The notes beneath the pieces are model-generated. The model saw nothing but the letters and a program-made list of their open reading frames with translations. It was not told where the DNA came from and searched no databases. This document shows positions 1 to 64,000 of a DNA stretch of 64,000 nucleotides, in pieces. Position 1 is the first letter of the stretch; the number at the start of each line of letters is the position of its first letter. The position numbers were made by a program, and so were the translations under genes. The DNA comes from Stegostoma tigrinum. Taxonomy: Eukaryota. Where the stretch lies: the NCBI RefSeq assembly GCF_030684315.1, contig NC_081363.1:69052517-69116516 (forward strand), in the 5' to 3' direction.

Positions 1-890
1 ACACCTTCACTGGCAATGCGTTCCAGGCACCCAACACCCTCTGCGTTAAGAACTTTTCACGCATATCTCCCTTAAACTTTTCCCCTCTCACCTTGAAATT
101 GTGACCCCTAGTAATTGAGACCCTCAGACCGGGAAAAAGCTTCTTGCTATCTGCCCTGTCTATACCTCTCATGATTTTGTAGGCTTCAATCAGGTCCCCC
201 CTCAACCTCCGTCTTTGTAACGTAAATAAGCCTAACCTACTAAACCTCTCTTCATAGCTAGCACCCTCCATACCAGGTAACATCCTGGTGAACCTCCCCT
301 GCACCTTCTCCAAAGCATTTACATCCTTTTGGTAATGTGGCGACCAGAACTGTACGTAGTATTCCAAATATGGTCAAACCAAAGTCCTAAACAACTGTAA
401 CATGACCTGCCAACTCTTGTACTCAATACCCCGTGCGATGAAGGAAAGCATGCCGTATGCCTTCTTGACCACTCTTATCGACCTGCGTTGCCACCTTCAG
501 GGTACAATGGACCTGAACACCCAGATCTCTCTGTGCATCAATTTTCCCTAGGACTTTTCCATTTACCGTATACTTCACTCTTGAATTTGATCTTCCAAAA
601 TGCATCACCTCGCATTTGCCCGGATTGAACTCCATCTGCCATTTATCTGCCCAATTCTCCAGTCTATCTATATTCTGCTGTAATCTCTGACAGTCCCCTT
701 CACGATCAGCTACCTCCACCAATCTTAGTGTCATCTACAAACTTGCTAATCAGACCATCTGTACCTTCCTCCAGATCGTCTATGTAAATCACAAACAACA
801 GTGGCCCCAACATGGATCCCTGTGGAACACCACTGGTCACAGTTCTCCATTTTAAGAAACTCCCTTTCACTACAACTCTCTGTCTTAGAT
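1..890 (-). mobile_element. CR1-type LINE fragment (RT C-terminal part), degenerate
   Basis: Minus-strand ORFs 706-903 and 423-734 give [29 protein letters not shown] and WADKWQMEFNPGKCEVMHFG..RDLGVQV, typical CR1 RT and downstream motifs, split by frameshifts. Confidence 0.9.
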
Positions 891-1214
891 TAGGTTCCGG
901 CAATCTGATCAGCCAATCTAATTTGTCCTACAGATAGATTTCTAACTTTTGTTTTTACAGTCCATGCGGGTCTCCTTGGCCCAGAACTGGAAGTCAATAC
1001 CGTGTCAGCATTCCAACGCTGATCACTACATATGAAACCTCAGAATGACAGGCGTGCACAGTCAGCCACATAGTTTACAGGGAACGTTGCCTGTAGTCTA
1101 ATGGTTTCTTCCTTGTTATTTACCATAACACCAATCTTCATGTCTGCAAACTTACTGATCATTACCTCTGAGATTTCTGTGGTCCCTGAATTAAATCTCA
1201 GCATAAACCTAGCA

Positions 1215-1533
1215 GGCGGCACAATGGTTAGCACCTCTGCCTCACAACGCCAGGGATCCAGGTTTGTTTCCAGCCTCAGGTGACTGTCTGTGTGGACTCT
1301 GCATGTTCTCCCTGCATCTGTATTTGTTTCTTTGTGTACTCTGGTTTCCTCCCACGGTCGAAAGGTGTGCCGGTTAGGTAGATTAGCCACGCTGAAATTG
1401 TCCATAGTGTCCAGGGAAGTGTAGGCTAGGTGAATTAGTCATGGGATATACAGAGTTACTGGAACGGTATGGGGTTGGGTCTGGGTGTGATTTGATGCGC
1501 CAAAGGCCTGCTTCCACACTGTAGGGACTGTAT
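1215..1533 (+). mobile_element. HE1-like tRNA-derived SINE (V-SINE type)
   Basis: Head ggcggcacaatggttagcacctctgcctcaca; central gtctgtgtggactctgcatgttctccc..tggtttcctcccac; CR1-like tail ggcctgcttccacactgtagggact. Confidence 0.8.
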
Positions 1534-1931
1534 AAATACAGGAACTTTCAGAGTTTATTAAATCAAACAAGATTGAATGATACATTCTTTAGTTTAATAC
1601 ACAGGTGTAGAATGGTAGCAGGTATTGTGTTATCCTGGAAATCTTGGAAAGCTCCATGTACCTAAGCATACTACAACTAACTCATTTTGAAAACACGCCC
1701 ACAATTCCACCCAGGTGACTTCAACGATGAATTTCAACACTTGAAACTGATTCGCACAGCCTTAAGCATGTGTACAAGCCAATTAATTGTTAAAAAAGTG
1801 CATATTAAGGCTCACACTGTGCCCTTTGTCAAAAATCACCATGTTAGTTTTCAAACGGTAATTTTGAAAATATGTCACTATGTTGTATTCACTAATTTCA
1901 ACAAATCAAATCACTTTCAATTAATTGCATT

Positions 1932-2287
1932 GGGAGGCAATGGCCTATTGGTGTTATTGCTGGATATCAATCCAAAAACTCAGCTAATGTCCCAGGCACC
2001 TGGACTCAAATCCTGCCACAGGCAGATAGTAGAATCGGGATCAATTTTTAGAAAATCTGGTAGTAAGAAAACAACTGTCAGGAAAAACCCAGCTGGCTCA
2101 CTAATATCCTTCAGGGAAGGAAGTCTGCCATCTTCACCTGGTTTGGCCTCCATGTAACTCCAGATGCACAGCAATGCAGCTAACTCTCAACTACCCTCTG
2201 CAAGCCACTCAGTTGGATGGCAGTTAGGGACAGGCAATATATGCTGGCCAGCCAGCAATGCTCAAGTTCCCCAAGCAAATGAATTAT
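1932..2287 (+). mobile_element. tRNA-headed Deu-domain SINE (SacSINE1-like)
   Basis: tRNA-like head gggaggcaatggcctattgg; Deu-like core tcactaatatccttcagggaaggaagtctgccatcttcacctgg..gtaactccaga; tail agttagggacaggcaatatatgctggcc. Several other copies occur in the window. Confidence 0.7.
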
Positions 2288-5049
2288 TTCACTGTGCAAT
2301 TTCTGGTAGACATGCACTTGCTGAAGCTAAAAGCAGGGCGATGAAGAGTAGTGATGCAGCAGGAGTGTACTAGGTCCATTATTTGGAGGTTAATGGATCA
2401 ATATTATCCTCTGCTATTTACACTCTCACTAACACCATGAATGAGAATGCACTGGAGGACTGTTATCATTATAAGGCCTCTTGTGGTGCTGTGACAGTGC
2501 CCCGACCTCTGGGCTAGGGGTCTGTATTCAAGTCCCAGCTGCTCCATAGTGTATCATAGCATAATTGAAAATGTTAAAAAGTAGGGTGATCAGAAAGGGA
2601 ATGTAAAATTAAACTCTGTTGATATCCATGGTGTAAACAGTTTTAAAATCAATGACCACAAAACCACTTAAATGTTTGGGAAAACAGTCTCTTAGACTGC
2701 AATGAATGCAAGATTAGGCCAAGATCTGCAGGAAATGAGTTTTTTTAGGCTAAGGTATATTTCTTTAATATTCTTAGTTGTATTTTTACCTTTTCAAATA
2801 ACACCATGCAATGAAATGCTACCATTTCCATACAAACATATAAGCAAACAAATACAGCTTCTGATTTGAACAGGCAAATAGCAATTTAACTCTCAGGAAC
2901 TCTACTTCGTAAAGTCACTTCTGGAAGAACCGAAATGTTGACCCCAAACATGGTGCCAACCACTTCAATCACTGACAATAGCAAATGGCCCACAATGGCA
3001 ATTCAGATACTCCTGAGCAAGGTTAAACATGAGGGATTGCCACTAAGGATGGCCAGAGAATGGCAAGTACCCATGAAAACACACTCAATAAGGAATCAAA
3101 AGAGCCTACAGCACGGGAGAAAGTTGATCAGAAAAGGGGATCGTAAAATTTCTCATCTAAGGAATATAACAACTACTGTACTTTAAGTAGTTATTAAACT
3201 GAAATAGCTAAGTAGCCAGAACGTAGTCAATGCAAATGTCAATTGCTGCACCTAAAGGACTAATATTTGGTAAAATAAAAGTTTACGGCAGTTAATCCAA
3301 AACCACTACTATGCCGCAATAATGTGTATTTATATATTGTCTTTAACAAAAACTTGTAATTTTACAGCATCACTAATGAGGTAAAAGATGTCATATGTTA
3401 TGTCAGCAGCACCTAATGCAAATCCGGGCAGAATTTTGGGTGATCTCAAGTCCTCAGAGGCAAAAGTATGGGAGGCCAGCCAGGAGGCACTTCCAGAATC
3501 AGAAGTCAATGCCGCGATCCACATGCTCAGACCAAATGCAGAACATTGTTGTTCCTAGAGTTTGTGTTGGAACTGTCCAATCTGGAAGTAACTAAGGCAC
3601 AGATGAGGGAAAACACAGTAAAAAGTCAAAAGTTGCCAGAAAATAATTTGATCTCAAACATACAGAAAGGAGGCATTCAGTCAAGTGGTAAAAGAAAGCT
3701 TGGTCAAAGACGTAGCTTTAAGAAATGAATTAAATGAGCTATGAGTGTTGTGGAGGTTTAAAGAGCTTAGAGACAGTTGAATATGAAGTTGCCAATGATA
3801 CATCAATAAGAATGTAGCCTTCATTTTAAGCAATCTGATTCGATATTTACAAATTTTTGTACCTTTTCCAACAGACATAGATTAATAGTTTCCATGAAGA
3901 ATTCCATACATAAATATTCCTTATTTTTGGTTAGTCTGCCTGTGTTGTTATATCAAGTTTGGTTTTCCTTTCTAATCTTTCTGTTCTGCTCTGCAGAAAC
4001 TTTCAGTTTTCTAATCTGACTTTTATCCGAGGCCATTACATTAGCTGGGACTCCTGCTTAATAATCATGACATTGCTATTTCTTAAACCTATCATTATCA
4101 TGGTACAGAAGCCTGTCCACTTGCCAAATTTTTGAATTCTGATTTAAACTAACTGATAAACAGACATTAGTTTGACAGAGAATCACCAGCTGAAAAACAA
4201 AATGCTCACCTTCTAATAAGGACCACAACAAGCAAGTAAATCATAAAACCAAGGGGAATTTAAATAATAATTGATCACTGTTGTCCACTAGACATTCATG
4301 GGAGCTACAGCTCTCCTTTTCCAGGACCACCCAAATGTGGATAAGACAACACTAGGAGGGCAGATAGATACTCCAATGGGCTGCCCTCAACTTCTAGGTA
4401 CAAATGGTTAACCCTAGCCCCTACTGAGATCCCCTAACTTTCCTGCATTCTTTCCACACCCAGATGACCAAAGATCAGGATTACAGTATGGAATTCAATC
4501 CAGAAGTGGAGAAGAACCTGTTCAGAGAGCAGTAGAAGTAACTCTGGCATTAAGTGAAAGAAAAAGAAACACTATCCATCCGTGGCTCATGAGTGTACCC
4601 TGGAAGATAAATTAGCCAAAATGTCCAGCCAACATTCTCCACCCGAGCTCCCCAAAAATTCACAGGGTGCCCATTAAAAAGTACATAAATAAGTGTCTTC
4701 CAGGCAGCTACAGGCCAACTCTAATGGAAGATAAAAGTGGACGAAGTTGACACTATCAGTGACCAGCTGAAATGTGAAGTCCCTGTGCCCAATAGATGTG
4801 ATAATCCTCTCATTTTAACAGCCTTGTACTATCCTGACATAAACTATTTTCCATAACACCTCCACTGATCAGTATGTTCATATTACAACAATTGTAAGCA
4901 AATAGTCCAAATTTTATCTATTCGATGTTCATCAATCCATTAATCACTAGGGTACAAGTGGCAAATGCACCTCCCAAGATATGTATGCTGCACAAATTTG
5001 GAAGGTGACCAGATTGTAATGAAGTTGCCAATATCTACTAAGTCTGAAT

Positions 5050-5146
5050 AATGGCTACCCGCCTGAGGAAGGAGCTGAGCTTTGAAAGCTTGCGTTTTCA
5101 AATAAGCCTATTGGGTTATAACCTGGCGTCGTCTAATTTTTGACCT
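5050..5146 (+). mobile_element. Short PLE-terminal-repeat-like fragment with degenerate minimal hammerhead motif
   Basis: CTGAGGA(5063-5069)-AGGAGCTGAGCTTT-GAAA-GCTT, followed by aaataagcctattgggttataacctgg. Confidence 0.5.
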
Positions 5147-5339
5147 CTGAAGACGCACAATCCCAAAAAAGAAGTCAGCTTCGGGGAAGCGAGGGAGAAA
5201 AGACCGCAAGTGGAAATTGCCTTCCGTCTGCTTTCGAGTTTGTCAGAGGTTTGCCCGTTCAGCAAAGAACGCTGCAAGTTAGGAGATATTTTAAAATAGT
5301 CCAGTGTTTACAGTACGTGGAGGGGCCAGTCTCCTCTTA

Positions 5340-5456
5340 CACTTTTTGGCTCGCGAGTATTTCCGCCCATGATGGGTGAACCAATCGCAGGGATGTTGAT
5401 GGAGCAGCGCATTTATAAAAAGGGGGTTGCTCGCTGCTCACTACTAATTTGAAAAG
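5340..5456 (+). promoter_or_regulatory. ARG2 core promoter (GC box, CCAAT box, TATA box) in a CpG-rich region
   Basis: CCGCCC 5363-5368, CCAAT 5381-5385, TATAAAA 5414-5420, Inr-like TCACT ~5438-5442, ATG at 5457. CpG density is raised over ~5120-6010. Confidence 0.7.
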
Positions 5457-8400
5457 ATGTCTTTGCAGAGGGGTGTATGTCATATTCTGGCGAAGCAGCT
5501 GGGCCGGCTCCCGAAGCAGAGGCGATCAGTGCATTCTGTGGGGATCATTGGAGCGCCGTTCTCCTACGGCCAGGTACCGATTGTTGTTGTAAGCTTTTGT
5601 TTAAAAAGGCTCGATTAGCAAACCTGCACCAATGATCTTATGTTAGAATCTGGTGCGTGGGACTGAATTAGAGGATGATCCACGATTCTGATTCAGTCTC
5701 TGTCTGGACCGGGGTTTGTAAATGACTCGTTTTTTTTTGAATGAAACAAAAATGTCTCCTTTCAGAAACGGCGAGGAGTGGAAGGAGGACCGCAGGCGAT
5801 CCGGGACGCCGGCTTGGCGGAGAGGCTTTCGGGTCTGGGTGAGTTGGCGGCGGGGGGGCTAGCGTGGTGGCTGCGGAGGGCGAGTTCACTGAGTGCGGTC
5901 TCCAACTCTCTCTCTCTCTCTCTCACCCACCCCATTGCCGGGCGATGCTGCTGAACTGGCAGAGGGCCAGGCAGATGCTGCTTTTATGTGTCTGCGTGTG
6001 TGTGTGCGCTGGGGGTGGGGGGAAGCTGTGTACCAGCGCTATCCTCAAATGTTTCTAGTTAATTCACCATGGGAATATTCCTTATTCCTACTTCAAATCC
6101 CCACAATTGAAGGAAGCCAAGTTCGTGATCGTAATGACGCTTTAAAAAATTTTTTTGTCTAATTTGCTTCTCCTCCATCAATGCAAATGATCAAGTTTCC
6201 GTTTGGTGGCTTTGTTTAAAGAGGAACGCAAATACTGTACATAACTTCGGTTGATTTCTATTGCGATTTTCCCACCACATGGTAGACGGAATAACGTGCG
6301 GTGAAATGTAGCCAAGACGTTATTTTGTCTTTTAGAAAAAAGTTGCTTTTGCAAGTCTGAACCACTGCTGAGGATTTATCCCTTGTTTGTTTGTACTCCT
6401 GAGACAGCGCAGTTCACCAGCAATTCTGCGAACGAAACTGGGCAGTATCCACATTTTAAGAAAATAAGGTTGACTTTCTGGCGTCTCCATTCCATGGATA
6501 CTGACTGCGAACGCCTAAGGGTTTTCTTTTTTGCATTTGTAATGCTTTGCTTAATCCTTACTACTTTATGGATTGGTACTTTTTAAATCTCTCTTTTAAA
6601 ACCAGGAGAAAGTTATGAAAACAGAGAATCAGCAGATTTGAATTGCCTCCAGATTACTTGTAATTACTGCCTGGGCTCCAGTAGTACTTATTTCTTTTAC
6701 TGAAGCCAGAAGGTTGTGGCTAAAAATCTACTTCCACACATCTTGTGGAGGAGATTGAACAAATATCCAATGACATTGTTTTCGACAAGACAACCTAGCG
6801 GTGGTTACAAACACTATTCTAGGAACTTGCTGAATGTAAATTGTCTGGTACATTTCCCAGAATGTAACCATGCTTACAGTACATGAACAGCTCTAAATAA
6901 CTGCACTATGTTTTGAAGCAATGTGCTGCAGAAGTGCAAACCTGTGTGCAATTGAGAAAGAACTGTGGTGCTATGATTTGGAGTCATTTAGCATGGTAAC
7001 AGACCCTGCAGTCCATGCTGCCCATAATCCCAAACTAAACTGGTCCCAGCTGCCTGCTGTTGGCCCATTTCCCTGCAAACATTTATTATTCATGTACTTG
7101 TTTAAATGAGTTTTAAATGTCGATTGTACCCATATCGAGCACTTGCTTTGGAGGTTCATTCTGAACGCACTACTGTGTCTGAAAGAAAAATGCCCTTTGT
7201 CTCTTTAAAATCTTTCTTCTGACTTAATGTGGCCATTTGCAAAGATCAAAATGTTGCAAGAAGCACAGCAAAGTACTATGAACGTATGAACTAGGGTTAA
7301 GAGATGAACGGTAACAACTTGCCAAAGTGATTTTGGACTGCACCTTCCAACCCACCACTTCTCCAGAGCCTAGTAGAGCTACATTTAAGTTCCCTATTGC
7401 GCTGCATCCCATTTTGACTTAGAACTACATCATTCCTTCATGTGTTACTAGATCAACATTCTGAAGCTCCCTCAAACATTGAGTGTATTACACCATATGA
7501 ATCTCAAGAAACCTTCCTTCTCTGGGGCAGTTAGGGAGGGCTATAAATATTGAGCTCACTAGGGATGGTCGCATTCCATGAAAATATTAAGACATGTAAC
7601 TTAAATCTGCATGTCTTCTGGGAGGGGAAGATGACATTGCCTTCGGTTTGCTTTGAATCTTTTGACCAGTATTGGAAATGGAACTGATGACAGTTGCATT
7701 GAGGATGGTAACCGGAGACTAATGGTTAGAACACTCCTGTATTTAAAATTTGGCAATTTAGTAGATTTTAAAGAGGCCAGTCACTACACGTAGAGCTGTA
7801 GTTAGAAGAATAAAGGTAATACATTAGGACATCTGATCAATTGTTCAGTCCATCTTACCTGCTAATCATTTAGGAAGCTCTCCATTCCACAGTTTCAAAC
7901 ATCTGAGTCTAATTTAGATGATCAGCTGAAGAACTGGATTTTAACCAACTTTATCCACTGGTAATATTATTCAAAAGCCTATTTGTCTGTAATGCTGCAG
8001 GGTGTTAATCATAGACGAGCTGATTCAGCAAAGGTATCAGTTAAAATAGACTCTCCATTTGGAGAGATGGGCACAGACCAGAGTTAAGTGTACTGGAAAG
8101 GAGTGAACTCATCATGCAGACTAGGCTTAAAGTCCAGGCCTGGTCACCCTGTGTGTAAGAGTTTGGGGATGGATTTGGGACTTGCCACAAGTTGCATGAG
8201 CACTTTTTTCTAATTGATTAATTTCTAAATTTCCAGGTTGCAAAATACATGATTATGGAAATCTGAGTTTCACCACTGTACCAAATGACACACCATATAA
8301 CAACATTGTCCACCACCCCAGAACAGTGGGTTTAGCCAACCAGGCATTAACTGAAGCAGTCAGCCGGGCAGTTGGTGATGGTCACCTAAGCGTTATGCTT

Positions 8401-11400
8401 GGAGGGGATCACAGGTGAGACACTTTACTTCAGATCTACTTTTTCAAAAAAAACTTAAGATTTGATTAGAATTTTGGGAAAATTAGATGCTAGCTCAATG
8501 TGAATGCACTGTATGGGGGGGAACACAGACCTAACTTAAATGTACTCATACATTCTGTTTATCAATATCCAGTTTAGGAATTGGTTCAATCCTTGGGCAT
8601 GCACAACAGCGTCCTGATTTGTGTGTCATATGGGTTGATGCGCACTGTGATCTCAACACACCTCTAACATCCATGTCTGGTAATCTGCATGGGCAACCAG
8701 TATCATTCCTTATCAGAGAGCTTCAGGACAAGGTAAATTTTCTATTGCTGATTGAACCAGATAAGTGACATCTTGTGAACTCATGGATTTGATAAATCTA
8801 GGAACCAGTGTAAACTTAAGATGTAACTTTTGTTTAATGCAGATACCACCACTTCCTGGATTTTCCTGGGTGACTCCTTGTATTTCTGCAAAGGACTTGG
8901 TTTATGTTGGTGTTCGGGATGTTGATCCTGCTGAGTAGTAAGAACACTTTTTTTGTTTTATTGTGTGAGTCTACCACGGTGTTGCCTTCGGGTGCACAGT
9001 GTACATCTTCATCACTGATAATTTAGTGATTCTGAAATTGGTCTTCACTTGTTTCTTTAACCTCAGTACATCTTAATGCAATTTCTAATTGAAGATTCCT
9101 TATTCGAATCACTACTTCAGTTCTGTGTATGAGTAGCTTGGAACATCATGGCACTTGAAAGTGTAGTCTTTGAATTAAGTAGCTACATAATGTCTGAAAC
9201 AGCAAGAAAGAAAAAATCCACATTTTATGTGGAATTTCAACCTGTAATGTTCAGTGTATAACTGCACCTTTCTTTAAGGTACCATGGAATCTTCTGCTCA
9301 TTCCAAAATATGACATTGTGGGACAGGATATCCTTTTTTTATAGATTGACCAAAACTGGGACACGAAGTGTATAAGTCCTAAAAGTGACCACAAATGTAC
9401 AACTTCGACTCAACAGGAATTTTGCAATTTAAATTGACAGATGTTTAAAAAATTTTGTTTTCATCCCAACAGTTACATCCTGAAAAACTTTGGCATCCGA
9501 TACTTCTCAATGAAAGAGGTGGATCAACTGGGAATACATAAAGTAATGGAAAGAACATTTGATCACCTTATTGGAAAGTAGGTTAGAAGAGCCAAATGTA
9601 GCTGTTGCTTTGCATTTATTGTGATGGAAAATAAGAACCTTATGCTTTGGGTTGCCTCCAAGAGGCAGCTAGGTTTATTTTTTTATCAGATAAAAGGAAC
9701 GGCAGTTGCTGGAGAATCTGAGAATGAAGTGTGGAGCTGGATGAACACAGCAGGCCAAGCAGCACAAAAAGCTGATGTTTCGGGCCCAGACCCTTAACCA
9801 GAAATGGGGCAGGGGAACAGAGTTCTGAAATAAATAGGGAGAGAGGGGGGGGAGGCAGATTGAAGATGGATAGAGAAGATAAGTGGAGAGGAGACAGACA
9901 AGTTAAACGGGTCAGGATGGAGCCAGTAGAGGTAAGTGTAGGTCCGTCCGAGGAGGACGGACAGGTCAAGGGGGTGGGATGAGGTTAGTAGGTAGGAAAT
10001 GGGGGTGCGGCTTGAGGTGAGAGGAAGAACCGGTTGGGGAGGCTGTGACGAGCTGGGCTGGGTTTGGGATGCAGTAGGGGGAAGGGGAGATTTTGAAGCT
10101 TGTGAAATCCACATTGATAACATTGCGCTGCAGGGTTCCCAAGCGGAACAGAAGTTGCTGTTCCCAAGCCTTCGGGTGGCATCATTGTGGCACTGCAGGA
10201 GGTTCATGATGGACATATCATCTAAGAAATGGAAGGGGGAGTTGAAACTGTTCACAACTGGGAGGTGCAGTTGTTTATTGTGAACTGAGCGTAAGTGTTC
10301 TGCAAAGCAATCCAAGCCTCCGCTTGGTTTCCCCAATGTGGAGAAGGCCACAACAGATACAGCAGATGCAGCATACCACATTGGCAGATGTGCAGTTGAA
10401 CATCTGCTTGATGTGGAAAGTTGTCTTGGGGCCTGGGATGGGGGTGAGGGAGGTGGTGTGGGGGCAGGTGTAGCACTTCCTGTGGTTGCAGGGGAAAGTG
10501 CCAGGTGTGGTGGGGTTGGAAGGGAGTGTGGAGCAGACAAGGGAATCCCAGAGAGAGTGATCCCTCTGGCAGGCAGACAAGGGTGGGCTGGGAAAAATGT
10601 CTTTGGTGCGGTCGGATTGCAGATGGCAGAAGTGTCGGAGGATGATGCGTTGGATCCAGAGGTTAGTGGGGTGCTACGTGAGGACGAGGGGGATTCTGTT
10701 TTGGTGGTTTTTGCGGGGATGGTGTATAAGGGATGAATTGGGGGAAATGTGGGAGACATGATTGAGAGTGTTCTTGACCACTGCTGGGGGGAGGATGTTG
10801 CAGTCCTTGAAAAACGAGGACATCCGAGATGTACGGGAGTGGAATGCCCCATCCTGGGAGCAGATGCAGCAGAGGCAAAGGAATTTGGAATAGGGAATGG
10901 CATTTTTGCAGGAAGGTGGGTGGGAGGAGGTGTATTCTAGGTAGCTGTGGGAGTGGGTGGGCTTGAAATGGATATCGGTTTCTAGGTGGCTGCCTGAAAT
11001 GGAGACAGAGGTCCAGGAAGATGAGGGAGGTGTTAGATAGTCCAGGTGAACTGGAGGTTGGGGTGGAAGGTGTTGAAGTGGATGAACAGTTCAAGCTCCT
11101 CGTGGGAGCACAAGGCAGTGCCAATACAGTCATCAGTGTAATGGAGGAAGAGGTGGGGTTTAGGGCCAGTGTAGGTACGGAAGAGGGATTGTTCCACGTG
11201 ACCTACAAAGAGGCAATCATAGCTGTATTGATCCTGATAGGGCAGTTTGTTTGTAAACAGTGCTATGCAGTACAGGCTCATACAGCAACATTCACTTTGG
11301 GGAATTTGTGGAACAAATATAATGCATTATGCCCTCGGCAGATGGACTAGAAATGAATATTGGTATGTGTTGGAGATGATGGGATGGTTGAAGAACCTGA

Positions 11401-11991
11401 ATTGAAGAATTAGCAATGTCTTTCAATGGTGGAAAATAAAAAAAGTCTGCAGTTGCTACAAATCTAATTTGGAATGTTCCTTTTCAGACAGAAAAGACCA
11501 GTGCACCTGAGCTATGATGTAGATGCTATTGACCCATCTTTAGCTCCTGCTACTGGCACTCCGGTGATAGGAGGACTGACGTACAGGGAAGGGATGTATA
11601 TTGCAGAGGCTGTGCAGAACACAGGTATGAAGCTAATGACCAAAAGCAGCTAGTTGTTCCCTCATTATCAGGTTTAATGCAAAAGCTACAACTTAACCAA
11701 AGTCAACAGCAGTTCACTGCTGGTTCAAATGACTTAAACTTACTGTATATCAGTGCAAGGTGATAAGCAACTTTATTTTCTTGCACAGGATTGCTGTCTG
11801 CGATGGATCTGGTAGAAGTCAACCCTAAACTTGCAACTTCAGATGCAGAACTTAATGCTACAGTAAATATTGCAATAGATGTCATCTCCTTTTCTTTGGG
11901 ACAGGCCCGAGAAGGATCCCATGGCAAATGTGATGAATTACCAACACCCAGTGCAACATACACAACAAATGAACAGACTATACAGCTTTAG
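5457..11991 (+). CDS. ARG2: Arginase-2, mitochondrial (355 aa, 8 exons)
   Basis: Exons 5457-5573, 5766-5838, 8237-8414, 8573-8732, 8843-8937, 9473-9577, 11488-11624, 11789-11991; all GT-AG, total 1068 nt in frame. N-terminus [39 protein letters not shown] is basic and targeting-peptide-like. Ureohydrolase motifs [37 protein letters not shown] and DLVEVNP are present. Synteny with VTI1B. Confidence 0.97.
5906..6008. repeat. (CT)n and (TG)n microsatellites in ARG2 intron 2
   Basis: ctctctctctctctctc ~5907-5923; tgtgtctgcgtgtgtgtgtg ~5987-6007. Confidence 0.8.
6980..7225 (-). mobile_element. CR1 LINE 3' end remnant
   Basis: Minus ORF 6971-7159 [25 protein letters not shown] matches the CR1 ORF2 C-terminal FKRHLDxYM..GYGP pattern. 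Confidence 0.65.
9686..11225 (-). mobile_element. Neptune-type Penelope-like element, 5'-truncated and decayed, in ARG2 intron 6
   Basis: Fragments [32 protein letters not shown] and [22 protein letters not shown]; same family as 24876-27590. Degenerate hammerhead at ~9772-9802. Confidence 0.92.
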
Positions 11992-12426
11992 GAACTGGGA
12001 TGGGTAGGGAGGAGAGGAACAAAATGTTTAGCTTGTACAAAATCATATTCCAGAATTGAATTTTAGAGAAATAGTACTCTGTTCCATATACACTTCTATC
12101 CTTGGGATATATTCATAGGACACAGTGTGTTCTAAGCCATCCAACTATATGAATAAGAAAAGTAAGGTAATGTGAACAACATGCTAGTGAGCTTTTTCAA
12201 TACATTCTAGTGAAAAGAGTATCACACTCTATTCAGCTAGTTGGAGCTATATTTGAATTAGTCAAGCTATCTGATCAGGACAATTGACTATACTTTCATG
12301 TGTTCTGTACTTTGCATAAGAAAACTCTAGCAGGGATAAATCTGTGTACTCTTAAATCTGTTAAGTTTTTCCTCAGGAGAGAAAGATGTTCAAGATTAAT
12401 AGAACATTTGTTAAATATCAAATGAC

Positions 12427-12435
12427 TTTATTAAA
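12427..12435. terminator. Overlapping candidate polyadenylation signals of convergent VTI1B (AATAAA, minus) and ARG2 (ATTAAA, plus)
   Basis: TTTATTAAA lies between the two stop codons (11991 and 12749). A further plus-strand AATAAA is at 12618-12623. Confidence 0.45.
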
Positions 12436-12748
12436 AGTTTGTGCACATTACTACAATGTAGTTCTTGGCAACAAAGTTTAAAGAGACTGATCAAATGCAA
12501 CTTAATTTGTTAAGTTTCTTCATCGTGCTCAAAGATACGTTGTCATCTGAAGACACATCAAACCACAAGGGATGTCATCAATGAGGGTGAGCATGTGATG
12601 AATGGAAATGATTCAGTAATAAAAAAAACTTCAATACATCCTCAGTCTTATCTGTCGACACTGTCTTGTACAGCTGGAAATTTGAGAGCTTTAGGGGAAG
12701 CACTAAAGTAGGAGTTCAATGTATTAAAACTGCACAAATGTCTTTGGG

Positions 12749-15700
12749 TTAATGTTTGTGGAAGAACTTGAAATATATGACTGCTGCTAGAATTACCACT
12801 TCCAGAAGGATGATAATGCCCAGTAGCAACTTGTTTGTCATAACCCTAGAGAGAGATCAGAAGTTAATAAATTCATTGACTTTCTACTGTTACAACTATC
12901 TTATACTTACTGTTACAGTAACCAATCTCAACTTTTTAATGTTTCAAATATCAAGTGATTACTGGAAAAAAATACATTCCTGCTTTGAGTTTATTGCCAA
13001 CAATATCACTTCTTTACCTCCAAAGTGAAACTAAAGCTACCATGTACCCAAGTGGAGGAGAAAGTACCTGTTTGATCCTTGGGATACAGGCTTTAAGGCC
13101 CATTCACATGCCAGCTATTAAGTAATAAAATTTAAAATTGTGATGTGATTTTACTAATCCATTCCAGTGGTCCAGGCTTCTCTAGCTTCTTTCGCACGCC
13201 CTACTTTTTTATTATAAGCTGTAGCCAAGATCCTAAGCTCGAGCCAAACAAAAGCTAACTAGTACCTGATTGGTGCAAATGTATTTTGCACAGAACATGT
13301 CCTTGATAATTTTGTACAAATATAAATTAAGGCATTGCCAGCAGAAAATGTAACAGCCCCAGGAAACCAGATGATCACTTCATTATTAACCCTTCACTAA
13401 TTTTACTTTAATCATCCAGTGTAAATTGGAGTAAAAGTCTTATTTCTGTCTCCACCTCCATACAACTTGAACAAAACATTCAATTTCCACCTTAATGCAA
13501 CTGTGGTGGTGCTGTGCTTTTTAGCAATTTATTAAACAAAACTCAATCTTACCTTCTGGACATGGAACGCAGTATTTTCCGACTCCGACTCAAATTCTCA
13601 CCTGTGTTTATTAGCTTAGGAATAAAAAATCAAGAGTATGAACAGAAAAAGAGAGCAAAGTCTCAAGTTATCCAATTTGAGGTTTTCAGACCCGACAAAT
13701 GACTTCTCAATATTTCTTACCAAATTACATTTCCTTCACGTGTACTTGACTCTTGAACTCACCCTGTCTTTAGACCGTTCCAGTTGCTCTCGTTGCCCTC
13801 CAAGTTCCTCAATTATATCTGAGCCTATCTGATCAGTCTCTGCTGCTATTCTATGAGAACGATCTATACTCTGAGTTGCTCTGTTCAGACTGTCTGTACC
13901 TTGTAAAAGCAAAGCACGCTGAGCTGATGAGTAATTCTGAAAGAGAGAAGAGTTTTTCAGCTGCCTTCACAAATAACAAGATGATAGACAAAGTTTTAGT
14001 TCTCATTGTTACTCGCTCACTGAAAATGCATGGACAAGTGATATGCTTCTCAACATCAAAATGTTCTGGAGTGTAATGCGATATTTTATGCCACCGATAA
14101 GTCATCTGTTTCTCCTTCATAAAAAGCTTTAGCTTTAATCTGAGAAATGCATTTCACCCAACTTCAGGCAAATGACAGAGAAGCTATTTTCCCTAATACA
14201 CATTTTGTTTATCTGCTTTTGTTTAAACTTATGGCATATCGAAAAGCTGACATGGAAACAAGTTGACCTCTGGGTCTCTCATTGAGTCAAACTAAAAAAT
14301 GAATGTTTTCTCACTGTACAGACTACAAACAGGCCTATATGAACCAACTCCACAGTGGAGAATATTGCACACTGAATGGAAGTGAGTCTCATTTAAGCAG
14401 TCCATAAAGATGGTTAGTAAAACTGGAAAAATTCCAGTGCTAAAAAGGGACAATTACAATGTCAAGGAAAATTTATTTTGCTACTTCCCATGTGGTACCT
14501 AATGCAGGAGTCTTGAAATTAAATAAATTGCTACTTCAAACAATTCCATTGCTACTAACCAAAAATAAAGAGACATTAGTGTGACAAGCTGAAGGTCAGC
14601 CCTGGAATGAACAGAATATTCTATTCGTTGTACATAACATGCACAAAAATGTAATCGCTATAACAATATTTTTAGTTGCAGTACTTACGCTTTGTTCATT
14701 TGCAGCACTGTACTCTGTGTACTTAACATCAGTACGTAATCCATATCCATTGCTTCTAACATCCTGCTGCAGCTTGCTCACATCTTTTCTGTATGAACGA
14801 ATTTCTGTATTCATCTGATTACGGAATGAGAGTGGTGCTTTCCTTAATTCCTTTTCCATTTCACCCAACTGAAAACAAAAGCATGCAGCAAAGATGCAAT
14901 TTCTCAAAATAACAGCTATTACTGGTATCCTCGATAAACTAAATTGCAATACTGCCAATAATTGAAACTTAGATTTGTTGAGTAAATCAGAGTGCATATT
15001 TGAGATTCTCTGCCCCTCAGTACTTACAACTTCATTTGCTTCATCAACTTTTTCATCAATTTCACGCAGAAATCTTCTCTTCTGTTCTGCAAAACATCAA
15101 AGGGAAGATAACATACAATTCCAATGAATCTTTATGAAAACTCTACATCTCCAAACACATCCTCAATTTGTGAAGGGTCTAGGCCTGAAACGTCAGTTTT
15201 TGTGCTCCTAAGATGCTGCTTGGCCTGCTGTGTTTATCCAGCTCCACACTTTGTTATCTTGGATTCTCCAACATCTGCAGATCCCATTATCTCTGATCAC
15301 AATCCTGTATATGATGCTGGTTATGTCCAAATAATGGGTCTTTGGCTCGGGTTAGCAGTTGGCATAGGGTTGATGTGGGTTTGTGTGCTACCCTGATGCC
15401 CAGTGGTTATAGGAGTCTTGTGGACAGTTCAGATATGTTCTTGATGTAAGGTAGCATGATGAGTGTGTTGGGATGTGCAGGACCTTCCTCTCGTCGTTTG
15501 TGTAATCGGATTCTTCTGACCCAGTTTTTCCAGGTATCTGTTGTCCTTTAATACTTGGAGAAGTATTCTTCTTTTTGGTGAAATTCTGTGTTTCTGTAGT
15601 GTATTTTTGCCTGTTTAAATAGTGTTTTCACCTAACTTCATTTGTGAGTGTTAGCTGTTGAAATTCAGTACCTGGTCAGTGTGTGTGGCTTTCCTGTTCT

Positions 15701-18700
15701 TCACCAGGACATGCAGGAATGGAAGCTGTGTTTGTTCTTTTCCTCTTCCTTGGTGAATTTGATGCTGGTGAGAGAGTTTTGTTTATTAGTTGGTGTGTCT
15801 CCTCCTAGTTTTGTCCATTTAATAATGACGAAGATGTCATCCACATATCACATCCATAGTTGAGGTTGGATTAGCCAAAGGGCCATGCTATCGAGTCTCT
15901 GCATCACTACTTCAGCTGTTAGTCCGGAGATAGGTGAACTGTTCATACTTATAGCCGTTAAAGGTAAAGTGGGTTGTGAGGCATAGGTCCTATGCCAACG
16001 GCTAACTCAAACCAAAGACCAACTACGGACAGGCTCAGTGTCGTATACAAGATTCCCTGCAAAGACTGCGACAAACATTACATTGGACAGACAGGAAGAA
16101 AATTAGCCACAAGAGTACACAAACATCAACTAGAAACAAAAAGACATGACCAATACTCGCTCATCTCCATCCACATAGATAAAGGAAAACCACCAATTTG
16201 ATTGGGACAACACCTGGATCCTAGGACCGGCCAAGCGGAGACAAGCACAGGAATTCCTAGAGGGCTGATTCTCCACTAGGAAGACTATCAACAAACACAT
16301 AGAGCTAGATCCTACATATACTCCACTGCGAAGGAAAACTGGAAGTGAGGTAACATAGCTCAATGGACAGAGTTTAAATACCAGGCAGGAAAACATAACA
16401 GCACTTCATCGGAGACTGCACTGATGATGCTACTCAGCAGGGCAATGAAATGTCTCCAAAACAATGAACTAGCTCGGCGAGCCAACCAACCACAACTTGG
16501 CTCGTGGTTCATCTTTCAGGCTTTGAATACCCATCTGTTAAGTTAATACACAAGCTCATGTGTGTGCACTAAGATGCAGGAAATATTCAGGAAATTTTTG
16601 AATCACACAATTGTTCAGTATCAGTTGGTTTACTCATTTATGACCACTGCAATCCTTGAAACACAATCTTGACTGGCCAAAATATTGCACTTTTCAAGTT
16701 TTACTGATAACCGATTGCACATCAAAATCGTGCGAGATGTTATGAACTAATACTCCCACTTCCTTAGCTCTCCCAACAGCAATTACTTTTCAAGCACGGT
16801 ACAGCAACCTGAATAAAGCAATAGGGAAAAAAACGAATGGATATTCTAAGACAGTGGTGAGTTTGACTATTCTGCTCAGCTAATGAATCATATAAAAACT
16901 GCAAATTCTGATACATTGAAGGGAATCCAACGATGACAACCATGCCTAGCACGATCAAAGCATCAGATAGTATTGACAAAAGAAATTTCGATCAGGAGAA
17001 TTCATCAGGTCTGACATTCTTAAGACGACAGATTGGGGAGCAGCTACTTATCTGTCCCTGAGTTTTCATGCCAGACATAAATGATGATGCTTTATGCAAT
17101 GCATATGAGGGCATGTCGGTGAGTGTACCATAATGACATGGCAATTGTGCCATCTGATGCATTTCCTATTATTGATATCATAAACGGATAAGGGAAGCCT
17201 ACTAGTTTGTGGCTGTCAGTAATTGTACAGATGGATCATTAACTGCATTGGCTTTGGCATTAAAATCAGAAGCAAATTCCTTCTTTATTTGATTTCCTAT
17301 TATTGGCACTGTGGAAAATTAAACCACATCTTCTATTGATTCTAGATCACCCTGACGTACTTTACTAATACTGTACTTATACAATTCAGATTAACATGGC
17401 ATACTGAAGCACCGTATCAAGGTGATAACTCACTTGTTAGTGGGAGATATCTAAAAGAGGTTACGCACTTAGGAAGAAAAGGACAATATAGATAAATGGG
17501 TAAGTTATTAATTGACTGCAATAAGCTCCTCTCATTAGCTCGTACATGTTGTCAATTTCTTCTCATCTGACACGAAGAGGAAAAATAAATTTATTGTGGC
17601 ATGAGATGGAGAGCAAAAAAAGCCCAAAACTACTATCGTTACAGAAGGAGAATTGCTTCAATATAATCACACACACAAAAAAACACAAAATCTGTTGTAA
17701 CAAGGTGTAGAGCTGGATGAACACAGCAGCCAAGCAGCAGGAAAGCTGACGTTTTGGGTCTGGACGCTTCTTCAGAAAATTCTCCAGCATCGGCAGTTCC
17801 CACTATCACAAAATCTGTCGCAGTAGGATATCTGTTATTAAACACAATTTAAAGACAACATTGCCACAGCACTATTCTTTCAAAATAACTGCATCAGCAT
17901 GTCATATTTTCTGGTATGCAGGTATGGCATATTTCATTACCCAGGGGAGCTACACAATACAACAGCCTTCACAACTCTTCACGGGCTCCGTCAACATGTG
18001 CAAAAACATCAAAAAAAAGACAGATTTACCCTAAACAGTGAAGCACATCAGCCATTTTTAAAAATCTGACAAAAAAATTTACAATCAAATCTTAAACCCA
18101 TTTTGTCCCTTTTGCAGGTACAGTACTGCACAGGGTGTATTTCCACAATTTTCTATTTTCAAGACAGCTCCCAACACATTTTTCTCCTTTTACTGCCTTT
18201 GAGGCAGACCTTGCTGCCGGTCACTGTTCCTACCAGGAGATCTATTGTCATGGCGTGCAGGCTTGACTGTCTCACATCATTCCTCTCGCATTGGCAACTA
18301 TACGGTGATATCCATTATCCAACTATACTTCTGTCAACTCCTCCTACTATTACCCTCTACTTTTCCTCTAGATGAAATCTCTAGCTGTTCAGCTTGGATC
18401 AAAAATTGTCGAAGTACTGGCATTTCATTTCTCGATGTCACCTTCTAGGAGCATGTATTATTCTTATAATTTCAAGCACCCTTCATTTCCTTTATAGATT
18501 TTATGTGTAATTTGAAGTCTACATTTAAAACGTCCACATTTCAAAGGCTTTGAGTATTTTTCACGGATCTGTATTATCCAGGTTTTTGAAGCACGCAGGA
18601 AAACGGATACAATGTAAATATTATCCATCTTCTTCCTTGTTACAAGCCTGAGTTATCTTGTGACTGTGTCTTACGAGAAATTATACAATTTCAATCCTGT

Positions 18701-21700
18701 GACTTCAAGATTAAGTCCACTACCTTTTGTGAACATCAGTTCTAATGAGAACAAATTTTACTACTTGTTCCAGAGCAACACCATCTATTGTAACAGTGTG
18801 TGGGGCTGGATGAACACAGCGGGCCAAGCAGCATCTTAGGAGCACAAAACCTGACGTTTCGGGCCTAGACCCTTCATTAGAGAGGGGGATGACGAGAGGG
18901 TTCTGAAATAAATAGGGAGAGAGAGGGAGGGCAGACCGAAGATGGATAGAGGAGAAGACAGGTGGAGAGAAGAGTATAGGTGGGGAGGTAGGGAGGGGAT
19001 AGGTCAGTCCGGAGAGGACGGACAGGTCAAGGGGGTGGGATGAGGTTAGTAGGTAGGAGATGGAGGTGCGGCTTGAGGTGGGAGGAGGGGATAGGTGAGA
19101 GGAAGAACAGGTTAGGGAGGCAGGGACGAGCTGGACTGGTTTTGGGATGCAGTAGGGGCAGGGGACATTTTGAAGCTGGTGAAATCCACGTTGATACCAT
19201 TGGGCTGCAGGGTTCCCAAGCGGAATATGAGTTGCTGTTCCTGCAACCTTCGGGTGGCATCATTATGGCACTGCAGGAGGCCCAGGATGGACATGTCGTC
19301 TGCGGAATGGGAGGAAGAGTTAAAATGGTTTGCGACTGGGAGGTACAGTTGTTTATTGCGAAACGAGCGGAGGTGTTCTGCAAAGCGGTACCCAAGCCTC
19401 CGCTTGGTTTCCCCAATGTAGAGGAAGCCACAACGGGAACAGCGGATGCAGTATACCACATTGGCGGATATGCAGGTGAACATCTGCTTGATGTGAAAAG
19501 TCATCTTGGGGCCTGGGATATTGGTGAAGGAGGAGGTGTAGGGGCATGTGTAGCACTTCCTGCAGTTGCAGGGGAAAGTGCCGGGTGTGGTGGGGTTGGA
19601 GGGGAGTGTGGAGCGGACAAGGGAGTCGCGGAGCAAGTCGTCTCTCCCGAAGGCAGACAAGGGTGGGAATGGAAAAATGTCTTTAGTGATGGGGTCGGAT
19701 TGTAGATGGCAGAAGTGTCGGAGGATGTGTGTTGTATCTGGAAGTTGGTGGGTGGCATGTGAGGACTAGAGGGATTCTCTTTTGGTGGTTATTGCGGGGG
19801 CGCGGTGTGAGTGATGAGTTGTGGGAAATGTGGGAGACCTGATCGAGGGTGTTCTTGACCACTGCTGGGGGGTGTCGTTGTGGTGCTTGAAGAATGAGGA
19901 CATCTGGGATGTGCAGGAGTGGAATACCTCATCCTGGGAGCAGAGGCGAAGGAAATACGCTATTCCCAATTCCTTCATCTCTGCCGCATCTGCTCCCAGG
20001 ATGAGGCATTCCACTCCCGCACATCCCAGATGTCCTTGTTCTTCAAGGACCGCAACTTCCCCCCTGCAGTGGTCGAGAACGCCCTCGACCGTGCCTCCCA
20101 CATTTCCCGCACCTCATCCCTCAACCTCCCCCCCACCCTCACAATAACCACCAAACAAGAATCCCCCTCGTCCTCACATACCACCCCACCAACCTCCGGA
20201 TACAACACATCATCCTCCGACACTTCCACCATCTACAATCCGACCCCGCCACTAAAGACATTTTTACATCCCCACCCTTGTCTGCCTTCCGGAGAGACCA
20301 CTCTCTCTGCGACTCCCTTGTCCGCTCCACACTCCCCTCCAACCCCACCACACCCGGCACCTTCCCCTGCAACCGCAGGAAGTGCTACACCTGCACCCAC
20401 ACCTCCTCCCTCACCCCCATCCCAGGCCCCAAGATGACTTTCCACATCAAGCAGATGTTCACCTGCACATCTGCCAATGTGGTATACTGCATCCATTGTA
20501 CCCGGTGTGGCTTCCTCTACATTGGGGAAACCAAGCGGACGCTTGGGGACTGCTTTGCAGAACACCTACGCTCAGTTTGCAGTAAACAACTGCACCTCCC
20601 AGACGCGAACCAGTTCAACTCCCCCTCCCATTCCGCAGATGACATGTCCATCCTGGGCCTCCTGCAGCACCACAACGATGCCACCCGTAGGTTGCAGGAA
20701 CAGCAACCGTATCCCGCTGGGGACCCCGTCACCCAAAGGTATCAATGTGGATTTCACCAGCTTCAAAATCTGCCTTGCCCCCACTGCATCCCAAAACCAG
20801 CCCCGCTCGTCCCTGTCTCCTTAACCTGTTCTTCCTCTCACCTATCCCCTCCTCCCACCTCAAGCCATACCTCCATTTCCTACCTACTAACCTCATCCCG
20901 CCCCCTTGACCTGTCCATCCTCCCCTGACTGACCTATCCCCTCCCTACCTCCTCACCCTTACTCTTCTTTGTACCTATCTTCTCCTCTATCCATCTTCAG
21001 TCCGACTCCCCCATCTCCCTATTTATTTCAGAATCTTCTCCCCGTTCCTCCTCTCTGATGAAGGGTCTAGGCCCGAAACGTCAGCTCGTGCTCCTAAGAT
21101 GCTGCTTGGCCTGCTGTGTTCGTCCAGCCCCACACTTTGTTATCCTGAATTCTCCAGCATCTGCAGTTCTCATTATCTCAGACCAGAATTGAATACAGCA
21201 TTCCAAAAGTGGTCTAACAAATATCCTGTACAGCCAACACATGACTTCCCAACTTTTATACTCAGTACACTAACCAATAAAGACAAGTGTACCAAATGCC
21301 TTCTTCACTATCCTGTCTACCTCCAACTCTATTTTTAAGGAACAATGAACCTGCACTCCAAGGTCTCTTTCTTCGGCAACACTCCCCAGGACCTTACTGT
21401 TAAGGTGTGTAAGTCCTGCCCTGGTTTGTCTTACTAAAAGGAGTACCTCACATTTATCTCAATTAAATTCTATCTGCCACATCTCAGCTCATCTGTTTGA
21501 GATTCCGTTGTACTCTGAAATAATCTTCTTGGCTGTCCACTAAACACGAATTTGGTGGCATCACATCCAGATTATTTATAAAAATAATGAAAAGCAGCAC
21601 ACCACTGGTTATAGGCCTCCAGTCTGAAAAGCAACCCTCCAGCACCACTTTCTGACTCAAAGGTAGGAGACAGTCTGTATCCACATGGTTAGTTCACCCT

Positions 21701-23373
21701 GTACGTAATCTAACCTTGCTAACCAGTCTACTATGCAGAATCTTGTCAAACACCTCACTGAAACCCATATAGACCATATACACCATTCCTCTTTGTCACT
21801 TCTTCAAAAAACTCAATCAAGTCTGTGAAACATGATTCCCCACGCACAAAGCCATGTTGACTATCCCTAATCAGTCCTTGCCTTTCCAAATATTAGTAAA
21901 TCCTGTCCCTCAGGATTCCCTCCAACAGCGTGCCCACCATCGATGTCAGGCTCACCAGTTTACAGTTCGCTGGCTTTTCCTTCCCACCTTTCTTAAATAC
22001 TGGCACCACATTAACCAATCTTCAGTCTTTTGGCACCTCACCTGTGGCTATCAATGATACAAATATCTCAGCAAGGGGCCCAGCAATCACCTCCCTAGCC
22101 TACCTGATCAGATCCTGGGAATTTATCCATTTTAAGACATCCAGCACCACCTCATCAGTAACATGAGCCCTTTTCCAAGATATCACTATTTATTTCCCGT
22201 AGTTCTCTATCTTCCATATCCTTCTCCACAGTAAACATTGTTGCAAAATACTCATTTAGTATCTCACCCATCTCGGGGTTATAAATAATAAAGTCAGAGA
22301 TGGTTTGTAGGTGTTATCGGCCAGACCAAACCCCTTTAAAATATATTGATAAGATAGCCTACCCCAACTTTTTCTTATTTTAAAAAGGCAAGTGTAAGGC
22401 ATTGTGTTCCAGATGCAATGCGATTGGTCAAACTATTCAACTTTCAGGAAAACATGCTTTATTTTTACACTACAGTTAAAGTCCAGACAAAATAAAAAGA
22501 AAAGGAAAGAATTGGCTTAACTGTAACTCTATAAAAATGCCTTAAATAATAAAGTACGTATTAACTACTAATTAACTGTCCAAATATAGTAACATCCCAT
22601 AAATACTGTTGAGAAAGGTAAACTCAGTCAAATAGATCGTCTCACATGCAATTCTAACAACAAGACCCAAGCAACTGCAGAAAGCTAAAACTAAAAATCC
22701 TGGTTCTGAGAGAGTTGAACCCGACCCATTCAGCCTGCTTCTATTGCTCCAACTTTAAAAAAACACCCAAGTCCTCACAAGCTGTTTAATTATCTTTGAG
22801 CAGACCACTGAGCACCTAAGTCTCAACCTTCCTTTATAAAAGAAAAACAGGACAAAATAAACCTTTTAAGCCATTGTATCATCACAAAGCAGAGAAAAGA
22901 TGCCAGTGAGAGGAAGGGCCGTCTGTTTTGGCTATCATTTTCAGTGTTGATGATTTCACAAAGTTACAGTGACAGCTAGTTTTGAACTGGAACTGGAGTC
23001 CAAAAGGGTGTTCATTGCTGGACTTTACAGCATGCAAACTGGTGCTCTACGCAGGGCCAGTACAGGCCAGGGCTATACGCAGAACATATAGAGGTGAGGG
23101 CTGATTACATGCTGTACACAGTGAGAGGGAATGTCTCCCTAAAGGGGAGCAAATGGGAAATTCTCGTAAGAAGGGTCAGATCAGCCATGATATCATTGAA
23201 TGGTAGAGCAGGCTCGAAGGACTGAATGGCCTACGCTCAAACCTCATAAAGAAAAAGCAGCATTTCTCAGTCTCACCTCCTGAATATCTAGGCAGGCGCT
23301 CACATTGACACCTCAGTTCCTCGAAAACACTACCAAAGGCTTCGTGCATCTTCTCAAACTCCTCGGATGACAT
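12749..23373 (-). CDS. VTI1B: Vesicle transport through interaction with t-SNAREs 1B (Qb-SNARE, 222 aa, 6 exons)
   Basis: Exons (minus) 23373-23277, 15086-15028, 14868-14689, 13936-13763, 13614-13553, 12845-12749; GT-AG, total 669 nt. Peptides MSSEEFEKMHEAF.., LGEMEKELRKAPLSFRNQM, QRALLLQGTDSLNRATQSIDRSHRIAAETDQIGSDIIEELGGQREQL, ENLSRSRKILRSMSRR, and C-terminal TM NKLLLGIIILLEVVILAAVIYFKFFHKH*. Confidence 0.97.
15168..15300 (+). mobile_element. Neptune-type PLE 3' terminal repeat fragment
   Basis: tgaagggtctaggcctgaaacgtcag..gatgctgcttggcctgctgtgtttatccagctccacactttgttatcttggattctcc matches the 3' ends of the other Neptune copies. Confidence 0.8.
15301..16500. mobile_element. Poseidon-type Penelope-like element(s): minus-strand RT piece (15301-15988) joined to plus-strand GIY-YIG piece (15989-16500)
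   Basis: Minus strand reads DLCLTTHFTFNG, YVDDIFVII and LPYIKNISE. Plus strand reads VVYKIPCKDCDKHYIGQTGRKLATRVHKH with no Cys-rich linker. Hammerhead-like CTGATGA..GAAATGTC at 16421-16454. Confidence 0.85.
17695..17810. mobile_element. PLE terminal-repeat-derived mini element with mutated hammerhead
   Basis: gtagagctggatgaacacagcagccaagcagc..ctgacgttttgggtctggacgcttcttcag (minus orientation), then a plus-oriented tail ttctccagcatcggcagttcccactatc. Confidence 0.7.
18790..19954 (-). mobile_element. Neptune-type PLE, 5'-truncated (linker + GIY-YIG + 3' repeat)
   Basis: ORF 19112-19660 [48 protein letters not shown]. Confidence 0.92.
19960..21180 (+). mobile_element. Neptune-type PLE, 5'-truncated; inverted partner of 18790-19954
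   Basis: YSQFLHLCRICSQDEAFH, and ORF 20278-20928 with [11 protein letters not shown] and [20 protein letters not shown]; complete 3' repeat. Confidence 0.92.
21053..21084 (+). ncRNA. Minimal type-I hammerhead ribozyme motif (PLE-associated)
   Basis: CT-CTGATGA(21055-21061)-A-GGGT CTAG GCCC(stem II)-GAAA-CGTC^AG. Conserved core intact, palindromic ACGT stem III, predicted cleavage after C21082. Confidence 0.8.
21181..22270 (-). mobile_element. CR1-type LINE RT fragment, decayed
   Basis: Minus ORF 21484-21684 QKVVLEGCFSDWRPITSG..LFIIFINNLD; upstream sequence resembles the CR1 RT region. Confidence 0.8.
22312..22886. mobile_element. Putative solo LTR (TG...CA), copy 1
   Basis: Starts tgttatcggccagaccaaacccc and ends tatcatcaca. 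Homologous along its length to 49918-50562. Confidence 0.6.
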
Positions 23374-23726
23374 CTTTAAAGTGATTTAAATCTCGATCTG
23401 GTACAAAACAAACAGCCGACAGCGACACAACGTCCGACTTTTCAAGCCCCGCCTCCTTCCGCAATCACATGACAATATACACACAACAACATCCCCCATC
23501 CCCGACCACAAAATCCTGAGGTTTTATCAACATCGTTACTTACTGCTTCAGCCACCATTTTCAGATCGTCATCTCCCCGCTAAAGGGGCAATAACCGAGT
23601 CTCTTAAGCCCCGGGGGGTTGGGGGAAGGAGACGGAGACGGACCGCGTGGCCCCGTGCATTCTGGGGGTTGTAGTCCCAGCCGCTTCTGGTTCCCCGGGG
23701 ATTGGCCGAGCCCTTTCCTGCAGAAG
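23374..23726. promoter_or_regulatory. Bidirectional CpG-rich promoter shared by VTI1B and RDH11/12
   Basis: Only 353 bp between divergent ATGs (23373 and 23727). GC box ccccgcctcc ~23447, ETS-like cttccg ~23456, M-box TCACATGAC 23465-23473, YY1-like gccaccatttt ~23551, reverse CCAAT (gattgg) ~23700. Confidence 0.75.
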
Positions 23727-26700
23727 ATGCCGGTCTTGTTCACCATCATTGGGATCTCTGCAATTGCTGCTCTTCTGGCAGCATTTGGCCCATATATCAG
23801 GTCAGTATTTTCGCCTAAGGATGAATTCGAAGCCCTTCTTGGCTCTGTAAAGATAAAGTTAAATTGTATGTAATTTTACAAACTGTAAGCAGGCTTTTAC
23901 TTAGTAATGTGGGTTCCAGCCCCTTGAAAAAATGTTACAATTTGTCACGAACAAATTGGGAGTTCAGTTGTATTCGTTAAACTAACACGCAATACAGAAT
24001 ACAGTTTTACGAAATCTGTTTATTTGAATAAGAAGCAAAATAATTGGGCTTTTGTAGATTATTTTCAAAGTACCTTGAGGAATCGTTCGAATTGATTGTG
24101 CAGGAAAGTACATCTTGCCGGTGTATTTTAACCATCTTTTGTTTTCTTGGCTGAACATTTGCTGCGGTTAAGTAAATCAGCCCATTCTCTCTGTACCCGA
24201 ATAAAACTTTGCTTGTAAAAATAAAACCCTTCAAAGTGGTCATTTACATAATCAATCTTTTGTTCGCAGAAACCACTGCCCTGTAATTGTACAACATTTG
24301 CAACGTACTGCACGCAGAAGGCATGGACTTATAATCAGATCATGAGTTTGGGATAATAAAATGTGAGGCTGGATGAACACAGCAGGCCAAGCAGCATCTC
24401 AGGAGCACAAAAGCTGACGTTTCGGGCCTAGACCCTTCATCAGAGAGGGGGATGGGGGGAGGGAACTGGAATAAATAGGGAGAGAGGGGGAGGCGGAACG
24501 AAGATGGAGAGTAAAGAAGATAGGTGGAGAGGGTGTAGGTGGGGAGGTAGGGAGGGGATAGGTCAGTCCAGGGAAGACGGACAGGTCAAGGAGGTGGGAT
24601 GAGGTTAGTAGGTAGCGGGGGGTGCGGCTTGGGGTGGGAGGAAGGGATGGGTGAGAGGAAGAACCGGTTAGGGAGGCAGAGACAGGTTGGACTGGTTTTG
24701 GGATGCAGTGGGTGGGGGGGAAGAGCTGGGCTGGTTGTGTGGTGCAGTGGGGGGAGGGGATGAACTGGGATTTCAGATACCTCTCACTTTGGCTACTTGC
24801 TGTTTCGGCTGATTTTTCAGTCACTGCTTTTCAGGATTAGTTCCTTATTGGATCAAAGGTGTTTCACTTGAAGCTAATAAAATGTGAGGCTGGATGAACA
24901 CAGCAGGCCAAGCAGCATCTCAGGAGCACAAAAGCTGACGTTTCGGGCCTAGACCCTTCATCAGAGCGGGGGATGGGGGGAGGGAACTGGAATAAATAGG
25001 GAGAGAGGGGGAGGCGGACCGAAGATGGAGAGTAAAGAAGATAGGTGGAGAGAGTGTAGGTGGGGAGGTAGGGAGGGGATAGGTCAGTCCAGGGAAGATG
25101 GACAGGTCAAGGAGGTGGGATGAGGTTAGTAGGTAGCTTGGGGTGGGAGGAAGGGATGGGTGAGAGGAAGAACCGGTTAGGGAGGCAGAGACAGGCTGGA
25201 CTGGTTTTGGGATGCAGTGGGTGGGGGGGAAGAGCTGGGCTGGTTGTGTGGTGCAGTGGGGGGAGGGGATGAACTGGGCTGGTTTAGGGATGCAGTAGGG
25301 GAAGGGGAGATTTTGAAACTGGTGAAGTCCACATTGATACCATATGGCTGCAGGGTTCCCAGGCGGAATATGAGTTGCTGTTCCTGCAACCTTCGGGTGG
25401 CATCATTGTGGCAGTGCAGGAGTCCCATGATGGACATGTCATCAAGAGAATGGGAGGGGGAGTGGAAATGGTTTGCGACTGGGAGGTGCAGTTGTTTGTT
25501 GCGAACTGAGCGGAGGTGTTCTGCAAAGCGGTCCCCAAGCCTCCGCTTGGTTTCCCCAATGTAGAGGAAGCCGCACCGGGTACAGTGGATGCAGTATACC
25601 ACATTGGCAGATGTGCAGGTGAACCTCTGCTTAATGTGGAATGTCATCTTGGGGCCTGGGATGGGGGTGAGGGAGGAGGTGTGGGGACAAGTGTAGCATT
25701 TCCTGCGGTTGCAGGGGAAGGTGCCGGGTGTGGTGGGGTTGGAGGGCAGTGTGGAGCGAACAAGGGAGTCACGGAGAGAGTGGTCTCTCCGGAAAGCAGA
25801 CAGGGGAGGGGATGGAAAAATGTCTTGGGTGGTGGGGTCGGATTGTAAATGGCGGAAGTGTCGGAGGATAATGCGTTGTATCCGGAGGTTGGTAGGGTGG
25901 TGTGTGAGAACGAGGGGGTTCCTCTTGGGGCGGTTGTGGCGGGGGCGGGCTGTGAGGGATGTGTCGCGGGAAATGCGGGAGACGCGGTCAAGGGCGTTCT
26001 CGATCACCGTGGGGGGAAAGTTGCGGTCCTTAAAGAACTTGGACATCTGGGATGTGCGGGAGTGGAATGTCTTATCGTGGGGGCGGAGGCGGAGGAATTG
26101 GGAGTAGGGGATGGAATTTTTGCAGGAGGGTGGGTGGGAGGAGGTGTATTCTAGGTAGCTGTGGGAGTCGGTGGGCTTGAAATGGACATCAGTTACAAGC
26201 TGGTTGCCTGAGATGGAGACTGAGAGGTCCAGGAAGGTGAGGGATGTGCTGGAGATGGCCCAGGTGAACTGAAGGTTGGGGTGGAAGGTGTTGGTGAAGT
26301 GGATGAACTGTTCGAGCTCCTCTGGGGAGCAAGAGGCGGCGCCGATACAGTCATCAATGTACCGGAGGAAGAGGTGGGGTTTGGGGCCTGTGTAGGTGCG
26401 GAAGAGGGACTGTTCCACGTAACCTACAAAGAGGCAGGCATAGCTGGGCCCCATGCGGGTGCCCATGGCCACCCCCTTAGTCTGTAGGAAGTGGGAGGAG
26501 TCAAAAGAGAAGTTGTTGAGTGTGAGGACGAGTTCAGTTAGGCGGATGAGAGTGTCGGTGGAGGGGGCCTGGTCGGGCCTGCGGGACAGGAAGAAGCGGA
26601 GGGCCTTGAGGCCATCTGCATGCGGAATGCAGGTGTACAGGGACTGGACGTCCATGGTGAATATGAGGTGTTGGGGGCCAGGGAATTGGAAGTCCTGGAG

Positions 26701-29700
26701 GAGGTGGAGGGCGTGGGTGGTGTCACGGACGTAGGTGGGGAGTTCCTGGACCAAAGGGGAGAAAATGGAGTCCAGATAGGTGGAGATGAGTTCGGTGGGG
26801 CAGGAGCAGGCTGAGACGATGGGTCGACCAGGGCAGGCAGGTTTGTGGATTTTGGGAAGGAGATAGAAACGGGCCGTGCGGGGTTGGGGAACAATGAGGT
26901 TGGAGGCTGTGGGTGGGAGGTCCCCTGAGGTGATGAGGTCGTGAATGGTGTTGGAGATGATGGTTTGGTGCTCGGGTGTGGGGTCATGATCGAGGAGGCG
27001 GTAGGAGGTGGTGTCGGAGAGTTGGCGTCTGGCCTCGGCGATGTAGAGGTCAGTGCGCCATACTACCACTGCGCCACCCTTGTCTGCGGGTTTGATGGTG
27101 AGGTTGGGGTGGGAGCGGAGGGCTGCCCGTTCTGCGGGGGAGAGGTTGGAGTGGGTGAGAGGGGCGGAGAGGTTGAGGCGGTTAATGTCTCGACGACAGT
27201 TGGAGATGAAGAGGTCGAGGGAGGGTAGGAGGCCGGGGGGTGGTGTCCAGGAGGAGGACTTGTGTTGGAAGCGGGTGAAGGGGTCAGTGGAAGGAGGGTT
27301 GGGTTCCCGGTTGAAGAAGTAGGCAAGGAGGCGAAGACGGCGGAAAAACTGCTCTATGTCCGACCGTGACTGGTATTCGTTGATGTGTGGTTGTAGGGGG
27401 ACAAAGGTGAGCCCCTTGCTAAGGACTGACCGTTCGTCCTCAGTCAGTGGGAGGTCTGGGGGGATGGTGAAGATGCGGCAGGGCTCAGTGTGGCTGTCTC
27501 CTCTGGGGTTGCAGGCTGTGGAGGTTGTGGGCGGAGCGATGAGGTCGTCGGCCGTGGGCGGGGTTCCGTCGGCCGTGGGCGGGGTTCCCCCACTTGAAGC
27601 TTTAGCTTTGTGAATGGTGTTACCCGATCTAAATTCTTCTCCCTGAACCTAACTACTTTCAGTCGGGATCTTTAAACTAATTAGCAAAACTAATCTTGTT
27701 CAGCAAAGCCAGATCTTACAAATGGTTTTTATTTCACATTTCCACGTGAACCATTTAACCATTAACCACGCTCTGTTCGGCAGAATAGGTGTTATTCCCA
27801 CACAGCCTTGGTTTTGTACTGGGGGAAACTATTAATGCAGCACTATTTATTATGTAGCTTGGGAACTCCTAATGTTCAGTTTTCTGTAATTAAGTACTGA
27901 ACAAGCTGCAAGAGAACGAGCGGGGGGGAGTCTTACGGAGATCTGAATAACATTGGCCATGGTGAGAAATCTGGAAAATAGCATGAGAAGTGAGACAAGC
28001 CAATTTTCAGACAGTTTTGAGATTATTGCTTGGGAGCAGCAAGATGAATAGTAAGAGGGATTAATGCTCAATAAGTCTTATTGACAATGACTCTTGCCTC
28101 ATTGTGATGCATTCTCACCCCAATAATAGGAATTCTACTCCTTGCCACAAGAAACCAGATGCCAGCAATTCCTGTGAGCCTCCATCTTGTATATCTGGTG
28201 ACAGTATCTCAGCTGACTCGAATCTGGCTGACGCTCCCACGAAGATGTTTGTGCCTGAGCTGCTGGCAGTTATTTGAAGCCGTTTTGGCAACTTGTAACC
28301 TCGTCTTCTCTTGAGAGGTGCTGGCTTACAAACAGAAGCAGACCTTTTGGCCCAACTTGCCTGCGCCAACCAAATATCCTGAATTAATCTCCATTTGCCA
28401 GCTTTTGGACCATATCCCACTAAACCCTTGCTATTCATATACCCATCCAGATGCCTTTTAAATGTTGCAATTGTACCAGCATCTACCACTTTCTTCGGCA
28501 GCTCACTCCATACCCGCACCACACTCTGTTTGGAAGAGTTGGCCCTTAGGTCTGTTTTTGTCTTCCCTTCTCATCTTAAACCTATGCCTTATTGTTTTTG
28601 GACTCTTTATACCCTGGGCGGGGCGGGGGGTGGGGGGGGGAATAACCTTTGCTATTTACCTTGTCCATGCTCTCTGGATTTTATAAACTTCTATAACGTC
28701 AGCCCTCAGCGTTCGACACTCCAGGGGAAAATAGCCCCAGGCTATTCAGCCTCTCCCCATAGCTTAAACCCCCCAACCCCGGCAATATCCTTGTAAATCT
28801 TTTCAGCATCCGTTTAAGTTTTACAACATCTTTCCTGTAGCAGGAGACCAGAATTGGAATGCCTTTCTTACAACCAGCTTGACTGCCAACACTGTGGACA
28901 TGTCCTCTGTACTTGTAGGACACACTGTGGACTGTTTTCTGCCAGAATAAGAAAAGAGGATGAGTTGAGTGGGTTGAAAGTGGAAGGCATAGTGTTGGTC
29001 CCAATGTAGGTGGCGGTGAGGTGTTACGAGTGAGTGGGCAGGCAGCGCAGAGGGCATTTTGAGTTGGTGAGTGAGATCACGTGAGGGTAAATATTGCAGT
29101 CCATATGACATTGGTAGAGCATGAGCCTTGGTGAGAGGTGGGTCAGAGATACAGAGGGAAAGTGAAGCAGCAGAGGCAAGATGGTGACGTTTACCCTGGC
29201 AAAGTGGAAGTGGTCATTGACCTTGTTCCTGCACGGTTGGGCGATCCTCCAAACTCTGGAAACTGCACTGATGCTGCGGTGAGCTCAGCCCAGACTTGCT
29301 GGATATGGGGTTGTGGTGACCTCTGCTAGTCCAGGTCTGCAAATAGCTCTTGTCTACGAAGTGCAGGCCAAATGTCATTTACTATGCAGGGAAACTTTGG
29401 AATCCTGTGTTTGTCCGGCCACACGCTGGCCTTTTAAAGATTGTACATGTTCCAGGGATGCCAGCTCATTCCAGGATATCTGGTGTGTGGTAAGTTTTTT
29501 TTCTTAATGGGAATGTAGCAAAATGATAGAATTTAGTTATTGGGCAAGAGGGGCATTATGGTGTCATGGTCAATGGTGAATGAAGTGAGTTTCAGATGAT
29601 ACAGTGAGCTGTCTCATTAGGCCTTGTGGAGAGAGACCCTCCAGGAATCTTGACAAAGTAGATACTTAGCCAAAATATGGTAAGTTTTAGCCTGTTCTCT

Positions 29701-32700
29701 ATCCGCTTGTTGAATTCTTTCATGGGATGTCAGTGTCACTGGCAAAGCTGGTATTTGCTGCCCATCTCTAATTGCCCCTGAGAGCAGTTAAGAGTTAATC
29801 ACATTGCTGTGCATCTGGAGCAAATTTACCATGCAAGGCAACTAGACCAGGATGGTACATTTCATTATCTAAAAAACAGATGAGTTTTAACAACATTTGT
29901 TAGCTATATGGTCTCTGTTATCAATTCGAGCTTTCAGTTCCAAATGTTGTTGGTTCAGTTATATTACCACTGTACCATAATGTCCCCGACTCGTGCAATA
30001 GCTCACATACCCTAGGAGTTTTGTCAATGTCTGTATCCTAAAATCCACAAATAAAATAGGCTTGGGTCAAGTTTCATTTCTGTCAATCTCTCAAATAAAA
30101 TTGAAGTAGTGAACTTGGATTTTTCGAAAACAGTAGGTCTTTTTCAACTTGACTATTCAGTGCACTTCTGGTTAGCCCTCCTTTCCCATCTTAAACTTGA
30201 GATGTGTACGACTCTGCTGCCCTCATTCAAATTTTCTCCAAGTGTCATTGGCCCAGTAAGGTTACAGTGGTTCCGTGGATCTAGCACCCTATCCTTCCAC
30301 CAACTGGCACAATACCCACCAGCACCCTATTTATCTGGCATCCTACCCCCCCCCCCCCCCCCCCCAACCCCAAGGAGACAGTTTGCCTTTCTCTGACAGT
30401 TCTACATGAAGAAAGAAGTGAGAGGATGGAAATATGCTTTGCATTTCTGAAAGAGCCTTGAGTGGAATCTCCTCTCAGAATGTGCATCCCCCTTTCTTTG
30501 GTAAAGCATGGCCAGAGTAGCAATCTGCATGGGATTGCCCCTCTCTGGAAAATCTGGGCCAGTGTTTCCACGATAGTGTGTTGATAAGCAGCTACATTAC
30601 AGTCAAATCTGAGATCGAGCACAGAAATTTGTAACTCTATTCAAGTTACTACAAAATGATTTAGCTATGGAATACCCTCTGCCATACCTTTGCACTTCAC
30701 TTTTGTAAGTGTTTGAAAAAATACTAAGTTTTTTACATTATTAAGATTAATATTTTGGAATGCAATTTTAATCACCTTCTTAAATAGATAATCTTACATT
30801 CTTGACTGCTGAGAAATAACTAAACCGTTCAAATAGGTAGCTAGCGTAATTTGCAACTGTGATACAGTTTACATCAGCTCCAGATATTTACAATTGCCTT
30901 TTGTTCAGTATATTTACTATTTTTGCTTAAAAAATTCTACTTTGACTCACTTCACCTTGTGATGTAATTGCAGGATGGACTAGAAAGTTGTCTAGCACAT
31001 GGGAGTCAACACTGAACTCTAATTAGTTTATTCTAAGATGCAAATGTTATTCCACTTCTCGCTCCTTAAATGAATGTTACACAATGTTCAAAATTCCACA
31101 TAAATTATATACACCCCTTCTTTAGAGATCTAACTTAGCCATTTGTTTCCTATTCCTCAGAAGATGCCTCTTCTCTTAATTCAAACATTCAGGACTTTGG
31201 AGAAGGACCTTGACCATCTTAGCCTGAGTCTTAGGAGAAGTTTTCTCTAACCAGGACTGATTTTTGATCTTTACCTTCAGTTGAATTTTCCTGTTCATCA
31301 GATATGCCTCTCTGACTATAAACTCATATCCAAAGTGATTTTACTTGCATTGTGTTCATCCCAACTATCCAACTCCACAGACTCATTTGAATCATCTCCC
31401 TCCTCCTCCCTGAAACACTTGCTCTGTTTTCTCCTTTAGAGCCCAGGACACTAGATGAAGAGCGCAGTAAAGTGGCCTGGTGTTCCTCTGAATCCAAATG
31501 TTGGCCTATTGTTCAAGACGAAAGACTTTTGAAACTATTTTTTAGCAAGAGAAACAGATTGTCTGACTGCTGGCTCACTGGAAGCTTATCCAATCCAAAT
31601 TTATTTGGCTAAGGAATCCTGGCCTTGCCACCAAATCAGGCAGGAGTCAATGTCAAGTTAGGGACAAAAACAAGCTGCAGATGCTAGAATCCATGGTAGG
31701 CAAACAGGAGGCTGGGAGAACACAGCAGGCCAGGCAGGAAAAGAGCAGTCAACGTTTCAGGTATCATCCTTCTTCAGGACTATCCCCCTTTCCTCCAGAT
31801 GCTGCCTGGCCTGCTGTGTTCTCCCAGCCTCCTGTTTGCCTACCACGGGCAGCATCTGCAGGAAAAGAGCAGTCAACGTTTCGGGTATCATGCTTCTTCA
31901 GGACTATCCCCCTTTCCTCCAGATGCTGCCTGGCTTGCTGGCAGTCAGCGCCAAACTGGAACCAGTTTACTCCGGTCTATTGATATGTACAAGTAACATT
32001 TGTTTGTAACTCGTAGGTCAGCTCAATGAAACCTGTGTAAGCTGTAGATTTGGGATACAAAGTTAAATTGAATAAAGAAAGCAACAACCCTGAATATCAA
32101 TCAGGTCAAAATATTTACACTTGCCTCCCAAGAGTCACTTAAAAGCCTGCCCCAGCCTTTGGCCACCTGACCTTAATGTTGCCTTTTCTGTGGCTCCTGT
32201 GAAGCATCTTAGGGGTTTCTTCTATTTAACAGCATTATATAAATATGAAAGTTATTATATAAGCAGACAATAGCGGGGCCAAAAGAACAGCGATATTTCT
32301 ACTTAACTGTCAGGGGTTTACAAAACCAGAAGAAAACTTTGAGAGCCGGCGCCTGCTCTTATTAAATATGCCACTTCCTCATCTTCAATGCTCACTTTTA
32401 CATTAAATAGTGCAATTGCTTGCCATTTATGTAATGAAGTTACAGTCTAGACCTTTGTTACAAGTGTGCAAAAATGGCAGGCAGGAACATGTTACCACCT
32501 ATCAATATAGGTGAACCTTCATGATTAAGACTGTCTCCTCCACTCTGCCACACACCAAATGTAATCTCCAAGGAGACACCGGCATTTAATGGCTTAGTCA
32601 GTGATGGGGAGGCTTCTTTCGGTTCGGAGTGGCAGTGTTTCCTTGCGTGGAGGAGCTGTTTCCTGGCGTGGCAGTTTTGTCCAGTGTTTGAGGTCACATC

Positions 32701-35700
32701 AGCAATCCGACTTAATCTCCAACAAAAGCTTCCGGCCCAGTGTTCCGACGGCCCAATGTGGCATCTTTGTCCAGGTGGTAGATCTTTTTCCAGCGGCACG
32801 CACTTTGGCAGATGCTTTCGGCCTGACATTCCTATGGCCTGGTGTGGCATTTTTTTGTCCAGGATGGCAGTCTTGTCCCAGCAGCTGCTTTCTTCAGCAA
32901 ATGCTTGTGGCTCGGCCTGTTGGCTTCATCTTAGCATGGAATTCCCCTCATGGATTGATGGTCTCATTCTGGCTATGTGTTTCGTCTCTTGATGGACTTC
33001 CTCCAAAACCAGGAGCTGCTAAATGAACTTCTGTTAAAGCTACTTTTTATTGTTGCTTATGACTTCTGTCATTAATACAGGCACCACAGTAAGGTGACTT
33101 TACACTTTTCTTTCTATTTTCCTTGTAAAAGTACATGCGACAATAAATTCTAAATTTTACAGAAGAGTGGATAAAGAACCAAAACAAATGGAAAACAAAT
33201 TCCACTCTCGTCCTTTCGGGGGATCTAAACCAGTCCAGGCTTACACTAGTTGGTAAATAATTACAGTTCATTTTCTGTGCCCCTAATCCCTTGCCAATGA
33301 TTCAAATTTGCTGTCCCATCATATCATCATGCCAAAGCACCTCATAATGCAACTCATCTTATTCATTAGTGTCTGAGGGTTTGTGGTCGTGCTTTAATTG
33401 TAAGGAGTTTCAGTATAGAATGTAAGTTGGGTTAGTTGAAATAAATAATGTTAACTTGACTAAGCTCCATACTTTTAGCAACTACACTCAAATAAAATCA
33501 CACTTTCCCGTTGTTTTGCAGGAGATGTGCTGGTGGTGGAGTGTGCAAATCTGACGCAAGGCTCGATGGAAAGACTGCCTTGATTACTGGGGCTAACACT
33601 GGGATAGGAAAGGAAACAGCACGGGAACTGTCGCAGAGAGGTAAGGTATTTGCTGAGCAATTCTTTTATCAGTGTAGGAGTACTTAAATATGACAGCACA
33701 CATGTTTGCATCTTAATGTGGACAAGCAAATCCTGATGCATTCAATGTCTTTAAGTGGTGATGTTAGAGAGAAGATACTAACACCCAGCTTTTTCTCCGG
33801 TAGAGGTTTACTATCATTGAAATGCTTGTTCTTGTCTATCCAGATAAGTGTCGAGGAAAGTTCCAGACTTTTATCTGCCTCTGATTGTGCAATCTGCTCT
33901 TTTAACCCTATGGCATTACAGGTTGAAAAGTATTACTGCGGACAAGATGTGAATTATTTTAAAATAAAAAGCATAAGTTTTTTTACATTGCACCCAGTGT
34001 CTAATTTCCTATCCCAACACTATTGTGGTTATCTCCTTTCACAACATGCTGACAAAGCTGAGTCAAGCAGGCTGAACCTCACGACCATTACACAGCAGGG
34101 AACAAGCAGCACGGTGGGCTAAATTGTAAACCCTGTAACAGCCCTAGCATGAAAATCTTCAACCTTTTTTTTGAAAAAAATCTCTGACTACTGTAGAAAC
34201 ATAGAAACTAGGAGCAGTAGTAGGCCATTTGGCCCCTCAGGCTGGCTCTGCCATTCAGTACAGTCATGACTGATCTTCTATCACAGTGCCGTATTCCTAC
34301 ATTCTTCCCATAACATTTGAGGCCTCTAAAATCTAATAACGTCTCTATCTCTTTCTTAAATACATTATGACTTGGCCGTTCTGTGGCAGAAAATTCCACA
34401 GTTCACTACCCTTTGAATGAAGAAACTTTTCCTCAGCTCAGCCCTAAGTGGTCTACTCAATATCCTGAGACTGGACCCTGGTTTTAGACTCCCCCAAACG
34501 GTGAGAACCAGCCCTGTCCTGTTAGAATTTTATACATTTCAATCAGATTCCCTCTCATTCCTTATGAACTATTCTAAGTGAATACAGGCCCAGTTGAACC
34601 AACATCTCCTCATACAAGAGTCCCACTATCCCTGGGGTGAATATCTGCTGCACTCCCTCTATGGCAAGTCTATCCCTTCTTAGGTCACGAGACCAAAACT
34701 CCAGGCAGCACTGTGGGAGTGGTCTCACCGAGACCCTGTGAGACATCCCTAATTGTGAACTCCAATTTGTCAGCCTTTAGCTCGTATACCCTTTGCTGCA
34801 CTTTTTCCCCCCGGGTGACTGTGATCACTTTAAGTTGCACCCTTTCATTCACTTCATGACTTTCCAAGTGTCTGAGAAGTTTTGTAAGTTTTATACAGTG
34901 AAAACATGTACAAAAATACCCGTAAAGATTTTTATTATTTCCTGTCTTCTCACTGTCAGTTCCCTTGAATTACCCTCTAGAGAATCAACATTTGCTTTAG
35001 TTACTCATTTCCTTTTTCAAATATTTGTAGAAACTCTTCTCTTTAGCATAACTAGCTTATACTCTACTCTTGTTTTATTATAAAACTTAGTTGTTACTGT
35101 TTCTTAAAATCTGTCAAATCTTCCACCACTGACCTTCACAAATTGTATCAGTTCCTTTTGATTTGATACCACTGTGCTTTATTTAATCACAGATGATGCA
35201 TCCTTCTCAAAATGTCTCTTTCTCATTGACAAAAACTTGGCTAAGAGTTATTTTCTTACAAATTTGCCACTGTCTCTCTTCTGTCCTGCCTTTTTGACAT
35301 GGTTTCCCAGTCTGCTTTAGCCAGCTGTCTCTACATATCATTATATTTGCCTTTATATAGTTTGGAACACTAATCCCAATCCAACAGCCTACCTACCAGT
35401 CTTGGAGTGGTGCATGAATATTGAGAACCAGGCCCTTGCTCCTGTTTTCCTCACCTGGGACATGAATTAGGGATGAAACCTGCAATCCTCTCTGGTCAGT
35501 CTAGCTCAGTGCCATGTGGGCCTGTATGTTTATAATCAGCCATTGGGGAAAATGAGAGTGCCATTTTCATACGAAATGTGGGAACATGCACCTAATAAAC
35601 AGGAGAGCCAAGGATGTGTGCATGAGTGTGTAGTTGAGATACGAATCCTCAGGCCATTCACAAGTTAATAGAAAGTTAAAATCATGAAATAAATAAGCCA

Positions 35701-38700
35701 ATCTTGTATGCAGGTGTTGTTGTTTATTATGATTAAAAAAATATTTGGGCAGTTATTCAAACAATAACGTGAGGCTGCCAGGTTTCTTCAGCAAAGAACA
35801 GAAGTTTACTACACAAGATGTAAAACAACAAAAAAAATTATCTAAATGCACACCGTTAGAAAATCAACTTAAATCATTCAGCAGAACAAAATTTCAACTT
35901 AGAAGATACAACCAATGCATTTAGATTCTTTTCTCCATCTTGTTGTTGAGCTGGCGTAGGCAGCTGTCTCTGGTATGGAAACCAGCTACTGTAGAGGTAG
36001 CAGCAAAATCACCTCAACCCAGCTAGCAAAATATGCCCTTGCAGTAATATATCTCACACTTCAATACAGGACCACACTAAATCAATAGTACCTAAAAAAA
36101 TATGCTTTGTTTTTAGAATCACAGAATCTCCACAGTAGAGAGAGGCCATTCAGCTCATCCAGTTCTGCACCGATCCTCCAAAGAGCATCCCCTACCCTAC
36201 CCAGTAACCCCGCATTTCCCACAGCTACTCCACCCTATCACAATCTACACATCCGTGGACACGGGGGCAGTTGACCAATCTGCCTAACCCACACGTCGTT
36301 GGACTGTGGGAGGAAACCGGAGCACTCGGAGGAAACCCACGCAGACGCAGGGAGAATGTCTGTGTGGAGTTTGCACAGTCTCCCAAAGCTGGAATTGAAC
36401 CTGGGTCCCTGGTTCTGTGAGGTAGTAGTGATAACCACTGAGCTACTGTGCCTCCCATTCTGGTAATTAGCAACCATAACTAAAGCAGGATATCCTGTCC
36501 CTTTGGTTCTTCACAGGTGCACGTGTAATCATAGCCTGCAGAGATCTGACCAAGGCAGAAGCTGCAGCCGATGAGATTCAGAGAGACACGGGGAATAAAC
36601 AAGTCATTGTTCGGGAATTAGATCTTGCCAACACTGAGTCTGTACATCAGTTTGCTGAAAATGTCATTAAAGGTAATTCAACAAAGCAAATGATATCATA
36701 TAGAGTATAGATGGGGATACAATATAGAAGTATTTTGTGATGTGATGTATGGCATGAGCTCTCGTTCAGGATTCTCTTAAGGTTCAGTTGGCACGTGGAA
36801 TGCAATGTGGGAATGTGTGAGAGGTTATGATTACGAGGTTGTGATTAGAACAGAAATGTAGACTATTTTCTGAATGGGGAAAGGCTTTGGAAATCTGAAG
36901 CTAAAAGGGACTTGTTAGCCTGAGTTCAGGATTCTCTTCGGGTTAACATGCAAGTTCAACTGGCAGTTAGATAGGCAAATACAATATTATTCATTTCAAG
37001 AGGGCTAGGATGCCGGTCTCTGTGGTTAGCAAGGGTCGGTGTGGACTTGATGGGCCAAGTGGCCTACTTCCACACTGTCAGGATTCTATGCTTGGGCTGT
37101 AGGTCATTATAGACTTCTGTTCCCGAAAACTATCCAGCACCCCGTCATGGCTTTGTCATTTCTTGGCCTGTTGAGACGAACAAGTAGAAATTGACAGCCA
37201 CGTTTTTCTCATCACCTCCTGATTGACTTCAGGCAAACCAGATATCTCTTTTCTCTCATCTATCAACTCCTGTGACATTCTGCCCTTTGCAGTGCAGGAG
37301 TCTCTTGGCCTGCTCTGAAAGAGAGTCAGGGAGTGGTGAAACAAACAAGCGATTAAAAACAGAAAATGCCAAAAATACTGAGCGTCTATAGAGGAACAGA
37401 ATTAAACTTTCAGGTCGGTGACCTGCTGACCATTTCCAGCGTTTTCTGTTTGTATGTCAGATTTCCAGCGTCTGCAGCTCTTTGCTTTTGTATTAATAAA
37501 CTGGTAAACCCGACTGCAATGATATGTTCCCATAACTTGGCACCGCATCGTAAAGAACAGATCCAACCGACACATTTTCCATATTGTGACTTATTTTCTC
37601 ATTCCCAGTTCTGTTTTCTGACAGAGGAGAAGCTCATCAGTATTTTGATCAACAACGCTGGGGTGATGATGTGCCCCTACACAAAGACGACTGATGGGTT
37701 TGAGATGCAATTTGGTGTAAATCATCTGGGTAAGTTATAAATGCAGACTGCATTTCTTTAAACGAAAATCTGTGACTCGGAGTGCAAAAAAAAAGTTGTT
37801 GCATTGATCAGATGATTTCTGCATTTCCTATGAATTTTCAGTTTGCAACAGAGTAAGGTCATTTACGATTCTAATCACAACAGAATTTTCCAGAGAACTG
37901 AACAATCTAAGAAAGATCTCAGAGGTAGAATGTTTTGCATTCGTTTGCCTTTAGGTCATTTCTTGCTGACCTACCTGCTTCTCGACCTCATGAAAAGGTC
38001 AGCCCCAGCTCGCATCATTAACGTATCGTCCTTCGCTCACGTTTTCGGTCGAATCAACTTTAAAGACCTTCAGAGTGAAGAGAGTTATGATGAGGGCTTG
38101 GCTTACTGCCAAAGTAAACTGGCAAATGTACTGTTCACTCGGGAATTGGCCAAGCGCCTCAAAGGTAAGATGCATATTGTATCTCCAGATGTTGGTTGAA
38201 ATATTGCATAAAGATCACTTTGTTCAAAGCCAATCAATTACGGTTCAAAGCATAATTAATAAATGCTGGCTTTTTCAGGCTCATCAGATAACCATACCCA
38301 ACAGAAGCTGAAAGTAACCAAGGATCCAGAGTGAAGTATGGCTCCATGCACATCCTCAGACAATAGTCTCGGACTGTGCAGTGAGCAGGGATGTTTCCAT
38401 TGGTTCGAGTTGTCCTGTGCAAGCAGGGGAAGGCAAATGGCTAGAAATTCAGTTCCTGATCAGAATAACTTTGGTGCCAACAAGTAATATATGTATGTGG
38501 GTAAGATCAGGGTTGCCAGCGATCGGCGCATGGTCAAAATTCTTTCTTCAAGACATATTTATTTGTAGAAGGCCTATTTTAAATACAGTTAAGTCGAATG
38601 AAAATTAAGAATATCCAGCCCCGTTTTGCACTTTACAGTTGACGGAGACCCATTTTTGCCTTCACTCAATCCATGTTTGCTATTGCAAAGGCTACTGCAA

Positions 38701-41700
38701 GAACCAAATTAAGACCAAAGTTTCAAAGAAACTCCTCAATTCTACCAAATGATCTGAACGTAACATGTTAGAGTTCAGCCCTTGTGTTCTCGCCTCACTG
38801 AGCCCTGGAAATGTCCTGGATGACCTCAACCAGTGAAACACCAGGATCCAGCCTGTATCATGTCATTAGCCCCTTAGGTTTTTGTCCACAGGTTCCAAAC
38901 AAAAAAGGCAGGACTGTAAATACATCCCCTAAAGGTCTTGATGGCTTATTTTGCATCACTGGAAAGTATTTAATTACTAACAGTTCTTTTCTCGTGGTCC
39001 GTTTACTCACTGCATTTTGAGAGTACATTTTAGTGTAGAAGAAGAAATGTTGTGGAAGCTGCCTGTCTGTCTCTGCTGGTGAAGACAGACCATCTGGAGA
39101 GGACCGCACTGCAGCTGGTATCTGAGTGATTGTGTCCAAGTGCTAGTCCATCAGGCATCATGTTAGCGATTGTAGATTCACTGATGCTGGGTAATCAGAG
39201 ACCTGCACTTAAGTAAAATGGTTTGAAGGGCTTCCAGTGATTCAATTGGTTAAGGCAGTGATTAGCCGAGTACACAAGTTACAGGTTTGATTTATGTTGA
39301 CAGCAGGATCCCATGAGTCTTCATGCGGTACTGCAAAAACTGCTGACACTTCACTTTTGTGTCTTTGCTTGACGCAGGCACTAAAGTCACTGTGAATTCT
39401 GTGCATCCGGGCTGTGTCAAATCCGAACTAAACAGGCACTCCTTCGTCATGTCCTTGGCATGGAAGATTCTGACGTTTCTTATCAAAACGCCAAAACAGG
39501 GGGCACAGACGAGTATATACTGTGCTGTGGCTGAGGAGTTGCAAGATATTTCTGGAACACACTTTAGGTTTGTACATAATTCCATTTGTAAATTGAATGA
39601 TGAAACTTGGATGAAATTGCAAACAGCCAATTCCATCAAGCCTGATTCTTATTTTATTTTTTTTTAAAAAGTGTGATGCCAACCTTGCAAAAACTCTAAA
39701 GGAGGAAATGGGTTTGGAGTTTTGAAATGAGCTTAAGTTAACATTGTTTCATGGGATATGGGAAACAATGTAAACAGTGGAGAAGCAGGATTTGTTAGTT
39801 TTCCCCCCCAACTGCCCTTTAACTGAAGGGGCCTGCCAAACATTTCAAAGCACAGTTTTTAAAAAAAAAAGTCCACCTCATTGCTGTGAGTCTAGAATCT
39901 CATGGAAGTTGGACCTAATAAGAAGAATGGCAGATTTCTATTTGTCTACAAAGACAATAGTGAGCCAGAGGGTTTTTTAAAAATTAAAACAACAATCGAC
40001 CATAGTTTCATGGTTACCATCACAGACTAGCTTTCAATTCTAGTTTCTTAAAAAAAATTAATTGAATTTAAATTCCTCCAGCTGGCATGGTCGGGGGTGG
40101 GGGAGAGACTTGATCCTGTGTCCCCTAGCGCATAAGCTTAGGCCTGTTGTTTGCTAATCTGGTGACATTACTGTACCACCGTTTCCCCTTCGTGTTGCTC
40201 AGCTCTAAGTATTAAAATCAAACGTGGTGCCCTTAGACACAAAGTGGAGATTTCTTACATTTTTAGGTAATGAGCGTGAGACATGAACACTAGTTCGATG
40301 TTTCCACTTTCGGCACAGATCATCCTCATTGAACATGCAGCATGAAACACAATTTTAACATTTTTTGTTTGTTTATTCTTTGGGGCCTGTTTATATTCCC
40401 ACTTCTGTATCAGCATTTGCATGCAGTGTCAATATCTGTCAGTAATGTACATGTGCATCCATTACTGCATCTGAGGGGGAGGCGATCACTTAGTGGTATT
40501 TTTGCTGCACTGTTGTTAATCTACAGACCCAGGTAATGTTCTGGGAACCTGGGTTTGAATCACGCCATGACAGATGAATTTGAATTTATTTTAAAATAAT
40601 CTGCAATTAAGAGTCTCATGACAACCACCTACCCATTGCAGATTGTCAGAAAAATTCATCTGGTTCACTAATGACCTGTAGGGAAGGAAACTGCCATCCT
40701 TACCTGATCTGGCCTACATGGACTCCTGACACACAGCAATGTGGCTGACTCTTAACTGACTGGATAATAAATGCTGGCCTAGCTAGTGACATTCTCATCC
40801 AGTGAAGGAATTAAAAAAGAAATGACACATGCTTCCTTCAGTTGTGACTGTGCAGAAGGATTGTGTTTTTTTTGTGACTGTGGCCTTGCTTCGCTGCTGG
40901 ATCTGCTTCTGAGTTCTTGCTTCTCTTCAAGGATGAGAGTTCCTGGACTCTATCTAGTGACAGATGCCAGTCAGTGCAAGTAGGTCTTGGCATCCAACTG
41001 CATTTGACCGACATCCGTCACTTAATGGGGCATGGTCAATATAACAGTACCTTATGGTAAGAGAGTGGTGTTATGGTGTTTGAGCTGATGGCAGCACCAG
41101 ACAAGTCATGTCTTAGAAGGAAATCGGCTGGATATGTTTAATTTTTGCAGTGGTTTGTCACTGAATCATGATCATACAAGGTTGTTGATATTCTTTTAAC
41201 AACAGAATAAGCTCACTACACAAAACAGGAAAGATGAAAAAAAGCTATGAAACAGAAAGGTCTTATCACGAATAGCAAAACAAAGTTTCAGCATGTTTCC
41301 CAACACTGTCTGCAGCTACACAATTCTACAGAAATATCATTCTTTTCTCAACTCTAATTTTATCTCCTCAGTTGTATTAATTTGAAGACTTCCACGACTC
41401 CCAGCTCAGAAGCTCCACAAATAATGCTTTGGTTAAGGTGGAACTAAAACTTCATTTTGCTCCTTGGAGAAAGCGGTTTTCTCTTTGGAACTGAAATAAA
41501 AATCTAAAGAGTATCTACAGCCTTGTTTGGTCATGAATCAGCGACCACCCATTGTGGCTAACAACTGCAAAAACTAAACATGACCCAGAATGAAATCTGG
41601 CTGGATATGACTTGTCCAGTGCTACCATCAGCTGGCAACATCATAATACCATTTACATTTACTGTAAGGTACTATTATATTGACTATGCTCCTTTAAGTG

Positions 41701-42268
41701 ACTTCTGGTCTATTTGGAAGCTCAGCAATATTCATCGCATACATTAACACCACAGATCCTGCCAGGCACTTCACTGAAGTCACATACTTTCTTGGAAAAT
41801 GATGCACCGTTCCAATGACTGAAAGTGTTCACAGAACTGAAAGAAATCTGCCTGCTTCTATTTTATAATTCAAATCCCACATTTTATATTATCCGATTAC
41901 ATAATCCTTTTTATTGCAGTCTTTTTAGATATTGTATTTGCTTTAACTTCACACGAAGCAAGTTATTTCAGGTAAGAATGCAGTGTTGCATATGTACAGA
42001 ATTTAAACTTTTACAAGTAAGGAAGGTCCCACAAAATCTAACTCTGGCTTTAACTTTGGTTTGCAATAGGAAACCATTTTTCACCTGAAGTTGATTTTTC
42101 AGCAACAGAACCACAATTTTGATTCAAGGCTACTGTATATTGTATACATTTGGATTTCTCCACAGTGACTGCAGACCTGCATTTGTGGCACCTCAAGGCA
42201 GGAATGAAGAAACAGCAAGGAAGTTATGGGATGTCAGCTGCAAACTTCTGGAGATTCAGTGGGATTGA
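23727..42268 (+). CDS. RDH12: Retinol dehydrogenase 12-like / RDH11-12 pro-ortholog (SDR, 318 aa, 7 coding exons)
   Basis: Exons 23727-23800, 33522-33640, 36517-36672, 37625-37729, 37955-38164, 39378-39567, 42166-42268; GT-AG, total 957 nt. N-terminal hydrophobic anchor, TGANTGIG Rossmann motif, ACRD, LINNAG, catalytic YCQSK, VHPG, C-terminus [17 protein letters not shown]. Strand relative to VTI1B and ZFYVE26 matches mammalian RDH12; the RDH11 versus RDH12 call is not certain. Confidence 0.93.
24355..24765 (-). mobile_element. Short, young Neptune-type PLE insertion (3' repeat only) with 6-bp TSD
   Basis: Nearly identical to 24876-25275. Flanked by TGGGAT at 24349-24354 and 24766-24771; the second copy overlaps element homology. 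Confidence 0.85.
24414..24445 (-). ncRNA. Minimal type-I hammerhead ribozyme motif
   Basis: Reverse complement reads CTCTGATGAAGGGTCTAGGCCCGAAACGTCAG; core intact. Confidence 0.8.
24935..24966 (-). ncRNA. Minimal type-I hammerhead ribozyme motif
   Basis: Reverse complement reads CTCTGATGAAGGGTCTAGGCCCGAAACGTCAG; core intact. Confidence 0.8.
25177..27588 (-). CDS. PLE polyprotein (reverse transcriptase + GIY-YIG endonuclease): open 803-codon frame lacking its native start
   Basis: The tracked 630-aa ORF continues in frame upstream ([24 protein letters not shown]). RT motifs [41 protein letters not shown]; linker CNRRKCYTC; nuclease [25 protein letters not shown]. Confidence 0.85.
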   Translation of the reverse strand, partial: GTPPTADGTPPTADDLIAPPTTSTACNPRGDSHTEPCRIFTIPPDLPLTEDERSVLSKGLTFVPLQPHINEYQSRSDIEQFFRRLRLLAYFFNREPNPPSTDPFTRFQHKSSSWTPPPGLLPSLDLFISNCRRDINRLNLSAPLTHSNLSPAERAALRSHPNLTIKPADKGGAVVVWRTDLYIAEARRQLSDTTSYRLLDHDPTPEHQTIISNTIHDLITSGDLPPTASNLIVPQPRTARFYLLPKIHKPACPGRPIVSACSCPTELISTYLDSIFSPLVQELPTYVRDTTHALHLLQDFQFPGPQHLIFTMDVQSLYTCIPHADGLKALRFFLSRRPDQAPSTDTLIRLTELVLTLNNFSFDSSHFLQTKGVAMGTRMGPSYACLFVGYVEQSLFRTYTGPKPHLFLRYIDDCIGAASCSPEELEQFIHFTNTFHPNLQFTWAISSTSLTFLDLSVSISGNQLVTDVHFKPTDSHSYLEYTSSHPPSCKNSIPYSQFLRLRPHDKTFHSRTSQMSKFFKDRNFPPTVIENALDRVSRISRDTSLTARPRHNRPKRNPLVLTHHPTNLRIQRIILRHFRHLQSDPTTQDIFPSPPLSAFRRDHSLRDSLVRSTLPSNPTTPGTFPCNRRKCYTCPHTSSLTPIPGPKMTFHIKQRFTCTSANVVYCIHCTRCGFLYIGETKRRLGDRFAEHLRSVRNKQLHLPVANHFHSPSHSLDDMSIMGLLHCHNDATRRLQEQQLIFRLGTLQPYGINVDFTSFKISPSPTASLNQPSSSPPPTAPHNQPSSSPPPTASQNQSSLSLPP
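28335..28870 (-). mobile_element. CR1 LINE 3' fragment
   Basis: [38 protein letters not shown] and [28 protein letters not shown]. Confidence 0.85.
29190..29400 (-). pseudogene. Possible decayed Myb/SANT-like DNA-binding domain (Harbinger-type transposon remnant)
   Basis: With one stop and one frameshift the minus strand reads [34 protein letters not shown], resembling the W..IA..VS....R...QC.KK.ND Myb/SANT pattern. Confidence 0.4.
29690..29990 (-). mobile_element. Deu-domain SINE, decayed
   Basis: Reverse of the shared tail (cccatctctaattgcccctgag) and Deu core (gcagttaagagttaatcacattgctgtgcatctggag). Confidence 0.6.
31670..31940. mobile_element. Fold-back PLE-derived mini element with two tandem hammerhead motifs
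   Basis: 47-bp inverted arms 31691-31737 / 31802-31848 with 1 mismatch. Minus-strand hammerhead cores at 31747-31781 and 31871-31905 (AGTC-CTGAAGA...GAAACGTT-GACT), 124 bp apart. Confidence 0.75.
34195..34760 (-). mobile_element. CR1 LINE 3' fragment
   Basis: [18 protein letters not shown] and [30 protein letters not shown]; tail (catagaa)n-like. Confidence 0.75.
36114..36456 (-). mobile_element. HE1-like tRNA-derived SINE
   Basis: Reverse reads gggaggcacagtagctcagtggttatcact..ggttcaattccagc..tctccctgcgtctgcgtgggtttcctccgagtgctccggtttcctcccacagtcc; same family as 1215-1533. Confidence 0.8.
36750..37092 (+). mobile_element. CR1 LINE remnant
   Basis: gtggaatgcaatgtgggaatgtgtgag..tcatttcaagagggctag, and tail gggccaagtggcctacttccacactgtcaggattctatg. 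Confidence 0.6.
39830..40185 (-). mobile_element. Deu-domain SINE, decayed
   Basis: Reverse of the Deu core (cctcattgctgtgagtctagaatctcat) and head (ttgaatttaaattcctccagctggcatgg). Confidence 0.55.
40477..40820 (+). mobile_element. tRNA-headed Deu-domain SINE
   Basis: gggaggcgatcacttagtgg..gggtttgaatcacgccatg..ttcactaatgacctgtagggaaggaaactgccatccttacc..ataaatgctggcctagc. Confidence 0.75.
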
Positions 42269-42311
42269 ACTAATTGCAAAATGAAATTCTAAGTAAACAC
42301 AGTATAGGCAG

Positions 42312-42462
42312 CAGCAGGTGCTGGAGTCAGAGATAACACAGGGCAGAGCTGAAGGAAAACAGCAGGCCAGGCAGCAGAGGAGCAGGAAAGATAACGTTTT
42401 GGGTCAGTCCCCTTCAGGAAATGTCAACTCTCCTGCTCCCCTGCTCCACACTGCGTTACCTG
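42312..42462. mobile_element. PLE terminal-repeat-derived fold-back mini element just after the RDH stop codon
   Basis: gcaggtgctggagtcagagataacacagggcagagctgaagg..aacgttttgggtcagtccccttcag, then the inverted ctcctgctcc..ctccacactgcgttacct. Confidence 0.55.
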
Positions 42463-45400
42463 TAAGCAGCAGCTGACTGCTTTTTTTTTGAAAAAACTAC
42501 TTTTGACAGTTCCTATTAAAAATTTCAGTAAATACGACTGTGACCAGCAAATTGTTGCTTCTGAAGTTGGTCACTGCACAAATCTAAATACCATCCTATA
42601 TTGCAAATCTCACCTACTATTTCGGCTATTAAGGAAGAACCTAAGGTTTTGGTCTGGTTCCCAAATCACCTGTGTCAACAATGAACTGTCAAAGCTAACA
42701 CAACGATAACTGCTTCAATGCAACATTACTGTAAACTGTTGTTGCATAGTCCTGAGCATGCATTAATGACCAGCATTATTTTATGCTTTAGAAATATGAA
42801 TTGGGTTCTTTTATAGTAAACCAGCAGTAAACATACAGGTTTCAAAGTGAGAATAATTCTGTGCAACAACCACATGCTGCAGAGGACAAGAAACAGAAAG
42901 CTCTTCAAAGGCACTGCCTCCTTTCAAGCAACAGCTGTTACCTTTGGTATCCTGGTCACTATCTTCAGTCAACAACAGTCTTGCTATTACACTACTGTAT
43001 ATGAGAGCATGTGCATAAATTGGTTGTCATGTTTCCTAGAAGATGACTATGTTAGCATTTTGGAATTTGATGTGACAAAACATGGTATATGAATTTAAAA
43101 GTCTTTTTTAAAATTTACCTCTCATGACATTTTGGTAATATACATACAAAACAGGAGCTCCTCATGCTGGCTCCATGGCTGACCTGTTTGTTTTGAATTC
43201 CACATTTCCACCTGCTCATGACAACCTTTGATACTCCTGCCTGACAATAATCTGTCTCTTAGACAGTGACATCGTTAAATATATTTTTAAGGCTGAAGGA
43301 GACAAAGTTCCAAATTCCCACAAGCCTTAGAAAAAGTATTTTGTCTCTGTCCTAAAAATTTGTAATTTTAAAACTATCAAGTCTTTTGGACCAGCAATCA
43401 AAAGGAAACATTCTGTCCACATAAACCTTGTAACGAACATTCGGAAACTTACATACTCCAATCTAGTCACCCTCTCGATCTTCTAAACTGCATTGAGAAC
43501 AAGCTCAACCTGCCCTCATAAGGTAATCCACACATTCCAGGTATCGATAAAAATTAATCCTCATTAGAACCACCTCCAACACATGTAATGTGGCTCACCG
43601 TGAAATTTTGCTTTGTATTACTTGTGAAGCTGCAAAACTTTAAGAACTTAAGAGGCATATTGCACTTGATGTTGATAATTAGAGTAAGCACTTTTGTACA
43701 TAGCACTGTTCTGGAAGGCCATTAAACTCCAAGTACAGCACAATTAAATGTGTATCAGTCTGTCACTGTATATTTCCAAAAAGATCAATATACATTCCAT
43801 TATGTTTTATTAGTGAAATGATTGGAAATTCCAAAAATAGTCACTTAGACAATTGCAATATTAGTAGTCAAAGTTTAATGGTTTGGCAAAAGTTGTTAAA
43901 ATATACAAGCTGTATACTGTTTTAACTCCAGGGGTTAAGCATTCACAATAATTAAAGGGTTATCTGAAGCTTGTCTTAAAATGAAAAGATCAGTTTACAG
44001 TAGTCCAGTTACAGAAACATTGCCATCAGTTTGGTATTTAGGATGAATCACCCAGTAAAGCTGAGTTGAATAGCTGTAGCATTTAAAGTGCTTTTTACAG
44101 TGCAATTTTGCAACTATAGAAGCTAATGCTTTCGTAAAACAAATAGAACATGTGGATCTTGCAAAATGACATCAAATAAACCAACAACCTTTGTTGCATA
44201 GTCTTTCATAGTGGAACTCTCACATTGCAATCATAATTCTTCATATCTGCTACTCCACTTTAAAAGTCAAATAAAGTCAGCTAAAGCTCTGAAATATTCA
44301 TCTTTTTTAAATCAGTGTAATGTCAACCACAACTTTAACGTAGAAATGAATTAAATTTGGATTGCTCGGGCAAGAGCTATGAAGGAACTTGGATCTTTCA
44401 GCATTTATGTTTAGTTTTAAAAAAACTTAAGAAAGACACTAGTGATTAGACATTATTATCCAGAATTCAATAATAGATCCTTGTATGGACAAAGAATAGG
44501 CAATTCGATTATAGTAACGGTTATAGAGGGATACATTAGTGAAACATTCAATATCCTATTCCCTATACAGCCCATTGAACCTCTCCTTATTAAATACCTG
44601 CTCATTTTGATGCACACACAGCTGAAGAAATGAAGGCTGCTTGCAGCAAAAGTGTTCAATATATTCATTCTCAAACAGTTTAAAAGGAGAGGGTCTCATT
44701 TTCTCAGGGGGGAGAGAAGTGTCAACCTGTCAGTGCCATAGAATTTGCTGCTGGTGGGAAGCCAGCAGAGAGCAAGTGCAAAAAAAAATCACTCAGTAAT
44801 GAAAACCCAACCAGTACTTTTCACACTTTGTTTTCTCTTCATAAGTAAACAGACTGAATTAGATACCCTACAAATACAGACCTCCAATGCATTGAAAGCT
44901 AAACCCTTCATAAAACAAGGGAGCACTGTCTTCAATTTTATGCTTTCATCAGTAAATTAATTTAAAAGCAATGCCAGCCCAAATGCTTTTGTAATTCTGT
45001 AGAAGCCTTCTGTGACTGAAACTGGACACAGTGGCCATAACTTTTAATAACTTAGACATTACAATTTTAAAATTGGATACTGTTTCTTTGATGTAAGTAA
45101 TATAACAGTTTAAAAACAAAACTTCTAAAACTATCAATTTCAATGCGTACTTAATGTCAGACTTGCCAAAATCCCATAGATTTAAATGATTGAATTAGTT
45201 TTCAAAGAGTTAATTACTAAGGTTTGAGCTAATGAGGAAGCTTACTGTGTCCAGCATCCCAGCGTAGTCCTCCCTACAAACAGACACAAACAATTACTGG
45301 CTACACAGGCAATCAGAATGCTGAGCTACAGCATTTAGTATTTACTTCCAACTTCAAAACCTGCTGCATTTCTTGGGGGTTTCTCATTTGATCGCTTTGC

Positions 45401-48174
45401 TCAATGTTCTGTTCTATTTGCAGGCTTGTAGTAAAGCTACGCTTATTATGACAGGTATGCATTTCCTGATAGACTGCATTGTAGGAATGCCATCATTCCA
45501 TTGAATAAAGATCCACATATTACAACAATTTGGAAAAACCATGTGCAGCATTACATGTCTTCTCAAAAGAATGGCTTTAAAGCAATTATAGTAACAATTT
45601 CCCAAGAGAAAAAGCACTTGTAATACCATTTAACCTCTTTGTACTACACAGCATTTCACTGTGCCACTTCTTTCACATCCTCGATATATTTCAGCCTGTT
45701 AATATTTTGGATGTTTATTGTAAACGCAGCCCTGTACCAATCCAAACACAATAAACTTTGCCTTTATCTAGACAGAATCCTAAATACAATATATGATAAA
45801 AATATTAAGCATATTTACAGTCCTGGCTCATAATTACGTGAATTGCAATATTTACAAACAATATCATACACTATTAATGAATGAAAATAGACAAGTAACT
45901 GCATAATGCAACACTGTCATGCCACCAATACAAGTTTCTTACAATGTTTATAAGACTGATGTGATGCTGATTAAACAAGCAATACTGAATATTGTTTCTC
46001 AGAAATTAAAACTCCCAAATATAAAAGTCTAAATTGTACGCATTATAAAAATAAGGCATCTCTCAAAGTGAAAGAAAATATTAGATGGAAAGTGTGTTGA
46101 TGTTACATAGTCATTGCATCAATAAAGAAAAGAGACTTTTATTCTGACTAGTTAAGGTATTAGTTCTTATACATGTATTCTATTAATTCAAGTTGGCTGC
46201 AACATGATGTTACATTATTTCAGCAAGCAAACTATCATTTTCAATCAGGAATTAATTTAGAATATCAAAAGTCGTCAGGTATTCAGAGTTTAGCATAACA
46301 CTATCAAAACTTGAGTGAAAATTTTATAAAAATGTCCCCACTGACATGTAAAGTCAGCATATCTTGTGTTGTAAGTACAGCATCAAACCGTCACTATTGA
46401 ATCTGAACAATTAGAAGAGACTAAGGTGACATTTTTCAAGCATACTGAAAGTATCTAACACTCAACTCTGGACAGGGATAAACAAAACACATGTTTATCT
46501 CACAAGTCCCTGGAACCTGCCTGTACTATCGCAGTGATCAGAAATGGGTTGGTGATTGCAGTGTGCAGCCCGACTGTTTGCATTTACATAATGTCACTTC
46601 ATGATGAATATCACACAAATTGCTGCAGTGCCATTATTTATCCAAGTGCAACAGATCAGGAAGTTAGAAACAGTAAAACTGTGTTTAGTACTTAAAATAT
46701 ATACCTTTTGATTTGATGCATGGTATGTATTTGTACTTGAATCTAAACACAAGTAATTTAGTTACTTACTTAAAATAGAAAGTTTTCCTTGTCTTTCAAA
46801 CTGGATCTCAAAAGTGGCAAACCATTTTCAAATTAACAGCTCCATAACCAAAAACTTGCAAAAATAAGTCCAGTTTGACCATGAAAACAAGTTAACCTCT
46901 AAATCCATTTGACAATGTGTAGCAAAGTGGTACTTTTTGTGTGAACTGTACTAACTCAGGTTTGTGCTGACTTAGTCATACATAACTAGGACGGCAGAGC
47001 TTAAATAGTTCTATAGCTTCTACAAGACCACTGGGCTGAACATGGTCAGGAAGAGGTGAGGGTTTCTGTTACTTAGTGACTCCACATCACTTGCTGCATG
47101 GGAGAGTATATGAGGACAGTGTCAGGCTATGCTGAGACCATAGTGGAACAGACATTCAGCAGGTCAGGTCATATATGGGGCATCAGCGTGAGATACTAGT
47201 GGTTCACAGGCACTGTGAAACAGCACACATTGAAGATTTGTTACCTTAAGAAATAAGTGAGGGAGGAAAATAGTGTTACAAGGAGGGGGAAACCTTGCTT
47301 TTATTTGGTCACCTCTAGATAAGTCAAGTCACTAAAGGTGCAAATGGAATTCTCAAGCTGCCGACTGACAACAGCAGACATCATGAAACGTCATCAGGGA
47401 AACGTCTGGCTGATTGTGATGCTGATGCTGACATTTATAAATTTTTGCTCGATAACTTGGAGGGGATGGTGGTCACGCTCCAAAAAGTGACTTCATCATT
47501 GCATTTTCTGCAATGTGGCACGTATTGTTCCACTTCAAAGCTCAGGTTTCAATGGAAACTGCTCTGGAAAAGTGTTAAATCACATTGGTACTTGTACAGC
47601 AGCATCAGGTTTTCTGTAAAAATGATCTGGTTAAATTAGCGTAACTAGGCAAGTCAAACCAAATGGAGTTGAGACTATGCAACACTGACCACAACCACAA
47701 GACATGAAATTGGAATTGTCTTGACCGCTCCCCCTCCCCTGCCCAAATAGCAACCCATGTAGGCTTCATGTGAATGAGATCAACTCTCTCACAGTGTTAC
47801 TAACCTCCACTCTTTAAAAAAAACTCTGCCAAGAAACCAGTTATTACAGCACCATTCTCTAATCAGCCAAATAGTCAACTCCCGTCTAACGAGCTTTATG
47901 GCTTACACAGCCAGTTATCTTGAAATAAATCCAAAATCAGAATGCTGCAGATGGGGAGGAGTACAAAAGAGCTTACCAATTCATTTTTCTACTTGAAGTT
48001 TAAAATGTAAAGATTTCTTCAGGTTACATAACAAAATGATACTACAATATCCATAATTGTACAAAGAATCTTTGAGACTTCATTCTTGTCTTTTTTTTGT
48101 TAAGCCTAATATTTCATGGCAAATGTTTTTGAGGTAGCAATTACAATTCTTTTTGTCCTCGTGATTCTTCCAGA

Positions 48175-51100
48175 TTACTTGCGGTGGGTTTTTTGTTGTA
48201 CAGTCTTAAGCTGGTGTGACTTCAGCCAGTCCCTACAAATTTTTGGTATGAGTTCATCCTCAGCTCTTTCAGCAGCCTCTAGCACTTCCTGTACATTGCG
48301 CACTGCCTGCATTTGTTCCAGCTTCACAGCAACCAAGTAGGCAGAGCGATATTTACGACACAACAGGAAGGCTCTAATCTGTGGATACATTCAAAACACC
48401 ATGTTACAAGATATCTTCTGTAAAGTGCAGATCAAAACTTTCTAGAAATTACACACAGTCTTCTCCAAAGCACAGAAGTAGTTATATCAGGTAAAGCTCA
48501 TCAATTTCAGTTGCTGCCTTTCTTCCATATTTTGTAGTATTAAGATTTCTGAAAAACTTCACAGAACATATGTAATTGGAGTACCACACAGAACATGATT
48601 TGTCAATGTTCCAAGTAGTAAAGGGTTTTTCTCAGAGGTATAATCCACACATAATTATAATTAATAGTGAGGAATTATTTCCAAAAGGAGAGAAAACCTC
48701 TGGGATCTTTACTTCAACTACATTTTCAAACTCAAGCCGACTGAGCTTTGCACAATGACACAGTTCTCAATATAACCTCAATCTGTGATCATAACTATGG
48801 TTGTTGTGGCTCCCCTTGGCCTTTAAAATCTCTACACTTCAAATGGTGACTGGATAAATTTGCTGAACTAAGAGTTTACCCACCTTCTAACTTTGAAATC
48901 TTTCACTGGGAGTTTAGAAATATTTTTACTATGTGACCTAAAAAGTTTCAGCTTATTTCATCCTTGCTTACCTTAGTTTCATCTTTCTTCATTTCAAGAA
49001 TCAGTTTCTCCAGATCTTTTGACTGCAAAAATGAATTAATTCATCAATCTGTTGAAATATTACTGCAAGCAATTTACCTATTCAATTCTCCACGGTAGGT
49101 CCAAAATCATGCAATTTGTGGCATTCTTCAACAAGAACATACTTGATAGTGAATCACTCAATACAGGAATAATTGGTTCTGAGAGACTCCTGTGATTAAC
49201 TTTCTTCAACAAAAGACCAATTAGTGCATGGCTTACAAAAGCTGAGTCCTTTAACAACTGACTTAGAAAAGTACACGTTAACAGGTAACTGACATAGCTG
49301 AGTAATCAGGGAGAGCTTCACAATGACATGTGTAACAGTTATAATCTCAAGATTGGCACCCAAAACTTTAAGGGAGAAATAAAGGGGAATAAAGCAGTTC
49401 ACAATGCGGTACGTTTTATACATTCTTGGTCAAGTATGTCACTCAGCATGAGCTCAGAAAAGAGTAAATAAGATTCATTCCTTTAAAAAGTGGCTGGAAC
49501 TTCTCCTATACAGTGGTAGATGTGAGACATATTCAACAATATTATGATTCAGAACAGCTGGGTCCTGAGTGGATTTCGTTAACCTATGCACATTGTAGAA
49601 GGATAGCAGTGGATAAATATGTATTGCATATACATGATAGAACACTCCAAGCACAGATATCAAAAAGGAAAAGTCTCTTCAGAAACAATATAAAATCAAT
49701 TCAGATTAAATAAAAACTGAACAGTTTCTAATGTCCGTAAACAAATATTTACATGTTTTAAATTTTATAAGTGTTGTGTTGCATGGGGGTTTATTAATTG
49801 TTTTCTGGCATAAAATTCAAAGTATTAAAATAGTTGTATATGACAGAGCAGTGTTCTATAAGGGACAGAAGAAAAACCACCAAAAGATTTGATGAAATGC
49901 ATTTAGTCCTAATTTTATATTATGGACCAGACTAAACCCCCTCAAAAAATATTAAGAAAATTGCTTAGATCCCAACTTTTTCTACTTTTCTTTTAAAGGC
50001 AAGTGTAAGGTGTTGTGTTCCAGATGCAATTCATTCGGTCAAAACTACCAGGCATGCAGCAAAATACACTTTATTCTTGCATTATAGTTAAAATTCTAAA
50101 CAAAAGGGGGAAGAATTGGGATAACAACTCTATTAGAAAACTTAACAGTATAATAGATATTTAACTACTAAACAGTAACAGTTTTAATATAGTAAGATCC
50201 CACAAACACACTCTTAGAAAAGGCAAATTCAGTAAAATAGACTGTCTCATATGCAATTCTCCACTCCAGAAGAGACAGCATTAAGGGAAAACCTAGTGGG
50301 GAGTGAACCCAAGCATTGTTCCGTACCACAGACAGCTGTATAGCAGCTTCCAAACCCCAAAAGCTACTGGAAGTTATACGAAAGTCCTGGGTTCCATGGG
50401 AGCTTGACCCCACCCCTTCATGCTGCTTCTATTCAACATAAAAAAGGCCTACAAGATGTTTACTTTATTTGCTTGGAACATATCACTCTTCACTTCTGTC
50501 TCTACCTCTCTTCATTAAGGAAAAGGACAAAATACACCTCTTAAGACCATAATATCATCACATTTTCTATGTAGATTATACAACAATAAAGTACTCCACA
50601 TTTTGACCTTACACATACATATTCATTGGTTCTACAGGGACTTCAATACAGCCAAATTTCCAACACAAAATTGTTCCATTTAACTAAAATGTTCATAACT
50701 TTTCAGTTTGAGAAAAATAAGTTAAGAATCAAAGCCCATTGGGCAACACAAAACAAGACTTAGAAAGATTTTTGTTTACATTAAGAAATGCTGCAATGAA
50801 CTTCAGCTGTAAAAATCTGAAGACTAGAGAAAAAAATGAATGGCTAAGGCCACAATTTCAGATTTGCAGTATTAGAAACAAGTTACTTTATATTTGTTTT
50901 TCATACATGACAAAGAGCAAAAACATGTGCATGGTAAACCCCATTTAGCAATCTGCCTTGAAGTTAAAAATTAAAAAGATATTTTTTCTCCCAAAATGCG
51001 TTCAGATAGAATGGTCTGAGTTGCGTACTGACATCTAATGGAGAATGTTACCTTAAATTCTAAATGGTGTTCTTGCCCACTAGAGGACCCCATTGCTTTG

Positions 51101-54100
51101 TTACTCTGCAATTTGACTAAAACAAATGTAGCAAATTTTGCAATTTAAAAGATATAGAGCCATTCGAGATCAGCAACATGAGAGTGAAATTCAAAAGCAT
51201 AAGAAAGGGTGCAACTCCAGTAATGTTCAAATGTCTCCGGTGGCTCCATTTAGAAATATCAACATTTTTCAAGGTGCTTTGAGAATGCCATTGCAAACTT
51301 GGGAGTGCTCTGTCCGAACATTCAAAAAAAGTGTAAGTTTCCCAAAGAAATCACATTCCTTAATAGTCTATGTACATGACTGTAATAATGAAATTTATTT
51401 CCAAATTTTGGGATTATGCCTTGAAAGTAAAATGAAGGGGGAGTTATTTAAGTCTTGCCTGATGCTAAGTGGTGTGATCGTTAATGATTAAAGGAGGCCA
51501 AGGTTTATTTGGAAATAAATACAAGAGGTTTACACTTGGAGACAATGTCAACAGCCAATATGCTAAAAATGGTTAGACTAAGGTCCTCCAAAATCCCAGA
51601 AGAGCTGTGAGAAGTCATTTGTGCTTTAAATTAAAGTTTAAATTGGCAATTTAATTCAAAGATGAAGAGGAGTTGGGGTCTAAATTGTAGCTAATCAGCA
51701 TCTCTATCTTAATACAAGGTCCATGTGATTCACATCATGGTGATGGACTTTGAGATGGGAAGGGAACAGAGGAAACTATTGTAATATCTGGTTACAGGCT
51801 TTCACCAAATACCACAGGGACAATTACTCCGCCATGATCTGAGAAAGAGAAAACAGCAAATCTCAAATGATTCATCACATCAGAATGCAAAATGGTTGCT
51901 CACATTTGGATTGAAAAGACCAAAATCATGAGGTATTGAAACAAAGTGGGATAATTCTCTCAGCTTGCATTCGAGAGAATCTCTGCGAACAGTCTCACTG
52001 TGAAAGACTAAATTTCGAGGTAGAAGTAAATGGACCAAGAAATAAAAAGCTCAGAAGTAAACTACTGGGAGTTAAGAATAATTTTGGACTGTTTATGGGA
52101 GAACCGAATGTCTACTTAAGGGCAGTGTAATATACACCTGATGGTGGTTTTTTTTTTTGTTCCGGTAGAGTTCTGCAGTTTAAACTACAAGATGCCGACA
52201 GAAAAGTATTTGGTCAATGGAATTTTTAGTTTGCTTGTTACAATTTGCAACTTAAAACATGACATCTTGTGTTATGTTCAGCTTTTAAGAAATTTGAACT
52301 TCCAGTTATCAGTCTTGTTGGACATCGTAACAATAGCAAAAATATATTAGGTAGTTGATAAATACAGAAAAAAGTGTGTCGAAAAACAAACAATACAGAG
52401 TCTGTAGATACAGCATGGTATGCCCAATCCCAGACAGCTACCTGATCCTGTCAAAAATCTTAAACTCCATGGATCCCAGTTTGAAATCCTAACCTTTAAA
52501 TAGATAACAGATGCTTTATTTTCCAAGAATTCCTTTGTCTAAAGTAAATGATTGTTACTTGAAGTGAACTGAAATTGACAAATATGTTAATTAGAATTAT
52601 GAACAAAGAACATTTTCACTGAAATTTTAATGGCCCGGTTTGATTATATTGTTATTTCCTGGAAAATTTTACCAAACAGAATCAGAGTTGGAAACAGATA
52701 GACTGTATTATGGATCAGGACAAATCTTTTCCTAAAATTGGCTACTTCTTTTATCAGCAGTTAGTATTTTTTTTGTATCTTGTAAAGTGAAAATGACTGG
52801 GAGAATTGTGCACTCTTACAACAAAAACTTTTACATTTAATGCTCACATCAATACTGAAGTCAGTCAAGTCCTGGTTTGATATTGAGCCTGTAGCACTGG
52901 TAGCTGTGATACTCTTAAATATGACCACGGGGAGTGTTTGCTGAACTTCTATGCAATGATCAGTAACTAATGAAAATTAGATTTATACTACCAGGCAGAT
53001 TCCCAACAGGTATGGCATCAAAAAGGCATCTTTTGTAGGATTGTACCTGACATTAAGTGTAGTTGCATTCCTGCCACTTTGTAAAAAACAGAAATTTAAT
53101 GTGGATACAGCAATGAGGCTGCAGCAACATCTTTCAAATCAACTGCAGTCCTTTAGTTTAGGGCATTGTGTGGTGCAAGAACAGATACTGCATCCATGTG
53201 AACTGTATAGAGGAAGAGATACAAGAACACAAGAAATAGGAGGTGGTGTAGACCATATGTCCAGTCAAACCTGCCCCACCATGCAGTATGATCACAGCTG
53301 ACCTTGGGCTCCAACCCCACTTTTTCACTTGCTCTCCAAGACACCAAAAATCTGTCTGTCCTAGCCTTAAATATACTGTACGATGGAGCATCCACAACGC
53401 TCTGGGGTCAATAATTAGAACAACTCAACTCTTTTCTCATATCACTCCTAAACAATCAGCCCTTATTCTTAAGCTAAACCCCCTTGTTCAAGGATCTCCA
53501 GTCAGGGGAAACAAATGTGTTAGTAACTACCCTGTGAAGCTCCTTCATTATCTTGTATGGTTCAACCGGATCACCTCTCATGCTTCCAAACTCCAAAGAA
53601 CACAGACCCAATTTTCTCAACTTCACCATTTGACAACTCTTTTAATCAAGAGAGGTATCATTTTCTTGAGAAACAAATGAGGTACTCTCCTCCACTGGTG
53701 GTTCACTATTAGACTGTTCTCACCTGTGAAAGGTGTTCATCGCCACCTTCAATAAATCGGATAAGGAGGTTATCAGTGTCATCGCCACTAGCTACTCCCG
53801 ATTCACTGACACATTTCAATAACTGTCTGATTTGACAGAACTTGCGATGTTGCAGTAAATGTTTTGCAGTTTTGTCATATACAGCGGCAGCATCCAACTG
53901 AAAGGCCTGGATTAGAAATAAAAATAAAAATAAAATGAAGGAATGCAAAAATATCCTGTTCTTTAAGAATACATAGGAATTTGGAAGTGTATATTCAATT
54001 TAGTCACTAGAAAAAGTTTAAGATGTTAAGACAGATGTGAAACTAGAGTCAGAATGACGAACATGACAAGCAGGGAAATACCACTGAAGTGGAAGAGATT

Positions 54101-57100
54101 TAGCAGAAATGTTTAAAATTGAACAGCTTTGCACAAGGAATAGGGGATGACTATTTCCTCTGACTGGGAAATTTGTGATGAGATGTGAGCAATCTTAGAA
54201 GTGAAACTAAGAGAGGGCACAGTAAAGGTTGAAAATTCCTTTAAAAGAGTTACTGCAGTTTGGTGGGTCTTGGGACAGCGAATACATGAGGCCAAGATCA
54301 TTGAAAATTGAATGGAAAGCAGATACACATATGAGCAGGTTGTGGGGTAAAAGCACAAAAATGTTTAAGCTTTAGCTTGTTTCACCCGCAGGTTAGCACA
54401 GTTGGCACATATCAAGAGACTATAAACATCTACACCTTTCAAGTTCTTCTACATTTGACTATATCTGCTATACACCTCCCCATTCTCATCCAGTTTTATC
54501 CTGCAATGTTTCATAGTCTTTGTCAAGCTTGCTTGTAGCATCCCTTGACCCCATTTGTTCCGCGTACTATTTCCTCAGTTCAAGTCACTTGTGAACTTGT
54601 TAAAAACAGTACTTCAACATGACCCTTACTTACCATATCTTTCCAATCCAATCAACTTTTCTCTTCATTCCCATCCTTTGCATTCTGTCCTAAATATCAT
54701 CCTGTTAACCCAAACATGTTTTTCTTCATATATTTGACATGACATATGACCTTTCCTTTACATCTTCCTATGGATTAGATCCAATTGACTCAAATTTCTC
54801 CAAATCCTCAATAATGTTCTTCTCTGCTATAGACTCTGATAGTCCACCAATGACCAACGTTCCCTTTAAGCCACTTTGGTGTGCAGCATACCACACAATG
54901 CAAACAAGTCACAAACAAAAACACTGGGCCTTTTTCAGTTGCCTGCTGAATAGTTATCACAGAACAAAGTAAAAATGAGTAGGAATATTTTTAATGAGTG
55001 TCCTGGAACATACTGCGTGTTTTTTCCCCCCAAAGTTACAGCCTCCAATATTCCCTCCCCAGCTTCTGAATCCTACCACATTAAGCTCTGCATCTGGGCG
55101 ATTTGATTCTCACAAGTCTGAATAAACTTTTTGATACAATCTTCTGTTGAATGTTGACTGTATTGCAAGGACCTCTGATAACTACAATATCCACCTCTTC
55201 TGGACAAGCACGAGTAAAGTACTTAGCTAATGTAAATTCCAAGCATCACTCTCCACTGCTCGTCTGCCTCCATTATCTGTTAACAGCACTCCTTTGCCTG
55301 CTGTCATACTATGAATGTGCCCTTTTCAAATCTTTAGGGCCCTACATGTCAATTCATTCTTTAATGCTTCAACTTTCCTGTTTTCGCTTTTGGTAAATTT
55401 TCACATTTCTTGATTTGTTTTGGATTTCCTTTTCCTGAATTAAATGTAATTTCCTGTGGTTGGTTGGCTCACTGAACCACAACATCCACAACCCAAGCTA
55501 CAAATCTACTCTAAAACCTTAGATGCACTTTGCTCCAGTTTAAAATTTAATGGTTTCACCACGTCAATCCACTGCACCCAAAAATACATTCATGCTCTTT
55601 TGTAGAACAATATTTTTAAAGCAGCTGCTTTTTCCTCTACTCCACTGCTAAAGGTGTTGGCCAATACTGAGTTAAGCTGTCTTAGCTTGAGCAATTTCAC
55701 CCTAGGGCAGATTGTTTTAATGTAGATCTAGACTTGTGGTTATGGCAGTAAAACTCCACTTTATCTCATTCTTCCACCTGCTCAGCAATTTGGACTGATT
55801 GCAGCATCCTACCATCTGCCCGGCTGAGATTAGATCAAACAACTCAAGAGAACAGGGGTCAAAGCTGGAACATTCACAGCTGGACAGATCAGGTCATCGA
55901 GGGAGCTACAAAAGCAAAATACTCTAAGATCTGAAACAGAAACAGAAAATGCTCAACATTCACAGGAAGCCTGGCAGCATCTGCAGAGTCAGAAAAAGAA
56001 TGGAAGACCATAGGGATTGGCAATGAGACAAGCAAAGTGGCAAATGGTGTGTTGACGGTGTTGCATAAGGGTCTGAAAGGGTTAATATTAAGGAATGCTA
56101 CAGCACCTTCCATTATGATGATATCATATGAACTTGGTGGGGGAACAGCTTAGGATCTCAAAACGGTCTTCCTCAGATATTGCAACAATGCTTAATCCAT
56201 CAATGTAATTTCCAGTTAGTTGTTAACATACTTGTTTAAAACAAGAGCTTCTTCTTGTTGGACCAGCAAGTTTTTTTTTTCTCACCACACCAGACAAAGC
56301 AGACTGTGTACATCCCTACACTAAAAATGGATGGATGGTGGCAGCATACCTACTCCACAGTGAGCAATAGTGCAGACAGTCTCTTACAACATGGAGATCA
56401 GTGATGAGGACTGCTCATACAACATACAGGGGATAGGAATTGTAGGATCCTGAATACTGCATTCAAAGCCAAGAAAATGACAGAAATGGAGCAAAAAGCC
56501 AAACCAGCAAAGATAAACAAAATGAAATGGAGACACAAGTTATGATCTGGAACTGCTGAACTCATTGCAGAATGCTCTAAAATTACAGGGGCGGGGGGGG
56601 GGTAATATTTTCATTACCTGAATAACTCTGAAAGAGATTCCAAAACCTTCTTCAATATTTTTGCCTCCAAGCAGAACCTGCAGGACAGAACATGAATTTC
56701 TGCATTATTTCTTTGACAACTAGATCAATTCAATGTGCTCCTGTGAATAACGTTTCAAAGGGCAAGGCAATGGTCTCATGTAGACTATTAATCCAGAGAC
56801 CCAGATAATATTCTGGGGACCCAGGTAGGAATCCGGCCATGGCAGATGGTGGAATTTGAATTCGATAAAACAAGAGAGTCTGGAATTAAGAGTCTACTGA
56901 TGATCAGCAAAAGCCCATCTGATTCACTAATATCCTTCAGGGAGGGAAATCTGCCATCCTCATGAGGTCTGGCCTACAAGTAACTCCAGACCCACAGCAA
57001 TAGGGTTGACTCTCATCTGCCTTCTGAAATGGCCCAGCAAGCCATTCAATTGATTGTACCAATCACTACAAAGTCTCAAAGAAATAAAACTGGACTGATC

Positions 57101-60100
57101 ACCAGGCATCGACCTAGGCGTTGGAAAAGACAACGGCAGAAACAGCCCTGTCACCCTGCAAAGTCCTCCTCACTAACATATGGGGGCTACAGCCAAAACT
57201 GGGACAGCTGTTTCACAGACTAGTTAAGCAACAGCCTGACACAGTCATACTCACAGAATCATACCTTACAATGTCCCAGACACCGCCATCACCATCTCCA
57301 GCACAAGGGGTGGCACAGTAATATACAGCTGGGAGGGTGTTGCTCTGGGAGTCCTTAGCATTGACTCTGGATCCCATGAAGTTTCATGGATTCAAGTTAA
57401 ACATGGGCAAGGAAACCTCCTGCTGATTACAACATACCGCCCTCCCTCAGCTCATGAATCAGTACTCCTCAATGCTGAGCAACACTTGGAGGAAGCAAGG
57501 GTACAAAATGTACTCTGGGTAGGGGGGATTTCAACATCCACCACCAAGAGTGGCTCGGCAACAGTATTACAGATCGAGGTGGTCGGGGTCCTGAAAGACA
57601 GCTGCTCGACTGGATCTGCGGCAGGCAGCGAGGAAACCAACAAGAGGGAAAAGCATACTTAACTTAATCCTTACCAATCTGCCTGCTACAGTTGCATCCG
57701 TCCGTGACCGTATCGGTAAGAATGACCTCGGCACAGTCCTTGTGGAGATGAAGTTCTGCCTTCACATTGAGAATAACCCAACATGTTGTGTGGCATTATC
57801 ACAGTGCTAAGTGAGACAGACTTTGAACAGATCTAGCAACTCAAGTCTGAGCATGCACAAGGCGCCATGGGCCATCAACAGCAGAAGTGTACTCCAGCAC
57901 AATCTGTAACCTCATGGCCCTGGCATACCCCTTACTTAACCATTACCATCAAGCCAGCGGATTAACCCTGGTTTAATGGAGTGTGCAGGAGGCTATGCTG
58001 GGAGTAGCACCAGACATACCTAAAGATGAGGTAACAACCTGGTGAAGCCACCAAAACAGCAAAAGCAGCAAGCTATAGACAGAGCTAAGCAATCCCACAA
58101 TGAACGGATCAGATCTAAGCTCTGCAGCCCTGCCACATCCAGTTGTGACTGGTGGTGGATGATTAAACAACTCACAGGAAGACGAGGCTCCACAAATATC
58201 CCAAACCTCAATGACAGAACGGCTCAGCACATCAGTGCAAAAGATTAAGACTGAAGTTTTCACAGCAATCTTCAGCCAGAAATGCTGCATGAATGATCCA
58301 TCTTGGCCTGCTCCAATGGTCCCCAGCATTACAGACACCAGTCTTCAGCCAATTCGATTCACTTCATGTAACTTCACTTAAGAAAAGGTTGGAGGTACTG
58401 GATACTGCAAAGGCTATAGGCCCTGATGTTATTCCGGCAATAGTACTGAAGACTTGCACTACAGAACTTGCCGCTCCCCTAGCTAATTTCTTCCAGTGTA
58501 GTTACAACACTGGTATCTACCTGACAATATGGAAAATTGCCCAAGTATGTCCAGTACAGAAAATGCAGGAAAAATACAATCCAGCCAATTACCACCCCAA
58601 TCAGTCTACTCTCGATCATCAGTAAAGTGTTGGAAGGTGTGTGATCAACAGCACTATCAAATCGCACATGCTCAGCAATAACCTACTCAGTGACACCCAA
58701 TTTGGGTTCTGCCAGGGCCACTCAGCTCCTGACCTCATTACGTTGGTTCAAACATGGACAAAAGAGCTGAATTCCAGAGGTGAGGTGAGAATGACAGCCT
58801 TTGATATCAAGGCTGCATTTGACTTGAGCGTGGCAACACGGAGCCCTAGCAAAACTGGAATCAGTGGGTATCAGAGTGGCAAACTCTGAGTCGTACCTGA
58901 TATATAGGAAGAAGGTCATGGTTGTCGGAGGTCAGTCATGTCAGCTCTAGGACAATGCTGCATAAGTTCCTCAGGGTAGTGTCCTAGGCCCAAACATCTT
59001 CAGCTGCTTCATCAATGACCTCCCTCCAACATAAGGTCATAAGTAGGGATGTTCATCAATGGCTGCACAATGTTCAGCACGATTTGCAACTCCTCAGACA
59101 TTGAAGCAGTCTGTGTCCAAATGCAACAAGACCTAGATAATATCCAGGCTTGGGCTAACATTCACTAACACACTAATACCAGGCTATGACAACTACCATG
59201 AGACAATCTAATCACCACCCTTGACACTCAATGGTGTTACCAACACTGAATCTCCCACTATCCAACATCCTGGGAATTGTCATTGACCAGAAACTCAACT
59301 GGACTCACCACATAAACACAATGACCTGCTCTTATAGCCAGAGTCTAGGAATACTGCAGCAAGTAACTCACCTCCTGACTCTCCAAAGCCGATTCATCAT
59401 CTACAAGGCACAAGTCAGGAATGTGATGGAGTACTTCCACTCTCCTAGACGAGCGCAGTCCCAACAACACTCAAGAAGCTTGACACCACCCAGGACAAAG
59501 CAGTCCGTTTGAGTGGCACTGCATCCACAAGCATCAACTACCGCCACCATTGACACTCGGTAGCAGCAGTATAGTCTGCAAAAATTCACGAAAGACAGCA
59601 CCTTCCAAACCCACGACTACTTCCATCTAGAAAAACAAGGGCAGCAAATATATGGGAACATCACGACCTTCAAGTGCCCCTCCAACCACTCACCATTCTG
59701 ACTTGGAAATATATCTCTGTTCCTTCACTGTTGCTGGGTCAAAATCCTGGAATCCTTCCCAAATGGCACTGAGTCAATCCAAAGCAGGTGAATTGCAGCA
59801 ACTCAGGAAAGTAGCTCACCACCACCTTCTCAAGGGCAAGTAGGGATGGGCAATAAACAAAAACAGGAAGAACTGCCGATGCTCTAAATTAGGAACAAAA
59901 ATAAATATGCTGGAAAAGTTCAGCAGGTCTGGCAGCATTTGTGAAGGAAAATACAGAACAGTTCTAAGGAAGGGTCATCGGACCCAAAACGATAACTCAC
60001 TTCTTTCCTTCACAGATGCTGCCAGGCTTGCTGAGATTTTCCAGAAACTTTGTTTTTGTTCCTGTTGGGCAACAAATGCTGACCAGCCAACAAAGCCCAC

Positions 60101-62600
60101 ATCCCACAAAATAAATAAAAAGAAACACACTGCATCAAGATAATAACCTTGCACGCGACTTCCATCTTCATTTTGGTATTGCCAAAGAGACTGGCTGGGG
60201 GTCCACAGCTCTTTGAAGTCCCCGAGTTTTCACAACGATGCAAGAATTTGGTTACTTCAATCTGCAGCTCAATTGTATTCATGTACCTTTATTTAAAAAA
60301 AAAGCAAAAAGGTTCTACAAATTAGAAGTTCAAATGACATGTAACAGCTAGTTCTGGAGTTTATGGCTGGTTTACTGGCTTATTTTAGTCTGGGCATCAC
60401 ATTAAAATACAATTAAACTCCCAGAATTCATTTTGCTTTACAGCAGCTCAACCAGAACTGGTATACCATTGCGTTCCATGATAATGAAGAAAAGGTGCAT
60501 TTGTTCTACTTTTCACCACCTCAACTCCATTTTAAACAAATAGCAAAGATGGGAGTTTGTGACCTTCCTCCCTTTAATCATAACTTTTAGTACAATGGTG
60601 AGAAACAGATGACCAAATTAAAACCTTTGTGCTGCCAGTTTACCTGATCGGAGCCTTTTGCAAATTTGTTCTCAGAAGGTAGGTGATGCTATCGATGCTG
60701 CATTTATTGCCCAATCCTAGTTACTCTAAAATAATGGCAGATTCTACTACCTTGAACTTTGGTCACATTTGTGGTGACAGTAATTCCACAAAAGATGGAT
60801 AGGGAATTTCTTTGTAATAACTAGGATCATTGTCCCTTCTGCTTTGTGCCTTCATCCTAAAATGATAACTTTACAAATACCGTACATTTTTCTAACAGTG
60901 AAATATTAGGAGGGTGGTTCCTTTTAATTTGTTTTAATTATACAGAAAAAGATGATCTAATTCACAAGCTACTATATTTTTCTTCCCCTAGAAGAACAGA
61001 AAAACACTTCAATAAATTAGTTAGTAAAAATAATGATTACAACTGTTTCTTGAGTTATTAAAATCAGTTACACATCTTTTGCAGGAGTTTTCAGGATTTT
61101 GAGAATTAATAATTATTGAAAATAAAAAAAACTTCCCAAAATGGATGCCTCTGCCATAGTAAGCTGCTAATTCTTGTTTTGTTCATTAACGAGAAATCAT
61201 TGCCAACCTTGCATAAATTTGCACTCACTCTGCCAAACATGACAAAATGATACCTATACTTTAGTATGTACTGGGTGGCATTTACATGTGCATTTGTGTT
61301 TGGGGAGTGGGTGCATGAGTACGGAGGCAGGAGTGGGTAGGCGTGTTTGTACATGAGACAGCAAGAGAGAAAGTAAGTGTGCAGGAGGAGTTTCAATGTG
61401 CTTTTTCAAATTTACTATTATTATTAGTCCTCCAGAGTGTTTCCATTTGGAGAAGACACAGTGATGTTGTGGTCATGTCACTTGACTCATAACCAGACTG
61501 TCTGGTAGTAAAGTTCTGGGGATGCAGGCTTAAATCCCACCACAATAGCCAGGGGAATTTAAATTGAATTTGTAAGTAAATTTAAATTAATAGATAGCTA
61601 GCCTCAGTAATGGTGACCAAGAAACCATACTGACTTAACAAGCTGACATTTCGGGCCTTGACCCTTCTTCGGAATTTCACCCATTTCTGAAGAAGGCCCG
61701 AAAACGTCAGCGTTCCTGCTCTTCTGATGCTGCTTGGCCTGTGTTCATCCAGCTCTACACCTTGCTATCTCAGATTCTCCAGCATCTGCAGTTCCTATCA
61801 TCTCTAAAACTATTGCTGACTGTAGTTCACAAAAGAACTTAGTTCATTAATGTCCTTTACAGAAGAACCTTACCTAGTCTGGTCTGTACATGCTTCCAGA
61901 TCTACAGCCACATGGTCAACTCTGAACTGTCCTCTGAAAATGGGTCAGCAAGCCACTCAGTTTAACCAGACTGTTATGAAAGGTTGTACTGCAGCATCCC
62001 AAAAGGTGACTCACCTCCTCTTAAGGGCAATTAAGGGTCGGCAACAAATACTGCCTCCACAGTGACATAAACATTGCAAGAAGGAATTTTTTTTAAAAAC
62101 CTACCTTGAGACATCAGCTGCAGACATTTGCTTGCGAAAAGAACTGGTAATTTTCCTTCTTGACGAACTACGTTGGGACACTTCTTGCAAATATGTTTTC
62201 AGGTGACCCTTGGCTTCTGTCAGCCAACCTTGATTGACTCCAAGTTCCTTATAGGATTCTGCTTTGTGACTGAAAAATCTGATGCACGTCATAGCTGCTC
62301 GCATGTGGTCCTGAAATGAACACATCACTTGTGACACTGCTCCATACACAGTCGAAACCCATCTGAAAAGGGCCCATCACACACGGCAAAAATTACAATT
62401 ACCTTCATAAATTGCTGCAGATCATACAGAATGTTGAAGAAACCCCTCATTTGCAAATGTTTGCAGGATGCAATCAAATAGCAACTCCATTTCTCCAGGC
62501 TTGGATCCATATGTTCCAGCAAGTTTTCCAAAGCATGCAGTTTGCCACTTTCATAACTTGGTTTGAAAATCCCTTGCATGAACACCTCTTCAGGGCAACC
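48175..62600 (-). CDS. ZFYVE26: Zinc finger FYVE domain-containing protein 26 (spastizin), last 6 coding exons; gene continues beyond the window
   Basis: Exons (minus) 62600-62403 (GCPEEVFMQGIFKPSYESGKL..LQQFMK), 62310-62105 (DHMRAAMTCIRFFSHKA..SAADVSR), 60286-60148 (YMNTIELQIEVTKFLHRCE..MEVACK), 56677-56618 (VLLGGKNIEEGFGISFRVIQ), 53906-53724 (AFQLDAAAVY..QLLKCVSESG), 49022-48972, 48378-48175 (IRAFLLCRKYRSAYLVAVK..*). That is 6 internal exons plus the terminal exon as listed; GT-AG and phase-consistent. Confidence 0.95.
49918..50562. mobile_element. Putative solo LTR, copy 2
   Basis: Homologous to 22312-22886 (ggaccagactaaacccc..aaggcaagtgtaagg..ttgtgttccagatgcaat..tatcatcaca). Confidence 0.6.
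53215..53640 (-). mobile_element. CR1 LINE 3' fragment
   Basis: MDAPSYSIFKARTDRFLVS; tail acaagaacacaagaaataggagg. Confidence 0.65.
56761..60120 (+). mobile_element. Composite retroelement: tRNA-like head + Deu domain + decayed EN-RT ORF (CR1/L2 group) + SINE-shared tail
   Basis: 56761-57050 matches the window's DeuSINEs. APE endonuclease start NIWGLQPKLGQLFHRLVKQQPDTVILTESYL at ~57175. RT motifs KAIGPDVIPAIVLKTC, QFGFCQGHSAPDL, FDIKAAFD, VPQGSVLGP, LGIVIDQKLNW. Tail caccaccttctcaagggcaagtagggatgggcaataaa..gcccacatcccac. Confidence 0.85.
59858..60065. mobile_element. Fold-back PLE-derived mini element inserted in the LINE tail
   Basis: ~60-bp imperfect inverted arms (aggaacaaaaa..tgtgaaggaaa / tttccttcacaga..tttttgttcct) around degenerate CTAAGGA..AAAACGAT. 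Flanked by tgggcaataaa / tgggcaacaaa, a possible TSD. Confidence 0.65.
61456..62095 (+). mobile_element. Deu-domain SINE interrupted by an inverted PLE terminal-repeat pair (61640-61805)
   Basis: SINE head 61456-61635 and Deu core/tail 61806-62095. The insert carries two opposed degenerate hammerheads (61643-61672 minus; 61687-61710 plus). Confidence 0.7.
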
Positions 62601-62633
62601 CTGAAAAGTAAGACACATACATCAACTCATGTA

Positions 62634-62850
62634 AGAAATGGAAACAGCAACTGCTGGAGAAACTCAGCAGGTCTGGCAGCATCAGTAGAGAGAAACACAG
62701 AGTCAACTTAAACTATGTTCCAAAGAAGTCCTACTGAGCTTGAAACATTAATTCTGTTTCTTCTTCCAAAAATATTGCTATACGTGCTTAGTTTATCCAG
62801 CACTTTTTATTTTTATTTTGGTTCTCCAGCATCTGCGGTATTGTGTTTAT
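62634..62850. mobile_element. Fold-back PLE-derived mini element, old
   Basis: tgctggagaaactcagcaggtctggcagcatc..gaaacacagagtcaac / gaaacattaattctgtttc..gcttagtttatccagca; same family as 59858-60065 and 37355-37490. Confidence 0.55.
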
Positions 62851-63202
62851 CCAAAACGTAAATCCGTGCTTGATCAGAGCTAAGTTAAAAACAATGAACT
62901 TTGGGTGAAAAACACAGCAAGTTGGTAAGTATCTGACAAACACTGTTCAAATCAGATGATCAGGTACGACTGAAATGTCCCAACTCTGTCACAGATTGTT
63001 TATTGACCAGCTGTTCTGTTGCAGAATATTCTTTTTAATTCAGATTTCCTACACGACTACTTTACTTTTTTTTTCCTTATTAAGTTGGAAAAAAGTCAGG
63101 TTTTCAGTGATATTAGAGCACGGGGCAGATCATTTGGTCCAAATAGTCAATACCATGCTCCCCACAAGCCTCCTCCCATCCCGCCCTATCCGCATATTGC
63201 AA

Positions 63203-63528
63203 GGAGACAGTAGCATAGTGGTCATGTCAAAAGGTCGGCCACAGAAAGAAAGGAAATAATGTTCAACTTTACAGTCCTTCAAGTTAAACTTGGCTTCAGA
63301 TTTCCCTAAGGTCCCCTTAAGAGTTTTCGGTGAGGTGTAAAAACCTATCTAGCTTACTAGTGTCCTTTAGGGAAGAAAATCTGCCATATTTACATTGTTT
63401 AGTTTACAAGTGGTTCCAGATCAACTGTTAATTGCTTTCTGAATGCTAGAGTGCCAATCAATTCAAGGGGTGGGCAACAAATGCAGGCCTTGCTAGTGAT
63501 ACCCACGTTCCTTCAAAAAATAAAAAAA
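63203..63528 (+). mobile_element. Deu-domain SINE, decayed
   Basis: ttactagtgtcctttagggaagaaaatctgcca..tgggcaacaaatgcaggccttgctagtgatacccacgttcc. Confidence 0.6.
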
Positions 63529-64000
63529 ATCCCATTTTTCCTTTTGTTCCCATGTAAGTATCTAAGAAGCCTTAGAGACATCTATAATATTCAACTGAAT
63601 GTAGCAAATTCCACATTTGAATGGGTAAAGAAATTTCTTCCAAACTCTCCATGGAATAAGCAACCACTTCTATTTATAACCATTAATTTAGGATCAGCCA
63701 AAAAAATACAGAAATGTTAAGATTCAGGAAAACAAATTTGGGAACTGTTTGGCCAGATTGCACCAAAGAATTGATTTGAGAGACAGAACATCTGTAGAAT
63801 GTTAAATAACATTGCGTTCTCCTGCCTATGGGTGTTCTCATATTCCTCAGCTAGGAAGCCAAGAGATGCCTGCATTCTATCTTCAGTCTTAATTGGGAAA
63901 TCCAATAGCTGAATCCACATCATCAATATCCAGGGTATATCATCAATGCACATTACAAATCATCCTTTTACATCAAAGTAATTTTATACAACATGTACGC

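Follow-up and report, generated by a model that had tools for sequence, protein, structure and literature searches.

A tRNA-headed Zenon LINE of sharks and rays, likely transcribed by RNA polymerase III, and its SINEs

The element at 56761–60125 of the 64,000-nt window (the whole stretch of DNA analyzed here) belongs, as a dead copy, to a LINE family that is abundant in sharks and rays. Comparison of its copies and relatives suggests that this family, the elasmobranch Zenon, is a tRNA-headed 3.3-kb LINE that RNA polymerase III (Pol III) probably transcribes over its full length, and whose translation probably starts without a cap or an AUG from an inherited hairpin that mimics an anticodon. 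Taken alone, Pol III transcription of the family appears likely; its combination with tRNA-mimic initiation comes close to an even chance without quite reaching it. The LINE family is known, and its architecture is undescribed in the papers searched.

Head, body, ORF and tail as one unit

The window copy lies on the forward strand and opens with a tRNA-like head (56761–56850; family positions 1–100), in which the A box is mostly deleted and the B box (56823–56834) is damaged. In the family majority sequence, both boxes agree with the Pol III consensus. An Rfam search with four copies returned no tRNA hit and no ribozyme, the hits being chance hairpin families. The head is followed by an A-rich linker (56851–56881), the length of which differs from copy to copy, and by a body that is common to every free SINE type and does not match Deu, Meta or UCON3 (56882–57023). 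A hairpin (57024–57051) with a 7-nt anticodon-like loop (57034–57040, middle triplet AGC) separates the body from a leader (57065–57165), which lies in the ORF frame, encodes a basic peptide and has no in-frame ATG. The single frame for the APE endonuclease (EN) and reverse transcriptase (RT), which is of Zenon lineage, spans 57166–59840 with the RT core at about 58398–59295. The first part of the 3´ tail (59830–59857), which is common to the SINEs, overlaps the ORF end, and the remaining tail with its A-rich end lies at 60066–60125. The two parts are split by a later insertion of an unrelated 208-bp palindromic repeat (59858–60065), which has 60-nt arms that are 85% complementary and is present in 22 of 240 shark loci.

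The first-pass annotation correctly placed an EN-RT frame without ORF1 behind the body on the same strand, after a leader of about 115 bp. What it called a whole LINE ORF is a decayed frame, broken by 27 frameshifting indels relative to the family majority. Pfam gave no match for two open window frames, and matched Exo_endo_phos_2 and RVT_1 in the frames of sister copies; APE endonuclease and RT lie within one ORF, as in Zenon (CR1 group). The 430 nt between the 5´ end and EN contain no ORF1, as in Zenon.

We assign the element to the elasmobranch Zenon LINE of Stuart et al. 2026 (PMC13343379) because of its 5´ identity with the rows published there; our RT tree held no labelled Zenon RT. Zenon is defined in that paper by the absence of ORF1 and a poly-A tail, and lack of ORF1, an A-rich end and a length of about 3.29 kb are common to the published family and ours. 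All seven elasmobranch rows, from five sharks and rays (RhiTyp_Zenon-1, CarCar_Zenon-1, ScyCan_Zenon-1, SquAca_Zenon-1 to -3 and HypSab_Zenon-1), begin with the tRNA-like head, and by eye the first 400 nt of RhiTyp_Zenon-1 (whale shark) match the family majority near letter for letter. The hagfish and coelacanth rows have a different start and T runs within their first 400 nt. In the RT tree (FastTree, 70 of 150 rows), the element groups with a lancelet protein and the metagenome locus L242 (SH 90); the CR1 elements of sharks and birds lie elsewhere in the tree. A PDB search returned only general relatives, L1 and R2 among them; a weak protein search with the EN piece gave no longer relatives, and the body pattern had 0 matches in viral contigs. 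The term 'tRNA' occurs 0 times in the main text and supplement of PMC13343379 and 'polymerase III' 0 times in the main text, and the head, the T-run shortage, the start element and the link to SINEs are undescribed in these parts. Elsewhere in the open-access literature searched, a tRNA-like head or a Pol III LINE is touched on in one sentence, on RTE-1_DAn, a LINE reported with a tRNA-like sequence that differs in belonging to the RTE clade (PMC5786205).

The junction between body and EN frame is not unique to this locus. A 261-bp junction query gave 4547 candidates in the 3.2-Gb genome of the window, and all 40 scored matches, with independent flanks, span the junction (244–261 of 261 bases covered; 85–87% identity for the 39 non-self matches). 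The alignment starts at the head in 34 of 39 fetched copies, the flanks of which are unrelated, and reaches the tail in 22 of 39; column support is about 0.9 inside and 0.5 outside a 3.29-kb unit. Copies were also chosen by protein alone to keep the head out of the selection. Among 29 copies picked by EN (from 150 scored), 14 reach the head, nine begin in the body, four in the leader and two at the EN start. The 39 copies picked by RT (from 124 scored; a 40th locus, L199, was dropped, its best match being a neighbouring copy) comprise six that reach the head, five the body and one the leader, and 27 truncated in the ORF. Copies chosen in these ways have no unrelated 5´ UTR and no ORF1, and the 68 ORF-picked copies include no headless full-length family. 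Upstream of 24 truncated copies we found no shared new 5´ region beyond antisense CR1 and a common palindromic repeat. An apparent alternative 5´ UTR in three of these 24 was rejected as another inserted element, being antisense CR1 RT sequence joined at three different breakpoints.

Subfamily variants link sites in the head and body to sites in the ORF, and contigs from three further organisms (B, C and D) run across the junction. Most of the 19 full-length copies shown have A-rich ends; no clear target-site duplications were seen in these 19 by eye. Head, body, ORF and tail stayed together as they spread in several subfamilies. Both repeats are abundant, and a truncated LINE might have come to lie behind a SINE at the window locus by chance; with the junction shared by all 40 scored loci and by the published consensus rows of five species, this account has practically no probability.

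The body had been named a Deu core, and the element the candidate autonomous parent of the Deu-domain SINEs; neither identification is supported. By eye, the body is unlike the published Deu core (PMC7245038, Fig. S4), and true Deu-type repeats are separate in the same genome. Twelve loci were taken from 22 found with an 18-nt Deu motif, and several of the 12 have Deu-like flanks. BLAST and nhmmer gave no match between them and the 5´ 460 nt of the element, with a profile that is weak and lacks an independent positive control, and they match the window SINEs in nothing except an unrelated inserted repeat. The comparison with Fig. S4 and with the 12 loci, which covers the Deu/Nin core of about 130 bp out of the full 330-bp vertebrate Deu region, largely refutes a Deu identity of the body. 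Three of four short Deu motifs in the element are at chance level and one reaches P = 0.04; motifs of Meta and UCON3 likewise do not exceed chance. Nishihara et al. are said to have included SacSINE1 among the DeuSINEs in 2006. SacSINE1, of 463 bp and with a reported L2 tail (PMC5499810; PMC2746220), resembles the present family in its tRNA-derived head, shark host and CR1-group partner, and differs in the Deu core, which the body does not match, and in its L2-2_CM-type tail, the tail here being the 3´ end of this Zenon. A Deu parent, for which the general layout alone speaks (tRNA head, conserved body, CR1-group tail), is very improbable, and our finding carries no information on the origin of the Deu domain.

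Scarcity of T runs in the sense strand

Vertebrate Pol III terminates at runs of at least four T. The family majority (3283 nt) contains no TTTT and four TTT, compared with 22.9 expected (Poisson 1.6 × 10^-6), along with 50 AAA, 47 CCC and 38 GGG. TTT is the scarcest triplet among those without CpG, and phenylalanine is encoded by one TTT and 16 TTC codons (p = 0.002). Each of the three subfamily majorities likewise has no TTTT. The shortage does not depend on a consensus: 92 natural copies contain 100 TTTT compared with 432 expected, and 1046 AAAA compared with 1242 expected. The observed/expected ratio of TTT is 0.18 here and 0.61–1.72 in 44 related ORFs (those with long matches, from 78 loci), the closest of which has a ratio of 1.03 and seven TTTT. 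Eight shark CR1 fragments (6480 nt) carry 109 TTT and 27 TTTT. T runs are missing from the sense strand only.

The zero count of TTTT is unremarkable by dinucleotide (P = 0.14) or codon (P = 0.23) shuffles, because the shortage already lies in TT and in codon choice, which the shuffles keep. Two relatives are likewise poor in TTTT (L253 with none and L248 with one), and one of six organism-D changes in EN makes a TTT. The copies start exactly at the head, as type-2 Pol III promoters would give. The B-box pattern was found in 0 of 44 regions upstream of related ORFs, several of which are short, and ARAGORN at a lowered threshold gave noise on the relatives. In the linker, 24 of 71 copies have at least four T in a run of variable length, which is absent from the published Zenon rows. 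We read these runs as slippage after insertion; a master with such a run would stop Pol III.

Coding history and a candidate start element

Apart from one shared frameshift, the majority frame extends over about 975 codons, and its first ATG does not come before residue 170. Shared non-CpG variants are synonymous in 26 cases and nonsynonymous in 29, compared with 399 and 1609 among singletons (p = 9 × 10^-6). Of the 13 shared variants that lie before the first in-frame Met, 7 are synonymous (p = 0.007), as are four of the six changes that organism D has in EN. Purifying selection acted on the ORF in the past, including the part upstream of the first in-frame ATG, and from the synonymous excess in this upstream part we infer that EN was made without an in-frame AUG. 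Two one-base deletions are common to many copies, and the frameshift in the first majority sequence is a deletion of this kind, so coding-dead masters spread too. All 124 RT matches that were scored lack an intact ORF, as do the 39 long copies.

The hairpin behind the body is also present in L242 and L272, which lack the tRNA head. Its distance to the EN start is similar (−129 in the family, −134 in L242 and −137 in L272), so it is a native 5´ UTR element of the LINE. The leader is homologous to that of these headless relatives (P = 0.033 and 0.001, respectively). L242 has an open frame of 1004 codons, no ORF1 and normal T runs; an ATG just before its EN counts against an AUG-free start. L242 and L272 are close kin, and the element is known from two lineages rather than three. 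In the family and both relatives, the AGC of the loop faces an in-frame GCT 11–16 nt downstream, an arrangement with a chance of about 0.5% per 200 nt. GCT is the first codon of the leader in the master and has become ACT in the window copy by CpG decay. The facing pair is intact in 5 of 29 testable shark copies, and the remaining shark copies are CpG-decayed at this codon (14 CGCT, 16 TGCT, 25 CACT). Loop position 2 varies (30 CTAGCAA, 20 CCAGCAA); no compensatory change was seen in the loop–codon pairing, and the hairpin/GCT element was found in 0 of 9 more distant relatives. An RNAalifold run on 12 decayed copies (L060 misoriented) was left unused, as neutral decay masks covariation.

The AGC hairpin and the in-frame GCT form a candidate AUG-free start. 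They resemble PKI of the dicistrovirus IGR IRES, in which an anticodon-like loop faces an in-frame codon before an AUG-less frame (PMC3517527; PMC3894237). The difference is that the sequence here suggests a PKI-like module alone, PKII and PKIII being the IRES's own. Such IRESes are raised as a possibility for non-LTR elements in PMC3894237.

Two other accounts of how the family is transcribed and translated have to be weighed. One takes the element as a Pol II LINE, the head being a passenger that was captured once and kept within an internal Pol II promoter or as a TFIIIC site; T runs would be rare for reasons of RNA stability or the avoidance of cleavage or splice signals, and translation would proceed by leaky scanning or a frameshift from an out-of-frame ATG in the leader. 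Such an ATG is seen by eye in six of the seven published elasmobranch rows (PMC13343379), and 24 of 71 copies carry the T runs in the linker that follows the head. In the accounts of PMC5786205 and PMC10886601, moreover, coding LINEs are generally Pol II units and short non-coding SINEs Pol III units, and the restriction of SINEs to 100–700 bp, which PMC10886601 ascribes to Pol III processivity, counts against a Pol III LINE. This account has difficulty with a depletion that concerns T alone, and this only in the sense strand of the headed lineage, since T runs occur in Pol II relatives, in shark CR1 and in the first 400 nt of the published hagfish and coelacanth Zenon rows; nor would it lead copies to begin exactly at the head. 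We consider it unlikely.

The other account keeps Pol III and gives up autonomy: a 3.3-kb 'long SINE', with an ORF that is a relic, would depend for its copying in trans on a headless Pol II Zenon distinct from it. The frameshifts common to many copies, by which coding-dead masters spread, the missing in-frame ATG, the failure to find an intact copy and the 29 of 55 shared variants that change a residue all fit it. Against it stand the synonymous excess among shared variants and between species (4/6) and the 68 ORF-picked copies without a headless full-length family, and intact ORFs, few as they are, have been counted in headed families (3/612, 1/1419 and 1/294; PMC13343379). Its probability is lower again than that of a Pol II LINE, and Pol III transcription of a coding LINE is the reading that we carry forward.

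Free SINEs and the origin of their body

Four SINEs in the window, all on the forward strand, had been cited as free units of about 350 bp with the head, body and tail of the element. The sharing is borne out by mapping to family positions, which places the head (from about 56761), the body to 57051 and the 3´ tail in both; all four map to family 1–325 plus the last 60–110 positions. The description as clean 350-bp units does not fit two of them, which are interrupted. The SINE at 1932–2285 is of type A (family 1–319 and the tail from 3215), and that at 40475–40820 is a short form without hairpin, similar to type B. The copy at 61456–62087 is of type C, in which the beginning of the LINE leader and more of the LINE 3´ end are retained, and is interrupted by another repeat; that at 63203–63529 is degenerate, with an interrupted head. 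Among 60 body-bearing loci, type A, which joins family position 319 to 3215, accounts for 31, several of them degenerate, and type B (294 to 3219) for seven. Type C (about 330 to 3166) was found at two loci and the L137 form (353 to 3189) at one; the other 19 are fragments or extend further, into the LINE leader or the ORF. The same loose ends of the SINE forms are seen in organisms B–D. Types A and B are 370–400 bp long and have their own diagnostic positions. The free copies have the features of tRNA-derived SINEs, namely A and B boxes (judged against the Pol III consensus), no coding capacity, a length within 100–700 bp, a tail shared with a LINE and replicating lineages of their own; the 3.3-kb element departs from them in size and coding, and is not a SINE.

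Three of the four breakpoints (A, C and the L137 form) retain LINE-native sequence, and the best explanation of these forms is deletion in the LINE or a template jump. Type B, which breaks just before the hairpin, could have arisen likewise or could itself have supplied the head and body. The ages of SINEs and LINEs are biased by how the matches were chosen and were not used for direction. The earlier proposal of a Pol III-headed, single-ORF LINE whose internal deletion gives the SINE gains indirect support from the T-run and breakpoint data and from the comparison with the headless relatives.

The opposite direction is a serious candidate for the origin of the body, somewhat less probable than not. 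A pre-existing SINE similar to type B (head and body, 1–294) would have been fused onto the LINE 5´ UTR at the hairpin, and deletion would account for A, C and the L137 form alone. Such a fusion bears on where the body came from and does not conflict with Pol III transcription. In type B the break coincides with the point at which homology to the headless relatives becomes detectable, body positions 130–340 have no significant match in the UTRs of the relatives (P 0.16–0.79), and SINEs A and B share states at positions 5, 150 and 225 that most sampled LINE copies lack. The LINE-native sequence in A, C and the L137 form points the other way, as does a weak resemblance by eye of body 240–270 to the L242/L272 UTR at similar spacing. 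We saw no SINE with this body and another tail and no outgroup SINE, and Zenon is known to give deleted derivatives (PMC6740152).

Deleted Zenon derivatives and SINEs are known in butterflies (PMC6740152; PMC6685494), and the Zenon SIDE Persaeus resembles the SINEs here as a short element made of the 5´ part and 3´ end of a LINE (PMC6740152). The bipartite LINE-derived SINEs (Bov-tA, AfroSINE and SINE2-1_ACar; Kojima 2018, PMC5786205) likewise combine a LINE 5´ part with a 3´ end, and their body comes from the LINE 5´ UTR. In the model of Kojima 2018, which lists RTE, Ingi, Vingi and R2 only, the head is added after the deletion. In contrast, the coding LINE of elasmobranchs already carries the head, so one deletion would give a complete SINE.

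In the history that we favor, the hairpin/GCT element would already have been part of the 5´ UTR of an ancestral Zenon without ORF1. A template switch before the shark–ray split may then have exchanged the 5´ end of this Zenon for a head derived from a tRNA, with or without a SINE body attached. Uncapped translation would have made the Pol III promoter usable, and TTTT would subsequently have been removed from the 3.3 kb by selection. Several SINE families would have arisen by internal deletion, or by template jumps in which the 5´ part was joined to the 3´ tail, and the same RT would copy the SINEs in trans, as it would frameshifted full-length masters. In full, this makes the family an autonomous coding LINE with an uncapped 3.3-kb Pol III RNA and an ancestral tRNA-mimic IRES, which one deletion turns into a SINE; as a whole we give it slightly less than an even chance.

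If true, the elasmobranch Zenon would give rise to an mRNA of about 3 kb that is a natural product of Pol III, against the divide between Pol II LINEs and Pol III SINEs drawn in PMC10886601 and PMC5786205. It would be a vertebrate LINE that has held on to a tRNA promoter in both sharks and rays and has cleared its sequence of Pol III terminators, and would point to a compact cellular element for cap- and AUG-independent starts. Part of the SINE body is a LINE 5´ UTR element, outside the RTE and Vingi cases, and the family would offer a direct route to the birth of SINEs and would trace a SINE body to a source that is known.

Zenon-family copies and other repeats in the window

The window contains two degenerate SINE copies of the Zenon family (an elasmobranch LINE and its linked SINEs) in addition to the four at 1932, 40477, 61456 and 63203 listed in the first-pass annotation; both lie on the minus strand, at 29707-29820 and 39870-40094. 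Another SINE, distinct from the Zenon-linked ones and presumably V-domain/HE1-like from its appearance, is present in two copies (1219-1462 and 36201-36443). A separate 1.2-kb repeat occurs in several copies, in both orientations and 80-96% alike, at 9688-11225, 18798-21178 and 24351-26446. The short end common to this repeat is also found at 15171-15303, 17689-17778 and 42304-42416, as well as at 61694-61805, within the free SINE that begins at 61456. A MITE-like palindromic repeat of ~200 bp with 60-nt arms is located at 59858-60065, and related pieces are located at 62652-62780. This palindromic repeat is present in 22 of 240 shark loci analyzed.

Headless relatives and CR1 neighbors

The apparent 5´ UTRs of two headless relatives, the metagenome locus L242 (452-760) and L272 (368-600), open with GGGTAG, as does the shark Zenon head; beyond this motif, the rest of the shark head does not align to L242 or L272 (P = 0.17 and 0.997, respectively). 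In three truncated shark copies (L213, L219 and L233), antisense RT sequence of CR1, another shark LINE, adjoins the Zenon part on its upstream side. The three differ in their Zenon breakpoints and have nearly identical CR1 registers, a pattern suggestive of an element derived from CR1 whose end is fixed. A young CR1 copy with an open frame of 593 aa (L062:3921-5699, minus strand) served as a control.

Coding capacity of the Zenon masters

An annotated horn-shark zinc-finger protein model (P0047) contains an 85-aa piece of the Zenon EN region, which is probably a gene-model artefact. One-base deletions at Zenon family positions ~2205 and ~2861 are each common to many copies (for example, L034, L043 and L172-L174), which indicates that coding-dead 3.3-kb masters were copied in trans.
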